A stretch of DNA of 64,000 nucleotides from an uncultured delta proteobacterium (GTDB lineage: Bacteria > Myxococcota > Myxococcia > Myxococcales > Myxococcaceae). The stretch lies in NCBI GenBank assembly GCA_963771175.1, contig CAVYSY010000051.1, positions 32,001-96,000 of the forward strand, read 5' to 3'. Shown in pieces: positions 1 to 64,000 of the stretch. The first letter of the stretch is position 1. Every line of letters begins with the position of its first letter. A program made the position numbers and the translations under genes. The notes below the pieces were generated by a model. That model was not told the origin of the DNA. It ran no database searches and worked only from the letters and a program-made list of their open reading frames with translations.

Positions 1-2
1 CC

Positions 3-932
3 TGTCTTCCGAACATGGGGGATTATGTCACGCGGGTGGGTGCGGCCTGTGCGTCCGGCCCCCAGTGCAACTCCCCGTGGGGCGTCTGCCTGCAGCCGGT
101 GTCGCTGCCCACGACGACGGCCTGGGCGGACGGCTACTGCACGCAGGGGTGCGACACCGGGGGCCTGACGTGTCCCTCGGGCTCGTCCTGTGTCGGCATG
201 GAGACCGGCAAGGCCTGCCTCAAGAACTGCTCTCCCGGGACGAGTGGAACCTGCCGTCCGGGCTACGTCTGTCTGGCCCGGGGCGGCGGGGTGAACGTTT
301 GTGTCTCGGCCTGCAATGGCGATTCGGACTGCGGCAACGGCTACGCCTGCCGCATCTGCGACAACACGTGCGTGCCCCAGCAGAAGCCCGGGGTGACCAT
401 CGGCGAGCCCTGCGACAAAGACGCGGAGTGCGGCACCTACCAGAAGTGCCTGCACCCCAACGGCCACCCGCAGGGCATCTGCTCCCTGCCCTGTGGCTAC
501 AACACCTGCTCCTGCCCGGATGGCTCCTCGTGCCAGCCGGTGGGCCCCAACGGCTCGTCCATGTGCGTGAGAAGCTGCTTCTCGACCACCTGCGCCTCGG
601 GGCTGCAGTGCGCGCCCTTCGCCGAAGGCGCCACCGGTTGCATGCCTCCCTGCCGCACCAGCGCGGACTGCCAGACCGGTTCCACCTGCGACACGGGCCG
701 GTGCGTGCCGAGCACCTTGCCGGGCGGTAGCTGCCCCCTCTGCCCGAGCCCTGGCTCTTCGGACGCGGGCACCCTCCCGGTCCCCCCGACGCCGGATGCC
801 GGGACGGGCTCAGGCGGGACGGCCGGCCCCGGGTGCGGCTGCCAGGGCTCCGCCGTGAACGCGCCGGGATTCCTGGGCGCCCTTGCTTTGTTCCTCGTGG
901 CCGCCAGGAGACGCCGTTGCCAGCGCCCGTGA
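3..932 (+). CDS. Cys-rich repeat surface protein with MYXO-CTERM-type C-terminal anchor (5' end outside window)
   Basis: Frame open from window start; repeated Cys motifs; Pro/Gly linker then GCGC...hydrophobic helix...RRRR tail. Confidence 0.8.
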   Translation, partial: CLPNMGDYVTRVGAACASGPQCNSPWGVCLQPVSLPTTTAWADGYCTQGCDTGGLTCPSGSSCVGMETGKACLKNCSPGTSGTCRPGYVCLARGGGVNVCVSACNGDSDCGNGYACRICDNTCVPQQKPGVTIGEPCDKDAECGTYQKCLHPNGHPQGICSLPCGYNTCSCPDGSSCQPVGPNGSSMCVRSCFSTTCASGLQCAPFAEGATGCMPPCRTSADCQTGSTCDTGRCVPSTLPGGSCPLCPSPGSSDAGTLPVPPTPDAGTGSGGTAGPGCGCQGSAVNAPGFLGALALFLVAARRRRCQRP

Positions 933-2767
933 CCCCGTCCGCTCCCCCTCCATCCTCTCGCAGCAAGACCGACTACACCCTCTCGTTCGTGCTCGAGGCG
1001 CTCGTCTCTCAGCGGGTGCTCACCGCCGAGCAGGCGCAGAACATCCTCGCCCGCGAGCAGGCCGCCCGCGCCCGGGTCCTCAAGAACCAGGGCGTGGTGG
1101 GCAAGGACGCGGCGCGCTACGAGGTGTCCCCGGTGGAGATCGTGGCCGCCTTCCAGGTGCCCCTGGCGGACGGCCGCGGGACGCTTGACGAAGATCGCAT
1201 CTCCGAGATGGCCGCCCGGGCCGCGGGCATCAACTACAAGAAGGTCGATCCGCTCAAGCTGGACATGGCGCTGGCCACCCGCACCGTGTCCCGCCCCTTC
1301 GCGCAGAAGCACGTCATCCTGCCCCTGGAGCGTGGCCAGGACGGCCGGCTGGTGGTGGCGGTGGCCAACCCCTTCGACAAGGAGCTTTTCGAGGGGCTGC
1401 ACGTGCTCACCGGCATGCCCATCGAGCCGGTGCTCGCGTCGAAGGTGGACATCCTCAAGGCCATCGCGGACATCTACGGCTTCAAGCGCACGCTGGCGCG
1501 CGCCGCGGATGACTTCACCAACAACCCCAGCAACTCGCCGCAGATCGGCAACTTCGAGCAGCTCGTCTCGCTCAGCGGTCGCCAGGAGCTGGACGCGGCG
1601 GATCAGCCGGTGGTGCAGGCGGTGGACTACCTGATGCGCTACGCCTTCGACAACCGCGCCTCGGACATCCACGTCGAGCCCAAGCGCACCACCTCGCTGG
1701 TGCGCCTGCGCATCGACGGCGTGCTGCACCCCGTGTACACGCTGCCGGCGGGCGTGCACGCGCCCATCATCTCGCGCATCAAGACGCTCTCGCGCATGGA
1801 CATCTCCGAGAAGCGCAAGCCGCAGGACGGTCGCATCAAGACCGAGCGAGATGGTCGCGAGGTGGAGCTCCGTGTCTCCACGCTGCCCACCGCCTTCGGA
1901 GAGAAGGTGGTCATCCGTGTCTTCGATCCGGAGACGCTGGTGCAGGACATCGCCCAGCTCGGGTTCGATCCGGAGGAGAAGAGCGTCTTCGAGACCTGGA
2001 TCGACCAGCCCCACGGGCTCATTCTCGTCACCGGCCCCACGGGCAGCGGCAAGACGACCACGCTCTACTCGGCGCTCAAGGCGGTGGCCGGCCCGGACGT
2101 GAACGTCACCACCATCGAGGACCCCATCGAGATGGTGTGGGACGGCTTCAACCAGGTGCAGGTGCAGCCCAAGGTGGGGCTCGACTTCGCCGGGGCGCTG
2201 CGCCACATCCTCCGCCAGGATCCGGACGTCATCATGGTGGGTGAGATCCGAGACTCGGAGACAGCGGAGAACGCCATCCAGGCCGCGCTCACGGGCCACC
2301 TGGTGCTCTCCACGCTGCACACCAACGACTCCATCGGCGCGGTGGCGCGCTTGAAGGATTTGGGAGTGCCGCCCTTCCTGCTGGCGCAGAGCCTCATCGG
2401 CATCATGGCCCAGCGCCTGCTGCGGCGGGTGTGCCCGCACTGCGCGCAGCCGACGACGCTCACGCCGGACGAGCTGAACCTGTTGGGTGCGCCCCTCCCG
2501 CTGCTGCCGGGCGGAGTGCGCATCTCCAAGGGCGCCGGGTGCCCCCGCTGCCGTGGCACCGGTTACTGGGGCCGCACGGGCGCCTTCGAGATCGTCAACA
2601 TGGGCAACGAGCTCCGGGAGCACATCTCCCGAGGCTCGAGCCACGACGTCATGGTCGACGCGGCGCGTCGGGGCGGCACGCGTACCCTGCGCGAGGCGGC
2701 GGTGCGCAAGCTGGCCATGGGCCTCACCTCGTTCGACGAGGTGGTGCGCATGACGTCCGTGGCGTGA
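929..2767 (+). CDS. GspE/PulE/PilB-family secretion/pilus ATPase
   Basis: GTG overlaps upstream TGA (GTGA); ASDIHVEP, Walker A GPTGSGKT, LRQDPDVIMVGE, TGHLVLSTLH, CPHC...CPRC zinc motif. Confidence 0.92.
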   Translation: MTPSAPPPSSRSKTDYTLSFVLEALVSQRVLTAEQAQNILAREQAARARVLKNQGVVGKDAARYEVSPVEIVAAFQVPLADGRGTLDEDRISEMAARAAGINYKKVDPLKLDMALATRTVSRPFAQKHVILPLERGQDGRLVVAVANPFDKELFEGLHVLTGMPIEPVLASKVDILKAIADIYGFKRTLARAADDFTNNPSNSPQIGNFEQLVSLSGRQELDAADQPVVQAVDYLMRYAFDNRASDIHVEPKRTTSLVRLRIDGVLHPVYTLPAGVHAPIISRIKTLSRMDISEKRKPQDGRIKTERDGREVELRVSTLPTAFGEKVVIRVFDPETLVQDIAQLGFDPEEKSVFETWIDQPHGLILVTGPTGSGKTTTLYSALKAVAGPDVNVTTIEDPIEMVWDGFNQVQVQPKVGLDFAGALRHILRQDPDVIMVGEIRDSETAENAIQAALTGHLVLSTLHTNDSIGAVARLKDLGVPPFLLAQSLIGIMAQRLLRRVCPHCAQPTTLTPDELNLLGAPLPLLPGGVRISKGAGCPRCRGTGYWGRTGAFEIVNMGNELREHISRGSSHDVMVDAARRGGTRTLREAAVRKLAMGLTSFDEVVRMTSVA

Positions 2768-2918
2768 GCCCCACGGGAGCGGACCGGTGCGGCGGGCGGG
2801 CGCCCGGTCCGTTCTCTGTCGGGTAACCCTCGGAAGGGGGGCAGGGGGATTTCCGGAATACTGGCATGGCCGTGAGGGTACGCTCTGGATGCGCGGCACT
2901 CTTCACGCGAGGAGGGCC

Positions 2919-4491
2919 ATGTCGGGAGGACAGACCGGAATGACACGACGCGACTTCGTCGGCTACGGCACGATGGCGGGAGAGGGCGAGCTGTTGAGCG
3001 GCGGTGCGGCGTCGCAGCGTGCGGGCCCGGGTGGGCTGGGAGGTGGCTCGGGCGGCTCGTCGAATCCGATCGGCTACTTCGCCCGCTTCGGCGTCGACGA
3101 GAAGCTGATCCGGGAGACGCTCGCCGCCGCCCTGTCACGGGGCGGCGACTACGCCGACCTCTTCTTCCAGCACCGCGTCTCCACCACCATGGCGCTCGAG
3201 GACGGCGCGGTGAACAGGGCCTTCACCACCGTCGAGCTCGGCGTGGGCGTGCGCGTCGTCAAGGGCGACCAGACGGGCTACGCCTTCACCGAGGAGCTCA
3301 CGCTCGAGGCGATGCGCAGCGCCGCCCGGACGGCCGCGGCGATCGCCGACGGTCCCTCGCACCCGGGCCCCCAGCGCTTCCACGTCTTCAAGGATCTGCC
3401 CCAGCGCTACGTGCTCAAGGCCGGCTGGGATGCCGTGCGCCCCGAGCAGAAGCTGCCGATCCTCGAGGGGCTGAACGCGGCGGCGTTCAAGGCGGACCCG
3501 CGCATCGTCAAGGCGAGCGTCACGTTCTCCGACGAGCACGGCGCCGTCCTGGTCGCCGACAGCAATGGGCGGCTCGTCGAGGACATCCAGCCCATGACGA
3601 ACCTCTACCTCTCGTGCGTCGCCGAGCAGAACGGCCGGCGCGAGCAGAACATGTACGGCGTCGCGGGCCGCGCCGGGCTTCGAGTTCTACTCGCCCGAGC
3701 GGCTCGAGCGCATCGTGCGCGAGGCGGTCAGCCGCACCACCATCCTCTTCGAGGCGGTCGCAGCCGCCGGCCGGCGAGATGCCGGTGGTGCTCGCGGCGG
3801 GCTCGTCGGGCATCCTGCTGCACGAGGCGATCGGCCACGGCATGGAGGCCGACTTCAACCGCAAGGGCACGTCCATCTACGCCGACAAGATCGGCAAGCC
3901 GGTCGCGCAAGCCCTTCGTGAACATCGTCGACGACGGGACGCAACGAGTACGCGCGCGGCGCCATCAACGTGGACGACGAGGGCAACGTGGCCGGGCAAG
4001 ACGATGCTCGTGGAGAACGGCGTCCTCACCACGTACCTGCACGACTCCATCTCGGCGAAGCACTACAAGGTGAAGCCCACCGGCAACGGCCGGCGCGAGA
4101 GCTACCGGTACGCGCCGATGCCGCGCATGCGCTCGACCTACATGCTGCCCGGGCCCGCACAAGCGGGAGGAGATCATCGCCTCGGTGAAGAAGGGCATCT
4201 ACTGCTCGAACTTCACGAACGGCCAGGTGCAACATCGGCGCCGGCGACTTCACCTTCTACGTGAAGAACGGCTACCTCATCGAGGACGGCAAGCTGACGC
4301 GGCCGATCAAGGACGTGAACATCATCGGCAACGGGCCCAAGGTGCTCGAGAAGGTGGACATGGTGGCCGACGACCTCGTCATCGACGAGGGCGGCTGGAC
4401 GTGCGGCAAGGACGGCCAGGGCGTGCCGGTGTCCCAGGGCATGCCCACGGTCCGCGTCGCTTCCATCACCGTCGGCGGGCGCAATGCCTGA
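2919..4491 (+). CDS. tldD: TldD metalloprotease (several frameshifts, probably sequencing indels)
   Basis: GGAGG RBS before ATG 2919; GGDYADLFFQ, GVGVRVV, LLHEAIGH metal motif, TGNGRRESY, GWTCGKDGQGVPVSQG spread over different frames. Confidence 0.88.
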
Positions 4492-4502
4492 GGAGGACAT
4501 CC

Positions 4503-5842
4503 ATGAGCACGACGAAGCCCACGACGAACCTGGGAGAGGTCGCCGTCAGGCGGTGGACCTGGCGCGCCAGAAGGGTGCTTCCGAGGCGGCGGCCACCGCC
4601 AGCCGCACCCGCGAGGTCGAGGTGCAGTGGCGCGACGGCAAGCTGGAGAAGGTCTACGAGGCCACCACTCGCGGCCTGGGGCTGCAGCTCTACGTCGACG
4701 GGCGCTACTCCGCGGTGTCGACGAGCGACCTGCGCCCGGAGGCGCTCGACACGTTCATCGCCGACGCCATCGCGATGACGCGCGCCCTGGCGCGGGACGA
4801 GTTCCGCAAGCTGCCCGAGCCCGAGCTCTACGCGGGGCGCGAGCAGGTGGACCTGATGATCGAGGACCCGCGCCAGTCGACGCTCACCGCCGATGAGCGC
4901 CAGCGCTTCGCCCGGGAGCTCGAGGCGGGCGCCCGCGCGGCCGATACGAAGGGCGTCATCCTGTCCGTCACCACCGGCTTCGGCGACACCCATCGGGAGA
5001 CGTACCGCGTCAGCTCGAACGGCTTCGAGGGCGGGCTGCGTGGGACAGTGTTCTTCGCCTCCGCCGAGGTGAGCGCCCAGGACTCGGACGGGCGCAGGCC
5101 GGAGGAGAGTGACTTCGCCGTCGCGCGCTTCCTCGAGGACCTGCCCGACGCGGCCACCCTGGGCCGCCGAGCCGGGGAGCGCGCTTTCGGGCGGCTCGGC
5201 TCGACGAAGGGCGCTTCGGCCGTGCTTCCCATGGCGGTCGACAACCGGGCCGCGGGCCGGCTCGTGTCGATGCTCCTCGGACCCATGACGGGCGCGGCGA
5301 TTCAGCAGAAGCGCTCGTTCCTCGACGGGAAGCTCGGCCAGGGCGTGGGGAGCGAGCGGCTGACGATCTCGGACGAGCCGCACCTCAAGCGGGGGCTCGG
5401 CTCGCGCCTGTTCGACAATGAGGGCCTCACGGCCCGGTCGCTGCCGCTCTTCGAGGGGGGCGTCCTGCGCGCCTGCTTCATCGACAGCTACTACGGCCGG
5501 AAGCTGAAGGCGCGCCCGACGACGGGCAACCCGTCGAACCTCTCGTGGAAGCTCGGGGACAAGTCGCAGGCCGCGCTCCTGGCGGACATGAAGGAGGGCA
5601 TCCTCGTGACGGGTTTCCTCGGCGGCAACTCCAACCCCGTCACGGGGGACTTCTCCCTCGGCGTCCAGGGGTTCCGCGTGCGCGGCGGGAAGCTCGCCGA
5701 GCCCGTGGGCGAGATGAACATCTCGGGCAACCAGTTCGATCTGTGGAAGCGGCTGGTGGCCGTGGGCAATGATCCCTTCGCCCACAGCGCCCTCCGCACC
5801 CCGACGCTCGTCTTCGAGGGCGTGCAGTTCGCGGGCGTGTAG
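4503..5842 (+). CDS. tldE: TldE/PmbA partner subunit (frameshift near N-terminus)
   Basis: GAGGA RBS and ATG 4503; SRLFDNEG, NPVTGDFSLG, MNISGN; no HExxxH; directly after tldD. Confidence 0.88.
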
Positions 5843-5915
5843 CCCGTCACCCTCTGGCGTCGGACCGCTCCTCCTCCCTGGCAATGCTGGCCGGGGAGGG
5901 GAGCTCCGCCAGGTA

Positions 5916-6287
5916 CTACGCGGGCTCGATGAAGTTCAGCCGGTACCCGTCGGGATCCGTGACGATGATCTCCTTGGTGAACCACGGCTGGACGGTCGGC
6001 CCATCGACGCTCGCGCCGTGCGCCTGGGCCCGAGTGGCCACCTCGTCCACGCCCACGGCGCCGATGCGGAATCCCATCAGCACGCCCATGCCGCGCCGGC
6101 CCTCCAGCGGCAGCGCCGCGGGCTGGGTGACCAGATAGACCTCCGCTTGACCTTCCCACTGCAGGCGGATGAAGGGCGGCTCGGCCGACACACGCTTGAA
6201 CCCGAGCGCCTCGTAGAACCGCGCCGAGCGCTCGGTGTCCGACACGAGCAACTTCACGAAGGACGACATCAGCGGAGCGCTATCCAT
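5916..6287 (-). CDS. VOC/glyoxalase family protein
   Basis: LLVSDTERSARFYEALGF ... DPDGYRLNF pattern. Confidence 0.85.
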   Translation of the reverse strand: MDSAPLMSSFVKLLVSDTERSARFYEALGFKRVSAEPPFIRLQWEGQAEVYLVTQPAALPLEGRRGMGVLMGFRIGAVGVDEVATRAQAHGASVDGPTVQPWFTKEIIVTDPDGYRLNFIEPA

Positions 6288-6295
6288 GGGGGAGG

Positions 6296-7831
6296 CTAGA
6301 AGCGCGCCTGCATCAGCAGGTTGAAGCCCAGGGCGTTGGGCTTCTCGAAGCTGGGCTGCGCGACGCCGAAGACGTCGTCCCGGAACGTCGTCCGGTTGGT
6401 GTCGTAGGTGTAATAGACCTCACCCAGCGCGGAGACGCTCTCGGAGAGGTCCCACCGGAAGGTGCCCTTCGCCGAGATGATGGGCTCGGCCTCGCAGATG
6501 TCGTTGTTGGCGCCGCACGTGGTGGGCAGGATGCTCAGCACGTTGACGTCACGCACCACCACCGTGCGCGTGCCCGTGAGCCCCGGCGGCGGGTTGTTGC
6601 CACCGAAGAGCGGCTCGGGGCTGCGGAACGTCGCCGGCTGCTGCACGCCGAGGATGAAGCCCGGGGTGAAGTGCCACGCGGGGATGTGGTAGTCCGCGCC
6701 CGCGGCGATGAACATCTCCGGCTTCAGCTCCGTGCCGTCCGGGAAGTCGTTGAAGGGCGGCAGGCCGGGCACGTCGAACTGGATGAAGGACAGGCTGCGG
6801 TACAGGCCCAGCACGTGGAAGCGCCAGTAGTCCAGCTTGGCGCGAGCCTGCAGCGCCACCGCCGTGGCCTCCTGCGGCACCGTCCGGCCGAACACGTCCG
6901 GATCCGACAGCGTCTGCACCAGGTAGCTGCCCTCGAGCGACACCGAGTAGGCGAGCCCGCCCGGGTACTGCTCCGGGGTGAAGAAGCGCTGGTACATGTC
7001 CGGATCGTTCTTGTAGAGCCGGAAGTCCACGCTGGTGCCCACCGGCACGCCCACATGGTAGACGGCCTGCGCGGACACGCCCGCCGAGTTCACCGGCGCC
7101 TCCACGCCCAGCGCCGCCAGTCCGGGGACGATGCCCTTCTGGAAGTAGCCGCCGCCGGCCTCCAGGCGCAGCGTCTCCAGCGGATCCCACCCGGCGCCGG
7201 CCATGAAGCCGTAGAGCGTCTCCTGCTCGCGGATGAGGTCGTTGAGCACCAGCGCCGTCTTGGCGCCCGCGTACGCGTACCACTTGTCGCGAGTAATCTG
7301 CAGCTTGGCGCCCGGCACGCCCGCCGCGGTGGCGCGGTTGGTGAAGATGCCGCTGCCGCCCCACGAGATGCGGTAGGCGTAGCCCAGCCGGAAGCGGTCC
7401 GCGGAGACCGGGAAGCCGGTGAGGGACAGGCCCTCGTTCTCACCCCAGCCCGCGGGCCGGTAGTTGAGGCGGATGTAGCTGGAGTTGTCCCGCAGGTCGA
7501 TGCCACCCGAGGGCCGCTCCAGCATCAACACGGTGAGGGCCGCCTCGGTGGTGAGGCCCTCGAAGAACGCCGGCATCCGCTTGTAGAGGACGATGTTGGA
7601 CAGCGTCTCGAAGCCGGAGAACCTGGTGTTGAAGTTGTCGTAGAACTGGGTGTTCTGGTTGCCCGCGCCGAACCGGGCGGTGGGGCTGTTGGGGGTCGTC
7701 TCACCCGCGTTCGCGAAGATGTTGTCGTCCGCGAAGACGAAGGACAGGCGGGTATCGACGAAGTCTCCGGCCCAGGCGGGCGTGGAGAGGGTGATGAGCC
7801 CGGTCAGGGCCAGCGTGCGCAACGTTCTCAA
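6296..7831 (-). CDS. Secreted protein, probable outer-membrane beta-barrel
   Basis: Signal peptide (PAWA), alternating amphipathic strands, C-terminal Phe (LLMQARF). Confidence 0.7.
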   Translation of the reverse strand: MRTLRTLALTGLITLSTPAWAGDFVDTRLSFVFADDNIFANAGETTPNSPTARFGAGNQNTQFYDNFNTRFSGFETLSNIVLYKRMPAFFEGLTTEAALTVLMLERPSGGIDLRDNSSYIRLNYRPAGWGENEGLSLTGFPVSADRFRLGYAYRISWGGSGIFTNRATAAGVPGAKLQITRDKWYAYAGAKTALVLNDLIREQETLYGFMAGAGWDPLETLRLEAGGGYFQKGIVPGLAALGVEAPVNSAGVSAQAVYHVGVPVGTSVDFRLYKNDPDMYQRFFTPEQYPGGLAYSVSLEGSYLVQTLSDPDVFGRTVPQEATAVALQARAKLDYWRFHVLGLYRSLSFIQFDVPGLPPFNDFPDGTELKPEMFIAAGADYHIPAWHFTPGFILGVQQPATFRSPEPLFGGNNPPPGLTGTRTVVVRDVNVLSILPTTCGANNDICEAEPIISAKGTFRWDLSESVSALGEVYYTYDTNRTTFRDDVFGVAQPSFEKPNALGFNLLMQARF

Positions 7832-7914
7832 TATCCCTCCAAGGGGCCACGGCGGGGCCGCGCCTCCAGGCGCCCCGTGGGAGCGGGGCGCTTGCGTCTT
7901 CTACGGAAACGACT

Positions 7915-9906
7915 TCACTGACAAGGCTTGATGGGACGCGGGCACTGATTGTCCGGTCCCGGGTGGCAACAGAGGTCGTCCACGTCGCGTGGGGTGACCA
8001 TCCAGCGCGGCCGGGCCGCCTGGATCTGCTTCAGGTGGCCCACCACGTCGAAGGTGGCCTGGCGCATCAGGCGGCACTGCTGGGCGCGATCCGCGTCCGA
8101 GTCGTTCTCGTCGCAGTCCACGCGCAGCTCCGGCACGGCTTCCCTCGTCGAGAGGAGCATGCGGGTGCCGGGGTTGCGCGCCACGAAGCACTTCGGGGCG
8201 GGCGTTGGAGTCGGCGACGGGAGCTGTTTCGCCAGGAAGGCCACGAAGCCCTCGCCCGCGCGGACGATGACGTCCTTGCGCGTCTTGGCCGGCAGCAGCA
8301 TGTCCGCGTTGGTGGCGGCGACCGCGTCCGTGGCGCCGAAGCGCACGTACGTGTCGAGCTCGCACCAGATGCTCACGGGCGCGCCCTCCTCGTAGTCCGA
8401 CCCGGTGGTGGTCGAGGCGGTATCGGAGAGGATGACCTCCTGCGTGCGCTGCTCCAGCGCGTCATCCAGACCGGCCTCGCGCGGACCCGGGCCGGCCAGC
8501 TCGATCACGAACTGGCCGAAGCCGGTGTAGTTGGTGCGCTCGGAGCAGACGGTGTTCTGGTAGGCCCCGGAGCCGGTGGTGCAGTCGATGTTGCACTGGA
8601 CCTCGCTCATGTCCGGCGGAGCGCTGCCGCAGAAGGTCCACGCGCCTCTCGAGTTGCAGAAGGAGGTCACCTGACCATTGCCGTCGGTGTCGCAGCTCGT
8701 GAAGACCTGGGGGAAGCGCACGTGGCGCACCTTCACGAGCCCCGACTCCAGGCTCTCCAGCTTCATGTTGTCCGTGTAGTAGCCACAGAGCTTGTCGACG
8801 CCGCCGGGCGACAGGTTGTCCGCCAGCCCGCAGTGGCGCAGGTTCAGCTCCACGGGCGGGTTGAGGTTCAGGTACTTGTTCCACTGCTCCGGCGGCAGCT
8901 CGCGCACGTGCTCACGCACCGACCAGGAGGGGAAGGTGAGCTGCGTGGTGGAGGAGAACTCCTGGAGGGAGCCGGCCAGCGTCCACAGTAGATCGCCCGG
9001 GTCGAGTCCCTCGGGGAAGTTGTAGTTGTAGATGAACATGGAGCCGAAGGTGCCCGGCAGGTAGCCGCTCGGCTCGGTGGCATCCGGCACGGGGCAGGCC
9101 GTCATGTCCGTGACGTAGAAGCCCGAGGGATCCGTCCCCGTCACCAGCAGCGTCACCGGCTTGGGGGGCAGGACGTCCACGTCGCCATCGTCGTCCACGT
9201 CGATGTCCGGGCAGTTCTGGTACAGCACGGAGCCGGACTCGGGGGCGCGGCCGATGGTGACGAATCGTCCCACGAAGGGCGAGGACCTGTTGTCCGCCAC
9301 CTGAGGCCGCTGGATGGAGGCCAGCGTGGGCTCGGCGAAGAACAGGGGCCCGGAGGCGCCGGCGCTGAAGCTGCGCGAGGCGGGCTCCTTCGGGAGCTGA
9401 TTCGGGTCTCCCGCGAGCTGGCCTCCGACGTAGTTGGGCTCGACGGGCTCGTCCTTCACCCAGACGCGCACCTCGCCATAGAGGTACTGGGCCCGCACCT
9501 TGCCGAGACCCCGACCCTTGGAGAGCGTCGTCCAGTAGTAGGTGTAGTCACCGGCGAGGCTGCCCGGCTCCACCTGGAAGGCCACCGGCCCGCTGAAGTC
9601 GAACGGCTGGCCGTTCTTGTCCAGGGCGGTGATGTCCAGCGTCATCTCCACCGCACCATTGGGGGCGACGTAGCGGCAGTCCTCTGTCCCACGCACGTCG
9701 GCGGGCACCTGCTCGGTCGTGGTGCCGTAGCGCTTGACGCAGTTGGGGATGACCTCGAGCGGCTGCAGGGCGCCGCTGCCATTCACCGCGGAGATGCCTT
9801 GCACCACCACGCGGAACGAGCCCACGCCGGCGGGCAGGGGGTTGTCCACGTCGTAGCAGCCGGACGCGGCGGCGGTCGCGGCCAGGAGGAGCAGTCCCTT
9901 CTTCAT
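7915..9906 (-). CDS. Cys-rich lipoprotein of unknown function
   Basis: MKKGLLLLAATAAASGC lipobox; start overlaps the nucleotidase stop. Confidence 0.8.
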   Translation of the reverse strand: MKKGLLLLAATAAASGCYDVDNPLPAGVGSFRVVVQGISAVNGSGALQPLEVIPNCVKRYGTTTEQVPADVRGTEDCRYVAPNGAVEMTLDITALDKNGQPFDFSGPVAFQVEPGSLAGDYTYYWTTLSKGRGLGKVRAQYLYGEVRVWVKDEPVEPNYVGGQLAGDPNQLPKEPASRSFSAGASGPLFFAEPTLASIQRPQVADNRSSPFVGRFVTIGRAPESGSVLYQNCPDIDVDDDGDVDVLPPKPVTLLVTGTDPSGFYVTDMTACPVPDATEPSGYLPGTFGSMFIYNYNFPEGLDPGDLLWTLAGSLQEFSSTTQLTFPSWSVREHVRELPPEQWNKYLNLNPPVELNLRHCGLADNLSPGGVDKLCGYYTDNMKLESLESGLVKVRHVRFPQVFTSCDTDGNGQVTSFCNSRGAWTFCGSAPPDMSEVQCNIDCTTGSGAYQNTVCSERTNYTGFGQFVIELAGPGPREAGLDDALEQRTQEVILSDTASTTTGSDYEEGAPVSIWCELDTYVRFGATDAVAATNADMLLPAKTRKDVIVRAGEGFVAFLAKQLPSPTPTPAPKCFVARNPGTRMLLSTREAVPELRVDCDENDSDADRAQQCRLMRQATFDVVGHLKQIQAARPRWMVTPRDVDDLCCHPGPDNQCPRPIKPCQ

Positions 9907-12278
9907 TACTTCACCCTCCGGCCGATACGGCCATCCGCGGCGGCGTTGGCGATGGGCATTTCCGTGGGGTTCTCACAGAAGCTCTCGAGCTGCCGGGTGA
10001 CCGAGCCGCACTCCTGGGCACCCGCGAGCGCGTCGCGGCAGTTGCAGCGGCCGGTGTACGGGCCCGAGGGCACGGCGCACGTGGTGCGGATCTCATCCAG
10101 CGTGATGTCCGGCTTGTTGCAGCGCTGGGCCGCGTCGGCGGGCACGTTGAGGAGCTGGCGGCACGTGCAGTCGCCCACCTTGCGCGCCAGCGCGTCCTCG
10201 AACTCCTGGGCCTTGCGGCAGAAGTTGCGCAGCTCGTCGTCCACCACCCACTTGCCGCTCTGCAGCGTGCCGCACTGCTCGCCCGTCTTGGATGCCGTGC
10301 GGCCCGCGTTGATGTCCTCACAGGTGCAGAAACCCTGCATGTAGCCGATGAGCGAGTCGCGCAGGGAGATGCCCGTCTCCTGGCGGGTGGTGTTGCGCTT
10401 GAGGACGCTGAAGCCCGAGCCGCCCTTGGCGATGTAGTCGTTCACCGCCACGCGGTACATGCCGTTGGAGTTGATGGGGTTGCCGTTGATGAAGACGTCC
10501 GTGGCGGTGTGGGCCCAGCAGCGAGCTCCGTCCTGGTCCTGGAGGCACTGCCAGGGCGCGTGGCCCTCGCGGTTCTCCTGGGGGCAGTCCGCGGCGTTCT
10601 TCGCCGGCTCGCACGGAATGCGCAGCTCGTTGAGCTGCACCTGGGCGCAGTCCATGGTGAAGCGCGCGCCGGAGATCTGCGCCTGGCTGAGGCAGCCGCG
10701 GCTGGCGGAGCGATCGGCCACGAAGTCGAGCATCTCCTGAATCTCCACGCCCGAGAGGTTCATGATGTTGATGGTGTTCTCGAACGGGAACACGTTGAAC
10801 ATCGCCTCCTGGGTCACCGTGCCGGCGTAGAGGTTGTCGCGGATGCCGAGCGAGTTGGTGAGGGCCATCTCCGCCTCCACGGCGCGGCGCTTGCGCATGG
10901 AGTCCGCGGTGATGTTGCCCAGCGGCGAGTCACCGCTCGAGGAGGAGTTGTTGCGGCGATCCAGGTCGCGCGGCGCGTAGGAGAAGATGGAGGTGAGCTG
11001 CAGGTTGAAGTCCATGCCCAGCAGGTAGGGCTGGAGCAGGCCCGTGGTGTCGCGGTCCTCCTGCTCCTGGCACTTGCGGATGGCCGCGCGCACGCCCTGG
11101 GCGTTGATGAAGTCGCCCGGGTTCCAGAAGTTGTCCTTGTACCACTTGCGCATGGCGTCGTCGCACCACAGCCCGTCCAGGGGGAAGGGGCGGTAGGAGT
11201 GGCTGACGACCTCGGCGCCATCCAGCGTGCCCTTCTCCTGGGGCACCTTCACCATCACGTCCAGGCGGCCCACGTACTTGGCGAAGGCGCCCGAGTGGAC
11301 CACCAGCACCTTGCGGCCGCTGGGATCGCTGAGCTGCTGCGGCGGGTTGAGCACCACGTGCAGGTGGCCGCCCAGGATGATGTCCAGGCCGGACACGCCG
11401 GGGATGCGCACCTTCACCACCGCCTGGGGGTTGCCCTCCACGGCCGGATCCGCCCACTCGAGCAGCTCCCACCGGTCCTGCTCGCGCTCCAGGTAGGGTT
11501 TCGCGCGCTCGTACTCGTAATAGGCTTCGTAGCCGCGGATGAGATCCTGATCCTCGGTGAGGCCCAGATGACTGACCACCACGACGAGGTCCACCACCGG
11601 GCGCAGCATCTGCACGTAGGCGCGCGCCGCCTCGTTCTGCTCCAGCGGGGTGGCCTGCAGCGAGTTGCCACCCTCCACCAGGGAGTTGAGCGAGGCGAGG
11701 TTGGCCATGCCGATGATGCCCACCTTCAAGCCCTGCACGTTGCGGATGATGTAGGGCGTGGTGTTGAGCGCGGCCTGCTCGTTGCCGGCGTCCTTGGGGC
11801 TGTCCCAGTAGTAGTTGGCCGCCATCAGCGGGAAGCTGGCGAAGTCGCGCGTCTTCTCCACGAAGTTGCGCAGGCCGGCGTCGAACTCGTGGTTGCCGAT
11901 GACGGCCGCGTCCAGCCCCGTCCTGGAGAGGAAGCGGAACTCGGCCTCGCCGCTGTTGAGGTTGAAGATGGGCGCGCCCTGGAAGCAGTCACCCGAGTCC
12001 AGGTGCAGCACGCGCTCGGCGCGCTGGCGCTCGCGCTTGAGGATGGCCGCCATGCGGGTGGCCCCACCGAAGGGGCCCGCCTCGGGGATGAGGCCGAGGT
12101 CCGTGTCCGTCTTCAGCGGCGCGAAGTCGTACGGGATGAGCCGCGAGTGGATGTCCGAGGTGTGCAGCAGCGTGAGCCGGACCTCCTGACCACTCAGGTC
12201 GATGTCCTCTCCCTGCATCACGGGCATGCATGAGGCGGAGAGCAGGGCACACAGGAGGCCGAGCAGGTGACGTCGCAT
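9906..12278 (-). CDS. Lipoprotein bifunctional metallophosphatase/5'-nucleotidase
   Basis: Lipobox LLSASC; HTSDIH, DSGD, GNHEFD, SHLG, GGHLH motifs; C-terminal nucleotidase domain (FPFEN, NDYIAKGGSGF); Cys-rich tail. Confidence 0.92.
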   Translation of the reverse strand: MRRHLLGLLCALLSASCMPVMQGEDIDLSGQEVRLTLLHTSDIHSRLIPYDFAPLKTDTDLGLIPEAGPFGGATRMAAILKRERQRAERVLHLDSGDCFQGAPIFNLNSGEAEFRFLSRTGLDAAVIGNHEFDAGLRNFVEKTRDFASFPLMAANYYWDSPKDAGNEQAALNTTPYIIRNVQGLKVGIIGMANLASLNSLVEGGNSLQATPLEQNEAARAYVQMLRPVVDLVVVVSHLGLTEDQDLIRGYEAYYEYERAKPYLEREQDRWELLEWADPAVEGNPQAVVKVRIPGVSGLDIILGGHLHVVLNPPQQLSDPSGRKVLVVHSGAFAKYVGRLDVMVKVPQEKGTLDGAEVVSHSYRPFPLDGLWCDDAMRKWYKDNFWNPGDFINAQGVRAAIRKCQEQEDRDTTGLLQPYLLGMDFNLQLTSIFSYAPRDLDRRNNSSSSGDSPLGNITADSMRKRRAVEAEMALTNSLGIRDNLYAGTVTQEAMFNVFPFENTINIMNLSGVEIQEMLDFVADRSASRGCLSQAQISGARFTMDCAQVQLNELRIPCEPAKNAADCPQENREGHAPWQCLQDQDGARCWAHTATDVFINGNPINSNGMYRVAVNDYIAKGGSGFSVLKRNTTRQETGISLRDSLIGYMQGFCTCEDINAGRTASKTGEQCGTLQSGKWVVDDELRNFCRKAQEFEDALARKVGDCTCRQLLNVPADAAQRCNKPDITLDEIRTTCAVPSGPYTGRCNCRDALAGAQECGSVTRQLESFCENPTEMPIANAAADGRIGRRVK

Positions 12279-12396
12279 CGGGGGGAATCCGGGGGGCTTG
12301 AAGAATTTGACCGCTAGACGACGGCGCAAGGTACGGGATCATCCGCAGGTGGGCAAGCAACCCCACTACGTCAGGGTCTTCCGATAGGGAGCAGGC

Positions 12397-13071
12397 ATGC
12401 GAACGAGCAGCCATTCTTCAGTGACGGATATCGAGATCATCGAGGATTTCTCGGCGAGTGCGCGCTGCGACGAGGGCTTCCTGCGGGTGCGGCGGCTGCG
12501 GTGCCAGAACCGGCGGGCGGACGGCACGGCGTCCAAGGTGTACCGGGTGGACGTGGTGGATCGGCCGCGGCTGGATGCGGTGGCGGTGCTGGTGTATCGC
12601 CGCGGTGCGTCGGGGCTGGAGGTGCTGACGCGGATGAACCTGCGGCCGGCGGCCTACTTCCGGCGGGGCAAGGAGATGACGGTTCCGGACCCGGCGACGT
12701 ACCTGCGGGTGGAGGAGATCGTCGCGGGGCTGCTGGAGCCGGAGGACAAGGGCGAGGCGGGCCTGCGTCACCGCGCGGCCGAGGAGGTTCACGAGGAGGC
12801 TGGGTACGAGGTGAAGCCGGAGGAGATCCAGTTGTTGGGGGCGGGCTTCTTCCTGGCGCCGGGCATCCTGTCGGAGAAGGTGTTCCCGGCGGCGGTGGAC
12901 GTGACGGGCAAGGAGCCCGGGGTGCCCAAGGGGGACGGCTCCCCGCTGGAGGAGGGCACGCACCTGCAGTGGAGGCCCATTCGCGAGCTGCTGGCGATGT
13001 GCCGGAGCGGGCAGGTGCCGGACGCGAAGACGGAGATCGCCATCCTGCGGCTGCTTGCCGAGCTGGCGTGA
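12397..13071 (+). CDS. NUDIX hydrolase (ADP-ribose pyrophosphatase-like)
   Basis: AGLLE...RAAEEVHEEAG Nudix box, PGILSE, DAKTEIA. Confidence 0.85.
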   Translation: MRTSSHSSVTDIEIIEDFSASARCDEGFLRVRRLRCQNRRADGTASKVYRVDVVDRPRLDAVAVLVYRRGASGLEVLTRMNLRPAAYFRRGKEMTVPDPATYLRVEEIVAGLLEPEDKGEAGLRHRAAEEVHEEAGYEVKPEEIQLLGAGFFLAPGILSEKVFPAAVDVTGKEPGVPKGDGSPLEEGTHLQWRPIRELLAMCRSGQVPDAKTEIAILRLLAELA

Positions 13072-13152
13072 CGGGCTGGGGCCGAGGGTGGCCGGGGAGG
13101 GCGGGACCGGGTAGGGTGCGCTCGGTTCGACTCTCCCCTCCGAGGTTGCCTG

Positions 13153-14610
13153 ATGTCGTCGTTGCCCCCGTGGCTTCAGCAGCTGCTGCCGATCCTCATC
13201 CTGCTCGCGGCGATCGCGCTGGTGATCGCGCGGTTGCCCAAGGTGGAACTCGGGCATTCCGAGGCCTTCAAGCGCCGACGCCTCCTCAACTGGATCCCGC
13301 TGGGCATGACGTACGCGTTCCTCTACATGGGGCGCTACAACGTCAACGTCGCCACCAGCGCGCTGGGCACCCGCACCTCGAACGCGGACTTCGGCACCAT
13401 CTTCTTCTGGGGCACGCTGACGTACGGCTTCGCCTTCCTCCTCAATGGCCCGCTGACGGACAGGCTGGGAGGGCGCAAGACGATCCTGTTGTCCGCGGCC
13501 GGCTCGTCGGTGTGCAACGTGCTGATGGGCGCGGTGGTGTACGGCGTGCTCGAGGGCGGGTGGCAGCCGCCGGGCGGCCTGGTGGCCACGCTGTCCTTCC
13601 TCTACGCGCTGAACATGTACTTCCAGAGCTTCGGCGCGGTCTCCATCGTCAAGGTGAACGCGGCCTGGTTCCACGTGAGGGAGCGAGGGCTGCTGGGCGG
13701 GGTGTTCGGCATCCTCATCTCGCTGGGCGTGTACTTCGCCTATGACTGGAGCCGCCTCATCTCCAAGGCGGCGCCCACGTGGTGGGTCTTCTTCGTGCCG
13801 GCGGCGATCCTCGCGGCCTTCGTGGTGCTGGACTTCTTCGTCATCCGGGACACGCCGAGCCACACGGGTCACCCGGACTTCGACACCGCCGATGCCTCCT
13901 CCGGGGACACCGGGCCGCACCTCGGGCCCAAGGACGTGTTCTCGAAGATGATCCGCAACCCGATCATCCTCACCATCCTGGCCATCGAGTTCTGCAGCGG
14001 CTACCAGCGCAACGCCATCATGCAGTGGTACCCCAAGTTCGCGAAGGCCACGGGCCTGGGCGAGTCTTTCGTGGCGGCCAACTGGGGCATGCTGCTGTGC
14101 GTGGCGGGTATCACCGGAGGCATGTTCGCCGGTGTCATCTCGGATCGGGTGTTCGACTCGCGGCGCGGGCCCGTCTCCGCGGTGCTCTACGCGGGCATGT
14201 CCCTGGGCGCGGTGGCCTCGCTCTTCCTGCTCCACAACTGGATGCTGGGCTGGACGGTCATCTTCATGTCCCTGTGCGTCATCGGCGTGCACGGGATGCT
14301 GTCGGGCACCGCCAGCATGGACTTCGGCGGCAAGAAGAACGCGGGCCTGGCGGTGGGCATCATCGACGGCGCCGTCTACGCGGGCACCGCCTTCCAGTCG
14401 CTGCTGCTCGGCAAGCTCCTCCCCTCGGGCGAGGCAGCGAAGGACACGGCCAACTGGAGCAACTGGCCCATCGCCCTGGTGCCGCTGTCCTTCGTCGGCC
14501 TGCTGCTGGCCACCCGGGTGTGGAACGCGAAGCCGCAGCCCAAGGCGGCACCGCAGCCCTCCGCCGTCCCCGCTCCGGCGCCGGCCGCCCGCACCGGCAC
14601 CGAGGGCTGA
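13153..14610 (+). CDS. MFS transporter, GlpT/UhpC-like organophosphate family
   Basis: About 12 hydrophobic segments; YAFLYMGRYN, DRLGGR, WFHVRERG, RDTP, SDRVFDSRR motifs. Confidence 0.88.
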   Translation: MSSLPPWLQQLLPILILLAAIALVIARLPKVELGHSEAFKRRRLLNWIPLGMTYAFLYMGRYNVNVATSALGTRTSNADFGTIFFWGTLTYGFAFLLNGPLTDRLGGRKTILLSAAGSSVCNVLMGAVVYGVLEGGWQPPGGLVATLSFLYALNMYFQSFGAVSIVKVNAAWFHVRERGLLGGVFGILISLGVYFAYDWSRLISKAAPTWWVFFVPAAILAAFVVLDFFVIRDTPSHTGHPDFDTADASSGDTGPHLGPKDVFSKMIRNPIILTILAIEFCSGYQRNAIMQWYPKFAKATGLGESFVAANWGMLLCVAGITGGMFAGVISDRVFDSRRGPVSAVLYAGMSLGAVASLFLLHNWMLGWTVIFMSLCVIGVHGMLSGTASMDFGGKKNAGLAVGIIDGAVYAGTAFQSLLLGKLLPSGEAAKDTANWSNWPIALVPLSFVGLLLATRVWNAKPQPKAAPQPSAVPAPAPAARTGTEG

Positions 14611-14653
14611 GCGCGCGTCCTCCCGTGGCATGCGAAACGACCCGGGAGCGCCC

Positions 14654-14748
14654 TCACTTCTGGACGTCCAGAAGTGATGTGGTTCCTGCGCCTATATGTC
14701 ACTCGTAGTCGACTACGAGTGGACTCCACTTCCAGACGTCTGGAAGTG
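14654..14748. repeat. Cluster of three perfect palindromes (REP-like)
   Basis: TCACTTCTGGACGTCCAGAAGTGA (14654-14677), CACTCGTAGTCGACTACGAGTG (14700-14721), CACTTCCAGACGTCTGGAAGTG (14727-14748). Confidence 0.9.
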
Positions 14749-14763
14749 ACCCGGCTTCTCGAG

Positions 14764-15685
14764 TCAAGGTTCGTCGAGGAAGCGGCGCTCCCAGCGGCGG
14801 ACGCGCTCCGGAACCTCGAGGTGCGCGTGTCGGGACTCCGTGCGGTAGAGCCAGGGCTCCAGCACGCGCGCGAGCTCCCGGTAGGCCGGCAACGTGCGGC
14901 CCTGCTCGGTGTCGCCGGCATCTGGCCACGGACCCAGGGTGACGACGGCCCGCTCCCCCTCCAATTCCTGCACGGTGGTCCCCGGGGAGTGGAGCCGTTC
15001 CCTCAGTCCCGCCGCGCCCCCCAGTTCGCCCAGCACGGGCTGGCCCAGGAAGTTCAGCCAATGCACGCCTTTGACCCTCGTGCCAATGCTATGACGAGAG
15101 GTAACGAGTCGGGAATGTCCATGCCGGGGTAGCGGAAGCACAGATCGCGCGCCCCGTCGCTCATCGACCAAGCAGGAGAGTCTCGCCGTTGAAGGAGAGT
15201 CCGGCATGGCCCGAGCAGAAGGGCAGGGGGGCCGCCAGCTCCAGCGCCAACTCGCGCACTCGCCCCGGCCCGTGCTGCACCAGGTACTCGGTGGGCAGCG
15301 AGAAGGACACGACGGATACCAGTTGCGACCCGTCGCTCTCCCAGGGGAGTGGCTCGAGTGTTCCTGCCGCGGTAATCGAACGCGTAGCGATCTCGTTGGT
15401 CACGCTATCCGCCAGGTGGACGTTGGCACAGCGAGGGTGCCGCAGTTGCTCCATGATGTACGCCCATCCGGCGCTCCCCAAGGTTTTGCCAGTAGCCGTC
15501 CTGCGCGGCATACAGGCTGAGCGCCCCCGGTCCCACCGCACGCAAGTACGCATCCAGTGAGTGCATCACTCCTTGTGCGATCCGCGCGTGAGGATGGCGC
15601 AGGTAGAACGTGACACTCAGTCCATCGCGAGCCAGAAGGGGTCCGCCGTCCGCGTAGATGCGGATTCTCGGAGGGTGTCACTCAT
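14764..15685 (-). pseudogene. DUF3396 (TsiV-like) immunity protein, multiply disrupted
   Basis: Fragments PRIRIYA..DGLSVTFYL, SFSLPTEYL..GPGRVRELALELAAPLPFCSGHAGLSFN, GVHWLNFLGQPVLGELGG, LPAYRELARVLEPWL..RRWERRFLD in different frames. Confidence 0.8.
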
Positions 15686-16465
15686 CGGATGACTCCCCGT
15701 CGCGGTACGACGCGTGCTGGTTCGCTGCTCGAATACCCTCTCGTACACTTTTCCCTGGTTCAACCCAGCGTAGGGGTGGCCTGGGGGGTAGAGATTCCAC
15801 TCGGGGAGCTTATCCCTGTTCACGCAGGGGAACTTGAAATCGTAGACCTCCTGCACCACGAGCGGGTCGCCCGCGTGAATCACCACATCGGGCTGGAGCG
15901 AGCCCAGCAACTCGCTGGCATTTCCGGTCGCTTCCAGGAGCCGCTCCTCCTCGCGGCTGACCAGCTTCCACCGCCCCGTCCGTGAGTCGTAACGGTAGCG
16001 CTGCTCCAGGTTGAATCCTCCCGGGCGCAGCTTGCCCAGCCGCTCCCCGGCGCATTTCAGGGCCTCTTCGTGCATTTCCACGCCCAACTGCATGGCCCAC
16101 GTCATGCCCCTGCGCTTCGCGTTCTTCGCCGGCTCATTGCACTCGTCGGCGTTGGGGAAGAGCTCTTCGAAATCCCCTTCGTGCCGCAACAGGACCTCCG
16201 AGCGGGCCAGGTTCGCGCATTCCGCGAGCGTCTGGTCGAGGGCTGACTTCTCCGCCACGTTCAGCGCCACCTTCACGACGGCGGTGGTGGAGGCGATCTC
16301 CTTCCCATAGAGCGCGACGCAACCAGTGATGCTGTGGCGGCAGGTGGCCGATGGGGAGTCGGCGTAGCGGAGCGAGGACGCATGCCTGGGGGTGATCGCA
16401 CAGGCTGGGAGGAGCACATAGCCGACGAGCATCCACCATGTCCTGAACAGGGGCCGGTACGGCAT
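15617..16465 (-). CDS. Putative lipoprotein toxin with PD-(D/E)xK-like nuclease motif (3' end probably frameshifted)
   Basis: Possible lipobox LLPAC; PDVVIH...VYDFKFPC motif; immediately upstream of the DUF3396 gene. Confidence 0.65.
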   Translation of the reverse strand: MPYRPLFRTWWMLVGYVLLPACAITPRHASSLRYADSPSATCRHSITGCVALYGKEIASTTAVVKVALNVAEKSALDQTLAECANLARSEVLLRHEGDFEELFPNADECNEPAKNAKRRGMTWAMQLGVEMHEEALKCAGERLGKLRPGGFNLEQRYRYDSRTGRWKLVSREEERLLEATGNASELLGSLQPDVVIHAGDPLVVQEVYDFKFPCVNRDKLPEWNLYPPGHPYAGLNQGKVYERVFEQRTSTRRTATGSHPMSDTLRESASTRTADPFWLAMD

Positions 16466-16560
16466 CGGGGATCGTCCCTCTTCGAGCAGGAGGCTCTTGG
16501 GTGTAGCTCCTTTGTGGTCAAAGGGCGAGGCGTTTCTGTCCTACATGCCCGAGAGGGGGC

Positions 16561-16588
16561 CGCTTCTGGACGTCCAGAAGTGAAGTGG
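16561..16588. repeat. Second copy of the CTTCTGGACGTCCAGAAG palindrome
   Basis: CTTCTGGACGTCCAGAAGTGAxGTGG shared with 14657-14682. Confidence 0.88.
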
Positions 16589-16673
16589 GCCCTCGACGGT
16601 GGGCGTTCACTGGCCACCAGCCCCGGGCCCCGGGTCACTAGGACGTGACAGACTCGTGACCTAGAGTGCGGGC

Positions 16674-18231
16674 GTGTCCCAGGTTCCCACACCGTTGTTG
16701 CAGAACCGGCTCGACGTCCACGACCGGAAGCAGTTCGAGATCAAGCTCGAGTACCAGCCCTCCGGGGCGGACGACGAGACGCGCTATCTCGTGGAGACGT
16801 ACGTCTTCCTGCCGGCGAGCCTGAACATCGACGCGGAGACGTACCCGCGAGCGGACTTCTACGCGGACATCCACAACTACGTGCGCTTCAAGACGCCGGT
16901 GATGTCGCTGGCGGAGCTGGTGTCCATGGACGGCTCGCCGTTGAGGCGGCTGGAGGCGGGGCTGCGCACGGGGCTCACCAGCGAGTCGGAGCTCGTCTAC
17001 CAGTCCAAGCTGCTGTCCTGCATCTTCCGCGGGGCGCTGCGGCGCTTCGCCCACAGCGTGAACGAGCGGTGCGAGGCCATGGCCCGGTCGGGAGATGCCT
17101 CGTGCGCGCAGCTCGAGGTCGACGTGCGGGCCAAGCGGGACGGAGCGCGGCGGGTGCTGGCGCGCTTCCGGGAGTGGGCGCGCTCGGCCAACCAGTGCCG
17201 GCTGCAGGAGAAGACGCGCGCCTCCATCCGCCTGGTGGACGAGTACATGAGCCTCACGGTGGAGCAGTTCTTCCGCAAGGCCGTGGCGGACATGGACGCG
17301 CTGCCCCGCACGGGCGTCTACATCGAGCTGCGCAAGGAGATGATGGAGGAGGTGCTGCGCGAGGAGCAGTACCGCAAGGACCACCAGCTCCGCTCGGTCA
17401 TCAGCCCCACCGGTGACAACGAGGAGTACATGCACCGGATCGGCTTCCTGAAGAAGTTCTGCATGAACATCCTCTTCCTGTCGGCGCGGCGGGCCGCGAA
17501 GCGCCAGGGCTGGGAGGAGGTGCTGTTCGCGCTCGCGGCGGGCGTGGCCATGGCCTTCGCCACCGCGGTGGCCCTCTGGGCGCAGGTCCGCTTCACGCAG
17601 GCGAGCCTCAACTTCTTCCTCATCATGGTGGTGGGCTACATGATGAAGGACCGCATCAAGGAGGGGATGCGGCGCATCTTCAGCCAGGTGGCGGCGCGGC
17701 ACCTGTACGACCGGACGGCGCACATCGTGGACCCGGTGACGGAGCCGGTGCCTGGGCATCTGCGAGGAGAAGGTGGACTACGGCAGCGCGGTGAAGGTGC
17801 CCGAGGAGGTGGCCGCGTTGCGCTCCCGTGACGACTTCATCACCGTCCTCCAGGGCGAGCTGGCCGAGACGGTCCTCCGCTACCAGAAGCAGGTGGTGCT
17901 GGACGTGGAGCTGCTGCCGCGCTCCGAGCGGGGGCTGAGTGGCATCACCGACATCATCCGGCTCAACGTGGAGCGCTTCCTGCGCGACATGGACGAGCCC
18001 GAGTACGCGCTGGAGTACGTGGACCTGGAGGACTTCTCGGTGGGCCGGGTGCGCGGCGCGAAGAGCTACCAGGTGGACCTGGCCTTCCGCTTCGTCGTCC
18101 AGGAGGCGGGACAGGAGCGGGTGTCGCTGCAGCTCGTCCGGCTGGTGCTGGACCGCAACGGCATCAAGCGGATGCTGCGCCTGTGCCCGGAGCAGCCTCC
18201 CCAGCCCGAGCCCCTCCGCTCGGTCGCCTGA
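16674..18231 (+). CDS. Hypothetical membrane protein (frameshift near 17750)
   Basis: Two ORFs with strong codon bias join across one indel; large soluble N-domain, two TM helices, soluble C-domain. Confidence 0.7.
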
Positions 18232-18285
18232 GTGGCCTGAATTCCGCGCTGCCCGGGCGCGAGGTGCCATGTATTCTGAAGGACC

Positions 18286-19032
18286 ATGGCCTCCAACCTC
18301 AGAACCCGCGTCCAGGAGGGCTGGCAGCAGACGCTGCGGGCCATCCTGGAGCAGGCACGCTCGCTCGGCTCTCAGGCGGTGCTCGCCTTCGACCTGGACT
18401 CGACCCTCTTCGACAACCGCCCCCGACAGGCGCGCATCCTCCGGGAGTTCGGTCTGGCCCGGGAGGTGGAGAAGCTGGGCGCCTGCGAGCCGCACCACTG
18501 GGAGAGCGGCTTCGACATGAGAGGCGGCCATGCGCAACTGTGGCCTGCTCGGCGGAGGAGGTGGAGACCCACTTCGAGGCGGCCCGGAGCTTCTGGCTGG
18601 AGCGCTTCTTCACCAGCGACTACTGCGAGGACGACGTGGCCATCCAGGGCGCCGCGGCCTTCACCCACGCGGTGGCGGCCACCGGGGCGCATCTGGCCTA
18701 CGTCACGGGTCGCCATGAGGGCATGCGGGCGGGCACCGTGGCGTGCATGCGTCGCAACGGGCTGGCCCTGCCCGGCGAGGGGCGGGTCGCACCTGCTGAT
18801 GAAGCCCACGGAGCGCGAGGACGACGACGCCTTCAAGCGCGCCGCTCATGCCCGGCTGGGGGAACTGGGGCAGGTCATCGCCGCCTTCGACAACGAGCCC
18901 ACCCACGCCAACGACTACCTGCGCCGCTTCCCGGAGGCCAAGGTCGTCCATCTGGCGACCGACCATTCGGGCCGGCCGGTGGTGCTCCTCGACGAAATCG
19001 TCTCCGTGCCGCACTTCTCCTTCGAGCCGTGA
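18286..19032 (+). CDS. HAD-superfamily hydrolase (two compensating frameshifts)
   Basis: FDLDSTL motif I; YVTGR in shifted frame; LLMKP; AFDNEPT. Confidence 0.78.
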   Translation: MASNLRTRVQEGWQQTLRAILEQARSLGSQAVLAFDLDSTLFDNRPRQARILREFGLAREVEKLGACEPHHWESGFDMRGGHAQLWPARRRRWRPTSRRPGASGWSASSPATTARTTWPSRAPRPSPTRWRPPGRIWPTSRVAMRACGRAPWRACVATGWPCPARGGSHLLMKPTEREDDDAFKRAAHARLGELGQVIAAFDNEPTHANDYLRRFPEAKVVHLATDHSGRPVVLLDEIVSVPHFSFEP

Positions 19033-19178
19033 CGCAATGCGCCCAAGGGTGGGCACAGGACGCGCCCGCCTGGTTTGCGCACGAAAGCCCTTGCAGTCCC
19101 ATGTCCGCGCGCTATGCAGGCGCACGGCGTCTGCCGCCTCTTCAACCCGGGGCGGCCTCATTGACGGAGGCATTGGCG

Positions 19179-20305
19179 GTGGCCAGCAAGTACTCGAAAG
19201 ACCTGCTGTTGACGATGTACCGGAAGATGTACCTCATGCGCCGCTTCGAGGAACGGGCGGGCCAGCAGTACGGTCTCGGGAAGATCGCCGGCTTCTGCCA
19301 TCTGTACATCGGCCAGGAGGCCGTGGCGGCCGGCGTCGAGGAGGCCATCCGCCCGGATGACTACATGCTCTCGGGCTACCGCGACCACGCCCAGCCGCTG
19401 GCGCGCGGCTCGGACGCGGGCATGGTGATGGCGGAGCTCTTCGGCCGCACCGGCGGCTACAGCAAGGGCAAGGGCGGCTCGATGCACATCTTCGACATCG
19501 AGCACCACTTCTACGGCGGCTACGGCATCGTCGGCGCGCAGATTCGGCCTGGCCGCGGGCATGGCCTTCGCCAGCCGCTACCGCAACGAGGACCGCATCA
19601 CCGTGTGCTACTTCGGTGACGCCGCGGCCAACCAGGGCATCTTCCACGAGACGCTCAACATGGCGGTGAAGTGGAAGCTGCCGGTGCTCTACATCTGCGA
19701 GAACAACCGCTACGGCATGGGCACGGCCATCGCGCGCACCTCGGCGGTGCCGGAGATCCACAAGCGCGGCGAGGGCTTCGGCATGCGCCACGAGGCCGTG
19801 GACGGCATGGACGTGCCTCAAGATGTACGAGGCGGTGAAGGACGCGGCCGCGTACATCCGCGCGGGCAATGGCCCGGTGCTGATGGAGGCCAACACCTAC
19901 CGCTTCCGCGGCCACTCCATGGCCGACCCCGCCACCTACCGCACCAAGCAGGAGGTGGAGGACGAGCGCAAGAACGACCCGATTCCGCGCCTCAGGGACT
20001 ACGCCCTCAAGCAGGGGCTGGCGAAGGACGAGGAGTTCGAGGCCATCGAGGCCGAGGTGAAGGAGCAGGTGGACGCGGCGGTGAAGTTCGCCGACGAGTC
20101 GCCCGAGCCGGACCTGTCCGAGCTGTGGAAGGACACCATCGTGGAGGAGGGCGAGGAGGACGTGCGCCCCCGCGAGCGCGTGCTGGGCGTGAAGGTGACG
20201 AAGTGGCCGAGGTACCCGTCGGGCCAGGAGCTGAAGGTGACCTGGGACCTCGAGCCGCGCGAGCAGGCCGAGAAGGCGGACAAGGCGGCCGGCCTCAAGC
20301 GCTAG
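19179..20305 (+). CDS. pdhA: Pyruvate dehydrogenase E1 alpha (frameshifted read)
   Basis: GFCHLYIGQEA, GKGGSMH, GDAAANQG..NN TPP motif, TYRFRGHSMADP. Confidence 0.95.
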
Positions 20306-20353
20306 CCCTCTTCCACTGACGACAACCTACGGATTTCGCATTCGGAGCCAACA

Positions 20354-21341
20354 ATGGCCGAGTTGATGTACCGCGAGGCGCTGAACCAGGCGCTCGCCGA
20401 GGAGATGGAGCGCGACGCCAATGTGTTCCTCATTGGTGAGGAAGTGGGTCGCTACCAGGGCGCCTTCAAGGTGTCGCAGGGACTGCTGGACCGGTTCGGG
20501 AGCGCGCGCATCATCGACGCGCCCATCTCCGAGCTGGGCTTCACCGGTCTGGGTGTCGGCGCGGCGATGGTGGGCCTGCGTCCGGTGGTGGAGATGATGA
20601 CCTGGAACTTCGCCATCCTGGCGATGGACCAGATCGTCAACAACGCGGCGAAGCTGCGGCACATGTCGGGCGGCCAGCTGCGCTGCCCCATCGTGTTCCG
20701 CGGCCCGGGCGGCGCGGGCGGCCGGCTCTCCAGCCAGCACAGCCAGGCGCTGGAGGCCAACTACGCCCACTTCCCGGGCCTGAAGGTGATTGCCCCGGCC
20801 ACGCCCGCGGACGCCAAGGGTCTGCTCAAGTCCGCCATCCGCGATGAGAACCCCGTCATCATGATCGAGGGCGAGCGCCTCTACGCCCTCAAGGGCGAGG
20901 TGCCCGAGGGCGAGCACATCGTCCCCATCGGCAAGGCGGACGTGAAGCGCGAGGGCACGGACGTCAGCATCATCACCTGGTCGCGCATGTACTACTTCTG
21001 CGAGGAGGCCGCGAAGCAGCTGGAGGCCGAGGGCATCTCCGGTGGAGATCCTCGACCTGCGCACGCTGCGCCCGCTGGACGAGGAGGCCATCCTGGCCAC
21101 CGTGCGCAAGACGAACCGCGCGGTCGTCGTGGAGGAGGGCTGGCCCCTGGCCGGCGTGGGCGCGCAGGTGGTGGACATCATCCAGTCCAAGGGCTTCGAC
21201 GACCTGGACGCCCCGGTGGTGCGCGTCACCGGCCTCGACGTGAACATGTCCTATGCGGCGAACCTGGAGAACGCGATCCAACCGGACGCGCCCAAGATCA
21301 TCGCCGCCGTGAAGAAGGTCCTCTACCGCGAGGGAGCCTGA
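20354..21341 (+). CDS. pdhB: Pyruvate dehydrogenase E1 beta (one frameshift near 21040)
   Basis: YREALNQAL, PISELGFTG, SSQHSQ, DLRTLRPLD. Confidence 0.95.
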
Positions 21342-21348
21342 GAACCGT

Positions 21349-22932
21349 ATGGCCACGCCCATCCAGATGCCTGCCCTCTCCCCGACGATGAAGGAGGGCA
21401 AGATCGTCAAGTGGCTCAAGAAGGAGGGCGACAAGGTCTCCTCTGGCGAGGCGATCGCCGAGTGCGAGACCGACAAGTCGAACCTCGAGATTGAGGCCTA
21501 TGACGACGGCTACCTGCTGAAGATCGTCGTCCCCGAAGGGGAGATGGCCACCGTCGGTGCGCCCATCGCCCTCATTGGCGAGAAGGGCGAGAAGGTCGAC
21601 GCCGGAGGCAAGGCCGCCGCGCCCGCCCCGAAGGCCGCCGCTCCCGCCGCTGCTCCGAAGCCCGCCGCGGCTCCGGCTCCCGCCGCTCAGCCCGCCGCCG
21701 CCGGTGGGGGAGAGGGCATCGCCGTGGTGATGCCCGCGCTCTCCCCGACGATGACGGAGGGCAAGCTCATCAAGTGGCTGAAGAAGGAGGGGGAGAAGGT
21801 CTCCTCCGGCCAGGCCATCGCCGAGGTGGAGACGGACAAGTCCAACCTCGAGGTGGAGGCCTACGACGACGGCGTGCTCGCGCGCATCGTGGTGCAGGAA
21901 GGCCAGATGGCGAAGGTGGGCGCGCCCATCGCGTTCCTGGCGGGGAAGGGTGGCGCCAAGGCGCCCCGCCGCTCCGGCGCCCGCCGCGGCTCCGGCTCCC
22001 AAGGCCGCCGCTCCCGCTCCCGTCGCGGCTCCCAAGGCGCCGCCGCTCCGGCCCCCGTGCCGGGTGGCCGGGTGCGCGCCAGCCCACTGGCGAAGCGCAT
22101 GGCCCGTGACCGTGGCCTGGACCTGTCCCAGGTGCGCGGCTCCGGCCCGCTCGGCCGCATCGTGAAGAGCGACATCGAGAAGGCGCTCACCCAGGCGCCT
22201 GCTCCGGCCATCGCGCGCAAGGTCCCCACCGCTCCGGTGGCTCCGGGCGTGCGTCCCGAGCCGAAGGCGGTGCCCATCTCCTCGATGCGCAAGGTCATCG
22301 GCCAGCGCATGGCGGAGGTGAAGCCCGGCGTGCCTCACTTCTACCTCTCGGTGGACGTGGAGATGGACGCCGCGCTGAAGATCCGCGAGGAGGCCAAGGC
22401 GCTCGAGTCCAAGGTCTCCGTCAACGACATCATCGTGAAGGCGGCGGCCATGGCACTGCGCCGCTCCCCGAAGATGAACGTGTCGCTGCAGGGTGACTCC
22501 ATCCTGCACTTCGAGACGGTGGACATCGGCATCGCGGTGGCCATCGAGGACGGCCTCATCACCCCCGTCATCCAGGACGCGGACCAGAAGGGGCTGTCGG
22601 CCATCTCCGCCGCCTCGCGCGACCTGGCCGAGCGGGCCCGCAAGCGCGCTCTCAAGCCGCACGAGTACTCCGGCGGCTCGCTGACGGTGTCCAACCTGGG
22701 CATGTACGGCATCGACGCGTTCATCGCCGTCATCAACCCGCCCCAGTCGGCCATCCTCGCGGTGGGCTCGGTCTCGGACAAGGTGGTGGTGCGCGACGGG
22801 CAGATGGTGGTGCGCAAGATGATGACGGTGACGCTCTCGGGCGACCACCGCGTCATCGACGGCGCCATCGGCGCCGAGTACCTCCGGGAGCTCAAGGCGC
22901 TGCTCGAGCACCCGATGCGGCTGCTGTTCTAG
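21349..22932 (+). CDS. pdhC: Dihydrolipoamide acetyltransferase E2 with two lipoyl domains
   Basis: Two MPALSPTM..ETDKS lipoyl domains, ASPLAKR binding domain, DHRVIDGA catalytic motif. Confidence 0.95.
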   Translation: MATPIQMPALSPTMKEGKIVKWLKKEGDKVSSGEAIAECETDKSNLEIEAYDDGYLLKIVVPEGEMATVGAPIALIGEKGEKVDAGGKAAAPAPKAAAPAAAPKPAAAPAPAAQPAAAGGGEGIAVVMPALSPTMTEGKLIKWLKKEGEKVSSGQAIAEVETDKSNLEVEAYDDGVLARIVVQEGQMAKVGAPIAFLAGKGGAKAPRRSGARRGSGSQGRRSRSRRGSQGAAAPAPVPGGRVRASPLAKRMARDRGLDLSQVRGSGPLGRIVKSDIEKALTQAPAPAIARKVPTAPVAPGVRPEPKAVPISSMRKVIGQRMAEVKPGVPHFYLSVDVEMDAALKIREEAKALESKVSVNDIIVKAAAMALRRSPKMNVSLQGDSILHFETVDIGIAVAIEDGLITPVIQDADQKGLSAISAASRDLAERARKRALKPHEYSGGSLTVSNLGMYGIDAFIAVINPPQSAILAVGSVSDKVVVRDGQMVVRKMMTVTLSGDHRVIDGAIGAEYLRELKALLEHPMRLLF

Positions 22933-23208
22933 TCACATCTTCGCCACGGTGGGCCGCCGTCCCGAGCGGCCACCGTGGCGATCTCCGGCCCGCGTCACTC
23001 GCGGGTCGGTTCCTTCTCGCCGTGCATCCTCGTGCTCCAGCCGGCGCTGGGCCTCGGTCACGCGGGCCTGTTCCTCGCGCTTCGTGCCCGTGGGCAGCTC
23101 CGTCTCGTGCTCCTCGGAGCGGCCCTTGATGCCGGGCCATGGTTCCGGGTGCGTGGCCTGCACGTGCTCGATGTGCTCGGCATAGCCGGGCTCCTTCTTC
23201 TTCGCCAT
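22933..23208 (-). CDS. Small hydrophilic hypothetical protein (91 aa)
   Basis: AGGAGG RBS before ATG; MAKKKEPGYAEHIEH... Confidence 0.6.
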   Translation of the reverse strand: MAKKKEPGYAEHIEHVQATHPEPWPGIKGRSEEHETELPTGTKREEQARVTEAQRRLEHEDARREGTDPRVTRAGDRHGGRSGRRPTVAKM

Positions 23209-23365
23209 GTCGTCCCTCCTCGCAGTGTGGGGGTGCTTGGATACGGTGGGGGTCCAGGTAGGAGACGGCCATGGGGCGCCACTTCGTTCGGCTCGTCCAC
23301 CTGCCCGTAGGACAAGTGAAGAAAAGGGCACGCAACTTATTCGTGAGCTGCTTAACTTTGCTCCG

Positions 23366-23680
23366 ATGAACGACGACGACATGAGGCGCACCCGGCTCGA
23401 AGAGGGGATGAAGGAGCTGGAGACCCGGATGGGGGAGCCCGCGCCGCTGGCACAGCCCCTCCAGGAGGCCCTGCTCGGGGCCGTGTTCCCTCTCTCCACG
23501 GAGCAGCTCGTCCTGCTCGCCCGGGAGAACGAGGCACCCCCCGTCGTCCTGTCCCTGTTGAGCAACCTGCCGAGCCGGCTGTTCGAGTCCCTGGATGCGG
23601 TGCAGCAAAAGCTGGAGGCCGAGCCCGGAGTTGGCGAGGAGACAGCCGAGCCCTCGGCGGCTCCCATGCAGGAGCGCTGA
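23366..23680 (+). CDS. DUF2795-like small protein
   Basis: LLGAVFPLSTEQLVLLARENEAP..LSNLP..FES pattern. Confidence 0.65.
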   Translation: MNDDDMRRTRLEEGMKELETRMGEPAPLAQPLQEALLGAVFPLSTEQLVLLARENEAPPVVLSLLSNLPSRLFESLDAVQQKLEAEPGVGEETAEPSAAPMQER

Positions 23681-23863
23681 GGGGGGTCCTACCCCGGGGC
23701 GATTGACGCCGAGCGTGTCGGAGTTCCCGGCGCGTGTGGGTGCTCGCCCGGGCTGAACACGGCCCATCGGGTTTTGCGCGTGACGTGGTATCTCTTGGGG
23801 TGTGGGCACAGTGGGTTGGAAGGGTGGGAGTGGGTTGGTCGGCCTGGCCCGGAGAGGAATTCC

Positions 23864-25024
23864 ATGAATCCGTCTGACCTCCCCGCCGTGCTCTACGTCG
23901 ACGACGACGCGCTCAACCTCAGGGTTTTCGAGGCCAACTTCGGCTCGAAGCTTCCGCATCTTCCGCTGCTCGACGCCGGCCGAGGCGCTGACGCTGTTGG
24001 AGCAGAGGCGCAGCGAGATTGGCGTCGTGCCTGTCGGACCAGCGCATGCCGGGCATGACGGGCGTGGAGCTGCTGGAGCGAGCGCGCACGCTGGCGCCGG
24101 ACGCCAAGCGCATGCTCGTCACGGCGTACTCGGACATGCAGGCCGTCATCGACGCGGTGAACCGCGGCCAGGTGAGCCGCTACTTCGTCAAGCCGTGGGA
24201 CCGCGCCGAGGTGCTGGCCGCGCTCGAGGACGGGCTGAGGATCGCCCGGCTGGAGCTGCGCATCCGCGAGGTGGAAGGGCGGATGATGAAGGCCGAGCGT
24301 CTGGCCACGCTGGGTCAGGTGACGGCCGGCATCGCGCACGAGCTGATGGGCCCGGTGGGCTACCTGTCGCAGAACGTGGCCTCGCTGCGGCGGGATCTCG
24401 AGTGCGTGGTGCAGTACGCCTCCAAGCACCTGGCGAATGATCCCTCCTGCGAGGTGGCGAGTGTGCTGGAGGATCTGCCGTCGCTGCTGCAGGACCTGGG
24501 CACGGGCGCGGATCACCTGCGCGGGGTGGCGCTGGGCCTGCGGGCGCAGGCGCGCGGCGAGGACATGGAGGCTTCGGCGGACGTGGCCGAGGTGGTGTCC
24601 TTCGCGGTGAAGCTGGCGCGCGCCGAGGTGCGCGATCGCGCTCGCATCACCACCATGGGCGAGCCGGTGAAGGTGACCTTCGGGCCGGTGAAGCTGTGCC
24701 AGGTGCTGCTCAACCTGATCGTCAACGCCGCGCAGGCCATGGAGGGCACGGGCCGGCCAGGCCGCATCGACGTGCGGTGGACGGCGCGAGAGCAGGAGGT
24801 GGTGCTCATCGTGGCGGACAACGGCTGCGGCATCCCCCAGGAGATGCAGGAGAAGGTGTTCCAGCCGCTCTTCACCACCAAGCCGGTGGGCATCGGCACG
24901 GGCCTCGGCCTGTCCATCTGCAAGGAGCTGGTGACGCAGGCGGGCGGCGGGGTGCAGGCTGTCGTCGAAGCAGGGTGAGGGCACCGAGGTGGAGCTCTCC
25001 CTCAAGCGAGTCCAGCTCCCCTGA
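23864..25024 (+). CDS. asgA: Hybrid receiver-histidine kinase, AsgA-like (frameshifted read)
   Basis: VLYVDDD, SDQRMPGMTG receiver; H-box AHEL, N-box NLIVNA, DNGCG, FTTK, GTGLGL; position after the pdh operon recalled from M. xanthus (not verified). Confidence 0.7.
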
Positions 25025-25605
25025 GGCCGAAGGCGTTGTGCAGGAGGCGCCACACGCGGAAGAGCGCCTCCTCTTCGCCCGCGCCGACGTCCTCCACCAG
25101 CACCGCGCGCCGGAGCTCTGCTCCTCCTCGTCCGGGCGCCACGCCACCACGAGCGCGTAGCGCCGCGGGCGCGCGCTCCACCATCTCCACCGCGCACACC
25201 TCGTCGAAGGGCACCCACTCCGTGCGGGTGGCGCCCGGCGCCCACCGGAGCTGCTCCACCCGCAGGCGCTCGGTGTGGAAGTGCAGCACGAAGCGGCGCC
25301 GGCCGAGCTGCCCCTCCAGCCGCAGCGCGAAGCCCACCAGGGCCGCCGCCAGCACGCCCATCCCCAGAGGAAGGGCGGGCAGTCGCTCGGTCCCGCTCCC
25401 CCACAGCACCACCCCCACCGCGCCCGCCGCGCACAGGGCCGCCAGCACCAGGCAGGCGCCCGGGAGCTGCCGCTGCCAGAAGGGCTGGGGGCAGGGACTC
25501 CCCCATCAGGCGGCCGGGCTCGTACCGCAGGCGTACATCGCCCAGCCGCCTCGGAGCGGGGTTTTCTTCCAGTGCATCCGCGAAGCTCGCCACGGGTCCC
25601 AGCAT
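25002..25605 (-). CDS. Hypothetical membrane protein (frameshifted read)
   Basis: Two TM segments followed by a small soluble domain; N-terminal part in another frame. Confidence 0.55.
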
Positions 25606-25660
25606 AGACACCGCACGGCCTCTCTCGAAGTCCGACGCGAGCTGTGCAATTCTCAAATGC

Positions 25661-26633
25661 ATGGATCTCCCCTTCGAGACGGAAGAGGGCGGTGGCGGGG
25701 GTGAGGAGGGTGGGGGAACGCTCGCCTCGACCGTCCTGGTGGTGGATGACGAGGCCGTGGTGCGGGACGTGTGCGCCCGGTTGCTGGCGCGCGAGCCGGA
25801 CCTGGTGGTGAGCCTCGCCGAGGACGCCGAGGAGGCGCTGGCGCTGCTCCGGGCCCAGCGCTTCGACGTGCTGATCACCGACAAGAACCTCCCGGGCATG
25901 GGGGGCGTGGAGCTCATCGCCGAGTCCCGCAAGCTGCAGCCGGCGCTGGAGGCGGTGATGATCACCGGCTACTCCAGCTCGGAGTCGGTGATCGCCGCCT
26001 TCGCGGCGGGCGCGAGCGACTACATCCTCAAGCCCTTCGAGGACCTGCGGCTGGTGCGGGCCAAGGTGCGGGCCGCCCTGGAGCGCCGGACGGAGCGGGT
26101 GAAGGGGCGCGAGCTGGCGCGGCGCATGGCGCGCGAGGCGGCCGAGCTGCTGGAGGCGGGTGGGCATGCCTCGGTGGAGGCGCGCCAGCAGTTGGAGGCC
26201 CACGTGCGCGCGTACGAGCACGCCAGCCGCATGGCCGCTGGCGGGCAGGTGGCGGTGGTGGGCAGCAACGAGGCGCTGGAGGCGCTGCTGGACGAGGGGC
26301 TCGAGGCGGTGGCGCTGCCCCCGGACTCCCCGGCGCTGGAGGGTGCGGCCGTGGTGGTGCTGGAGACGGGCGCGCCGCAGTGGTGGGAGATCGCCGAGCG
26401 CCTTCAGTCCGCCAAACCGGACGTGGTGCTGCTGGCCGGGCCCGCATGCGGACCTGGCGGACCTGCTGGATGCCATCACGCTGCGGCTGGAGCTGGTGGG
26501 CTTTGGCACCTCGTCGCCCCTGGCGCTGCCGGAGCGGGTGCGCATGCTGCTGATGCGCCGCAACCTCCAGCGGGCCCAGGCGGGGCTGGCCTCGGCGCTG
26601 GCGGCCTTCCGCGAGAGCCTCCAGCAGCGCTAG
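25661..26633 (+). CDS. Response regulator (N-terminal receiver; frameshift near 26445)
   Basis: VLVVDDE, ITDKNLPGMGG, ITGY, YILKPF. Confidence 0.85.
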
Positions 26634-26666
26634 GGAGGCAGGGCGCGGGAGCCCGCGAAAAGCGAA

Positions 26667-26696
26667 GCGCCCGCTTCCTTTGGGGGAAGCGGGCGC
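26667..26696. terminator. GC hairpin between the convergent response regulator and tRNA operon
   Basis: GCGCCCGCTTCC-loop-GGAAGCGGGCGC. Confidence 0.7.
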
Positions 26697-26701
26697 CTCA
26701 G

Positions 26702-26773
26702 TGACCCTGCCGGGATTCGAACCCGAGTTTGTGCCGTGAGAGGGCACCGTCCTAACCGCTAGACGACAGGGCC
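26702..26773 (-). tRNA. tRNA-Glu (CTC)
   Basis: GGCCCTGTCGTCTAGCGGTTAGGAC..GTGCC-CTCTCAC-GGCAC..GTTCGAATC..CAGGGTCA cloverleaf. Confidence 0.97.
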
Positions 26774-26823
26774 TGAAAACGGGGCGCCCACCTTCCCACG
26801 AAGGTGGGCGCCGTTGCTACGTG

Positions 26824-26895
26824 TGACCCTGCCGGGATTCGAACCCGAGTTTGTGCCGTGAGAGGGCACCGTCCTAACCGCTAGACGACAGGGCC
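26824..26895 (-). tRNA. tRNA-Glu (CTC), identical second copy
   Basis: Same sequence as 26702-26773. Confidence 0.97.
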
Positions 26896-26922
26896 GGTAG
26901 TGCTACGACCGGGTACAACGAG

Positions 26923-26993
26923 CTGGGGAACTAGGATTCGAACCTAGATAAGCAGAGTCAGAGTCTGCTGTCCTGCCGTTAGACGATTCCCCA
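26923..26993 (-). tRNA. tRNA-Gln (CTG)
   Basis: TGGGGAATCGTCTAACGGCAGGAC..GCAGA-CTCTGAC-TCTGC..GTTCGAATC..TTCCCCAG. Confidence 0.97.
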
Positions 26994-27066
26994 AGAACTG
27001 CTCTGACCGACGCTTGACTACCTCAACCGCCTGACCACTTCAACTACCTTTTTTCGAACCTCGGGG

Positions 27067-27489
27067 CTACCGCGACTTCTTCCCCGACTTCGGAACCGCA
27101 GGCTTCTTCGCCGGCTTGGACTGCACCGGTGCCGCCTGCAGGGGAACGACGTAGATACGAACCTCGTCGTTGGCCTGATAAATGTTCAAGCCCTCGAAAT
27201 TCTTCCCCGAGGGATTGATGATGTGGACCGCCTTCACGCCCGGCTGGTTGACGATCGCCCTCCGAGGAAAGGCACTCGTCGGGTAGACGGACTTGTAATA
27301 GTCGAGCGTCTTCTCGAAGTCCCCCGGCGCCCTGTACCGGTTCTCGCCCACCTTCTGCGAGCCATCCGGGAGCTGCGCCCCGCTCACCACCTCCGCCGAC
27401 GCCACCGACATCCAGAGGGCAACCACCGCCGCCCCGAACGGGCGCGGCTTATAGAAAAGGCCCTTCAGGCTGTCAAGCGCTCGTGTCAT
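27067..27489 (-). CDS. Small secreted hypothetical protein
   Basis: Signal-like N-terminus ending ASA; Lys/Pro-rich tail; start uncertain. Confidence 0.7.
   Translation of the reverse strand: MTRALDSLKGLFYKPRPFGAAVVALWMSVASAEVVSGAQLPDGSQKVGENRYRAPGDFEKTLDYYKSVYPTSAFPRRAIVNQPGVKAVHIINPSGKNFEGLNIYQANDEVRIYVVPLQAAPVQSKPAKKPAVPKSGKKSR
27448..27476 (-). promoter_or_regulatory. Sigma-70-type promoter with GC-rich discriminator
   Basis: TTGACA-17 nt-TATAAG followed by CCGCGCCC. Confidence 0.7.
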
Positions 27490-27554
27490 CGCGGAGGGAG
27501 AATAGGGCCCACGGTGGGAGGTGTCCACCCCAACCTATGGGCCCCGTGGTGTGC

Positions 27555-29031
<1,477 letters not shown>

Positions 29032-29104
29032 TCAACGAGCGGCCGAGTTCACTGCCCGGCGGCCCGGCCAATGCATTAAACTGCCGGGCATCGAGGGCTC
29101 TTGC

Positions 29105-29692
29105 ATGAAACTTCCCACCGCGCTCCGCGCACTCCTTTCGGCCGTTCTCCTGCTCTGCCTGCCGGCGGGTGCCACCACGATGCTGCGGGCGGACCTGCCG
29201 GAGCTCGCCCACTCGGCCGATTCCATCGTCCAGGGGACGGTGCGCCGGGTGGAAAGCCGGTGGAGTGGTGACGGCCGCCGAATCGTCACGGATGTGGAAA
29301 TCCAGGTCTCCGATACCCTCAAGGGGCAGGCGAGCGGCACGGTGGTCGTCACCCAGCCGGGGGGGCGCGTGGGGGATATCGGACAGGTGGTGAGCGGCCT
29401 GGCCTCCTTCACGAAGGGGGAGGAGGTGGTGCTCTTCCTCGAGCGCCGCGGGTCCAAGGCCTTCCGCGTCGCCGGCATGGCCCAGGGCAAGTACAAGGTG
29501 CAGCGCTCGGAGGATGGCACCCGCGCCCTGGCCGTGCCGGAGCCCACCGGGGACACGCTCCTGCTGGATCCGGACACCCGGCAGGCCACCACGTCGTCGG
29601 CTCGCACCGTGTCGCTCGCGGAGCTGAAGGCGTCCATCCGCACCGCGCTCCAGCAGCCGGCCCCCGTGCGCGCCCAGGAGAAACGGCCGTGA
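29105..29692 (+). CDS. Secreted hypothetical protein
   Basis: Signal peptide; ADSIVQGTV..IVT..PGGRVG..GEEVVLFL..GMAQGKY; coupled to the protease gene. Confidence 0.75.
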   Translation: MKLPTALRALLSAVLLLCLPAGATTMLRADLPELAHSADSIVQGTVRRVESRWSGDGRRIVTDVEIQVSDTLKGQASGTVVVTQPGGRVGDIGQVVSGLASFTKGEEVVLFLERRGSKAFRVAGMAQGKYKVQRSEDGTRALAVPEPTGDTLLLDPDTRQATTSSARTVSLAELKASIRTALQQPAPVRAQEKRP

Positions 29693-30615
29693 TACTCGCT
29701 CCGATGCTGGTCGTCGCCCTCGCCCTCGGGCAGAGCGATCCCTACGTCCGCAGCCGCGTGAGGGCGAACGACCCGAGCGCCCACTGTCTCTTCTGGACGG
29801 TGCCCTCCATCGACTGGCAGCTCAACCGCGCGGGCAATCCCAAGAGCACGGATGCCCAGAAGCAGAACGAGTTCACCGCCATCCGCGCCTCCTTCCAGAG
29901 CTGGCAGGACATCTTCGGCGCCTGCGGCAACCTCAACTTCCAGGAGGGGCCGCTCGTGGATGACCGCAAGGTGGGCTACGAGGTGAAGGGCGAAAACCGC
30001 AATCTCGTCCTCTTCCGCTCCCGGAATTGCACGAACGTGGCGCCCTCCGACGACGCGTGCTGGGACGAGGAGACGTGCGGCAACGAGTTCGACTGCTGGG
30101 ACGGGGACGCGCGCACCATCGCCCTCACGCTCACCACCTACGACGAGAAGTCCGGCATCATCTACGACTCGGACATCCAGCTCAACTCGGCCGGCTTCGT
30201 CTTCACCACCGTGAACAGCCCGCCCTATCCGACCTGCTCCCAGCCCGTCACCATCAACCCCAACAACTGCGTGGCCACCGACGTGCAGAACACCATGACG
30301 CACGAGATCGGCCACCTCATCGGGCTGGACCACACCCTGGCGGGCGGCTCCACCATGTACCCGCAGGCACCCCCGGGTGAGGTGTCCAAGCGCAGCATCG
30401 ACCAGGGCTCGCGCGACTTCGTGTGCGTGACGTACCCGAAGGGCCTGCCCAGCCAGAGCTGCGTCACTCCCTCGCTGAGCGCGAGCGGGAGTGTGGCGTC
30501 GCTGGGGCCCCAGGCCACGGGTTGCTCCAGCTCCGGCGCGGAGTCGTGGCTGCCCGCGCTGGCGGGCTGGGGCCTGCTCGCATGGCGCCGCCGTCGCGGA
30601 GGCTCTCGCCGGTGA
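29689..30615 (+). CDS. Matrixin-like metzincin protease with MYXO-CTERM tail
   Basis: HEIGHLIGLDH, STM Met-turn, GCSS..hydrophobic..RRRR tail. Confidence 0.88.
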   Translation: MILAPMLVVALALGQSDPYVRSRVRANDPSAHCLFWTVPSIDWQLNRAGNPKSTDAQKQNEFTAIRASFQSWQDIFGACGNLNFQEGPLVDDRKVGYEVKGENRNLVLFRSRNCTNVAPSDDACWDEETCGNEFDCWDGDARTIALTLTTYDEKSGIIYDSDIQLNSAGFVFTTVNSPPYPTCSQPVTINPNNCVATDVQNTMTHEIGHLIGLDHTLAGGSTMYPQAPPGEVSKRSIDQGSRDFVCVTYPKGLPSQSCVTPSLSASGSVASLGPQATGCSSSGAESWLPALAGWGLLAWRRRRGGSRR

Positions 30616-31580
30616 GGCACTCCCTGCCCTGGCTCGCGCTCGCCGCGCTCGCGCTCGCCGCTCCCGAGGCCCGGGCGCAGAAGTACCAGCGCACCCTCGT
30701 GCCCGGCCGGCCTTTCTGCGTCCTCTGGAACACCGGGGAGTTCGTGTACCGGCTGGACGCGGCTGGCAGCCGCCGCACGCCGGGAGACACCGAGTTCTCG
30801 GCCATCGAGGCCTCGTTCTCCTCCTGGCGCGCACTGTCCTCGACCTGCAGCGACTTCGTCTTCACCCGCGGCCCGGACATCCAGAATCCGAAGGTCGGGT
30901 ACGACAAGGAGAACAGGGACAACAACGAGAACGTCGTCACCTTCCGCGAGGCGGACTGCAACGACGTCGTCGAGCCGGAGGATCCGTGCATCGAGGCCGA
31001 CACCTGCTCCGATGTCTACGGCTGCTGGGACCACGGCGGCGCCACCATCGGGCTGACCACCACCACCTTCAGCTTCCGCACCGGCTACGTCCTCGACGCG
31101 GACATCGAGTTCAACGCCTCGGGCGGGGACGGGCGGGGCTTCCTCTTCACCACCGTCGATTCGCCGCCGTGTAGCGGGATGCCCTCCACGGACTGTGTCG
31201 CCACGGATCTCCAGAACACGGCGACCCATGAGATTGGCCACGTGGTGGGGCTGGACCATGTGGACGTGCCCGGCTCCACCATGGAGCCCACCGCGCCCCC
31301 CGGGGAGACCCACAAGCGCATCATCGACGTGGGCAGCGCCGCGGGCTTCTGCGATGCCTACCCCCGAGGCCTTCCGCCCACCCAGTGTGGCGAGTCCGCT
31401 GACACCGGCCGCCACTTCCAGGCGGTGAGTCGCGGCCCGGGGATGGCCGGCCTGGGCTGTGGTTCCGCTCCGGGAGCGCTCCTTCCCGCGGCGGCGCTCC
31501 TGGGACTCCTGTCCTTCCGGCGTCGGCGCGAGCGGGCGAGCAGGGGGAGCGGCCCCGCTCCTCGCGCTCCGCTCGGGTGA
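30612..31580 (+). CDS. Matrixin-like metzincin protease with MYXO-CTERM tail (paralog)
   Basis: Signal peptide, HEIGHVVGLDH, STM, GCGS..RRRR tail; GTGA overlap. Confidence 0.88.
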   Translation: MRHSLPWLALAALALAAPEARAQKYQRTLVPGRPFCVLWNTGEFVYRLDAAGSRRTPGDTEFSAIEASFSSWRALSSTCSDFVFTRGPDIQNPKVGYDKENRDNNENVVTFREADCNDVVEPEDPCIEADTCSDVYGCWDHGGATIGLTTTTFSFRTGYVLDADIEFNASGGDGRGFLFTTVDSPPCSGMPSTDCVATDLQNTATHEIGHVVGLDHVDVPGSTMEPTAPPGETHKRIIDVGSAAGFCDAYPRGLPPTQCGESADTGRHFQAVSRGPGMAGLGCGSAPGALLPAAALLGLLSFRRRRERASRGSGPAPRAPLG

Positions 31581-31591
31581 GGGAGGCGCTC

Positions 31592-32290
31592 ATGACCATC
31601 GCGTTCTTCGACCTGGACAAGACGCTGCTCGCGGTGAACTCGGGCGCCCTGTGGATCCGCCGCGAGCTCGAGCTGGGCCACATCACCCGGATGCAGGCGC
31701 TGCGCGCCAGCTACTGGCTCGCCCGCTACCACCTGGGCTTCGTCTCCATGCAGGACGCGCTGGTGCAGGCCATCTCCCACCTCCAGGGCACGGGCGAGCA
31801 GCACATGCGCGAGCGTACCGTCCGCTTCTACGAGGGGCATGTCCGCTCGCAGTTCCGGCCCGGGGCCCTGCGCGCCCTGGAGGAGCACCGCACGGCCGGG
31901 GACAAGCTCGTCCTGCTCACCTCGTCCTCGGACTACCTGTCCGAGCTGGTGGCGCGCGACCTGGGGCTGGACGCCATCCTCTGCAACCGTTTCGAGGTGG
32001 ATGCCTCGGGCATGCACACCGGTCGGCCCCTGGGCGAGGTGTGCTTCGGCGAGGGCAAGCGCTTCTACGCGCAGGCCTGCGCCTCCGAGGCCGGTGTCCC
32101 GTTGTCCGCGTGCGCCTTCTACACGGACTCGTACTCGGACCTGCCGGTGATGGAGGTGGTGGGTCGCCCCGTCGCCGTCCACCCGGATCGCCGCCTGCGG
32201 CGCGAGGCCCTGCGCCGCGGCTGGCCCGTGGTGGACTGGGGCGTGCCGAGCGGCGGGGGCTCCCCCGTGCTGGACCTCCCCTCCCAGTAG
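31592..32290 (+). CDS. HAD-IB (SerB-like) hydrolase
   Basis: FFDLDKTL, LTSS, GEGK, YTDSYSDLP. Confidence 0.88.
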   Translation: MTIAFFDLDKTLLAVNSGALWIRRELELGHITRMQALRASYWLARYHLGFVSMQDALVQAISHLQGTGEQHMRERTVRFYEGHVRSQFRPGALRALEEHRTAGDKLVLLTSSSDYLSELVARDLGLDAILCNRFEVDASGMHTGRPLGEVCFGEGKRFYAQACASEAGVPLSACAFYTDSYSDLPVMEVVGRPVAVHPDRRLRREALRRGWPVVDWGVPSGGGSPVLDLPSQ

Positions 32291-32340
32291 GGACGGAGCC
32301 TCTCACTCGTTGACGTCAACGAGTGGAGCGGCACGGGGGC

Positions 32341-34365
32341 TCAGCGGCGGTTTGGCGCCACCAGTCGGATGCTGAAGGTGTAGTCCACCGCCACCGGCTG
32401 GCCCTGCAGGGTGATGGGCCTGTAGGTGCGCGACCGCAGCGCCTGCACCACTGCCTCGTTCATGTGCGGCAGGCCCTTGATGACGCGGCAGTTCTCCACC
32501 GAGCCCGTCTTGGTGATGACGCACTTCACAATCATCGTCCCCTCCACCCGGGCCGCGAGCGCCTCGCGCGTGTAGACGATGTCCTTGCCCTTCAGCTCCA
32601 CCGGGCGCGGCATGCCCTCCTGGAAGGGCAAGGGGCCGTCTCCCGTGGGGGCCACGCTCTTGGACAGCGCCAGCACCGGCACGGCCAGGCCGCCAGAGGC
32701 GCCCGTCGCGGTCTTCGTCTCCTTTGCCGTGTCGACCTTGCTCGGAGCCGCCGCGGGCACGGGCGCGGGCGGCGGATCGGATTCGAGCATCACCGGCGCG
32801 GACATGGAGCCCAGGGCCGTCGTCGTGGAGGACGTGCCCGCCGTCCCCGAGGCGTGCTCCACCCGGCTGCCGGCGGAGCTACCCGTGTTGCGGCTGGCGC
32901 TCGCCGAGCCACCCCGGGCGCGCTGCAGCTTCTGGGCGAACACCACCTCGCCCGAGCCGCCGGTGATGACCGTCTCCGGCTGGTAGCCGTCGAGCACGAA
33001 GGTGAACTCGGCGGTGACGGTGTCCTGGTCCTTCTCCTTGGGAATCTCCAGCAGCAGCGGCGTCGTGCCGCGCTCCTCGCCGTGGTAGATGACGCGCGCG
33101 CCCGTGGGCTGGCTCATCAGCCGGAAGCGCACCACCTCCGCCGTCGGCTTCTCGGCGGACGCGGGAGCCTGGGCGGCCGGGGCCGTCGTCTCCTTCTGGG
33201 CGCCTGACGAGAAGACTCCGGAGGACAGCAGCAGGCCGCCCGCGAGGAGCGCGGCGATGCCTCCGCCCACCAGGCCCCCCAGCATGAGCGTGCGCCGACG
33301 CGTCTTCTGCATGTCGGGCGGCACCTCCACGCTGATGTCCACCGCGAGCGTGTCACCCCCGGCGGGCGCGTCACCCGTGATGCCGGCGAAGAGTGGGGTC
33401 TTATAGGGCCCCGTGGTGTTCTGCCCACCCGGATGCTTGAAGATGCCGCTGTTGCCGCCCGCGGACATGCTGGCTTCGCGCATCGCCTCCAGCAGCTCGT
33501 CCATCGTCTGGAAGCGCCGCGCCGGATCCTTCTCCATGCACCGGCGCACCAACGACTCGATCTCCGGCGGCACCGACACGTCCGGCCGCACCGAGCTGAA
33601 GGCGGGCGGCAGCTCCTTGTGGTGGGCGAAGATGAGCTCGATGTGATCCTTCGAGATGAACGGCGGCCGCCCCACCAGCATCTGGTAGAGCATCACGCCC
33701 AGCGAGTACACGTCGCTGCGCACGTCCGACTCGTTGCGCGCCTGCTCCGGCGCCATGTACATCGGCGAGCCCAGGAAGGTGCCGCCCTGGGTGATCTCCG
33801 GGCCAGGCCGCTCCCCGGCGGGCGCGATGGACTTCACCAGTCCGAAGTCCAGCACCTTGACGAGGTCCTGATCCGCCTCGTTGAGGAGCATGATGTTGGC
33901 CGGCTTGAGATCCCGGTGGACGATGCCCAGGTTGTGGGCCTCGCGCAGCGAGCGGCAGATCTGCTGGGCGATGTTGAGCGCGCGCGCCCACGGCAGCGGC
34001 CCCGACTCCACCAGGACCTGCCCGAGCGTCCGCCCCTCCAGGTACTCCATGGCGATGTAGTAGATGCCGTCGTCCGTCTGCCCGTAGTCGATCACCGTCA
34101 CCGTGTTGGGGTGGCGGAGCTTGGACGAGAACGAGGCCTCGCGCAGGAAGCGCTTCTGGAAGCCCGGATCCCTGCTGGTGGGGAAGTTGGGGTTGAGCAC
34201 CTTCAGCGCGACCACGCGATCCAACGGGGTCTGCTGGGCACGGTAGACTCGTCCCATCCCTCCGATGCCGATCGGCTCGAGGATGCTGAAGCGGCCATTG
34301 AGCGTCCGCCCGATGAGAGGATCCGCCCCCGTATCTCCCGGACCCTGCGAATCGCCGGTCACCAT
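32341..34365 (-). CDS. Membrane Ser/Thr protein kinase with C-terminal TonB-like domain
   Basis: GIGGMG, VALK, HRDLKPAN, DFG, APE; TM helix; YTREALAARVEGTMIVKCVI..G TonB_C pattern. Confidence 0.9.
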   Translation of the reverse strand: MVTGDSQGPGDTGADPLIGRTLNGRFSILEPIGIGGMGRVYRAQQTPLDRVVALKVLNPNFPTSRDPGFQKRFLREASFSSKLRHPNTVTVIDYGQTDDGIYYIAMEYLEGRTLGQVLVESGPLPWARALNIAQQICRSLREAHNLGIVHRDLKPANIMLLNEADQDLVKVLDFGLVKSIAPAGERPGPEITQGGTFLGSPMYMAPEQARNESDVRSDVYSLGVMLYQMLVGRPPFISKDHIELIFAHHKELPPAFSSVRPDVSVPPEIESLVRRCMEKDPARRFQTMDELLEAMREASMSAGGNSGIFKHPGGQNTTGPYKTPLFAGITGDAPAGGDTLAVDISVEVPPDMQKTRRRTLMLGGLVGGGIAALLAGGLLLSSGVFSSGAQKETTAPAAQAPASAEKPTAEVVRFRLMSQPTGARVIYHGEERGTTPLLLEIPKEKDQDTVTAEFTFVLDGYQPETVITGGSGEVVFAQKLQRARGGSASASRNTGSSAGSRVEHASGTAGTSSTTTALGSMSAPVMLESDPPPAPVPAAAPSKVDTAKETKTATGASGGLAVPVLALSKSVAPTGDGPLPFQEGMPRPVELKGKDIVYTREALAARVEGTMIVKCVITKTGSVENCRVIKGLPHMNEAVVQALRSRTYRPITLQGQPVAVDYTFSIRLVAPNRR

Positions 34366-34607
34366 GTATCCTTGCTCCCCCGGTCTGCACCTGGATGGGA
34401 ACCACCCGTCACAGCCCGGCATGAGACCATAACTCCCGGAAACACGCGACCTGGGAGATTATTGCCTGCCTGGCTGCCGTCCATCCGTTCAACTCGCGTC
34501 GAGAGGTGGGATGTGTCACCCGCATTGACGGTCCCCGCAATATCGGACTACCGTCCAATTCTCCCGCGCATGGGTTCAGGCGGGCTCCCGATGGTCGGTT
34601 CCCTTCG

Positions 34608-35153
34608 ATGACGGCTGAAGCCCAGGCGAGACGCGCGTCGGCGGAGAAGCGGCTGGCGTCGCTGGAAGAGGAGATCGTCCGGCTGCGGCGAGAGTTGGCC
34701 ACGCTCGGCGTGGAGCAGCGACTGCCCGGCCTCTACCTCACGGTGGAGGTGGCCGGAACGACGGCGCTGTTGCCCGTGGAGGCGGTGCTGGAAGTGGTTC
34801 GGCTGGTGGCCATCGAGCCGCTGCCGGCGGCGCTCCCCCATGTGGTGGGCACCATGCTCTACCGGGGCACGCCCGCGGTGGTGGTGGATGTGGCCACGAT
34901 GCTCGGCGTGCGCCGGGAGCCGGATCTGGACGCCCATCTCGTCATCTGTGGGGGCGCGAGCACGGTGGCGCTGCTGGTGGATCGGGTCCGGGACCTCGTC
35001 GAGTCCCCGCTGCTGGTGGAAGGCTCCGTGTCGGACACCGCCCCCCCCGCGTGGGATGCCACCGGGTTGATGGCGGGCCTGTGCCGCACCCCCGAGGGTC
35101 TGAGGCCGCTGCTGCGGGCCTCGGCCTTCCTGGCGGTCCCGGAGGGGTCGTGA
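34608..35153 (+). CDS. cheW: CheW adaptor
   Basis: LPVEAVLEVV..PLP..VVGTMLYRG..VDV..ALLVDRV. Confidence 0.85.
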   Translation: MTAEAQARRASAEKRLASLEEEIVRLRRELATLGVEQRLPGLYLTVEVAGTTALLPVEAVLEVVRLVAIEPLPAALPHVVGTMLYRGTPAVVVDVATMLGVRREPDLDAHLVICGGASTVALLVDRVRDLVESPLLVEGSVSDTAPPAWDATGLMAGLCRTPEGLRPLLRASAFLAVPEGS

Positions 35154-36550
35154 AGGAGCCGGTGCGCACGGAGCGCCTCGACGAGTCGACGCTGGGCGGG
35201 CTGGAGACGGTCCTGCGCGCCGCGTGCGGCATGGTGCTGGCCCCCAGTGTGCGCCCCTCGCTGGGCACCGCCCTGACGCGCGCGGCCGAGTCCCAGGGAC
35301 TGCCTACCCTCGAGTTCCTCCAGCGGCTGCTGGCGCGCGACACCGCGGCGGTGGAGTCCTTCATCGGCTACGCCGTCATCGGAGAGACGTACTTCTTCCG
35401 CCACCCGGAGCAGTTGCGCGTGCTGGGGAGCCTGGCCACGGCCAGCTCCGGGCCCTTCCATGTGTGGAGCGCCGGCTGCGCGAGCGGGGAGGAGCCCTTC
35501 AGCATCACCATGGCCTTGCTGGCGGCCGGCGTCGCCCCCGAGCGCATCCGCGTGCTGGGCACGGACGTCTCCCATCGCGCCCTCGCGCGCGCCCAGCAGG
35601 CCACGTACTCCCCCTGGTCCGTGCGGCGCATGGAGCCCGAGCTGGAGCGGCGCTTCCTCTCCATCCGGCCCGACTCCGTCACCGTGCCCCCCGAGGTGCG
35701 CGCGCGGGTGGAGTTCCGGCGGCACAACCTCGTCACCGACCCGCCGCCCGTGTCCGGCGCCCAGGCCGTCTTCTGCCGCAACGTCCTCATCTACTTCCCC
35801 CCGGAGGTCCTCCCGGGGGTGATGGAGCGGCTCGTCCAGGCGCTCGCGCCCGGGGGCTGGCTCTTCCTCTCTCCCGCGGAGCTGCCCTTCTCCCACGGGC
35901 TGGAGCTGGAGTCGCTGGAGGTGGACGGACTCACCGTGCTGCGCAAGCTCCCGCAGGGCGAGCGGCCACCGGCGCGGGCCACGCGAGCCGGGCCCAGCCG
36001 GGTCTCGGCCCGGGCGCCGAGCCCGCTGCGGCGGGTGCTGACTCCCGCCCAGGATGCCCCGGTGGCCATTCCCCCGGAGCTGCCGGCCGCCCAGAGCGCA
36101 CTCACGCCCGCGCCGATCCCACCTTCCCAGTCATCCGCCGGGCCCTCGGTCCCGGAAACGCTGGAGCAGGCCCGGGCCGCCGCGCGCGCCGGGCGGTATG
36201 ACCTGGCCGAGGAACTCGCCCAGCTGGCCGCTCGCGAGCTGTCCCCCGAGGCCTACCTGCTGCTGGCCATGGTGGCCGAAGGGCGGGGGGACGTGCAGGG
36301 GGCCGTGGCCGCGGTTCGCAAGGCCCTCTATCTGGAGCCCCACCTGGCCGTCGGTCATGCCATGCTCGTGGCGCTCTACGGCCATTTGGGCCAGCCCGAG
36401 GAGGCGGAGCGGGCGCGGCGCAACGCGCTGCGGGCATTGGACGGTTTGGATGACGAGCACGTGCTGCGGGGGATGGAAGAGGTGACGGTGGGAGGCCTGC
36501 GGCGGGCGCTCGTTCCGGGAGTGAAGATGGGAAAGTCGGGTGCGCGATGA
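35150..36550 (+). CDS. cheR: CheR methyltransferase with C-terminal TPR
   Basis: [44 protein letters not shown]. Confidence 0.92.
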
Positions 36551-36593
36551 TCGGCGCCTGTTGGAGCTGGGAGGACCCGTGGAAGGCACTGGC

Positions 36594-38198
<1,605 letters not shown>

Positions 38199-38232
38199 CA
38201 GGACAGGGCGTCTCCGTGGAGGAATCCCAAGA

Positions 38233-38610
38233 ATGAAGGTGTTGATAGTCGAAGACACGAAGACCATCACCAACCTCATCCAGGTGTACCTGATGGGGTG
38301 GGGCCTGGAGTTCTTCGAGGCGAGCAATGGCGTGCAGGGGCTCGCGCGTGCCCGGGAGATCAAGCCGGATCTGGTCATCTCCGACGTGCAGATGCCGGAG
38401 ATGGACGGGTTCGCGCTGTGCGCGGCGGTGCGGGCGGATCCCATCCTCTTCGCCACGCCCGTCGTGATGCTGACCTCGCTCAAGGACGACTCGAGCCGGC
38501 AGCGCGGACGGCTGGTGGGGGCGAGCGCCTTTCTCAACAAGCCCGTGGCGGTGGATGATCTGCGCGAGAAGGTGCGCAGCATCCTGAAGCTCCCCGCCAG
38601 CAAGTACTAG
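38233..38610 (+). CDS. cheY: CheY-like single-domain response regulator
   Basis: VLIVED, SDVQMPEMDG, MLTS, NKP. Confidence 0.9.
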   Translation: MKVLIVEDTKTITNLIQVYLMGWGLEFFEASNGVQGLARAREIKPDLVISDVQMPEMDGFALCAAVRADPILFATPVVMLTSLKDDSSRQRGRLVGASAFLNKPVAVDDLREKVRSILKLPASKY

Positions 38611-38617
38611 AGGGTCC

Positions 38618-39211
38618 ATGGCCGGCGACGAGTCGAGCGGGAAGATCGACTACGCGGCACTGCGCCGCAAACTGGACGAGGCGCAGGCGGTGCTCGAGGG
38701 CGCGCAGGTGCTCAGCCCGGAGCGTCGCCGCGAGGTGCTCGCCGATCGGGCGCGCGCCCTGGCCGGCTCGCGTCACGAGGAGCGCCGCGAGACGATGTCG
38801 GTGCTGTCCTTCCGCGTGGGGGGCGAGCGCTACGCGGTGCCCATCGAGGCGGTGGACCACGTGCTGGAGTCCAGGGGGTTGTGCCCGTTGCCGGGCGCGC
38901 CGCGCCATGTGCTGGGCGCGCTGGTGTCCCGCTCGAGGGTGGTGCCGGTGTTGGATCTGCGACAGGTGCTGGGCCTGGAAGGGGGCGGTATGTCGGACCT
39001 GGCGCGCGTCGTCGTGGTGGAGGTGTCCGAGGAGTTCTTCGGCCTGGCGGCGGAGGAGGTGGACGGACGGCAGGAGCTGCCCAGCGCGGACCTGTCGCAC
39101 CCACCGCCGGGGCCCTTCACGTTCCTCACGAGGGATCGCAACACCAAGGAGCTGCTGATGGTGCTCGATCTCGAGCAGCTCGGAGACCCCACCGTGGTGG
39201 GGCGGAGCTAG
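38618..39211 (+). CDS. cheW: CheW adaptor (second)
   Basis: FRVGGERYAVP..PLPGAP..VPVLDL. Confidence 0.88.
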   Translation: MAGDESSGKIDYAALRRKLDEAQAVLEGAQVLSPERRREVLADRARALAGSRHEERRETMSVLSFRVGGERYAVPIEAVDHVLESRGLCPLPGAPRHVLGALVSRSRVVPVLDLRQVLGLEGGGMSDLARVVVVEVSEEFFGLAAEEVDGRQELPSADLSHPPPGPFTFLTRDRNTKELLMVLDLEQLGDPTVVGRS

Positions 39212-39223
39212 GACGGAGGGCGC

Positions 39224-41753
39224 ATGGATCCGCGGGTGCTGCGTAGCCTCTGGCCCATCTTCGCTGCGGAGACGCGCGAGCAGCTTCAGACCATCGGCAC
39301 GGCCGTGCTGGGGTTGGAGCAGGGCTCGCCCGAGCAGGCATCGGAGCAGCTCACCGCCCTCAAGCGGGAGGTGCACAGTCTGAAGGGGTCCGCGGCCAGC
39401 CTGGGGCTGTCGGACATCGAGCAGCTCGTGCACGCCATCGAGGACGGGCTGGCGCACTGCGCCCCCGGGCAGATGCCGCCGAAGGGGCTGGTGGAGTCCA
39501 CCCTGCGCGGCCTGTCGGCCATCGAGTCCGCGCTCAACCATGGGGACGCGGGCGAGCTGCCGACCATCGAGGGGCTGGGAGCACTGCTGTCCTCGCTCGG
39601 GCGAGGCGGAGTCGTGCAGGCCGCCGCGGTGCAGCCCAAGGCCCCGGCCCACTTCCGGCGCGAGGGCCTCCAGACGCTGGAGAAGCTGGAGACGTCCCTG
39701 CGCCGGTTGTGCTCGCCGGGCCTGGAGGATCGGCCGGGCGCGGTGTGGGAGGCGGTGGGGCTGGCCGAGCTGCTGAAGGCCGCGGCGCAGACGGCCGGCA
39801 TCTCCGCCGTGGAGACGCTGGCGAGCTCGGTGCGTACGGGCTTCGCGCGCATGGAGGAGGAGGGGGTCGGCGCCAGCGTGGCGGCCTCGGAGGTGACGGG
39901 CTCGCTGGTGGATCTGCGTGGCGCGCTGGAGTCGCTCACCGAGGAGTCTCCCGTCGAGCTCGTCACGGCCCCGGCGGAGCCGGTTGCGACGACCCGCTCG
40001 GCGGCCGGCCGGCGCCAGCAGCAGGACATGGACCGGGCGGTGCGCGTGTCGGTGCGGACGCTCGACTCGCTGGCGCTCCAGGTGGAGCAGCTCGCGGCGG
40101 GCCGGGCGCAGCAGCTCCGCCGCGCGGAGGCGCACCGCGAGCTGTTGGAGCAGACGCACCAGGCCCTGTTGCAACTGGAGCGCACGGCCCAGCAGCTCGC
40201 GCTGTCCTCGGGCGGCGGCGGGGCGCTCGAGTCGCTGCGCTCGGGCGTGGGCATGGTGCGCGGCGTGCAGAAGCGGCTCGTGCAGCTCTCCAAGGACGTC
40301 CACCGCGAGGGCGAGCAGCTCGCGATGGTGGCCCAGGTGGTGCGCGATGATCTGAGAGACCTGCGCATGGTGCCGGCCTCGCAGATCCTGGAGCCGCTCA
40401 AGCGCACGGTGCGCGAGTTGTGCGCGCGGTTGGGCAAGGACGTGGACCTGGTGCTCGCCGGTGGTGACGTGCGCATCGACCGGCGCATCGTGGACGTGCT
40501 GAAGGATCCGCTGCAGCACCTGGTGCGTAACTCGCTGGATCACGGGATAGAAGCGGCGAGCGAGCGCCTGGCGGCGGGCAAGGACGCGCGCGGGCAGCTC
40601 GAGGTGCGCGTGGAGCCGCGAGGCACCCGCCTGGCGGTGGTGGTGGCGGACGACGGCGCGGGCCTGTCCCCGGAGAACGTGCGGGCCGCGGCCGTGCGTC
40701 GCGGGCTGCTCACCGATGCAGATGCCGCCAAGCTCACCGACATGCAGGCCGCCCGGCTCGTCTTCGAGCCCGGCTTCTCCACCCGCGACCAGGTGACGGA
40801 GACGTCCGGCCGTGGAGTGGGCCTGGACGTGGTGCAGAGCACGGCCACGCGGCTGCAGGGCGCGGTGGACATCTCCTTCGAGAAGGGCAAGGGGACGCGC
40901 TTCACCATCGACCTGCCGTTGATCCTCGCGGGCGCGCTGGGGCTGCTGGTGCGCTCCGGTACCGCCGTGGTGGCCATTCCCTCGGATGCAGTGGAGCGGG
41001 TGCTGCGGCTGGCTCCGGCGGACGTGGGCACGGTGGCCGGGCACGTGGTGGCGTGCGTGGATGACGAGCAGTTGCCCTTCCACGCGCTCTCCGAGGCGAT
41101 CGGCATGCCCCGGCTACCGCTGGCGCTCGAGTCGGGCAAGCCGCAGACGGCGATGGTGCTGTCGCTCGGCGGCGTGCGCGCGGTGTTCGCCATCGACGCG
41201 GTGGTGGGCCAGCAGGAGATCGTCGTCCGCTCGCTGGGGCGGCACCTGCAGGCGTGTCCCACCTGGCCGGGGCCGCGGTGCTGGACGACGGCAGCGTGGT
41301 GCCGGTGCTCAACGCGCCCGAGCTGCTGCGCGCCGCCGCCGCTCCGGTGGTGCTCCGCGCGGTCGCCGAGGTGCGCTCGCCAGCACATCCTCGTGTGCGA
41401 CGACGCGCTCACCACGCGCTTCGCCATCAAGTCGCTGCTGGAGATCGCCGGCTACTCGGTGGTGACGGCCGGGGACGGCGAGGAGGCGCTGAGCATCCTG
41501 GAGCGCACGCCGTGTCAGCTCGTGGTGAGCGACTGGCAGATGCCTCGGCTGGACGGCATCGGACTCACCCGGCGCATTCGCGCCGCACCCCAAGCTGTCC
41601 CGCACTCCCGTCATCCTCTGCACTTCGCTGGACAGTCCGCAGGAGCGGGCCGCCGGTCTGGAAGCGGGGGCGGACGGCTACCTCGTCAAGCGCGAGGTGG
41701 AGCGCGGCAAGCTGTTGGATCTCGTGCGTCAGCTCCTCCCCTCCAGCTCCTGA
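39224..41753 (+). CDS. cheA: Hybrid CheA kinase with C-terminal receiver (frameshifts in 3' part)
   Basis: Hpt REVHSLKG, HLVRNSLDHG, DDGAG, GFST, SGRGVGLDVV, CheW domain, then ILVCDD/SDWQMPRLDG receiver. Confidence 0.92.
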
Positions 41754-41834
41754 GCGGGCGAGGGGCCATGGCCCAGGTGTCCCTTCTCCCTTCGCCTCGT
41801 GGTGTGCAGGTTGGGGAGAACCGGGAGGCAGTGA

Positions 41835-42467
41835 GTGGATGCGCAGGTCACGCTGTGGATCGCGGGGTTCTCGTATCCGGCGGTGTTCCTGCTCCTCGTT
41901 CTGTGTGGAGTGGGTGCCCCGCTGAGCGAGGAGTTGGTCGTCATCACAGGAGGCATGGTGGTCGCCAAGAGCGGCGGCAGCCTGTCGTTCATGGCGCTCA
42001 CCGCCTATCTGGGCATCCTCGCCGGGGACAGCGCGCTGTTCCGACTCGGACGCGCGCTGGGTCCCAAGGTGTTCTCCCACCCGAAGCTGTCGAAGATGCT
42101 GACGCCGGAGCGAATGGCGCTCCTCCAGAAGCTGTTCGCCCGGCGTGGGACACTGGCGGTGTTCCTCGCGCGCTTCATGCCGGGCCTGCGTGCTCCCGCG
42201 TTCCTGCTGGCGGGCGCCACGGGCGTGCCGTACCGGCGCTTCCTCCTGGCCGACGGGGCCGCCGCCTGGGTCGCCGCCCTGGGGATGACGTGGCTGGGCT
42301 ACCGGTTCGGCCCCACGGTCCTCGCGGACGTGCGAGGCGGCCTGCGGTGGCTGGTCCTCACGGCGGTGGTGGTGGGCCTGGGGGTGCTCGTCATCCGCTG
42401 GGCGCGGCGGCGGGCGGCGCTGCGCGCGGCGGCGAGGGTGGTGCAGGCTCCCGAGGTTGAACCCTGA
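41835..42467 (+). CDS. DedA family membrane protein
   Basis: GAPLSEE, GDSALFRLGR, ARFMPGLR. Confidence 0.9.
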   Translation: MDAQVTLWIAGFSYPAVFLLLVLCGVGAPLSEELVVITGGMVVAKSGGSLSFMALTAYLGILAGDSALFRLGRALGPKVFSHPKLSKMLTPERMALLQKLFARRGTLAVFLARFMPGLRAPAFLLAGATGVPYRRFLLADGAAAWVAALGMTWLGYRFGPTVLADVRGGLRWLVLTAVVVGLGVLVIRWARRRAALRAAARVVQAPEVEP

Positions 42468-42482
42468 GCCTCCCGAGCGCGC

Positions 42483-43445
42483 TCAACCCGGGAGGCTCGG
42501 CAGCGACACGGTCAGCTCGACTTCCGGCGCTCCGCGCACCGTCAGTCCGGCCTCCAGCCTCCGAGTGAGTCTCTCCAGGGATTCGAGCGTGCGCTCCGGC
42601 AACGTGCGCTCCGCGCGGGCCTGGATGCTCAACCGCCACCGCGCCCCGTCCTGTGCCTCCAGCCGCAGCACCACCTCCGAGGCTCCGGCTCCCACCAGCA
42701 GTCGCTCCAGCGTCCGCACCAGCAAGGCCATCGCCTCCCGGGGCGCTCGGACACGCACCGGCTCCGCGAGCAGCTCCAGCCTCGCGGACGCGCGCCGTCC
42801 AGGTCCGAAGGTGGCGCTCAACAAGGGGCGCAGGTCCTCCAGCGGCGCGTGCTCGATCGGCGACCGCTGGAGACGCGCGTTCAGCTCTCCCGCCGCCCGG
42901 CTCATTCGCTCGAGGTAGCGCTGCATGGAGGGGGTGAGCACTCCCGCCATGCCCTTGGACATCATGTCGATGTAGCCCTGCAGCACGAGCAGCGGCGTGC
43001 GCAAATCATGTGCCGTTCGCGAGAGCACCCGCTCACGGTGCGCCTGCAGCTCCACCAGCCGCATCCGCTCCTGGCGCAGCCGGGCCTGCTCGGCTCGGGA
43101 GGTGTCCTCGCGGGACTGGCTCGCCAGCAGGGCACTGCCCAGCACCGCCAGGCGCGCGAGGAGCTGACGATCCGCCGCGTCCACGCACGACTCGCCCAAC
43201 ACCAGCACCGTGCGCCCGTCCTTCATCATCTGTTGCGGGTGGGCTCGGGCCGGGGCCGGCGGCGCGAGGCCCGCGAGTGCGACGCGGCGGGAGCCCGCGT
43301 ACAGCGCGGCCCCACTCGTCTCCGTGAGACGTACTGTCGTCTCCACGAGCGCGTCGAGGCCTGCCCTCGCCCCGAGGTGCAGCGCCCGCTCGGCAACCGC
43401 CGAGAGAGTTCGCTCCACTTCGAAGGCGCTGGCACTCCTTCCCAC
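42483..43445 (-). CDS. HisKA-domain protein with degenerate ATPase domain
   Basis: H-box AHDLRTPLLVLQGY; no recognisable N/G1/F/G2 boxes; start uncertain. Confidence 0.7.
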   Translation of the reverse strand: MGRSASAFEVERTLSAVAERALHLGARAGLDALVETTVRLTETSGAALYAGSRRVALAGLAPPAPARAHPQQMMKDGRTVLVLGESCVDAADRQLLARLAVLGSALLASQSREDTSRAEQARLRQERMRLVELQAHRERVLSRTAHDLRTPLLVLQGYIDMMSKGMAGVLTPSMQRYLERMSRAAGELNARLQRSPIEHAPLEDLRPLLSATFGPGRRASARLELLAEPVRVRAPREAMALLVRTLERLLVGAGASEVVLRLEAQDGARWRLSIQARAERTLPERTLESLERLTRRLEAGLTVRGAPEVELTVSLPSLPG

Positions 43446-43690
43446 GCGACGCCCGCTCCAAGCACCGGCCTGCACACGGGAGGAATGGCCATGGTGGGCG
43501 GACGGCGCAACGCGGTTCTCCCTGGGAAACAAAGGGGTGCCGGAAGGAAAACCCTTTCCCATTCATTCACCCGGCCACCAGACTTTTTTACTGGACTGCG
43601 GGGATTCCCCGTCCTCCGGGCCCGCTTTCCACTCGGAGGCCGCTGGCCAGCCACTTGCTATCTGAGCCGTCTGGGATGGGACGGAGCGGA

Positions 43691-45768
43691 ATGGGGACTC
43701 TGGGATACTACTCGACGATCGCACGGCTCGCGCCGGGGGGGCTCGCCCGAGGGATGGCGCGGCGGGTCCAGGGAGTCGCTCGGCAAGCGCGCTATCGCCA
43801 GCGCGAGCGGCTCGACGAACCGAGGCTGCTGGCGGCCTTCGGCATCTCCCGCGCGGAGGAGCTGGCCGAGCGGGTGCTGTCGGCGCGCCCCGGCGGGGCC
43901 TGGTGTGAGGTGGACCAGCGGGCCTTCGTGGTGGAAGCGCTCGCGGCCCTCCCTGGCGCCGAGGAGCGGGCCCTGGCACGCGCCCGCGCCGCCTTGCGAG
44001 GAGAGTTCGACGTCTTCGGGACGACCGTGTGCTTCGGCGAGGGTCAGCCGGTGGACTGGTCGAGGGATCCGGTGAGCGGCTACCGCTATCCGGTCGTCCC
44101 GGTGGAGCAGCTCCGGCTGGAGCAGCCGGGCGTGGACCCCAAGTACCCGTGGGTGCTGGGGCGGCTGGACTGTCTGGTGGCGCTCGGTCAGGGGTACTGG
44201 GTGGAGCGCGACGCGGCGGCGCGACGCACCTTCGCGCGGGCCTTCGTGACGCGGACCCTGGACTTCCTCCAGGCCAACCCGGTGGGGCAGGGCGTGCACT
44301 GGACGTGTGCCATGGAGGTGGCGCTGCGCGCGGCCAACCTGGCGCAGGCGCTGGTGATGTTCTCGGACGCGCCGGAGGCCCGGCGGCCGGAGTTCCTCGT
44401 GCCGGTGCTGGAGTCGCTGGTCGAGCACACCGCGTGGGTGGACGCGCACCTGGAGGACAAAGGAGCGGTGCCCAACAACCACCTCGTCTCCAACTACGTG
44501 GGCCTGCTGGTGGCGGGCCTGCTCTTCCCGGAGCTGCCGGACGCGCCGAGGCAGGTGGCGCGCGCGGTGGCGGGGCTTCGGGCTCAGATGGCGGCGCAGG
44601 TGCACCCGGAGGGCACGTCCTTCGAGGGCTCGGTGCCCTACCACCGGCTCGCGGTGGAGCTCTTCACCCTGGCGTGGGTGGTGGCGCGCGGGACGGGGAC
44701 GGACCTCGGCGAGATGTACGAGACGCGGCTGCGCCGCATGTACGCCGCCGCGCGTGCCTGGTGCTCGGAGGAGGGGCTGGCACCGCAGATCGGGGACAAC
44801 GACTCGGGCCGCGTCTTCCCCTTCCGGGACCGCGGAGCCGTGCGATCACGGCTACCTCGCCCCACTGGGGGCGGCCCTCTTCGGCGACCCGAACCTCGCG
44901 GGAGGGAACCTTCCCGGACGAGGCGGCCTGGCTGCTGGGCCAGCCGGGGCTCGATCGCTTCAAGGCCCTGCGGCTCGCTCGACCCGCGGAGTCGGAGAGC
45001 TTCCCGGAGGGAGGCTTCCACGTGCTGCGCGGGGCGGGGGCGGTGGTGACGGTGAGCGCCGGAGCGCAGGGGCAGCGCGGGGTAGGCGGGCACAGCCACA
45101 ACGACAAGCTCTCCTTCGAGCTGCACCTGCATGGGCGCCCCGTCATCGTGGACCCGGGCACGGGCACGTACACGCGGGAGCCCGCGGTGCGCAACGCGTT
45201 CCGCGCCACGGCCGCGCACAACACGCTGGAGGTGGACGGCGTGGAGCAGGCGCCGCTCGAGCCGGGCCGGCTCTTCGCGCTGCCCGAGGCGGCGCGGGCG
45301 CGGGTGGAGGTGTTCCAGTCGGGCGCCGAGCTGGAGCGGCTCACCGTGCGGCACGACGGCTACCGCGCGCTGCCCTCGCCCATGTTCGTGGAGCGCACCT
45401 TCTTGCTGGACAAGCGCGAGCGTGCGCTCGGGGTGACGGACGCATTGGTGGGAGTGGGGCTTCACGAAGTGGTGGGGCGACTCCACCTTCCGGACCGCGA
45501 GGCCCGGCCGCGAGCGCCCACGCCCGCGCAACTGGCGCGGGCACTGCGTGTGCCAGAAGCCCCGCGGAACTTCGAATCGCTCGGTGTGGAGTTGGGGCCG
45601 GCGGAGGCCCCGGTGGCGCTGGTGCTCTTCGCGGTGGGCCTGGAGCCGCGGTTGGAGCCGTCCCGGTACTCGCCGGGTTACGGCCTCGTGGTGCCGTCGC
45701 AGGTGGTGGTGTTCCGGGTGCGCGTGTCGCCCCCGGCGTGGCTGAGGTGGGTGGTCGTCTTCAATTGA
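43691..45768 (+). CDS. Heparinase II/III-like protein (frameshifted read)
   Basis: NNHLVSN, FEGSVPYH, IGDNDSG, GGHSHNDKLSFEL, VDPGTGTYT, TAAHNT. Confidence 0.85.
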
Positions 45769-45828
45769 AGACCAGGGACGAGGGGGTGACCGGGGGGACC
45801 GGCACACCTTCAGGGAGAGGTGAGTCAG

Positions 45829-47161
45829 ATGCGCGTCATGGTGAGCCCGCTGCTGGAGCGTATCCGTCGGCGGGAGGCGAGGGTGGGCGTGGTGGGGATG
45901 GGCTACGTGGGTCTGCCGCTGGGCATGGCGTTCGCGGAGGCCGGCTTCCCCGTGACGGGGCTCGACGTCGACACGCGGAAGGTGGACAGCATCGGCAAGG
46001 GGGAGAGCTACATCAAGCACATCCCCAGCGCGCCGCTGAAGGAGCTGACGAGCAAGGGCAGGCTGAAGGCGACGACGGACTTCGCCCGGGCGAAGGAGCT
46101 GGACTGCATCATCATCTGCGTGCCCACGCCGCTCACGGCGTCGCGTGAGCCGGACATGAGCTACATCGTCAAGACGGGCGAGGCGCTCTCGCCGTACGTG
46201 CGTCCAGGGCAGCTCTTCGTCCTGGAGTCCACCACCTACCCGGGCACCACGGACGAGGTGCTCAAGCCGCATGCTGGAGAGGAGCGGCCTGAAGGCGGGC
46301 GTGGACTTCCACCTGGCCTTCAGCCCCGAGCGCGAGGACCCGGGCAACAAGAACTTCAACACCAAGACGATCCCGAAGATCGTCGGCGGCTACACCCCGG
46401 CGTGCCTCGAGGTGGCGCAGGCGCTCTACGCGCAGCGCGCTGCAAGGAGACGGTGCCGGTGTCCTCCACGCGCGTGGCCGAGCTGGCCAAGCTGCTGGAG
46501 AACATCTACCGCTGCGTCAACATCGCCATGGTCAACGAGATGAAGATGCTCTGCGACCGGATGGACATCGACGTGTGGGAGGTCATCGACGCGGCGAGCG
46601 ACCAAGCCCTTCGGCTTCATGCCCTTCTACCCGGGCCCGGGCCTGGGCGGGCACTGCATCCCCATCGACCCGTTCTACCTGACGTGGAAGGCGCGCGAGT
46701 ACGAGTTCCACACCAGGTTCATCGAGCTGGCCGGCGAGGTGAACACGCAGATGCCGTACTACGTGGTGCACCCGGACCATGGAGGCGCTCAACAAGCACA
46801 GGAAGACGCTCAACGGCTCGAAGGTGCTGTGCCTCGGCGCGGCGTACAAGAAGGACATCGACGACATGCGCGAGAGCCCGAGCCTGCGGATCATCTCGCT
46901 GCTCAAGGAGAAGGGCGCCGAGGTCGACTACCACGACCCGTACGTGCCGCGCCTCGAGGAGGGTCACGGCTTCCACTACTCGCATGACGTCGGTGCCGCT
47001 GCACCCGGAGACGCATCGGCCAGTACGACGCGGTGGTCATCCTCACCGACCACTCGAGCATCGACTACAACATGGTCGTGAAGCAGTCGCAGGTGGTCGT
47101 CGACACCCGCAACGCCAGCAAGAACGTGGGCCCGGGCCGTGAGAAGGTGACGAAGGCATAG
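45829..47161 (+). CDS. Nucleotide-sugar dehydrogenase (UDP-GlcNAc/UDP-Glc DH family; several frameshifts)
   Basis: [52 protein letters not shown]. Confidence 0.92.
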
Positions 47162-47204
47162 GCGGGGCGCCGGCCGGCCCGGTTGCCGTCCGGCCACAGC
47201 CAGG

Positions 47205-47254
47205 AGGCCCCGTCGCGGCGGTCAGGGGGGGACGCCGCGGTGGGGCCTTCGTTT
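47205..47254. terminator. Hairpin between convergent genes
   Basis: AGGCCCCGTCGCGGCG / CGCCGCGGTGGGGCCT followed by a short T-rich run. Confidence 0.65.
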
Positions 47255-47261
47255 ATCCAGC

Positions 47262-48035
47262 TCACGGACGCCTGGGCGCGCCGGGCTCTGGGACGGTCAG
47301 GTCCTCGGAGGAGTAGTAGGCGATGACCTGCTGCTGGTACTCCGGCCGCGAGTACACGTCGGGGCGGGGCCGCTCGATGACGTCCAGCAGGACGGCGGCC
47401 ACCTCCTCGACGGATTGCGCGCCGGGAATCCGCCGCGAGTCCACTCCGCCCCCGAGCGCGTTCACGCCGAACTCGGTGGCCACCACGCCCGGCAGGAACG
47501 CGGTGACGTGGATGTCCGGGTAGCGCTCGCGCAGCTCCTGGCGCAGGTTGGCCGTGAGCGCGTTGAGCGCGTGCTTGGCCGCGTTGTAGGCCGAGCGGAC
47601 GGGGACGTACGGCACCCGTCCCAGCATGGACGAGACGTTGATGATGTGCCCGCGTCCGCGCGACTGGAAGTGCGGCAGCACGGCCTGCATGCCGTAGAGC
47701 GCCGACTTGACGTTGACGCGCATCATCTCGTCGAAGTCCTCGTCGGTGAGCTCGGAGACGAGCTTGCTGATGCCTCGCCCCGCGTTGTTCACCCAGACGT
47801 CCACCTGCCCGAAGCGGGCAAGCGCCGCGTCCAGCACGCGCTGGACGTCTTCACGCCGGGAGACATCCGCGACCACCGGGAGTGCCTCGGACCCCGAGCG
47901 TGCCGCCACCTCGCGCAGCTCGCGCTCGCGCCGCGCGGCGAGCACCGGCTGCCACCCCTTCCGACCGACCTGCTCCGCCAGGGCGGCGCCGATTCCCGCG
48001 CTCGCTCCCGTGATCACCACGACTTTCTTGTCCAT
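47262..48035 (-). CDS. SDR family oxidoreductase
   Basis: TGASAGIG, NNAG, YNAAK. Confidence 0.92.
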   Translation of the reverse strand: MDKKVVVITGASAGIGAALAEQVGRKGWQPVLAARRERELREVAARSGSEALPVVADVSRREDVQRVLDAALARFGQVDVWVNNAGRGISKLVSELTDEDFDEMMRVNVKSALYGMQAVLPHFQSRGRGHIINVSSMLGRVPYVPVRSAYNAAKHALNALTANLRQELRERYPDIHVTAFLPGVVATEFGVNALGGGVDSRRIPGAQSVEEVAAVLLDVIERPRPDVYSRPEYQQQVIAYYSSEDLTVPEPGAPRRP

Positions 48036-48089
48036 GACGGCCTCCTCGCGGGGCATGTTAGCCGGGGCGGGGTCGGGTAGAGTCGGGGT

Positions 48090-49817
48090 GTGCGAAACCT
48101 ACTCAGGCCAGTCCTTCCACTGCTCGCCTCCTCGGTCCTCCTCGCCGCCGCCGCGCCCGCTCCGGACGCGCGCGTGGCGCTGGTGGACGCGATGGCGGAG
48201 GAGCTCCAGCGCAACCAGCAGCAGCTCAAGCTGCAGAACCACGAGCCTCCGTACTTCATGGGCTACCAGCTCAAGGACACGGAGCAGCACGGCATCGTCG
48301 CCCGTTACGGGGCGCTCTTCCAGGATGACTCGTTCCGCGAGCGAAAGCTGTACGTGGACGTGCGGGTGGGCTCGTACGACTTCGACAACTCGGGCCCCGA
48401 GGAGTACGAGTTCTTCGGCGGTGGCCGCGGCAGCAGCTACGTCGCCAACAAGGACGCGCCCATCGACGACGCGGCCCTGGCGCTGCGCACCTCGCTGTGG
48501 CTGGTGACGGACGAGAAGTACAAGGCCGCGCTCTCTCAGTTCCTCAAGAAGAAGGGTGAGAACGTCTACGCGGTGGAGGACCCGAAGCAGCCGCCGTCCT
48601 TCTCCAAGGAGAAGCCGACTCAGTACGTGCAGAAGCCGGTGGTCTTCCCGTTCGACCACGAGCGCTGGAGGAAGGTGGCGCGCGAGGTGTCCGCGCGCTT
48701 CAAGGCGCACCCCGAGATCTTCGACTCGGAGGTGCGGGTGACGGCGGACAAGGTGACGCGCCTCTTCGTGTCCACCGAGGGCAGCCGCATCGTGTCGGAA
48801 GAGACGATGTACGGGTTGCACGTGATGGCGGTGACGCGGGCGGACGACGGGCAGCTCCTGGACAACTCGCGCAACTACTACGCGCCCACCGAGGCGGGGT
48901 TGCCGGACGACAAGAAGCTGGCCGAGGCCACCACGAAGATCGTCGAGGAACTGCTGGCGCTGAGGAAGGCACCGGCCATCGACCCGTACACGGGGCCGGC
49001 CATCCTCGCGCCGGAGGCGGCGGGCGTGCTCTTCCACGAGACGATGGGGCACCGGCTGGAGGGAGACCGGCAGGATGGGGAAGGGGAGGGGAAGACCTTC
49101 CGGGGCCAGGTGGGCAAGCAGGTGCTGCCGGCGTTCCTCAGCCTCATCGACGACCCGACCCTGCGCACGCTGCAGGGCGAGCCGCTCAACGGGTTCTACG
49201 AGTACGACGAGGAGGGCGTGAAGGGGCAGCGGACGCCGCTGGTGGAGAAGGGCGTGCTGAAGGGCTACCTGCTGTCGAGGCGGCCGGTGGAGGGCTTCCT
49301 GCAGTCCAACGGGCACGGGCGCAGCCAGGGCACGCGCAAGCCGGTGGCGCGCATGGCCAACCTCATCGTCGAGTCGACGAAGCAGGTGGATGACGTGGAG
49401 CTGAAGAAGCAGCTCATCGCCGAGGCGAAGCGCCAGGGCAAGCCCTACGGGCTCATCATCCGGGACATCACGGGCGGCAACACCAACACGTCGAGCTACG
49501 GCTACCAGGCGTTCAAGGGCGTGCCGCGGATGGTGTACCGGGTGGACGTGAAGACGGGACAGGAGACGCTGGTGCGCGGGGTGGAGATCGTCGGCACGCC
49601 GCTGTCGTCGATCAACCGCATCATGTCCACGGGCCGCAAGTTGGGCATCTTCAACGGGTACTGCGGGGCGGAGAGCGGGAACGTGCCGGTGTCCACGGTG
49701 GCGCCGGCGGTGCTGCTGCAGGAGATCGAGCTGCAGCGGGCGATGGAGGGCAAGGACCGGCCGCCCATCCTGATGAGCCCGGCCGCGAGCACCACCGCGA
49801 GCGGTGACGTGAAGTAG
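48090..49817 (+). CDS. TldD/PmbA-family protease with signal peptide
   Basis: Sec-type N-terminus; FHETMGH, DEEG, SNGHGR, GYCGAESG. Confidence 0.85.
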   Translation: MRNLLRPVLPLLASSVLLAAAAPAPDARVALVDAMAEELQRNQQQLKLQNHEPPYFMGYQLKDTEQHGIVARYGALFQDDSFRERKLYVDVRVGSYDFDNSGPEEYEFFGGGRGSSYVANKDAPIDDAALALRTSLWLVTDEKYKAALSQFLKKKGENVYAVEDPKQPPSFSKEKPTQYVQKPVVFPFDHERWRKVAREVSARFKAHPEIFDSEVRVTADKVTRLFVSTEGSRIVSEETMYGLHVMAVTRADDGQLLDNSRNYYAPTEAGLPDDKKLAEATTKIVEELLALRKAPAIDPYTGPAILAPEAAGVLFHETMGHRLEGDRQDGEGEGKTFRGQVGKQVLPAFLSLIDDPTLRTLQGEPLNGFYEYDEEGVKGQRTPLVEKGVLKGYLLSRRPVEGFLQSNGHGRSQGTRKPVARMANLIVESTKQVDDVELKKQLIAEAKRQGKPYGLIIRDITGGNTNTSSYGYQAFKGVPRMVYRVDVKTGQETLVRGVEIVGTPLSSINRIMSTGRKLGIFNGYCGAESGNVPVSTVAPAVLLQEIELQRAMEGKDRPPILMSPAASTTASGDVK

Positions 49818-49829
49818 CGCAGCACTCTG

Positions 49830-49856
49830 GGGAGACAGGTCCAAATCCTGTCTCCC
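49830..49856. terminator. Hairpin downstream of the TldD-like gene
   Basis: GGGAGACAGG-7 nt-CCTGTCTCCC. Confidence 0.6.
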
Positions 49857-49940
49857 TGGCCAGCCCAAGCTGCTCGACGTGAGCTTCGAGCTGCTGATGC
49901 TCGAGCGCGTCGCGGACGCTCATTGATTCACGAGAGGCTC

Positions 49941-50930
49941 ATGTCACGCAGGACGCTCCGCCGCACCGTTTCCCGACTGCTGCTCTTCGCCCCGGCGCTT
50001 CCCCTCCTCGCCTGCTCGCGGCAGTCCTCCTACCGCATGAGTTGCTACGAGGTACTCTATGAGGAGAGGATCACGATCTCCTGGCGCGCCCCTCCCGATG
50101 GCGGCACTCATGAGCTGGACACCTGCCAGCACTACTGCATGAATTCGTACAGTGGGCAGAGGGCTGGTCCAGAGTGGCTGAAGGATTGCAGCCTGCAGAT
50201 GCGTGATGGTGGCACCAGCGCGGTAGTGACGTGTCAGGTCGTTGGGGAACTCTGTGAAGGCCGCCGTCCCGAGGGGCTGGTGAGCCGGGGTGTGGTGGAG
50301 GGCCGGGTGTCCGCGCTCGGAGCCCTCTTCGCCCGGATGGCCCACTTGGAGGCTGCCTCCGTGCCGGCCTTCGAGCGCCTCGCCGAGGAACTCGCCAATC
50401 ATGGGGCCCCCGCCCGGCTGGTGCGCGCCGCCCGCCGCTCCGCCTCGGACGAGGTACGCCACATGCGCGCCATGCGGGCCCTCGCCCAGCGTTACGGCGC
50501 TCCCATTCCTCCTCTGCAGGTGGAGCCCTTTGGCCCTCGTCCCCTGGCCGCGCTCGCGCTGGAGAATGCCGTGGAGGGCTGTGTGCGCGAGACGTTCGGT
50601 GCTCTCGTGGCGGGGTGGCAGGCTCGCTGCGCGCTCGATCCGGAGGTGCGCCGGGCCCTGGGCCACATCGCCCCGGACGAGCTGCGGCATGCGGAGCTCT
50701 CGTGGGCCATCGACGCTTGGGCCTCGCGCCGCCTCTCCGCATCGGAACGGGAGCACCTCCGAGAAGCCCGGCACGAAGCGCTGCGCACCCTGGCCCGCTC
50801 CGTGGCGCAGGACAAGCCCGTGGAGGCGTTCATCCGGTGGGCGGGGATGCCCTCGCCGGAAGCGGCACGCATGCTCGTGCGTGAGCTGACGGAGCTGGTT
50901 CTCGACCTGGAGCAACAGGCCGGGACTTGA
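49941..50930 (+). CDS. Ferritin-like-domain lipoprotein
   Basis: Lipobox LLAC; EGRRPEGL; HLEAASV, DEVRH, ENAVEGCVRE, DELRH diiron-type pattern. Confidence 0.8.
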   Translation: MSRRTLRRTVSRLLLFAPALPLLACSRQSSYRMSCYEVLYEERITISWRAPPDGGTHELDTCQHYCMNSYSGQRAGPEWLKDCSLQMRDGGTSAVVTCQVVGELCEGRRPEGLVSRGVVEGRVSALGALFARMAHLEAASVPAFERLAEELANHGAPARLVRAARRSASDEVRHMRAMRALAQRYGAPIPPLQVEPFGPRPLAALALENAVEGCVRETFGALVAGWQARCALDPEVRRALGHIAPDELRHAELSWAIDAWASRRLSASEREHLREARHEALRTLARSVAQDKPVEAFIRWAGMPSPEAARMLVRELTELVLDLEQQAGT

Positions 50931-51418
50931 TGTCCCCCTGGCAGTCGAGCCAAAGGGACATCAGGAGCGCACGCTCATGATGAAGCGACCATTCGTCGCC
51001 AGGGGGCGTATGCGGAACGGACCCCGGACGAGCAGGTCTTCCTCTATGCCACCGAATACGAGGACGACGTCCTGACCCACAAGAAGATCGAGGAAGGTGA
51101 CGTCGTTCTCTTCGTCACGCTCCCCAGGTTGGCGGAGGGGAGACTCCGCGCTGGGGGAAAGCGCTCCACCGCGCAGGTCGCCGTCTGGCGCTTCTCGGAG
51201 TCTTCGCCCCGTGATGGTTCTGACTGGCGCCAGAGTGATGGCACCGTGGAGGTGGTGATGCTCTCTCGGACGAAGGTCCACCTCCGGGTGGACGCGAAGT
51301 TCCCAGGCGGTGGGTCCGTCTCTGGCGAGCTCGTCGCGCCAATTCGCGGCGAGGATTGACTCAGGCGCAGTGGAGGGCGGTGCCGCGCGGTACGGGCGCT
51401 GTTGCAGTCCCATCAGAT

Positions 51419-52939
51419 TCAGCGGGCTCCCAGACGGTGGAGCAGAATCGTCCTCAGATAGTCGCGAGTACGTATCGCCTCGTCCTGATAGTTCCTGCCC
51501 TGTGTGCGTTCTCCGTGGACGATTTCGCACCTGCTTTCGTAGGACTCCCTCACCGCCCGCTGCAGGTTGTCGGCGGGTCCCACCCCAAGAGTCGCCAGCT
51601 CCTTGCTGATTCTCTCCGCGCACTTCGTGGTGAGAGAGCCCTCTCCTCGGCGCGTGAAGAGCCCCTCGAGTGCTACCCAGCAGTCTATCAGCCAGTCTTT
51701 TGGAGAGCCTCGGCGGCAGGACGAGAACCAGCGACGCAGGGCGATGGTCAGGCCTCCGTCCTGCGAGGCTCCTGCCTGACCTGTCTCAGCGGAGAAAAGA
51801 TCGTAGATTCGCGGAACCAATGCCTGCAAACGTTTGGCGTCATCAACGCTCAACGAGACATGGCCAGGCATGAATGCTCTATTGAAAGAGGCCCCGCCGA
51901 TGCGGGTCCTGAATCCCTCCCGGAGCGATCCTTCCCGGAGTTTCTCCGCGAAAGTGGGCTCGATGATGTATCCGATGGATGGCTCGCCCATGAGCAGGTT
52001 GAGAGCTACCAGCGCCACAAATTCTGGGAGTTCCAGCTTCAGCTCGTCATGCAGGTCCCTCTCCCACATGATGGTCTGAAAGCCCGGCTCTTCATATTCG
52101 AGCACACTCCGAAGACCAAGGACATCGAGCCCACGCAGCGGTATTTCATTGCACAGCGGGTCCGGGTTGAGCCAACGGTCGAGCTCCATCGCCGACACAG
52201 CCCTCAGCTTGAGGCGCGGCAGGAGTTCCAAAGCGGGGCCATTCAGCCACAGCTTGAGCAGGGGCGTCAGGCGGTATTGGCATTGCCGCCCACGCGCGAT
52301 GCGCTGCTTCAGTCGGATGAACAGGTAGTGCGCCACCCGCTCATCCAAGTTCAGTACCTGGGGGGCGAGCCATAGATAATCGCGGACGTACTCGCCAACA
52401 AAGCCATTCCACGCCCTCACGCGCATCTCGGCGAGGTTCGCGGGTGGATGTGCTTCATCTTCTGTTATGAGGAGACAGTTCCACTCTGGAGGCGCCTTCG
52501 ACATCAGCAGGGCCAGCGGATCCAGCGAGCGCAGTTGCTCTTCCTGGTTGTTTCTCACGAAAAGCTCAAACAGGTGTCGCGCATCATGGCACTGCATTGT
52601 CAAGATGCTGGGGCCACCGCTAGGCGAGACGCCAATCACCTCATTCCTCGACAGGACCTCTGATTGCCGTAGCCAGGCGCGCAAAAGCCGCTGCTCCTCG
52701 TCCAGGGCGTGCTCCTCCAATGAAGGCGAGAACAGACTGCCATCGGCCAGCCGCTTATGAAGCGGCTTCGGACCATGGGTCAGGAAGAAGTGGCATACCT
52801 CCCGGATGACGTTCTGGAGCGCTCCCTCCAGTTGCTCCAGGGGCGTTCCGGTCAAGGGCTTGGCCGTGAGGTGGCGAAGGTTCCAGAGTCCCTCTCCAAG
52901 AAGTCTTCCGAACAGCATCTTGCACTCCTCATGGAACAT
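51419..52939 (-). CDS. HEPN-domain protein (ApeA-like C-terminal HEPN)
   Basis: WVALEGLF ... YESRCEIVHG (RxxxxH); visibly more AT-rich than neighbouring genes. Confidence 0.75.
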   Translation of the reverse strand: MFHEECKMLFGRLLGEGLWNLRHLTAKPLTGTPLEQLEGALQNVIREVCHFFLTHGPKPLHKRLADGSLFSPSLEEHALDEEQRLLRAWLRQSEVLSRNEVIGVSPSGGPSILTMQCHDARHLFELFVRNNQEEQLRSLDPLALLMSKAPPEWNCLLITEDEAHPPANLAEMRVRAWNGFVGEYVRDYLWLAPQVLNLDERVAHYLFIRLKQRIARGRQCQYRLTPLLKLWLNGPALELLPRLKLRAVSAMELDRWLNPDPLCNEIPLRGLDVLGLRSVLEYEEPGFQTIMWERDLHDELKLELPEFVALVALNLLMGEPSIGYIIEPTFAEKLREGSLREGFRTRIGGASFNRAFMPGHVSLSVDDAKRLQALVPRIYDLFSAETGQAGASQDGGLTIALRRWFSSCRRGSPKDWLIDCWVALEGLFTRRGEGSLTTKCAERISKELATLGVGPADNLQRAVRESYESRCEIVHGERTQGRNYQDEAIRTRDYLRTILLHRLGAR

Positions 52940-53003
52940 TGGCGGCGATTGTAGCCGGACGCGGGCGTTTGCTCCGGAAACATGGAGGAATGAGGAAGAG
53001 GAA

Positions 53004-53068
53004 GGGGCCGACAAGGATTGAACGAGATGGACATGTGGAAGATGTAGTCCCGTTCGCATTCGGCCTCC
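53004..53068 (-). ncRNA. Putative minimal Y RNA-like hairpin, copy B
   Basis: GGAGGCCGAATGCGAACGGGACTACATCTTCCACATGTCCATCTCGTTCAATCCTTGTCGGCCCC; stem may extend to about 52993-53075. Confidence 0.7.
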
Positions 53069-53074
53069 CTCCTC

Positions 53075-53146
53075 CGCCGAGAGCCGGCAAGGAGTGAGTG
53101 AGACGGACAGTTGGAATGTAGTCACACTCGCATCCGGCCCCCGGCG
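53075..53146 (-). ncRNA. Putative minimal Y RNA-like hairpin, copy A
   Basis: CGCCGGGGGCCGGATGCGAGTGTGACTACATTCCAACTGTCCGTCTCACTCACTCCTTGCCGGCTCTCGGCG; begins 4 nt after the TROVE stop; covaries with copy B. Confidence 0.7.
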
Positions 53147-53150
53147 TTCC

Positions 53151-54707
53151 TCAAAGCTCGGTGCTCTCGATGGACTCCACCCACCGGCGGGCATCCAACC
53201 CGCCATTGGCGAAGTCCGACATCAGCTCGAACACCACATCCGAAAAACCTCCCACGTTGAAGATGTCCTCTCGCTCCGGTGCCTGGGTCGTCCCGTACGG
53301 CTGGAGATCGATGCACACCAGCCGCGCGCGCGGGTTGCGGCGCCGGAAGAGCTCCCACTGTCGCAGCGTCTCCGTCCCCACTCCCGCCCGCGCATCCACC
53401 CAGGACTCGTTGTCCGACACGAACACCACCAGCTCCCCCTTCGCGTGGCGCGCGTTCAGCCACGCCAGTGGCGCGCTGCAGTTCGTCCCGCCCCCTCCCA
53501 CCGACGCCATTCGCTGGGCGTTGGCCATGATGCTGTCGCGCACCGGGAGCGTCAGCGGCACCACGTCATGATCGAACGGCACCACCTGCGCGCCCGGGTT
53601 GCGTCGCAACATGGCCGCCGCCAGGAGCGCGGCCACGTCCACGCAGCGCACCGCCGTCGTCGCCCCCTCGCGATGCCCCGTCACCGGCGACTGCATGGAG
53701 CCCGAGACGTCCACGCAGACGTAGGCCCGGCCCTCCACTCGCGGCACGTTCTCGATGGCCACCTCCATGGCCGCCTGCAACGCGTCACGCACCCGGGCAG
53801 GCACCTCGCGACCCACCGCGCGCCACGCCGCCAGGAGCTGGTACGGGAACACCCGCGCCCGCCGCACCTCCGCCGGATCCGCCAGCCGCCGGGCGATCCG
53901 CTTCTCCATCCCCGGCTCGTTGAAAACGCCGTGCCGGGCGAAGGTGTTGAGGTTCATCCGCGTCATGTGCCAGGAGGCCTCCTGGGCGATGTGCACCCAC
54001 GCCTCCGTCTTCAGGGGCAGGGAAGTGAGGAGCTGGAAGGGCACCTCCGGCACCTCACGCGAGGTGGGGCGGGCCTTGAAGTCCTCGTAGTGGGCCACCA
54101 GCTCCGGCAGCGCCTCGCGCGCGTGGGGCCGACCCAGCAGGTAGCCATAGAAGGATTCACGTCGAGCCGTCTTCGGCTTGGGGTGCACCATGTGGATGAT
54201 GTCCGCCAGCGAGGGGGACTGGCCCACCGACTCACGAAAGAGCGTGTCCTCGTCGCGCGCGTCCAGCCACTCGCACACCAGCCGCTTGGGGAGGCTCCCC
54301 AGCGAGCGGCGGGCCACGAGCCCCGAGCGCATGATCTGCACGAAGGTGCGCAGCATGCGGCCGGTGTCGATGACGCGCGGGAAGACGCGCGGCAGCAGCT
54401 CGGGTCCGAGCACCGAGAGCACCGCGCACAGCAGCGCCGGGGTGTCCTTCATGTACCCGCGCTGGCGGCAGTACAGGGCCGTGCGAGCCACGAACTCCGG
54501 CTCCACCTGGCCACTCAGCGCGAGAAGCTGGTCGAGCTGCACCTCGGCCGCGGCATAGAAGGTGCCGTTGAGGCAGCCGGTGGCGGCGTACTGGGCCAGC
54601 GCGTGCCGGGGCGTGAAGGCAAAGGCAGGGGCGCCCTCCTCGTTGAGGGCATCGGGCGGGGGCAGTACCGGGCCGCGAGTGGTCTGGAAGAGGGACAGGT
54701 TCGCCAT
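53151..54707 (-). CDS. rsr: Ro60/TROVE + vWA ribonucleoprotein (Rsr)
   Basis: NEEGAPAF, TGCLNGTFY, MKDTPALL, MTRMNLNT, RVFPYQLL, MIDAS DVSGSM, GGTNCS, VSDNE, GFSD. Confidence 0.92.
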   Translation of the reverse strand: MANLSLFQTTRGPVLPPPDALNEEGAPAFAFTPRHALAQYAATGCLNGTFYAAAEVQLDQLLALSGQVEPEFVARTALYCRQRGYMKDTPALLCAVLSVLGPELLPRVFPRVIDTGRMLRTFVQIMRSGLVARRSLGSLPKRLVCEWLDARDEDTLFRESVGQSPSLADIIHMVHPKPKTARRESFYGYLLGRPHAREALPELVAHYEDFKARPTSREVPEVPFQLLTSLPLKTEAWVHIAQEASWHMTRMNLNTFARHGVFNEPGMEKRIARRLADPAEVRRARVFPYQLLAAWRAVGREVPARVRDALQAAMEVAIENVPRVEGRAYVCVDVSGSMQSPVTGHREGATTAVRCVDVAALLAAAMLRRNPGAQVVPFDHDVVPLTLPVRDSIMANAQRMASVGGGGTNCSAPLAWLNARHAKGELVVFVSDNESWVDARAGVGTETLRQWELFRRRNPRARLVCIDLQPYGTTQAPEREDIFNVGGFSDVVFELMSDFANGGLDARRWVESIESTEL

Positions 54708-54719
54708 GCCCCTGCCTTG

Positions 54720-54735
54720 AGCATCCGGCGTGCCA
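54720..54735 (-). promoter_or_regulatory. Sigma-54 (-24/-12) promoter of rsr
   Basis: TGGCACGCCGGATGCT, exact GG-N10-GC spacing. Confidence 0.7.
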
Positions 54736-54821
54736 TTCCGTCCGCCAGGGTGCCACCCAGCGCAAACCCGCGTCTTTCCAGGGACTTCCCCGGCCTGGCT
54801 CGGGAGCAGGCTCCTGGAGGC

Positions 54822-54839
54822 CTTATTCATCAGGATAAA
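54822..54839. promoter_or_regulatory. Enhancer-like inverted repeat (candidate RtcR-type UAS)
   Basis: TTATTC-N4-GGATAA, AT-rich, about 90-100 bp upstream of the -24 box. Confidence 0.55.
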
Positions 54840-54958
54840 GTCTTAGCCTTGGGAATAGGAACGGCCACCGGAAGGCAGGGACGAGCCTGAGCGCACTGGC
54901 GTAGGGGAGGGCGGTGGGGGGCGCCTGCCCCCACGCCAGGAGCAGGCCAGGACGTGGA

Positions 54959-55834
54959 TTACCGCTCCACGCCCAGCAATGCCGCGAACAGCTCTCGGGG
55001 ATCGATGCTTGGGGGAATCCCGGAGACACCGCCATCGTTCACCTCGACCACGGCCCAACGGCCGTCTTCGAGCATCGCGACATCCATGGTGAAGAAGCGC
55101 GCGTCGATTCTGCGTGCGAGTCGCTCGAAGGCGGAGAAATCCGGTACGTCGACATCGAAGTCATCGGAGGACTCCGCCGCCAGGAGCCGCCCGTGCCCGA
55201 AGAACAGCCGGAATTCGAGGTGCGCGGGCCCGGTCCGCGTCCGTCCCCGGACCTTGAATGGCAGGATCCGCCTGACGACGAACCCACGCTCGAAGCGCTC
55301 TCCTCGCTCCTCGAGCAGCGCGCCGCAGATGCGCTCGAAGTCCTGTCGCGAGGCTCCGGCCGGAACGAAGCACGCCTCGGCCCAACGCTCCTTCGCCGAC
55401 TTCACGTGGTCCTTCACGAGCCATGGCGGCGAGCCGAGCGCTTGAGCGGCATGCCACGCCTCCGACGGGTCCGTGCCCTCGGTCCAGACGGAGCGTGCGG
55501 TGTACCCCTTCAGCTGCGGGTACCAGTTCGGCAGGTAGTGGGCCGCCGAGTACTGCGCGGGGGTGGTCATCAGCTCGTGGCTAAGCGCCCCGAGCGCCTC
55601 GTCCAGCGCCTCGTACTCTTCGCCCGTGAGCATCCACCCCCGGTACAGCAGCCGGAGGTGGCCCTGTTCGGGAATGGCGGCGCACGCGCGTTCCGCATCG
55701 CCCTCCAACAGGGCGGCCAGATCGATCTGGAAGGTATCTATTCCCAGCGCTTCGGCCGCATCCGCCTCCGTATCGAATGAATCGGACTGATGCGGATTCC
55801 GGCCAAACAGGATGGACGAAGCCAGCGGCATCAT
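54959..55834 (-). CDS. ATP-grasp domain protein (R2K-like)
   Basis: LYRGWML, HYLPNWY, VKDHVKS, EFRLFF, FFTMDVA..VVEVNDGGVSG. Confidence 0.78.
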   Translation of the reverse strand: MMPLASSILFGRNPHQSDSFDTEADAAEALGIDTFQIDLAALLEGDAERACAAIPEQGHLRLLYRGWMLTGEEYEALDEALGALSHELMTTPAQYSAAHYLPNWYPQLKGYTARSVWTEGTDPSEAWHAAQALGSPPWLVKDHVKSAKERWAEACFVPAGASRQDFERICGALLEERGERFERGFVVRRILPFKVRGRTRTGPAHLEFRLFFGHGRLLAAESSDDFDVDVPDFSAFERLARRIDARFFTMDVAMLEDGRWAVVEVNDGGVSGIPPSIDPRELFAALLGVER

Positions 55835-56055
55835 GAACCTCTCGTCAGGGGTGGGGCTCCCCCAGACGACGGCTCGAAACGAGGCCTGACAAAGGACTCA
55901 GTGGCTTGTTCGCGGTGGTGTGGCCGGTGTCGCATGGCGATTTCCGGCACTCGACGGGAATGACGCGGTCTGCCCCGAAAACCTGACGAAATCGTTTGCG
56001 TGCGCCGTGGATTCTCGGGGGCCGAAGTGTCCAGGCCCGCCTACCATGGAGCGGC

Positions 56056-56538
56056 TCAATCCACTTCGGGATGGCGCCGGAGGTTCCGCCTCCTTCGCAT
56101 CCACCACCAGGCCGGCAGGAGGCCTGTCAGCAACGGGGGCAGCCAGCTCGGGACGCCCAGCCAGAGCGACCATGGCTCCGCCTTGTCCTGGTGCCCCTTG
56201 CGGATGAGCCAGAAGCCCATGCGGTTCCAGCCGGACTGGGGTGTCGGCTTCCGCGGCGCTCGAAAGAAGGCGCCCCCCAGGTCGAAGCGCTCCAGGGGTT
56301 TCGATTTGGGATGTCTGAATTCGTTAGCCCCCACCATGAAGGAGCCGTCTCCGGGCCACCGGAGGCGATAGTGGGTCTGGGTCACGAAGGCATCATCGAC
56401 GCGATCCGCGTCGATGCCGAAGGAGGTGTAGAGCCTGTAACCGAACGGCCACATCACCAGGAAGGCCAGGCTCGCGAGCAACGAGGCTCCGCAGAGGAGG
56501 TCGAATGCGGAGGGACGGAAGGGCGCTGGTCTCTTCAT
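56056..56538 (-). CDS. Hypothetical membrane protein
   Basis: N- and C-terminal hydrophobic helices with a basic tail. Confidence 0.65.
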   Translation of the reverse strand: MKRPAPFRPSAFDLLCGASLLASLAFLVMWPFGYRLYTSFGIDADRVDDAFVTQTHYRLRWPGDGSFMVGANEFRHPKSKPLERFDLGGAFFRAPRKPTPQSGWNRMGFWLIRKGHQDKAEPWSLWLGVPSWLPPLLTGLLPAWWWMRRRRNLRRHPEVD

Positions 56539-56729
56539 GGGATGCTCGTGTGGCTTCCACCGGGAGGATACTCCATCGCCTTGGACGTCCTGGCGATGGA
56601 CCACCTTTGAGCCGTCGGCGACCTGCTGCAAGTGGCGTCGGGCCTTCTCGATGAGGGCCCGCATCCGGCATCCCCACTTCGAATCGCTGAGCCGCTGCCT
56701 TAGCATCCCTCCACCCTCAAGGAGGAGCA

Positions 56730-57742
56730 ATGCTCGTTCGGTCTTCACTGGTGGCAGGTCTGCTCGCGGGAGCGCTCGTCGCTTTCGCCCCACAGGCCCA
56801 TGCCGCCTGCTCGTACTTCGCCGCGCTGGATCGCGATGTCACCCAGCCCTCACAGCGCGCACTCATCACCTGGGATCCAGAGACGAAGTCCGAGTCCTTC
56901 ACCGTGCAGCCCGTCTTCCAGGGCAATGCCGAGGACTTCGGCATGGTCATCCCCACGCCCGCCCAGCCCAAGCTGAAGGAGGCCCCTCGCGACATCTTCA
57001 AGGACCTGGCGCTCTACACCGTGCTCGAGCCCAGGCCCTGTACGCGTCCCATGAAGAAGTACTCCAGCGCCTTCCCGTCCGCGGCTCGAGAGGCCCCGGT
57101 GATGAAGAAGAGCACGGTGCGGGTGCTGGAGGCGGGCGTGGTCGGCTCGCTCGACTACAAGATCATCACCGCGGAGAAGGCCTCGGACCTGTTCGAGTGG
57201 CTGAAGGAGAACAAGTACAGCTACTCCGGCGACGAGGCGACGCTCGACTTCTACGTGAAGAAGAAGTGGTTCTTCACCGTGATGAAGATCGACACCAAGC
57301 AGATGAAGCATGACCCGACGGCACCTTCGCCGGCGAGGTGACGCCCACGCGCTTCCAGTTCACCAGCGAGAAGCTCGTCTACCCGCTGAAGATCACCCCG
57401 TTGAGCGTGAAGGACAAGACCGAGGCGCTCTTCTACGTGCAGGCCCCTCGGAAGATCGCCTTGCCCCAGTCGAAGCTGGAGTACGCGAAGCGGCTGAAGG
57501 GAGCGGACCTCGACAAGCTGGACAAGGGCCTGGTGCCCATCCCCCAGTCCTCGCAGACCATGGGGGAGGCTCAGCAACACGACTTCAAGGGGCTGAAGGG
57601 ATGGCTGAAGAAGGGCGAGTACCTCACGAAGGTGCGGCGCGTCTTCCGCAAGGAGGAGATGACCGATGATCTCGAGCTGGCCTTCGCCAACGACAACGAG
57701 GAGTACACCTCGTACGAGGACTGCGGCGGAGTTCCCCCGTGA
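56730..57742 (+). CDS. DUF2330-like secreted protein (frameshift near 57315)
   Basis: AGGAGG RBS, signal peptide ending AHAAC; FGMVIPTP, LFEWLKEN, FYVKKKWFFTVMK, YPLKIT. Confidence 0.75.
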
Positions 57743-59631
57743 GGCTCGCGCTGCTCGCGGCGCTCCTCCCGACGCTCGCTTCCGCCCAGCTCTCGGTGCG
57801 TCCGGGCAGCACGCGCGATCACCCGCATGACGTGCCCTGGGATGTCTCGGGGCGCTCGCTGAAGGCCCCGCGCCTGCGCGCCCTGCACGCCCCCGTCGAC
57901 GTGCAGGGCAGCTCCATCTGGCTCATCCGGAACGATCCGCTGCTCGCCTATGCGATAGGCCGCGACCTCAACCTGCGTGACTGGCAGCTTCGGGACGGCG
58001 TGTTCGGCGAGCCGGGACGGCTCGTGGGCTTCACCCGGCCACGCCTCATGGGCGGTGGAGGCGGAGGCACCCTGCCTCGCGATGACTCCGGCTCGTGCGC
58101 CACCTGCCACAACGTCCCCTTCGGCGAGCCGGGTGCTGGCCCCACCATTCCCAAGGACGCGGGCACCGGCCGCAACACGCCCCACCTCTTCGGTGGGGGC
58201 CTCCAGGAGATGATTGGCGAGCACATCCGCGCCCGCATTCTCGCCTCGTGCGACGCCAACGGTGATGGCCGCATCACCCCCGCCGAAGCCAAGGGGAAGC
58301 GGGCCACCGTCCACACGCGGGGCTCGGGCGGGGTGGCGCTCGACTTCGGCCCCTGTGGCGACGAGACGGGAGAGGGGGTACCGGACATCGAGCCGCAGGT
58401 GCGGGCGTACTACCTGGATGGCGAGGGCCAGTGGATGGCCTGGGCCACTTCGCTGAAGACGCCCGGCGTCGCCGCCTGGGCCCCCGAGCCACAGGTCTTC
58501 GGGCACGGCCAGGCGGACGGGGCGCTCACTTCCACGCTCCGCGCCTTCTTCGTCCAGGCCGCGGACGTCCACACCGGACTGCAGGCGTACGATCCACTCC
58601 TGGTGGATGACCCGGACAAGGATGGCCTCTCCGGGACGAGTCCGAGTGGCATGGTGCAGACGATGACCGTGCGGCCGCGCGACCGCGGGCGGGTGTTGAC
58701 CGCTGCCGGCGTCTCGCGGGACGACCCCGACCGGGACGGCGCGCTCGAGGAACTCTCGTGTGGCGACGTGGACCTGGCCGAGCACTTCCTCCTGCACGTC
58801 CCACCCCCGGCGGAGAAGCCCACGCCCCGGGCCCGAGAGGGACGCAAGGTGTTCGACCGCATCGGCTGCGCCACCTGCCACGTGGCGGACTGGGAGGTGG
58901 AGCGCGACCGGCGACTCTTCCGCCTGGAGGTCGCACCGGGCTCCTCGGGCACGCTCGAAGGCCGCCTCGTGTGGACCGCGCGAAAGACGGAGACAGGGCT
59001 GGAGCCCGAGGGCAGACCCTTCCTCGCGCGCGGCGTGTACAGCGACTTCCGGCGCCATGACCTCGGGCCGGAGAGCCACGAGCTGGGCTTCGATGGCACG
59101 GTCCTCCGGAAGTTCCGCACCGCGCCGCTGTGGGGTGTGGGCTCCACGGCCCCGTACTTCCACGACGGGGCCTCGCTGTCGCTGGAGGACGCGCTGGAGC
59201 GCCATGGTGGCGAGGCGGCGGAGACGCGGGCCCGCTGGAGGGCTCTGCCCGAGCGCGAGCGCGACGCGCTGCTGGCCTTCCTCAACAGCCTCGTCCTCTA
59301 CGCCATCACCGATCTGCCCGCGGACGTGGATGGGGATGGGAAGGTGGCCGCCGAGTGGAAGGTGGGCGGACAGCCGACGTATGGCCCGGAGCGCTTCAAC
59401 CCCGAGCTGCTGTCCCAGGTGCCCTGTGCGCTGGAGGGGCCGACGCGAGGCTATGGCGGTGAGCCCATCATCAGCCGGGCCTGTCTCAACGTGCCCGCGC
59501 TGTATCGGATGGACCTGAAGGCACGACGGGATGTGGACCAGGACGGCTTTCCCGATGTGCGGGATGATTGTCCGGAGCAGCGTGGCTACCTGGACGGGTG
59601 TCAGGACCCGCCCGGCTACACCGGTGAGTGA
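57739..59631 (+). CDS. Di-heme oxidoreductase (DHOR)-like protein
   Basis: Two CATCH heme-c motifs; RNTPHLFGGG; YSDFRRHDLG; RTAPLWGVG..YFHDG..HGGEA. Confidence 0.85.
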   Translation: MRLALLAALLPTLASAQLSVRPGSTRDHPHDVPWDVSGRSLKAPRLRALHAPVDVQGSSIWLIRNDPLLAYAIGRDLNLRDWQLRDGVFGEPGRLVGFTRPRLMGGGGGGTLPRDDSGSCATCHNVPFGEPGAGPTIPKDAGTGRNTPHLFGGGLQEMIGEHIRARILASCDANGDGRITPAEAKGKRATVHTRGSGGVALDFGPCGDETGEGVPDIEPQVRAYYLDGEGQWMAWATSLKTPGVAAWAPEPQVFGHGQADGALTSTLRAFFVQAADVHTGLQAYDPLLVDDPDKDGLSGTSPSGMVQTMTVRPRDRGRVLTAAGVSRDDPDRDGALEELSCGDVDLAEHFLLHVPPPAEKPTPRAREGRKVFDRIGCATCHVADWEVERDRRLFRLEVAPGSSGTLEGRLVWTARKTETGLEPEGRPFLARGVYSDFRRHDLGPESHELGFDGTVLRKFRTAPLWGVGSTAPYFHDGASLSLEDALERHGGEAAETRARWRALPERERDALLAFLNSLVLYAITDLPADVDGDGKVAAEWKVGGQPTYGPERFNPELLSQVPCALEGPTRGYGGEPIISRACLNVPALYRMDLKARRDVDQDGFPDVRDDCPEQRGYLDGCQDPPGYTGE

Positions 59632-60425
59632 GGCTGTCGGAGCTCGGGGCCAGCGAGCTCTTGGGGCGGGGGCTCCGGCAGGGTGAGCACCTCGCAGCCC
59701 TCACGCGTCACCAGGACGGTGTGCTCGAACTGGGCGGAGAGGCGCCCGTCCTCGGTGACCACCGTCCACCTGTCCGGCAGCACCCGCACCTCCGGGCGCC
59801 CGAGGTTCACCATGGGCTCGATGGTGAGGACCATGCCCGAGCGCAGCGTGATGCCCGTGCCCCGCTTCCCCACGTGAGACACATGGGGCGGGAGGTGCAT
59901 GGAGCGGCCGATGCCATGCCCCCCGAACTCCTCCACCACGCTGCAGCCCTCCGCCCGCGCCAGCTCCTGGATGGCCGCGCCGATGTCTCCCAGCTTCGCG
60001 CCGTGACGCACGACCGCGATGCCCGCCTCCCGGCACCGGCGCGCCACCTCCACCACGTGCCGCGCTTCCGCCGACACCTCGCCGATGAGGAACGTGGCCG
60101 AGGTGTCACCGTGGAACCCGTTCAGACACGTGGTCACGTCCACGTTGATGATGTCCCCCGGAGCGAGCCGCTCCTCCTCGCGCGGGATGCCGTGGCAGAC
60201 CACGTGGTTGCGGCTGGTGCACACCGTCGCGGGGAAGCCGTGATAGCCCAACTGGCTCGGCGTGCCTCCGCGCCGGGCGGTGTCCTCCCGCACCCACGCG
60301 TCGATGTCCGCCGTTGAAATCCCAGGCGCCAGCCGCGCCGCGACGTATGCCAGCGTCCCCGCCGCCGCCTGCCCCGCCAGGCGCAGGCGTTCGACCTCGG
60401 TCCCTTTCAGCAGTGGAATCCCCAT
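59616..60425 (-). CDS. map: Type I methionine aminopeptidase
   Basis: CHGIP, DVT, GDTS, GHGIG, TIEPM, SAQFEHT. Confidence 0.95.
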   Translation of the reverse strand: MGIPLLKGTEVERLRLAGQAAAGTLAYVAARLAPGISTADIDAWVREDTARRGGTPSQLGYHGFPATVCTSRNHVVCHGIPREEERLAPGDIINVDVTTCLNGFHGDTSATFLIGEVSAEARHVVEVARRCREAGIAVVRHGAKLGDIGAAIQELARAEGCSVVEEFGGHGIGRSMHLPPHVSHVGKRGTGITLRSGMVLTIEPMVNLGRPEVRVLPDRWTVVTEDGRLSAQFEHTVLVTREGCEVLTLPEPPPQELAGPELRQPHSPV

Positions 60426-60463
60426 GGCGCGGCAAGGTGGCACTCGCGCTGTCGGAGCGTCCA

Positions 60464-60478
60464 ATGCTGGATGCGCAT
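60464..60478. promoter_or_regulatory. LysR-type T-N11-A box
   Basis: ATGC-N7-GCAT between the divergent map and LysR genes. Confidence 0.55.
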
Positions 60479-60538
60479 GGAGGTGGGAGGAAGGGCTCCC
60501 GTGCATCGGCCCCTGGTTCCGCGCTAACGTCTCCTGCC

Positions 60539-60817
60539 GTGAGTCTCACGCACATCCAGTCCTTCGTCGCGGTGGCCGAGGAGGGCCATGTGGGGCGCGC
60601 CGCGCACCGGCTCCATCTCACCCAGCCTCCGCTCAGTCGGCACATCCTCTCGCTCGAGGAAGAGCTCGGCACCCCGCTCTTCGAGCGCACGTCCCGGGGC
60701 ATGCGCCTGCTGCCCGCGGGCGAGGCGTTCCTGCTCCACGCGCGCCGCATCCTCGCCGAGGTGGATGCGGCGGTGCACACCGTGCGAGGCGTCATCACGG
60801 ACCGCGCGGAGGGGTGA
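60539..60817 (+). CDS. LysR-type HTH-only protein (92 aa)
   Basis: FVAVAEEG..AAHRLHLTQPPLSRHI..LEEELG..LFER; stop right after the linker helix. Confidence 0.82.
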   Translation: MSLTHIQSFVAVAEEGHVGRAAHRLHLTQPPLSRHILSLEEELGTPLFERTSRGMRLLPAGEAFLLHARRILAEVDAAVHTVRGVITDRAEG

Positions 60818-60834
60818 GACCGCGGAGGTCTTCA

Positions 60835-61788
60835 TCAGGTGAGCAACCGCACTGGCGCGCCGGCTCTCCAGGCCAGGATGTCCTCCAGCGCATCGCGGTA
60901 GAAGACGGCGTAGTTCTCCCGCGTCACGTAGCCGAGGTGCGGGGTCAGCACGACGTTGGGCAGGGAGAGCAGGGGGTGGTCGGTCGGCAGTGGCTCGACG
61001 GGAAACACGTCCAGCCCGGCTCCGGCGATCCGCTTGTCACGCAGCACGGCCAGTAGCGCCGACTCGTCCACCAGCCCGGCGCGGGAGGTGTTGACGAACC
61101 AGGCGGTGGGCCTCATGGCGTTCAGCTCCTCGGCGCCGACGATGCCGCGCGTACGGTCACTGAGGATGAGGTGCAGGCTGACGACATCCGAGGTGGCGAA
61201 CAGCTCCTGCTTCTCCACCCGGCGCACACCGACCTCGGCCGCCCGCTCGGGGGTGAGGTTCTGGCTCCAGGCCACCACGTCCATCCCGAAGGCCTGCCCC
61301 ACGCGCGCCACCTGGGTGCCGAGCTTTCCGAGTCCGAGCAGGCCCAGGCGCTTGCCGGCCAGCCCCTCGGTCAATCCGGTCTGCCAGGCGCCAGCGCGCA
61401 GGGCGCGCTCCTCCGCCGGGATGCGTTTGACCAGCGCCAGGATGAGACCCCAGGCCAGCTCCGCCGTTGGTGTGCCGAGGGTGCCCGTGCCGCAGACCGT
61501 GATGCCACGCGCCCGGCACGCCTCCAGAGCGATGGAGGCGTTGCGCCCGCCCGTGGTGATCAGCAGGCGCAGCTTCGGCAGTCGTTCGAGCAGCTCGGCC
61601 GGGAAGGGCGTGCGCTCCCGCATGATGACGATCACCTCGAAGGGCTGGAGCGCCGCCGCCAGCTCCTCCCGGTCGGCGATGTGGCGGTCGAACACGACGA
61701 GGTCGCTACCGGCCGGCAGACGGTCCCAGTCGGCGAGGTCCCTCGCGACGCGCTGGTAGTCGTCGAGGATGGCGATCTTCATGGACAT
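60835..61788 (-). CDS. D-2-hydroxyacid dehydrogenase family protein
   Basis: MRERT, GLGKLG, NTSRAG, LTPHLGY. Confidence 0.92.
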   Translation of the reverse strand: MSMKIAILDDYQRVARDLADWDRLPAGSDLVVFDRHIADREELAAALQPFEVIVIMRERTPFPAELLERLPKLRLLITTGGRNASIALEACRARGITVCGTGTLGTPTAELAWGLILALVKRIPAEERALRAGAWQTGLTEGLAGKRLGLLGLGKLGTQVARVGQAFGMDVVAWSQNLTPERAAEVGVRRVEKQELFATSDVVSLHLILSDRTRGIVGAEELNAMRPTAWFVNTSRAGLVDESALLAVLRDKRIAGAGLDVFPVEPLPTDHPLLSLPNVVLTPHLGYVTRENYAVFYRDALEDILAWRAGAPVRLLT

Positions 61789-61862
61789 GGCCGCGGAGCA
61801 TAGGAGGACTCACGTCCTCCTTGCCCGGGTTGTTCCTGGCGCCCCGTCCCCGACTCTCCCTC

Positions 61863-62558
61863 TCACATCAGGTAGGAGGACTCGAGCCCCATGTCCTGTG
61901 CCGACCCGTGGCCTTCCTGCCGGACCTCGCGATCGGTGTCCTTGCGAGAGCGGGTCTTGCGTGGACGCTTGCCGGCGAGCGTGGCGGGCTCGGGGGACAT
62001 GCCCTGGGTCTTGCGGCGTGCGGCCCGCAGCGCGTCCTTGCCCATGTCGAGCACGGCCGCCACGGCACCCGCCACCAGGTTGCCCGGCGGAGTATCGGGC
62101 GCGCGCGGGTGGGGCCTCGTGGGGGCGGCCCGCTTCGCCAGCATCAACGCCTCCGCCAGGTCCTTGAGCTCGCGCGGACTGAAGGTCTTGCGTACCTGGG
62201 GGAACAGCTCGCGCTCCTCCATGGAGACGTGGGTGCGGATGTTCTCCATCAGCACCTTCACCTTGGCGTCGAAGCGCTCCGCCTCCGGTGGCAGGTTCTC
62301 CAGCTCCTTCAATATCCACTTGGCCACATGGTGCTCCTCGAGTGCTTCGAGCACCTGCTCCTCCAGCGTCTCGGCCCTGGCGCGCACCGCCGGATAGAAG
62401 ACCTGCTCCTCGATGATCGCGTGCATGGCGAGCTCGAGCACCATCTGGTCCACCAGCCTGCGCTTGAGCTTCTTCGCGCTCTTTCCCGCCTGCTCGAACT
62501 TGCGGAAGAGCGTCTCCACGGTCTTGTGGTCCGCTTTCAAGAGCGCAATGGCATCCAT
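61863..62558 (-). CDS. Hemerythrin-like (HHE) protein
   Basis: DHK, HAIIEEQVFYP, EEHH, HVSMEE; PTRPHP motif. Confidence 0.88.
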   Translation of the reverse strand: MDAIALLKADHKTVETLFRKFEQAGKSAKKLKRRLVDQMVLELAMHAIIEEQVFYPAVRARAETLEEQVLEALEEHHVAKWILKELENLPPEAERFDAKVKVLMENIRTHVSMEERELFPQVRKTFSPRELKDLAEALMLAKRAAPTRPHPRAPDTPPGNLVAGAVAAVLDMGKDALRAARRKTQGMSPEPATLAGKRPRKTRSRKDTDREVRQEGHGSAQDMGLESSYLM

Positions 62559-62710
62559 TGAACGCCCTCCTTTCCCAGGAGGGCCAGCACCCGTCTGGCG
62601 TGGCCCGGTTCGCTCGAAAGGTTGGTGACGCTGAGTGCCTCGTGCCGCAGCCGTGCGAGAGCTCGGCCACGACAGCCTGGAGGGCATGCGGGCATGCTCT
62701 GGAAACGAAA

Positions 62711-62750
62711 CGACCGGGAGTCCGAGCCGAAGAGGCCCGGATCCCGGTCG
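62711..62750. terminator. Long hairpin downstream of the vWA-like gene
   Basis: CGACCGGGA...TCCCGGTCG with inner TCCGAGCC/GGCCCGGA. Confidence 0.55.
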
Positions 62751-62774
62751 GGGGTTTCGCGGTTGCGAGGATGG

Positions 62775-64000
62775 CTAGTTGATGACCGGGGTGCAGGAGC
62801 AGCTGGTCATGTTGCACTTGGTGCCCGCGCCGCAGCTGTCGCCGCAGTTGGGCTTGCAGACGCACTGGTTGCCCGTGTCGTTGCAGCCGAGCGTCGCACC
62901 GGTGCAGTGATCCTCCTCGGTGGGGCTGTAGGCCGGGTCGTCCTTGCACGGGACGCCGCCATTGGGATCCTTCACCTCGTCGATCCAGTACTTGTACGAC
63001 ACGGCCACCTGGGTGTTGTTGGTGGACGGGCGGCAGGCGCCGAAGAGCGAGAGGGTGCGCGCGCTGCCGTCGAAGTCGAAGCCGTTGACGTTGCTGCGCG
63101 GCACGTTGCTCGCGGTGCAGGCCGACGGGTTGAGCACGCCGGCGAGGGCCACCTTGATGGAGGCGCCGATGGGCGGCTTGAGCGTCTTGTAACCCGCGTT
63201 GCCGATGGCATCGTCGATGATGGCATCCATCGAGGTCTGGATGGAGGCGGTGTCGATGATGGAGCCGAGCACGCCGCCCGTGACGTTGACCACCTGGGCA
63301 TGGCGAAGCTGCGCCACACCACCCACGGGCTGCGGGTTGTACTCGCGGCTGGTGTTGTTGACGTCGCAGGGCTTCGTGGTGTCGGTGCAACCGCAGTACC
63401 GGCCGGACGGGCACACGATGCCGTGCACGGTGATCTGCTTGCCCGTCTTGTTGCTGGGGGGCGGGAACTCGGAGCGGGTGCCGAAGAACTGCTTGAAGGT
63501 GTTGATGCCCTCGCAGCTGGTCCCAGCCACATCCTTGCTGCCCGTCGAACCGCAGTTGCCAGTGGTCGTGGTGTAGCCGGTGGTCTGATCGTCCGCGTCT
63601 CCGAGCAGCACGACCACGAGGGTGGCGTCCTGGCGCGCCTGGGTGTCGGACTCGGTGCCGCCCGGGGCGGTGCCCGGCGTCATGTCGTCGATGGACTTGC
63701 GGGCCGCGCCGAGCAGGCCCTCGGCGCCGGCGCCATTGGTGCCCAACCAGCAGCCGCCGTTGACGCCCTCGGACTTGTCGCTGGGACAGGTCGCGGTATC
63801 GGGCGCGGCGGGGATGCTGCACACCTTGGTGGTGGCGTTGCACGTGCTTCCATCGGAGAGCCAGGCCCTCACCTTGTTCACGTTGCGGGTGAAGCGCCGC
63901 AGCCGGCTGATGTTGTTGCTCTTGGTGTCGTCCGCGACTCCCAGGTGGTAGCTCGACGTGACCAGCGCCATGCGCCAGTCGAGCGACGAGGCATTGAGCG
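62775..64000 (-). CDS. C-terminal part of a Cys-rich vWA-like surface protein (possibly CglD-like adhesin); 5' end outside window
   Basis: DWRMALVTS, LVVVLLGDADD, VHGIVC, Cys-rich tail; the CglD resemblance is from memory only. Confidence 0.6.
   Translation of the reverse strand, partial: LNASSLDWRMALVTSSYHLGVADDTKSNNISRLRRFTRNVNKVRAWLSDGSTCNATTKVCSIPAAPDTATCPSDKSEGVNGGCWLGTNGAGAEGLLGAARKSIDDMTPGTAPGGTESDTQARQDATLVVVLLGDADDQTTGYTTTTGNCGSTGSKDVAGTSCEGINTFKQFFGTRSEFPPPSNKTGKQITVHGIVCPSGRYCGCTDTTKPCDVNNTSREYNPQPVGGVAQLRHAQVVNVTGGVLGSIIDTASIQTSMDAIIDDAIGNAGYKTLKPPIGASIKVALAGVLNPSACTASNVPRSNVNGFDFDGSARTLSLFGACRPSTNNTQVAVSYKYWIDEVKDPNGGVPCKDDPAYSPTEEDHCTGATLGCNDTGNQCVCKPNCGDSCGAGTKCNMTSCSCTPVIN

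Follow-up and report, generated by a model that had tools for sequence, protein, structure and literature searches.

The rsr-yrlBA-rtcBA locus of Salmonella Typhimurium is an RNA-repair operon under the control of RtcR and sigma-54. Bacterial Y RNAs are described as carrying a 5' GNCGAAN0-1G motif and as pairing their 5' and 3' ends into a stem, and each characterised species covered by that description also has a tRNA-like Y RNA (PMC4201824). The same source describes a Y RNA that tethers Ro60 to PNPase in Deinococcus (PMC4201824). HEPN domains are described as mostly metal-independent endoribonucleases (PMC9879122), and ApeA, a single-gene HEPN anti-phage tRNase, is reported to cut tRNA anticodon loops (10.64898/2026.01.26.701840).

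We analysed a window of 64,000 nucleotides from an uncultured delta proteobacterium (Myxococcaceae). A first-pass annotation had proposed that an inverted repeat, a sigma-54 promoter, a TROVE-vWA gene, two structured repeats and a HEPN gene in this window form a new Ro60 system. We found all of these parts on the minus strand, with small corrections to their coordinates, but one conserved system made up of rsr, the Y RNAs and the HEPN gene is not supported. The best explanation, to which we give a probability of about 0.7, is a juxtaposition of two independent units within a variable part of the chromosome.

The gene at 53151..54707 on the minus strand is a Ro60 (Rsr) orthologue of 518 aa, with a TROVE domain followed by a vWA domain, in agreement with the first-pass annotation. 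Its product scores above cut-off with Pfam vWA_Ro60 (67.2 bits, cut-off 27.7) and TROVE (32.5 bits, cut-off 23). It aligns over its full length to Rsr of D. radiodurans (2nvo, E 1.7e-25), and Ro60 structures were also matched. The MIDAS motif DxSxS (DVSGS) was read in the translation as VCVDVSGSM. The NCBIfam equivalog NF041674 gives 91.5 bits against a cut-off of 900, which places the product at the family level and not in the narrow equivalog. The open reading frame covers 53151-54830 (minus strand). Because the ATG at 54830 falls within the upstream repeat, the start was set at the conserved ATG at 54707, which gives the N-terminus MANLSLFQ.

Two structured repeats lie directly after rsr, as had been claimed. 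Y-like RNA 1 (53077..53144, minus strand) and Y-like RNA 2 (53001..53070, minus strand) are short hairpins that begin 6 and 80 nt past the rsr stop codon, within the distance of about 2-4 kb from rsr expected for bacterial Y RNAs. They were identified by covariance model, folding and covariation, and RNA 2 also by a weak Rfam YrlB match. Our own covariance model gives 63.8 bits for RNA 1 and 73.8 bits for RNA 2, where both sequences are in the training alignment and match by construction. The folding z-scores are -3.5 and -2.9, respectively. Among 26 homologous short Y RNAs, 94% of cells are paired and compensatory changes occur in 10 of 15 pairs, a level reached by none of 500 shuffles, and slid controls were 27-58% paired. 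Helix 1, the stem of the 5' and 3' ends, has both-sided changes in 6 of 8 pairs and is 93% paired. The GNCGAAN0-1G motif is present as GCCGAAUG in RNA 2 and as the variant GCCGGAUG in RNA 1, with a compensating C on the 3' strand; the motif pair of this variant is A-U in 19 and G-C in 7 of the 26 aligned sequences. Y-RNA module arrays were found at every rsr locus of the order that has downstream sequence, and they range from 2 to at least 7 modules in Myxococcales. Taken together, these data support the assignment of the two RNAs as minimal Y-like RNAs of the hairpin type, which Rsr would bind.

A sigma-54-type promoter pattern was also found ahead of rsr, where it had been proposed. The element TGGCACgccggATGCT (54720..54735, minus strand) fits the pattern GG-N10-GC, and its -12 GC is 14 nt before the rsr ATG. 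Of 16 rsr loci in the order, 15 keep the pattern TGGCAC-N5-[AC]TGCT ahead of the gene, and the lone miss has just 216 nt of contig upstream. Further upstream, we read the inverted repeat GGCTAA-GACT-TTATCC-TGAT-GAATAA (54823..54848, minus strand), a putative RtcR-type enhancer (UAS). The own genome (9.8 Mb) was scanned for the repeat pattern GGCTAA-N4-TTATCC-N4-GAATAA, and a co-occurrence was counted if a sigma-54 element followed within 300 nt. There were 4 relaxed repeat matches and 44 promoter matches, and the only 2 co-occurrences were the promoters of rsr and of rtcB (contig C36). The pattern was drawn up after these two sites had been seen, and the independent check is limited to the four other rtcR loci. 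In all four of these genomes (G012, G109, G110, G112), a copy of the repeat also precedes the sigma-54 element beside rtcR, at a distance of 57 nt. It was found upstream of rsr in three of the four other close-clade loci, and the G012 copy has one mismatch. The rsr promoter and the promoter on the rtcB/rtcR side have this architecture in common in 5 genomes.

The first-pass annotation was right that rtcB is missing in cis. There is no rtcB in the window's rsr cluster or the rsr operon, and rtcR does not adjoin rsr; RtcB matches were found on 6 other contigs of the genome, with the rtcR-rtcB pair on C36. The rtcR-divergent promoter with the repeat precedes rtcB in both loci checked (C36 and G112, where RtcB scores 428 bits). 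Since the repeat and the promoter type are common to rsr and the rtcR-divergent promoter, rsr is probably a member of the RtcR regulon that acts in trans, as judged from the shared motifs. Membership in a regulon organised in trans would account for the absence of rtcB beside rsr. The proposal that a putative RNase had taken the place of the ligase genes is not upheld, and the missing rtcB is better explained by the separate rtcR-rtcB locus, with its matching repeat and sigma-54 promoter.

The rsr-Y-Y unit is a conserved module. It is present in five Myxococcaceae genomes, with Rsr 90-92% identical in G012, G109, G110 and G112, and a search of 363 genomes of the order turned up rsr in 17. The window and its closest relative, G012, share 89.6% DNA identity over 52993-54774 only, and the flanking genes are unrelated. 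This homology stops just past Y RNA 2. The spacer between Y RNA 2 and the HEPN gene (52919..53000, minus strand) contains a TACAAT hexamer and the Shine-Dalgarno sequence GAGGAG, and the end of G012 homology marks the junction of the module with foreign DNA at about 52993. A deleted rsr remnant was found in G016 at the G012-type locus. Furthermore, the region 49870-59670 shows no synteny in 17 of 17 same-genus genomes, and 44003-49860 is syntenic.

The predicted HEPN-fold gene (51419..52918, minus strand) encodes 499 aa behind the GAGGAG, and an alternative ATG at 52939 would give 506 aa. The gene of about 506 aa ending in RxxxxH that had been described is an intact open reading frame, and its Rx4-6H motif, R463-CEIV-H468, is invariant in 7 close and 48 broader family sequences. 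Eight residues are invariant in the 48 (R396, D412, W414, E418, L420, Y460, R463, H468). The protein has a helical N-terminus (pLDDT <50), an alpha/beta middle domain and a C-terminal HEPN domain modelled at pLDDT 86.7. Among the best 15 VIA matches, 15 of 15 are HEPN-fold chains aligned to residues 384-499 with Z 5.8-8.1, values that the tool treats as middling for a helical domain; the top alignment covers 105 residues at rmsd 3.4. Two of these 15 chains are titled as of unknown function or nucleotidyltransferase-like, and we take them to be HEPN. Foldseek gave no match at E<=0.001, and the curated HEPN models of Pfam, NCBIfam and PADLOC gave none. The family has more than 1000 representatives and is not covered by a Pfam or PADLOC model; its nearest named family is ApeA. 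It is a family without annotation, possibly a distant relative of ApeA, and a candidate stand-alone defence or stress RNase. A start-less open reading frame fragment lies next to the gene at 50931-51359.

A gap of 232 nt separates the rsr stop codon from the HEPN gene, which runs in the same direction. The claim of a new Ro60-HEPN system finds no support in the survey of 18 rsr loci (+-1500 nt; 3 of 18 with less than 500 nt of downstream sequence), in which HEPN adjoins rsr only in the window's own locus and does not recur after the Y RNAs elsewhere. It is also at odds with the homology break at 52993 and with the composition of the HEPN gene, with GC of 60% vs 70% and GC3 of 0.72 vs 0.91 in rsr. 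The HEPN protein (P0003) was matched in 2 of 61 relatives, by its own gene and by a weak partial hit in G022 (E 8.7e-5, residues 392-478). Among 208 Myxococcaceae genomes, 3 carry full-length members; at phylum level, the broad family was seen in 11 of 401 genomes. The three full-length contexts, the only ones available, have nothing in common but the HEPN gene itself, and neither rsr nor a Y-like RNA was found within 7-8 kb of the two Corallococcus homologues. Beyond the own genome, rsr and the HEPN family overlap only in G329, where the genes are on separate contigs. The low GC, the homology break and the lack of rsr linkage in relatives agree with the alternative that the first-pass annotation itself had named, an independent insertion of the HEPN gene. 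Neighbours of the broader family include HsdM, AbiJ_NTD4, an IS630 transposase and Mrr_cat. One of the two homologues with context, in C. praedator, adjoins genes for an RNA ligase (PF09414) and a Macro-domain protein, which faintly hints at a thematic link between the HEPN family and RNA repair.

Under the preferred reading of two independent units, Unit A (54848-53001) would be a self-contained Rsr/Y-RNA module, in which the enhancer-like repeat and the sigma-54 promoter drive rsr and the two short hairpin Y RNAs. The RNAs would presumably be processed out of the 3' part of the transcript and then bound by Rsr. Since repeat and promoter type are shared with the rtcR-divergent promoter, Unit A is most likely activated by RtcR, which, as damaged RNA builds up, would switch on both Unit A and the RtcB ligase. 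Unit B (52918-51419) would be a separately acquired, stand-alone HEPN protein with predicted ribonuclease activity, most likely acting alone as a stress- or phage-triggered toxin or defence protein that cleaves RNA (tRNA). The adjacency of the units would be an accident of insertion, with at most some read-through transcription, and the HEPN protein presumably functions independently of the rsr-Y module.

Among the rival explanations, the one that survives best, though unlikely, is that most HEPN expression comes from transcripts reading through from the RtcR/sigma-54 promoter of rsr, with no physical coupling. RNA damage would then switch on the RNase along with Rsr and the Y RNAs, with a feed-forward loop if the RNase yields 2',3'-cyclic-phosphate tRNA halves. 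Co-transcription is plausible from the shared strand, the short gap and the lack of a terminator-like site or a sigma-70 consensus promoter in 50800-55100, and the reported activities of HEPN domains and of ApeA would fit such a loop. However, the rsr-HEPN arrangement is unique to this genome, consensus scans of this kind are not built on myxobacterial promoters or terminators, and transcription might stop, or the transcript be processed, at the stable hairpins of the Y RNAs. An extension of this idea, which we regard as improbable, is a strain-specific damage-sensing circuit. In such a circuit, an ApeA-like HEPN RNase would be co-transcribed from the RtcR/sigma-54 promoter behind rsr and the two Y RNAs, and RtcR would in turn respond to its cyclic-phosphate tRNA halves. 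The co-induced particle of Rsr and Y RNAs would, with the help of RtcB in trans, limit or clean up the damage, or it would tether the RNase, much as a Y RNA tethers PNPase in Deinococcus. If true, this would pair a Ro60 RNP with a HEPN effector for the first time.

It is equally doubtful that the HEPN gene is a passenger left from an old insertion, silent or in decay and now without function. The lower GC, the variable region and the neighbouring start-less fragment would suit a passenger, but the reading frame is intact across 99% of the homologue length, all eight family-invariant residues are kept, R463 and H468 included, and a good Shine-Dalgarno sequence precedes the ATG. Least probable of all is a new Ro60 effector system in which physical contact with Rsr and the Y RNAs tethers, gates or neutralises the HEPN RNase: gene adjacency and order, the PNPase precedent (PMC4201824) and the ligase beside the C. 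praedator homologue speak for it, but the linkage was not seen beyond this genome, G329 included, composition and homology change sharply at the boundary, and many genomes have the HEPN family without rsr (rsr in 17/363 of the order, HEPN in 11/401 of the phylum). With such a system unsupported, little is left of the appeal of the main claim, and the smaller points that remain are the Y-RNA arrays, the split Rtc regulon and the HEPN family.

Compared with known systems, the HEPN domain has its best structural matches in HepT/MNT-type toxins (8xdj, Z 8.1; 7ae2; 5yep), with which it shares Rx4H. Unlike these, the protein has about 500 aa and two extra domains, and no nucleotidyltransferase (MNT) was found among the flanking ORFs scanned with Pfam. 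Its secondary-structure layout resembles the N-terminal/Mid/split-HEPN arrangement described for ApeA (10.64898/2026.01.26.701840), with the N-terminus modelled at pLDDT <50. The WIALE(S/G)LF and RxxIVH motifs align with Ec3ApeA (9hxj), where the PDB profile match is only E 0.11. Among named ESM-Atlas clusters, the nearest ones carry HEPN_Apea and ApeA_NTD1, and two homologues are named 'Apea-like HEPN' in their sources. In contrast to ApeA, the protein has no HEPN_Apea, ApeA_NTD1 or PADLOC ApeA hit; the two Pfam models gave no match at E<=10 in 7 of 7 close members, PF18739 gave none at E<=1 in the own genome, and no ApeA chain was among the best 50 VIA matches.

The two RNAs resemble the YrlB/Yrn2 hairpin Y RNAs (Chen et al. 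2014, PMC4201824) in their position beside rsr, the 5' GNCGAAN0-1G motif and the end-to-end stem. They differ in the Rfam YrlB score, where the whole-model match to Y RNA 2 reaches 22.8 bits and that in G012 33.3 bits, vs a gathering score of 97. The Rfam YrlA model, which detects YrlA in L040, L013 and L035, gave nothing at E<=1 when run on 49000-59000, and genome-wide no hit passed its gathering score. Whereas the characterised species described in that paper each have a tRNA-like Y RNA, in the window's Myxococcaceae clade two Y RNAs of the hairpin type are all that is left, with no tRNA-like one detected, a departure from the picture published there (PMC4201824).

The Salmonella operon differs in that here rtcB and rtcR are on another contig, the RNAs are two short hairpins 3' of rsr with no tRNA-like YrlA found, and RtcR control is deduced from shared motifs alone. 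In common with it, the locus encodes an Rsr orthologue and, right next to its gene, two Y-like RNAs; a repeat precedes the sigma-54-type promoter, and the genome also encodes RtcR and RtcB. Unit A and the rtcB locus would in effect be the Salmonella operon split into two transcription units. Such a split Rtc regulon, with rsr and rtcB far apart and a repeat and sigma-54 promoter in common, offers a candidate RtcR site and suggests a regulon organised in trans.

On the minus strand of the window, we identified a locus composed of a tripartite repeat GGCTAA-N4-TTATCC-N4-GAATAA (54848-54823), a sigma-54-type element TGGCACgccggATGCT (54735-54720), the Ro60 orthologue gene rsr (54707-53151), two hairpin RNAs (Y RNA 1, 53144-53077; Y RNA 2, 53070-53001) and, after an 82-nt spacer, a HEPN ORF of 499 aa (52918-51419). 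The first-pass annotation had described a sigma-54 rsr, two RNAs and a HEPN gene with no rtcB at the locus, and the parts found bear out this observation. It had also proposed that they form a new Ro60 system. This proposal was not sustained, since the HEPN gene adjoins rsr in only one of 18 loci and the two differ in homology edge, composition and distribution. Our best reading is a locus in two parts. The first is of a known kind, namely Rsr and Y RNAs under a sigma-54/RtcR-type promoter, hairpin-only and with rtcB elsewhere; the second is an independently inserted putative HEPN RNase of an unannotated family with a distant resemblance to ApeA. Their adjacency is best read as accidental.

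The longest rsr ORF begins at 54830, where its ATG falls within the repeat, and the alignment of all relatives' Rsr begins at the ATG at 54707. Immediately upstream of the putative rsr enhancer lies an R2K-clade ATP-grasp gene (54959-55834, minus strand; Pfam R2K_3, 125 bits). This gene was rejected as a part of the module, since 82-84% identical same-genus copies are in genomes without rsr.

The rsr gene is single-copy in its own genome. Its product contains the Pfam domains TROVE and vWA_Ro60, both over cut-off, and a DVSGS MIDAS motif, and it aligned over its whole length with the Rsr of D. radiodurans (2nvo, E 1.7e-25) as well as with other TROVE/Ro60 structures. Rsr was found in 17/363 genomes of the same order. 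The window Rsr was slightly closer to the copies of another genus, g45 (92%; loci L032-L034), than to the sole same-genus copy (90%; L012), and the chromosomal contexts of these loci differ, which suggests that the 1.8-kb module was exchanged between genera. In another genome of the same genus (G016), rsr is reduced to N- and C-terminal fragments of about 70-82% identity (locus L017, G016:C1, ~10070-10320). This remnant occupies the locus where the close relative G012 carries an intact rsr-Y-Y; the Y RNAs are absent, and a 224-aa ORF adjoins. Judged by these sequences, the rsr-Y-Y module has apparently been gained and lost inside the genus.

Both RNAs have one shape, in which the paired 5' and 3' ends make the lower stem and an asymmetric internal loop leads on to an upper stem with its small loop; their folding z-scores are -3.5 and -2.9. 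The Rfam YrlB model aligned over its full length with Y RNA 2 at 22.8 bits and reached 33.3 bits on the G012 copy, against a gathering score of 97. All rsr loci of the order with downstream sequence have arrays of modules sharing CGAAUGC...GGGACUACAU...GUCUCG...UCGUCG, from two modules up to seven (G351). An alignment of 26 short modules gave a consensus fold of 15 pairs, in which 94% of cells are paired and 10/15 pairs have compensatory changes (71 cells in total). None of 500 column shuffles matched the observed pairing and compensation, and pairing fell to 27-58% when the partners were slid by 1-3 columns. The 5' motif of the order's short modules fits GNCGAAN0-1G, reported for bacterial Y RNAs by Chen et al. 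(PMC4201824). By motif and predicted fold, we assign the two RNAs to the hairpin (YrlB/Yrn2-like) kind of Y RNA.

Some modules in the order's other families have T- and D-arm-like sequences as well, and Rfam YrlA, the sister model of YrlB, matched there at 73.7 (L040), 65.1 (L013) and 53.5 bits (L035). YrlA gave no match at E<=1 in window 49000-59000 and none over the gathering score in the own genome, which is incomplete. A covariance model of the 26 RNAs found just the two known copies in this genome, themselves members of its training alignment, and each of the five close loci (own, G012, G109, G110 and G112) has two hairpins and nothing more. Behind the rsr of L035 (minus strand of G351:C406, 700-1424), the Y-RNA 5' motif occurs seven times in a row. 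The first three modules are short hairpins and those after them have T-arm-like GGTTCGAATCC, and Rfam assigns YrlA and tRNA within this array. Further loci of the same family have 3-4 modules. We found no account of a Y RNA with Rsr in Myxococcus in the literature searched; the RNA-repair survey by Burroughs and Aravind or the supplements of PMC4201824 may include Y RNAs of myxobacteria or neighbourhoods of Ro60.

Upstream of rsr, 15/16 loci have an element TGGCAC-N5-[AC]TGCT at a distance of 28-138 nt from the ATG, and the one locus without it has only 216 nt of contig on that side. This distance is 40-138 nt in the order's other families, which have GGAGG ahead of the ATG. In the five close loci (window 54707-54735), the -12 GC of the element is just 14 nt ahead of the ATG, and their rsr mRNA would have little or no leader.

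In the own genome, an RtcR gene adjoins an RtcB gene on contig C36. The divergent rtcB promoter there carries GGATAC-N4-TTAGCC-N4-AGATAA and then TGGCACgcgggCTGCT 57 nt on, and the rtcB and rsr upstream repeats have an identical 6-4-6-4-6 architecture. Across this genome there are 4 hits to a relaxed repeat pattern and 44 to the promoter pattern, and both fall within 300 nt on one strand at rtcB and rsr only; the repeat pattern was drawn up after these two sites were known, and the independent check is other genomes. All four of the close relatives (G012, G109, G110, G112) have an rtcR-side sigma-54 element with the repeat 57 nt upstream, and in G112 the gene driven by the repeat-bearing promoter is RtcB (428 bits). 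In G109, G110 and G112, the rsr promoter also has the repeat, ~103 nt ahead of it; the copy upstream of rsr in G012 has one mismatch. Since this architecture of repeat and sigma-54 element is common to the rsr and rtcB promoters, we infer that RtcR would control rsr and the Y RNAs in trans, as part of its regulon. The available part of PMC9650030 gave no RtcR site sequence. The HEPN gene had been thought to stand in place of the ligase genes; control by RtcR in trans would explain the rtcB-less locus without invoking it.

The HEPN protein falls into no Pfam, NCBIfam or PADLOC family, and 24 scanned relatives are likewise without a Pfam or PADLOC family. Among 5.8 billion clustered proteins, only six close homologues were found (38-47% identity), which come from Corallococcus species or are unnamed metagenome proteins. 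With a profile, 1168 relatives were found among 1.84 billion representatives at E<=0.001 (176 at E<=1e-10), mostly of 420-460 aa. An alignment of 48 sequences has eight invariant residues, among them R463 and H468 of RCEIVH. The full-length AF2 model (7 sequences) had a pLDDT of 57.6, with the N-terminus <50; residues 201-499 were modelled confidently (86.7). For the last 115 residues, HEPN-fold chains filled the best 15 rows of VIA, a structure search independent of Foldseek, with matches including 8xdj (Z 8.1), Csm6, AF_0298, HepT, AbiV and sacsin HEPN; two of these 15 chains do not say so in their titles, and we take them to be HEPN. Foldseek against the PDB returned nothing at E<=0.001 for the full or the domain model. 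A HEPN-MNT toxin-antitoxin pair was rejected, since the flanking ORFs scanned against Pfam include no nucleotidyltransferase.

DNA identity between the window and G012 (89.6%) is confined to 52993-54774, between a point shortly past Y RNA 2 and one shortly upstream of the promoter, and the flanking genes of the two modules are unrelated. GC is 60% and GC3 0.72 in the HEPN gene, against 70% and 0.91 in rsr and a GC3 of 0.81-0.96 in neighbouring genes. The first-pass annotation had called for a survey of rsr neighbourhoods for recurring HEPN genes; tblastn with the HEPN protein against 18 rsr loci (+-1500 nt, three with <500 nt downstream) matched the window's own locus only. No HEPN gene was found in 18 kb around the G012 rsr. 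Neither rsr (within 7-8 kb) nor a Y-like RNA was found at the two Corallococcus HEPN loci, and the HEPN gene is the sole gene shared by the three HEPN contexts compared. One genome, G329, carries both rsr and a HEPN family member, on separate contigs. Synteny with 17/17 same-genus genomes holds over the left flank (44003-49860) and ends at ~49860; the 10 kb past it are mosaic. No direct or inverted repeats marking an insertion flank the HEPN segment. Short metagenome contigs from four runs, each matching at most 409 nt of the stretch, cover rsr/Y or HEPN pieces only, and none of them spans the Y RNA 2/HEPN junction, which counts neither for nor against co-transcription. The literature search found no physical link of Rsr or Y RNA with HEPN. 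The evidence argues that the HEPN gene lies outside the Rsr module; the independent insertion, which the earlier annotation had offered as its alternative, agrees with the homology edge, the GC difference and the rsr-free Corallococcus loci.

Read-through transcription from rsr into the HEPN gene is plausible, because simple scans show no terminator and no sigma-70 promoter in the interval; the two genes are co-directional, with a gap of 232 nt. A link of the HEPN family with RNA repair is weakly suggested by the C. praedator homologue (L020, 7022-8470), located between a Macro-domain gene and a PF09414 RNA ligase. The genes at L020 4963-9530 (Macro-domain protein, 284-aa unknown, HEPN, RNA ligase) run in one direction and may form a cassette for RNA damage/repair. 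Other members neighbour HsdM, AbiJ_NTD4, Mrr_cat or a transposase, surroundings that would better fit a stand-alone, mobile toxin or defence gene. The HEPN protein was found in none of 17 other same-genus genomes, full-length relatives in 3/208 genomes of the taxonomic family (own genome included), and the broad HEPN family in 11/401 genomes of the phylum. Scans of metagenome and viral contigs did not find it, and a plasmid search gave a single weak partial match.

A protein-like open frame of 142 codons (50931-51359, plus strand) converges on the HEPN gene; it lacks an ATG, GTG or TTG start ahead of codon 67 and may be what is left of a gene that arrived with the insertion. The own genome, whose contig C51 contains the window, comprises 9.8 Mb in 58 contigs, with ~69% G+C and ~82% completeness by marker genes, and those homologues that carry a name indicate Myxococcaceae. 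The rtcB/rtcR matches of this genome (G000:C36:14059-15985, L050) are broken up among several frames, and the window's DUF2330 gene (56730-57742) falls into two ORFs. These breaks reflect either many pseudogenes or assembly indel errors, and they may also account for the 82% completeness. Three clustered tRNA genes lie at 26702-26993 (minus strand), two of which look identical in alignments.

Among named families, the nearest to the HEPN gene is, tentatively, ApeA. A PDB profile match to Ec3ApeA (E 0.11) aligns the WIALESL and RxxIVH motifs, ESM-Atlas neighbours carry HEPN_Apea (scores 0.85-0.90), and the source names of two homologues point the same way. However, the Pfam HEPN_Apea model gives no match to the HEPN protein. 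In Salmonella, according to PMC7790460, tRNA 5' halves with 2',3'-cyclic phosphate ends activate RtcR, and RtcR drives rsr-yrlBA-rtcBA. In contrast to this arrangement, the rsr module of the window is split from rtcB.

Follow-up and report, generated by a model that had tools for sequence, protein, structure and literature searches.

The window, which is the whole 64,000-nucleotide (nt) stretch of DNA analysed here (GC content 69%), comes from an uncultured delta proteobacterium of the family Myxococcaceae and encodes on its minus strand a Ro60/TROVE-family RNA-binding protein of 559 amino acids (rsr, positions 53151–54830). The protein, Rsr, consists of a TROVE ring domain followed by a vWA domain, which is the arrangement that defines the Ro60/Rsr family (Pfam vWA_Ro60, 2.2e-18; TROVE, 6.8e-08). 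It scores 91 bits over residues 60–544 against the NCBIfam model RNA-bind_Rsr, under the equivalog cut-off of 900 bits. Among solved structures, D. radiodurans Rsr (2nvo; E = 1.8e-25, residues 63–543) is the best match, and weaker alignments were obtained with a phage Ro60 homologue and with animal Ro60. rsr is the sole TROVE match in the 9.8-Mb source assembly, which is 82% complete. Its stop codon is immediately followed, on the same strand, by a tandem pair of hairpins, each about 70 nt long, with a gap of 3 nt between them: a proximal candidate short Y RNA (copy 1, 53076–53146, minus strand), at around 5 nt from the stop codon, and a distal one (copy 2, 53000–53072, minus strand), at around 80 nt. 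Both are delimited by their fold and by the refined covariance model described below, and copy 2 is additionally covered by a sub-threshold Rfam match. The initial annotation had placed a tandem element at 52993–53146 and tied it to a TROVE gene. The element and the adjoining Rsr/Ro60 homologue are both there, whereas the covariance-model bounds put the start at 53000, so the original start was about 7 nt generous.

Read on the minus strand, the two copies share the blocks GGCCGRATGCGA, GACTACAT, TGTCCRTCTC and TCCTTGYCGGC, exactly as first quoted, and their pairwise alignment has a mean column identity of 85%. In copy 1, a basal helix and an inner helix flank an AUGC/CUUG internal loop, and the hairpin is capped by a UUCCAAC loop; copy 2 has the same architecture with a CUUCCAC loop. 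In both folds the inner helix spans about 8 bp and is followed by a short apical stem that closes the 7-nt loop, which is pyrimidine-rich (5/7 and 6/7 positions, respectively). The basal helix of each copy could extend to 12–13 bp if the flanks are included, and the internal loop is asymmetric, with 5′ AUGC facing 3′ …CCUUG. The fold energies are −24.2 and −20.2 kcal/mol (z of about −2.6 each), and the 147-nt tandem folds as two hairpins with a z of −5.5, equalled by none of 200 shuffles. The hairpins carry a GNCGAA helix, the AUGC/CUUG loop and a GACUACAU element. Copy 2 contains GCCGAAUG, an exact match to the published GNCGAAN0-1G motif, whereas one base of copy 1 (GCCGGA) does not fit the published GNCGAA motif; this variant, GCCGGAUG, pairs with UUGCCGGC, and the changed base faces a compensating C. 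Pair 14/90 of the 56-member short-hairpin alignment introduced below is A-U in 47 members and G-C in five. Copy 2 also holds a T-loop-like string, GTTCAATCC; it forms the 3′ strand of the inner helix, has no T-stem and is matched by neither the tRNA model nor the YrlA model.

Between the two copies, three pairs are changed on both sides (G-C to A-U twice and U-A to C-G); the remaining differences are one G·U that becomes G-C, one pair gained and one lost. The compensatory exchanges that the initial annotation had read as selection on RNA structure (GCCGG/CCGGC versus GCCGA/TCGGC and GAGTG/CACTC versus GAACG/CGTTC) are therefore real in the pairwise alignment. We built a covariance model from the two window copies alone (R1) and assembled 80 loci that encode relatives of the window Rsr. 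The 57 R1 matches at E < 1e-3, minus two long ones (141 and 149 nt) and one identical row and plus the two window copies, gave an alignment of 56 rows, A3, which was produced by MAFFT without structural information. RNAalifold returned the same two helices from A3, with both-side changes in 14 of the 16 pairs. Standard pairs occupy 93.5% of the pair cells (77.6 ± 0.8% when shuffled), double changes occupy 134 cells (35.5 when shuffled) and the covariation score is 0.449 (0.150 when shuffled); none of 500 shuffles attained the observed value on any of five measures. As a control, sliding the structure by 1–3 columns gave at most 54.9% pairing and a covariation score of at most 0.123. The rows of A3 were chosen by a model that contains the structure, which favours the structure, but the variety of pair types, with five standard types each at pairs 21/73 and 25/70, is not easily accounted for in any other way. 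Compensatory change is visible even between close orthologues, in which the basal helix of the Archangium distal copy has gone from GGCC/GGCC to GATC/GATC. Set against this variability, the AUGC/CUUG internal loop, which had been noted as a conserved ATGC/CCTTG loop, is invariant in the family. In the apical region of the 56 rows, pairs 26/69 and 27/68 (G-C and A-U) are also invariant and ACAU is nearly so; these invariant apical bases, which do not covary, point to sequence-specific recognition by Rsr or by a second protein.

We then asked how far the hairpins and rsr travel together. The two form a conserved cassette (52984–54858, minus strand) that aligns by blastn with the Cystobacter fuscus locus at 90.4% identity over 1,880 nt, and the homology stops 28 nt upstream of the rsr start and around 16 nt past copy 2. 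The flanks are unrelated between close relatives. In the Cystobacter and Archangium loci the neighbours encode a histidine kinase, SnoaL, CinA, a lactonase, a protein kinase and a solute-binding protein, and the ORFs that neighbour rsr in the window were found in none of the other rsr loci. The Rsr proteins themselves are 90% (Cystobacter fuscus) and 88% (Archangium metagenome-assembled genome (MAG)) identical to that of the window, and the remaining relatives about 55–65%. By their record titles, the 80 loci represent at least nine phylum-level groups, including Myxococcota, Acidobacteriota, Verrucomicrobiota, Planctomycetota, several proteobacterial classes, Bdellovibrionales, SAR324, Sumerlaeia, Thermodesulfobacteriota and some MAGs labelled Clostridia. 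Searching these loci with R1 at E ≤ 1 turned up 102 matches, 101 of which are on the rsr strand. With the refined model, R2, there were 176 matches at E ≤ 0.01; every one lies on the rsr strand, and together they cover 74 of the 80 loci. In five of the six R2-negative loci, no more than 93 nt of sequence is available downstream, compared with 1,232 nt in the sixth (L049). Four acidobacterial loci carry extra short hairpins, also found with R2 and on the rsr strand, at 1–2 kb upstream of the rsr start (L023:1876–1957, L045:1010–1086, L053:984–1062 and L070:653–728), which indicates that the short hairpin family is not confined to the rsr 3′ region.

Within the source assembly, R2 has only two strong matches, which are the window copies (copy 2, 65.7 bits, E = 4.5e-14; copy 1, 64.7 bits, E = 8.7e-14), and the next match has an E of 0.57. 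Among 101 genomes of the same family, five are positive for R2, with two copies each directly beside rsr, and a search with the Rsr protein returned the same five; the other 96 have neither rsr nor the hairpin. In two carriers the rsr gene contains in-frame TGA codons (one in G080:C1:11839973–11841637 and two in G044:C131:11120–12718), which may reflect broken genes or sequencing errors; the Y RNA hairpins of both are intact. Given that the homology is limited to rsr and the Y RNAs, that the flanks are unrelated and that the distribution is patchy (5/101), we regard rsr and its Y RNAs as a self-contained module, the scatter of which across the family would fit horizontal movement. The position of the hairpins at the edge of a cassette with flanks that differ between close relatives would also suit a generic element unrelated to Rsr, such as a terminator, a REP-like repeat or the end of a mobile element. 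Such an element is, however, hard to square with the failure to find a T-run or terminator-like site, with only two copies in 9.8 Mb, with invariant unpaired blocks common to YrlA and YrlB and with perfect co-occurrence with rsr across the 101 genomes. Because of the copy number and the co-occurrence, this explanation is largely refuted and we give it almost no credence. A dispersed repeat unlinked to TROVE genes, which the initial annotation had held up as the finding that would overturn it, is likewise not what we see: the genome holds two copies, and the R2 matches are confined to the vicinity of rsr and its strand.

Several features around the cassette deserve separate mention. An ORF that spans the hairpins (51419–53206, minus strand) was rejected as a true N-terminal extension, given that homology ends at the cassette edge and that its GC3 is low. 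The 507-amino-acid ORF directly downstream of the hairpins (51419–52942, minus strand) has a GC content of about 0.60, against 0.69 for the window, and has no match in Pfam, NCBIfam or PADLOC. Near its C terminus is an R-x4-H string (…SRCEIVHG…) resembling the HEPN nuclease motif, and its nearest named neighbours in a protein atlas are HEPN_Apea clusters, with scores of only 0.90 and 0.86 and with the family annotated on 15–17% of their members. Just upstream of rsr lies the gene of an ATP-grasp protein of the R2K clade (54959–55834, minus strand; Pfam R2K_3, 4.4e-36), which is not kept beside rsr in relatives. We rejected a functional link between the hairpins or rsr and these neighbours, as both the ATP-grasp gene and the 507-amino-acid ORF are absent from other rsr loci; when five neighbouring proteins were searched with PADLOC, none was matched at E ≤ 0.1. 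Further away, at 56691–57742 on the plus strand, DUF2330 is split over two consecutive ORFs (profile positions 2–174 and 173–278), which suggests a frameshift or a split gene.

To place the hairpins among known RNAs, we compared them with Rfam. At gathering scores, the whole window yielded only three tRNAs, far from the locus, and no family was reached at the hairpins. Below those scores, the sole match to a relevant family at the hairpins is YrlB (RF02565), which covers copy 2 along the full model (1–78) with 22.8 bits (E = 0.038), short of the 97 bits required for gathering; no YrlB match anywhere in the source assembly is better, and the Archangium distal copy scores 33.3 bits against the same model. 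The YrlA model (RF02553; gathering cut-off, 69 bits) and the eukaryotic Y_RNA model gave no match at the hairpins at E ≤ 10, and the YrlA and tRNA models gave none at E ≤ 1 across positions 49000–58000. The sub-threshold hits that had been anticipated thus materialized for YrlB and not for YrlA or Y_RNA. In the study by Chen et al. (2014; PMC4201824), BLAST searches with YrlB returned S. enterica orthologues alone, so the Rfam YrlB cut-off is probably narrow; the RNA is of a known kind that falls below Rfam thresholds here.

The consensus sequences make the relationship explicit. Three blocks of the YrlB consensus, GaAUGC, GGAUUACAU and UUUGuCg, are found also in the window copies, which have GAAUGC, GGAYUACAU and UUGUCG. 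The YrlA consensus runs from CgaAUGC through a helix to CUAc, continues with the T, acceptor-like and D arms, and ends with a helix and AaAcUuGucGcc. As in YrlA, the basal helix of the window copies contains CGAAUGC, an inner helix and CUAC follow, and the 3′ strand finishes with CUUGUCG, and the copies occupy the same position relative to rsr; the proposed resemblance to the Ro60-binding stem of YrlA is therefore borne out. Unlike YrlA, they lack the three-armed tRNA-like core (T arm and D arm) and have a 7-nt loop instead, also as the initial annotation had described. With the scaffold shared and the core absent, the window RNAs correspond to a YrlA stem in which the loop replaces model positions of about 24–87. 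According to Chen et al. (PMC4201824), the GNCGAAN0-1G motif is common to YrlA and YrlB, is the probable contact for Rsr and is likened to the vertebrate GGUCCGA that is contacted by Ro60.

The short hairpin is also the usual companion of longer forms. The 176 R2 matches divide into 93 short (95 nt or less) and 83 long (104–149 nt) ones, and a T-loop-like string occurs in 65 of the long matches versus a single short one. Short matches are present in 70 loci, usually ahead of the long forms, and in 51 of the 80 loci the two stand in series; rsr is typically followed first by one to three short hairpins and then by one to three tRNA-like Y RNAs. The YrlA cut-off is reached or nearly reached by several of the long matches or by further elements. 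R2 detected short forms only in 19 loci, and several of those that were checked still hold Rfam YrlA or tRNA-like elements (L007, L016, L019, L020, L027, L057, L072, L077 and L079). The first of these comes from a Myxococcales MAG, and its two short hairpins are followed by elements of 117 and 126 nt (L007:4811–4927 and L007:4963–5088) that match the Rfam tRNA model with 45 and 52 bits; unmatched by YrlA and by the hairpin stem model, these elements are possibly divergent tRNA-like Y RNAs. A further arrangement is found in six loci of Pyrinomonadaceae/Acidobacteriota (L034, L021, L048, L062, L043 and L067), in which 11–18 tRNA genes lie on the same strand directly upstream of rsr, within 3 kb, so that the tRNA array, Ro60 and the short and long Y RNAs form an island; ARAGORN also reports a doubtful ‘tmRNA*’ within the array of L048.

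The serial arrangement of short and long forms bears on whether the hairpins are RNAs in their own right. Among sequencing runs, no RNA run was listed as containing positions 52700–55000, and the best DNA runs shared 0.23 of the words of this stretch. Simple scans of positions 52700–55100 detected neither a sigma-70-like promoter nor an intrinsic terminator, a weak test in a GC-rich myxobacterium, and inspection by eye upstream of rsr gave no convincing sigma-54-like site. From the position of the hairpins and the lack of a detectable promoter between them and rsr, the hairpin RNAs are probably co-transcribed with rsr and then excised, as PMC4201824 reports for the Y RNAs of M. smegmatis and Salmonella. 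The same observations, a start 5 nt past the stop codon and no detectable promoter between gene and hairpins, could instead be taken to mean that the hairpins are cis elements of the 3′ end of the rsr mRNA, serving as sites of Rsr autoregulation or as stabilizers against 3′ exonucleases, and given the Rsr-binding scaffold in the hairpins, the protein could bind the message that encodes it. That account is at odds with the 51 loci in which short hairpins are serial with long tRNA-like Y RNAs, and with the four copies located 1–2 kb upstream of rsr, outside any 3′ UTR. It also sits poorly with Salmonella and M. smegmatis, for which PMC4201824 describes long Y RNAs and the short YrlB as free RNAs that are processed out of a precursor and bound by Rsr. 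We therefore consider a purely cis-acting role improbable and favour small RNAs released from the rsr transcript.

In one clade, the tRNA-like partner appears to be missing altogether. L005 (Cystobacter), L006 (Archangium), L009 and L058 gave no YrlA or tRNA-like match at E ≤ 0.05 in the 3 kb to either side. Whole-genome YrlA searches of the source assembly and three close carriers, two of which are single-contig, returned at most 38 bits, always away from rsr; three sub-threshold matches in the source assembly (35.6 bits or less) were rejected as YrlA, as all overlap tRNA genes. In G044, a more distant family member whose Rsr is 59% identical, the two hairpins are directly followed by a 65.9-bit YrlA. 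Taken together, the negative results at the locus and across whole genomes indicate that, within the sensitivity of the Rfam models and with the source assembly 82% complete, the Cystobacter/Archangium-type clade appears to have a pair of short Y RNAs but to lack the tRNA-like form. This is mildly new; most related loci hold short and long forms together.

If a YrlA gene once stood downstream in this clade, the stop in cassette homology about 16 nt past copy 2 is compatible with its loss. The same stop could mark a truncation that removed the downstream YrlA, and together with the apparent absence of YrlA from the clade it raises the question of whether the hairpins are themselves decaying, non-functional remnants of YrlA that have shed the tRNA-like domain. 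Two features of the family count against decay: short copies are the usual state, with 93 matches in 70 loci and mostly before long forms, and their helices covary, with compensatory changes even between close orthologues such as the Archangium distal copy. We accordingly regard remnants as very unlikely, only a little less so than a generic element, and treat the hairpins as maintained short Y RNAs.

The hairpin structure, the selection on that structure, the strict linkage to rsr and the scaffold common to YrlA and YrlB are shown by the present analysis. Considering the stem match to the Rsr-binding stem of YrlA and YrlB together with the 7-nt pyrimidine-rich loop, the elements are best described as short bacterial Y RNAs of the YrlB/Yrn2 type, and we hold it to be highly probable that they are genes for small RNA partners of the adjoining Rsr. 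YrlB of Salmonella Typhimurium (RF02565), YrlB of M. smegmatis and Yrn2 of D. radiodurans are short Rsr-bound hairpins and, like the window copies, neighbours of rsr on the same strand; the window copies also share with this type the GNCGAAN0-1G motif near the 5′ end. They differ from YrlB in that their similarity lies under the Rfam cut-off, and from YrlB systems in that two short copies stand in tandem at a locus with no YrlA. There is no rtcB, rtcA or rtcR nearby, in contrast to the Salmonella operon; the neighbours are the ATP-grasp gene and the ORF of unknown function. The copies also resemble animal Y RNAs (RF00019) and nematode sbRNAs, which are small stem–loops without a tRNA-like module in which the paired 5′ and 3′ ends form the Ro60-binding helix. 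Animal Y RNAs, however, are separate polymerase III genes, whereas the window hairpins sit in a protein-gene cassette.

Bacterial Y RNAs are thought to direct the action of Rsr, either by gating its ring or by tethering it to a nuclease. We infer the following route for the transcription, processing and downstream effect of the window hairpins. They would be co-transcribed with rsr as a 3′ extension of its message, and processing would free two RNAs of about 65–75 nt with their 5′ and 3′ ends paired. As predicted from stem homology, the basal helix with its GNCGAA(U)G motif and the invariant AUGC/CUUG internal loop would be the sites at which Rsr binds each RNA. If it behaves like characterized Y RNAs, the bound RNA may then act as a gate to the Rsr ring or tether the protein to another one such as an exoribonuclease, and the invariant apical element (GAC-U-ACAU … UGU..GUC) would be the obvious candidate for a second contact.

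In the literature searched, with many subscription papers outside its coverage, neither short Y RNAs in Myxococcota nor a YrlB-type family that spans phyla turned up, and YrlA is named once in the introduction of a 2026 preprint on tRNA mimics. To our knowledge, a short bacterial Y RNA that is not tRNA-like has been described from only three species. Our results show a short form with a conserved scaffold accompanying rsr across at least nine phylum-level groups (by record titles), and the family is thus broader than the literature we found records. PMC4201824 also notes that some bacteria with Ro60, notably delta-proteobacteria, have no Y RNA candidate or no strong YrlA candidate and that YrlA RNAs are relatively few in delta-proteobacteria; for one myxobacterial clade, that gap in Y RNA candidates is now filled. 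The gain is one of annotation and of a tidy test case, and it introduces no new principle. As the clade is apparently short-only, it offers a simple system in which to ask what short Y RNAs do. It is conceivable, although we hold it only tentatively and rate it below even chances, that Rsr in the Cystobacter/Archangium-type clade works solely with minimal hairpin Y RNAs. If so, the clade would be a natural system without YrlA, in which the tRNA-like module is dispensable for Rsr function, and the short form with its invariant GAC-U-ACAU would constitute a separate, widespread class of Y RNAs with a distinct protein contact, and not a side product.
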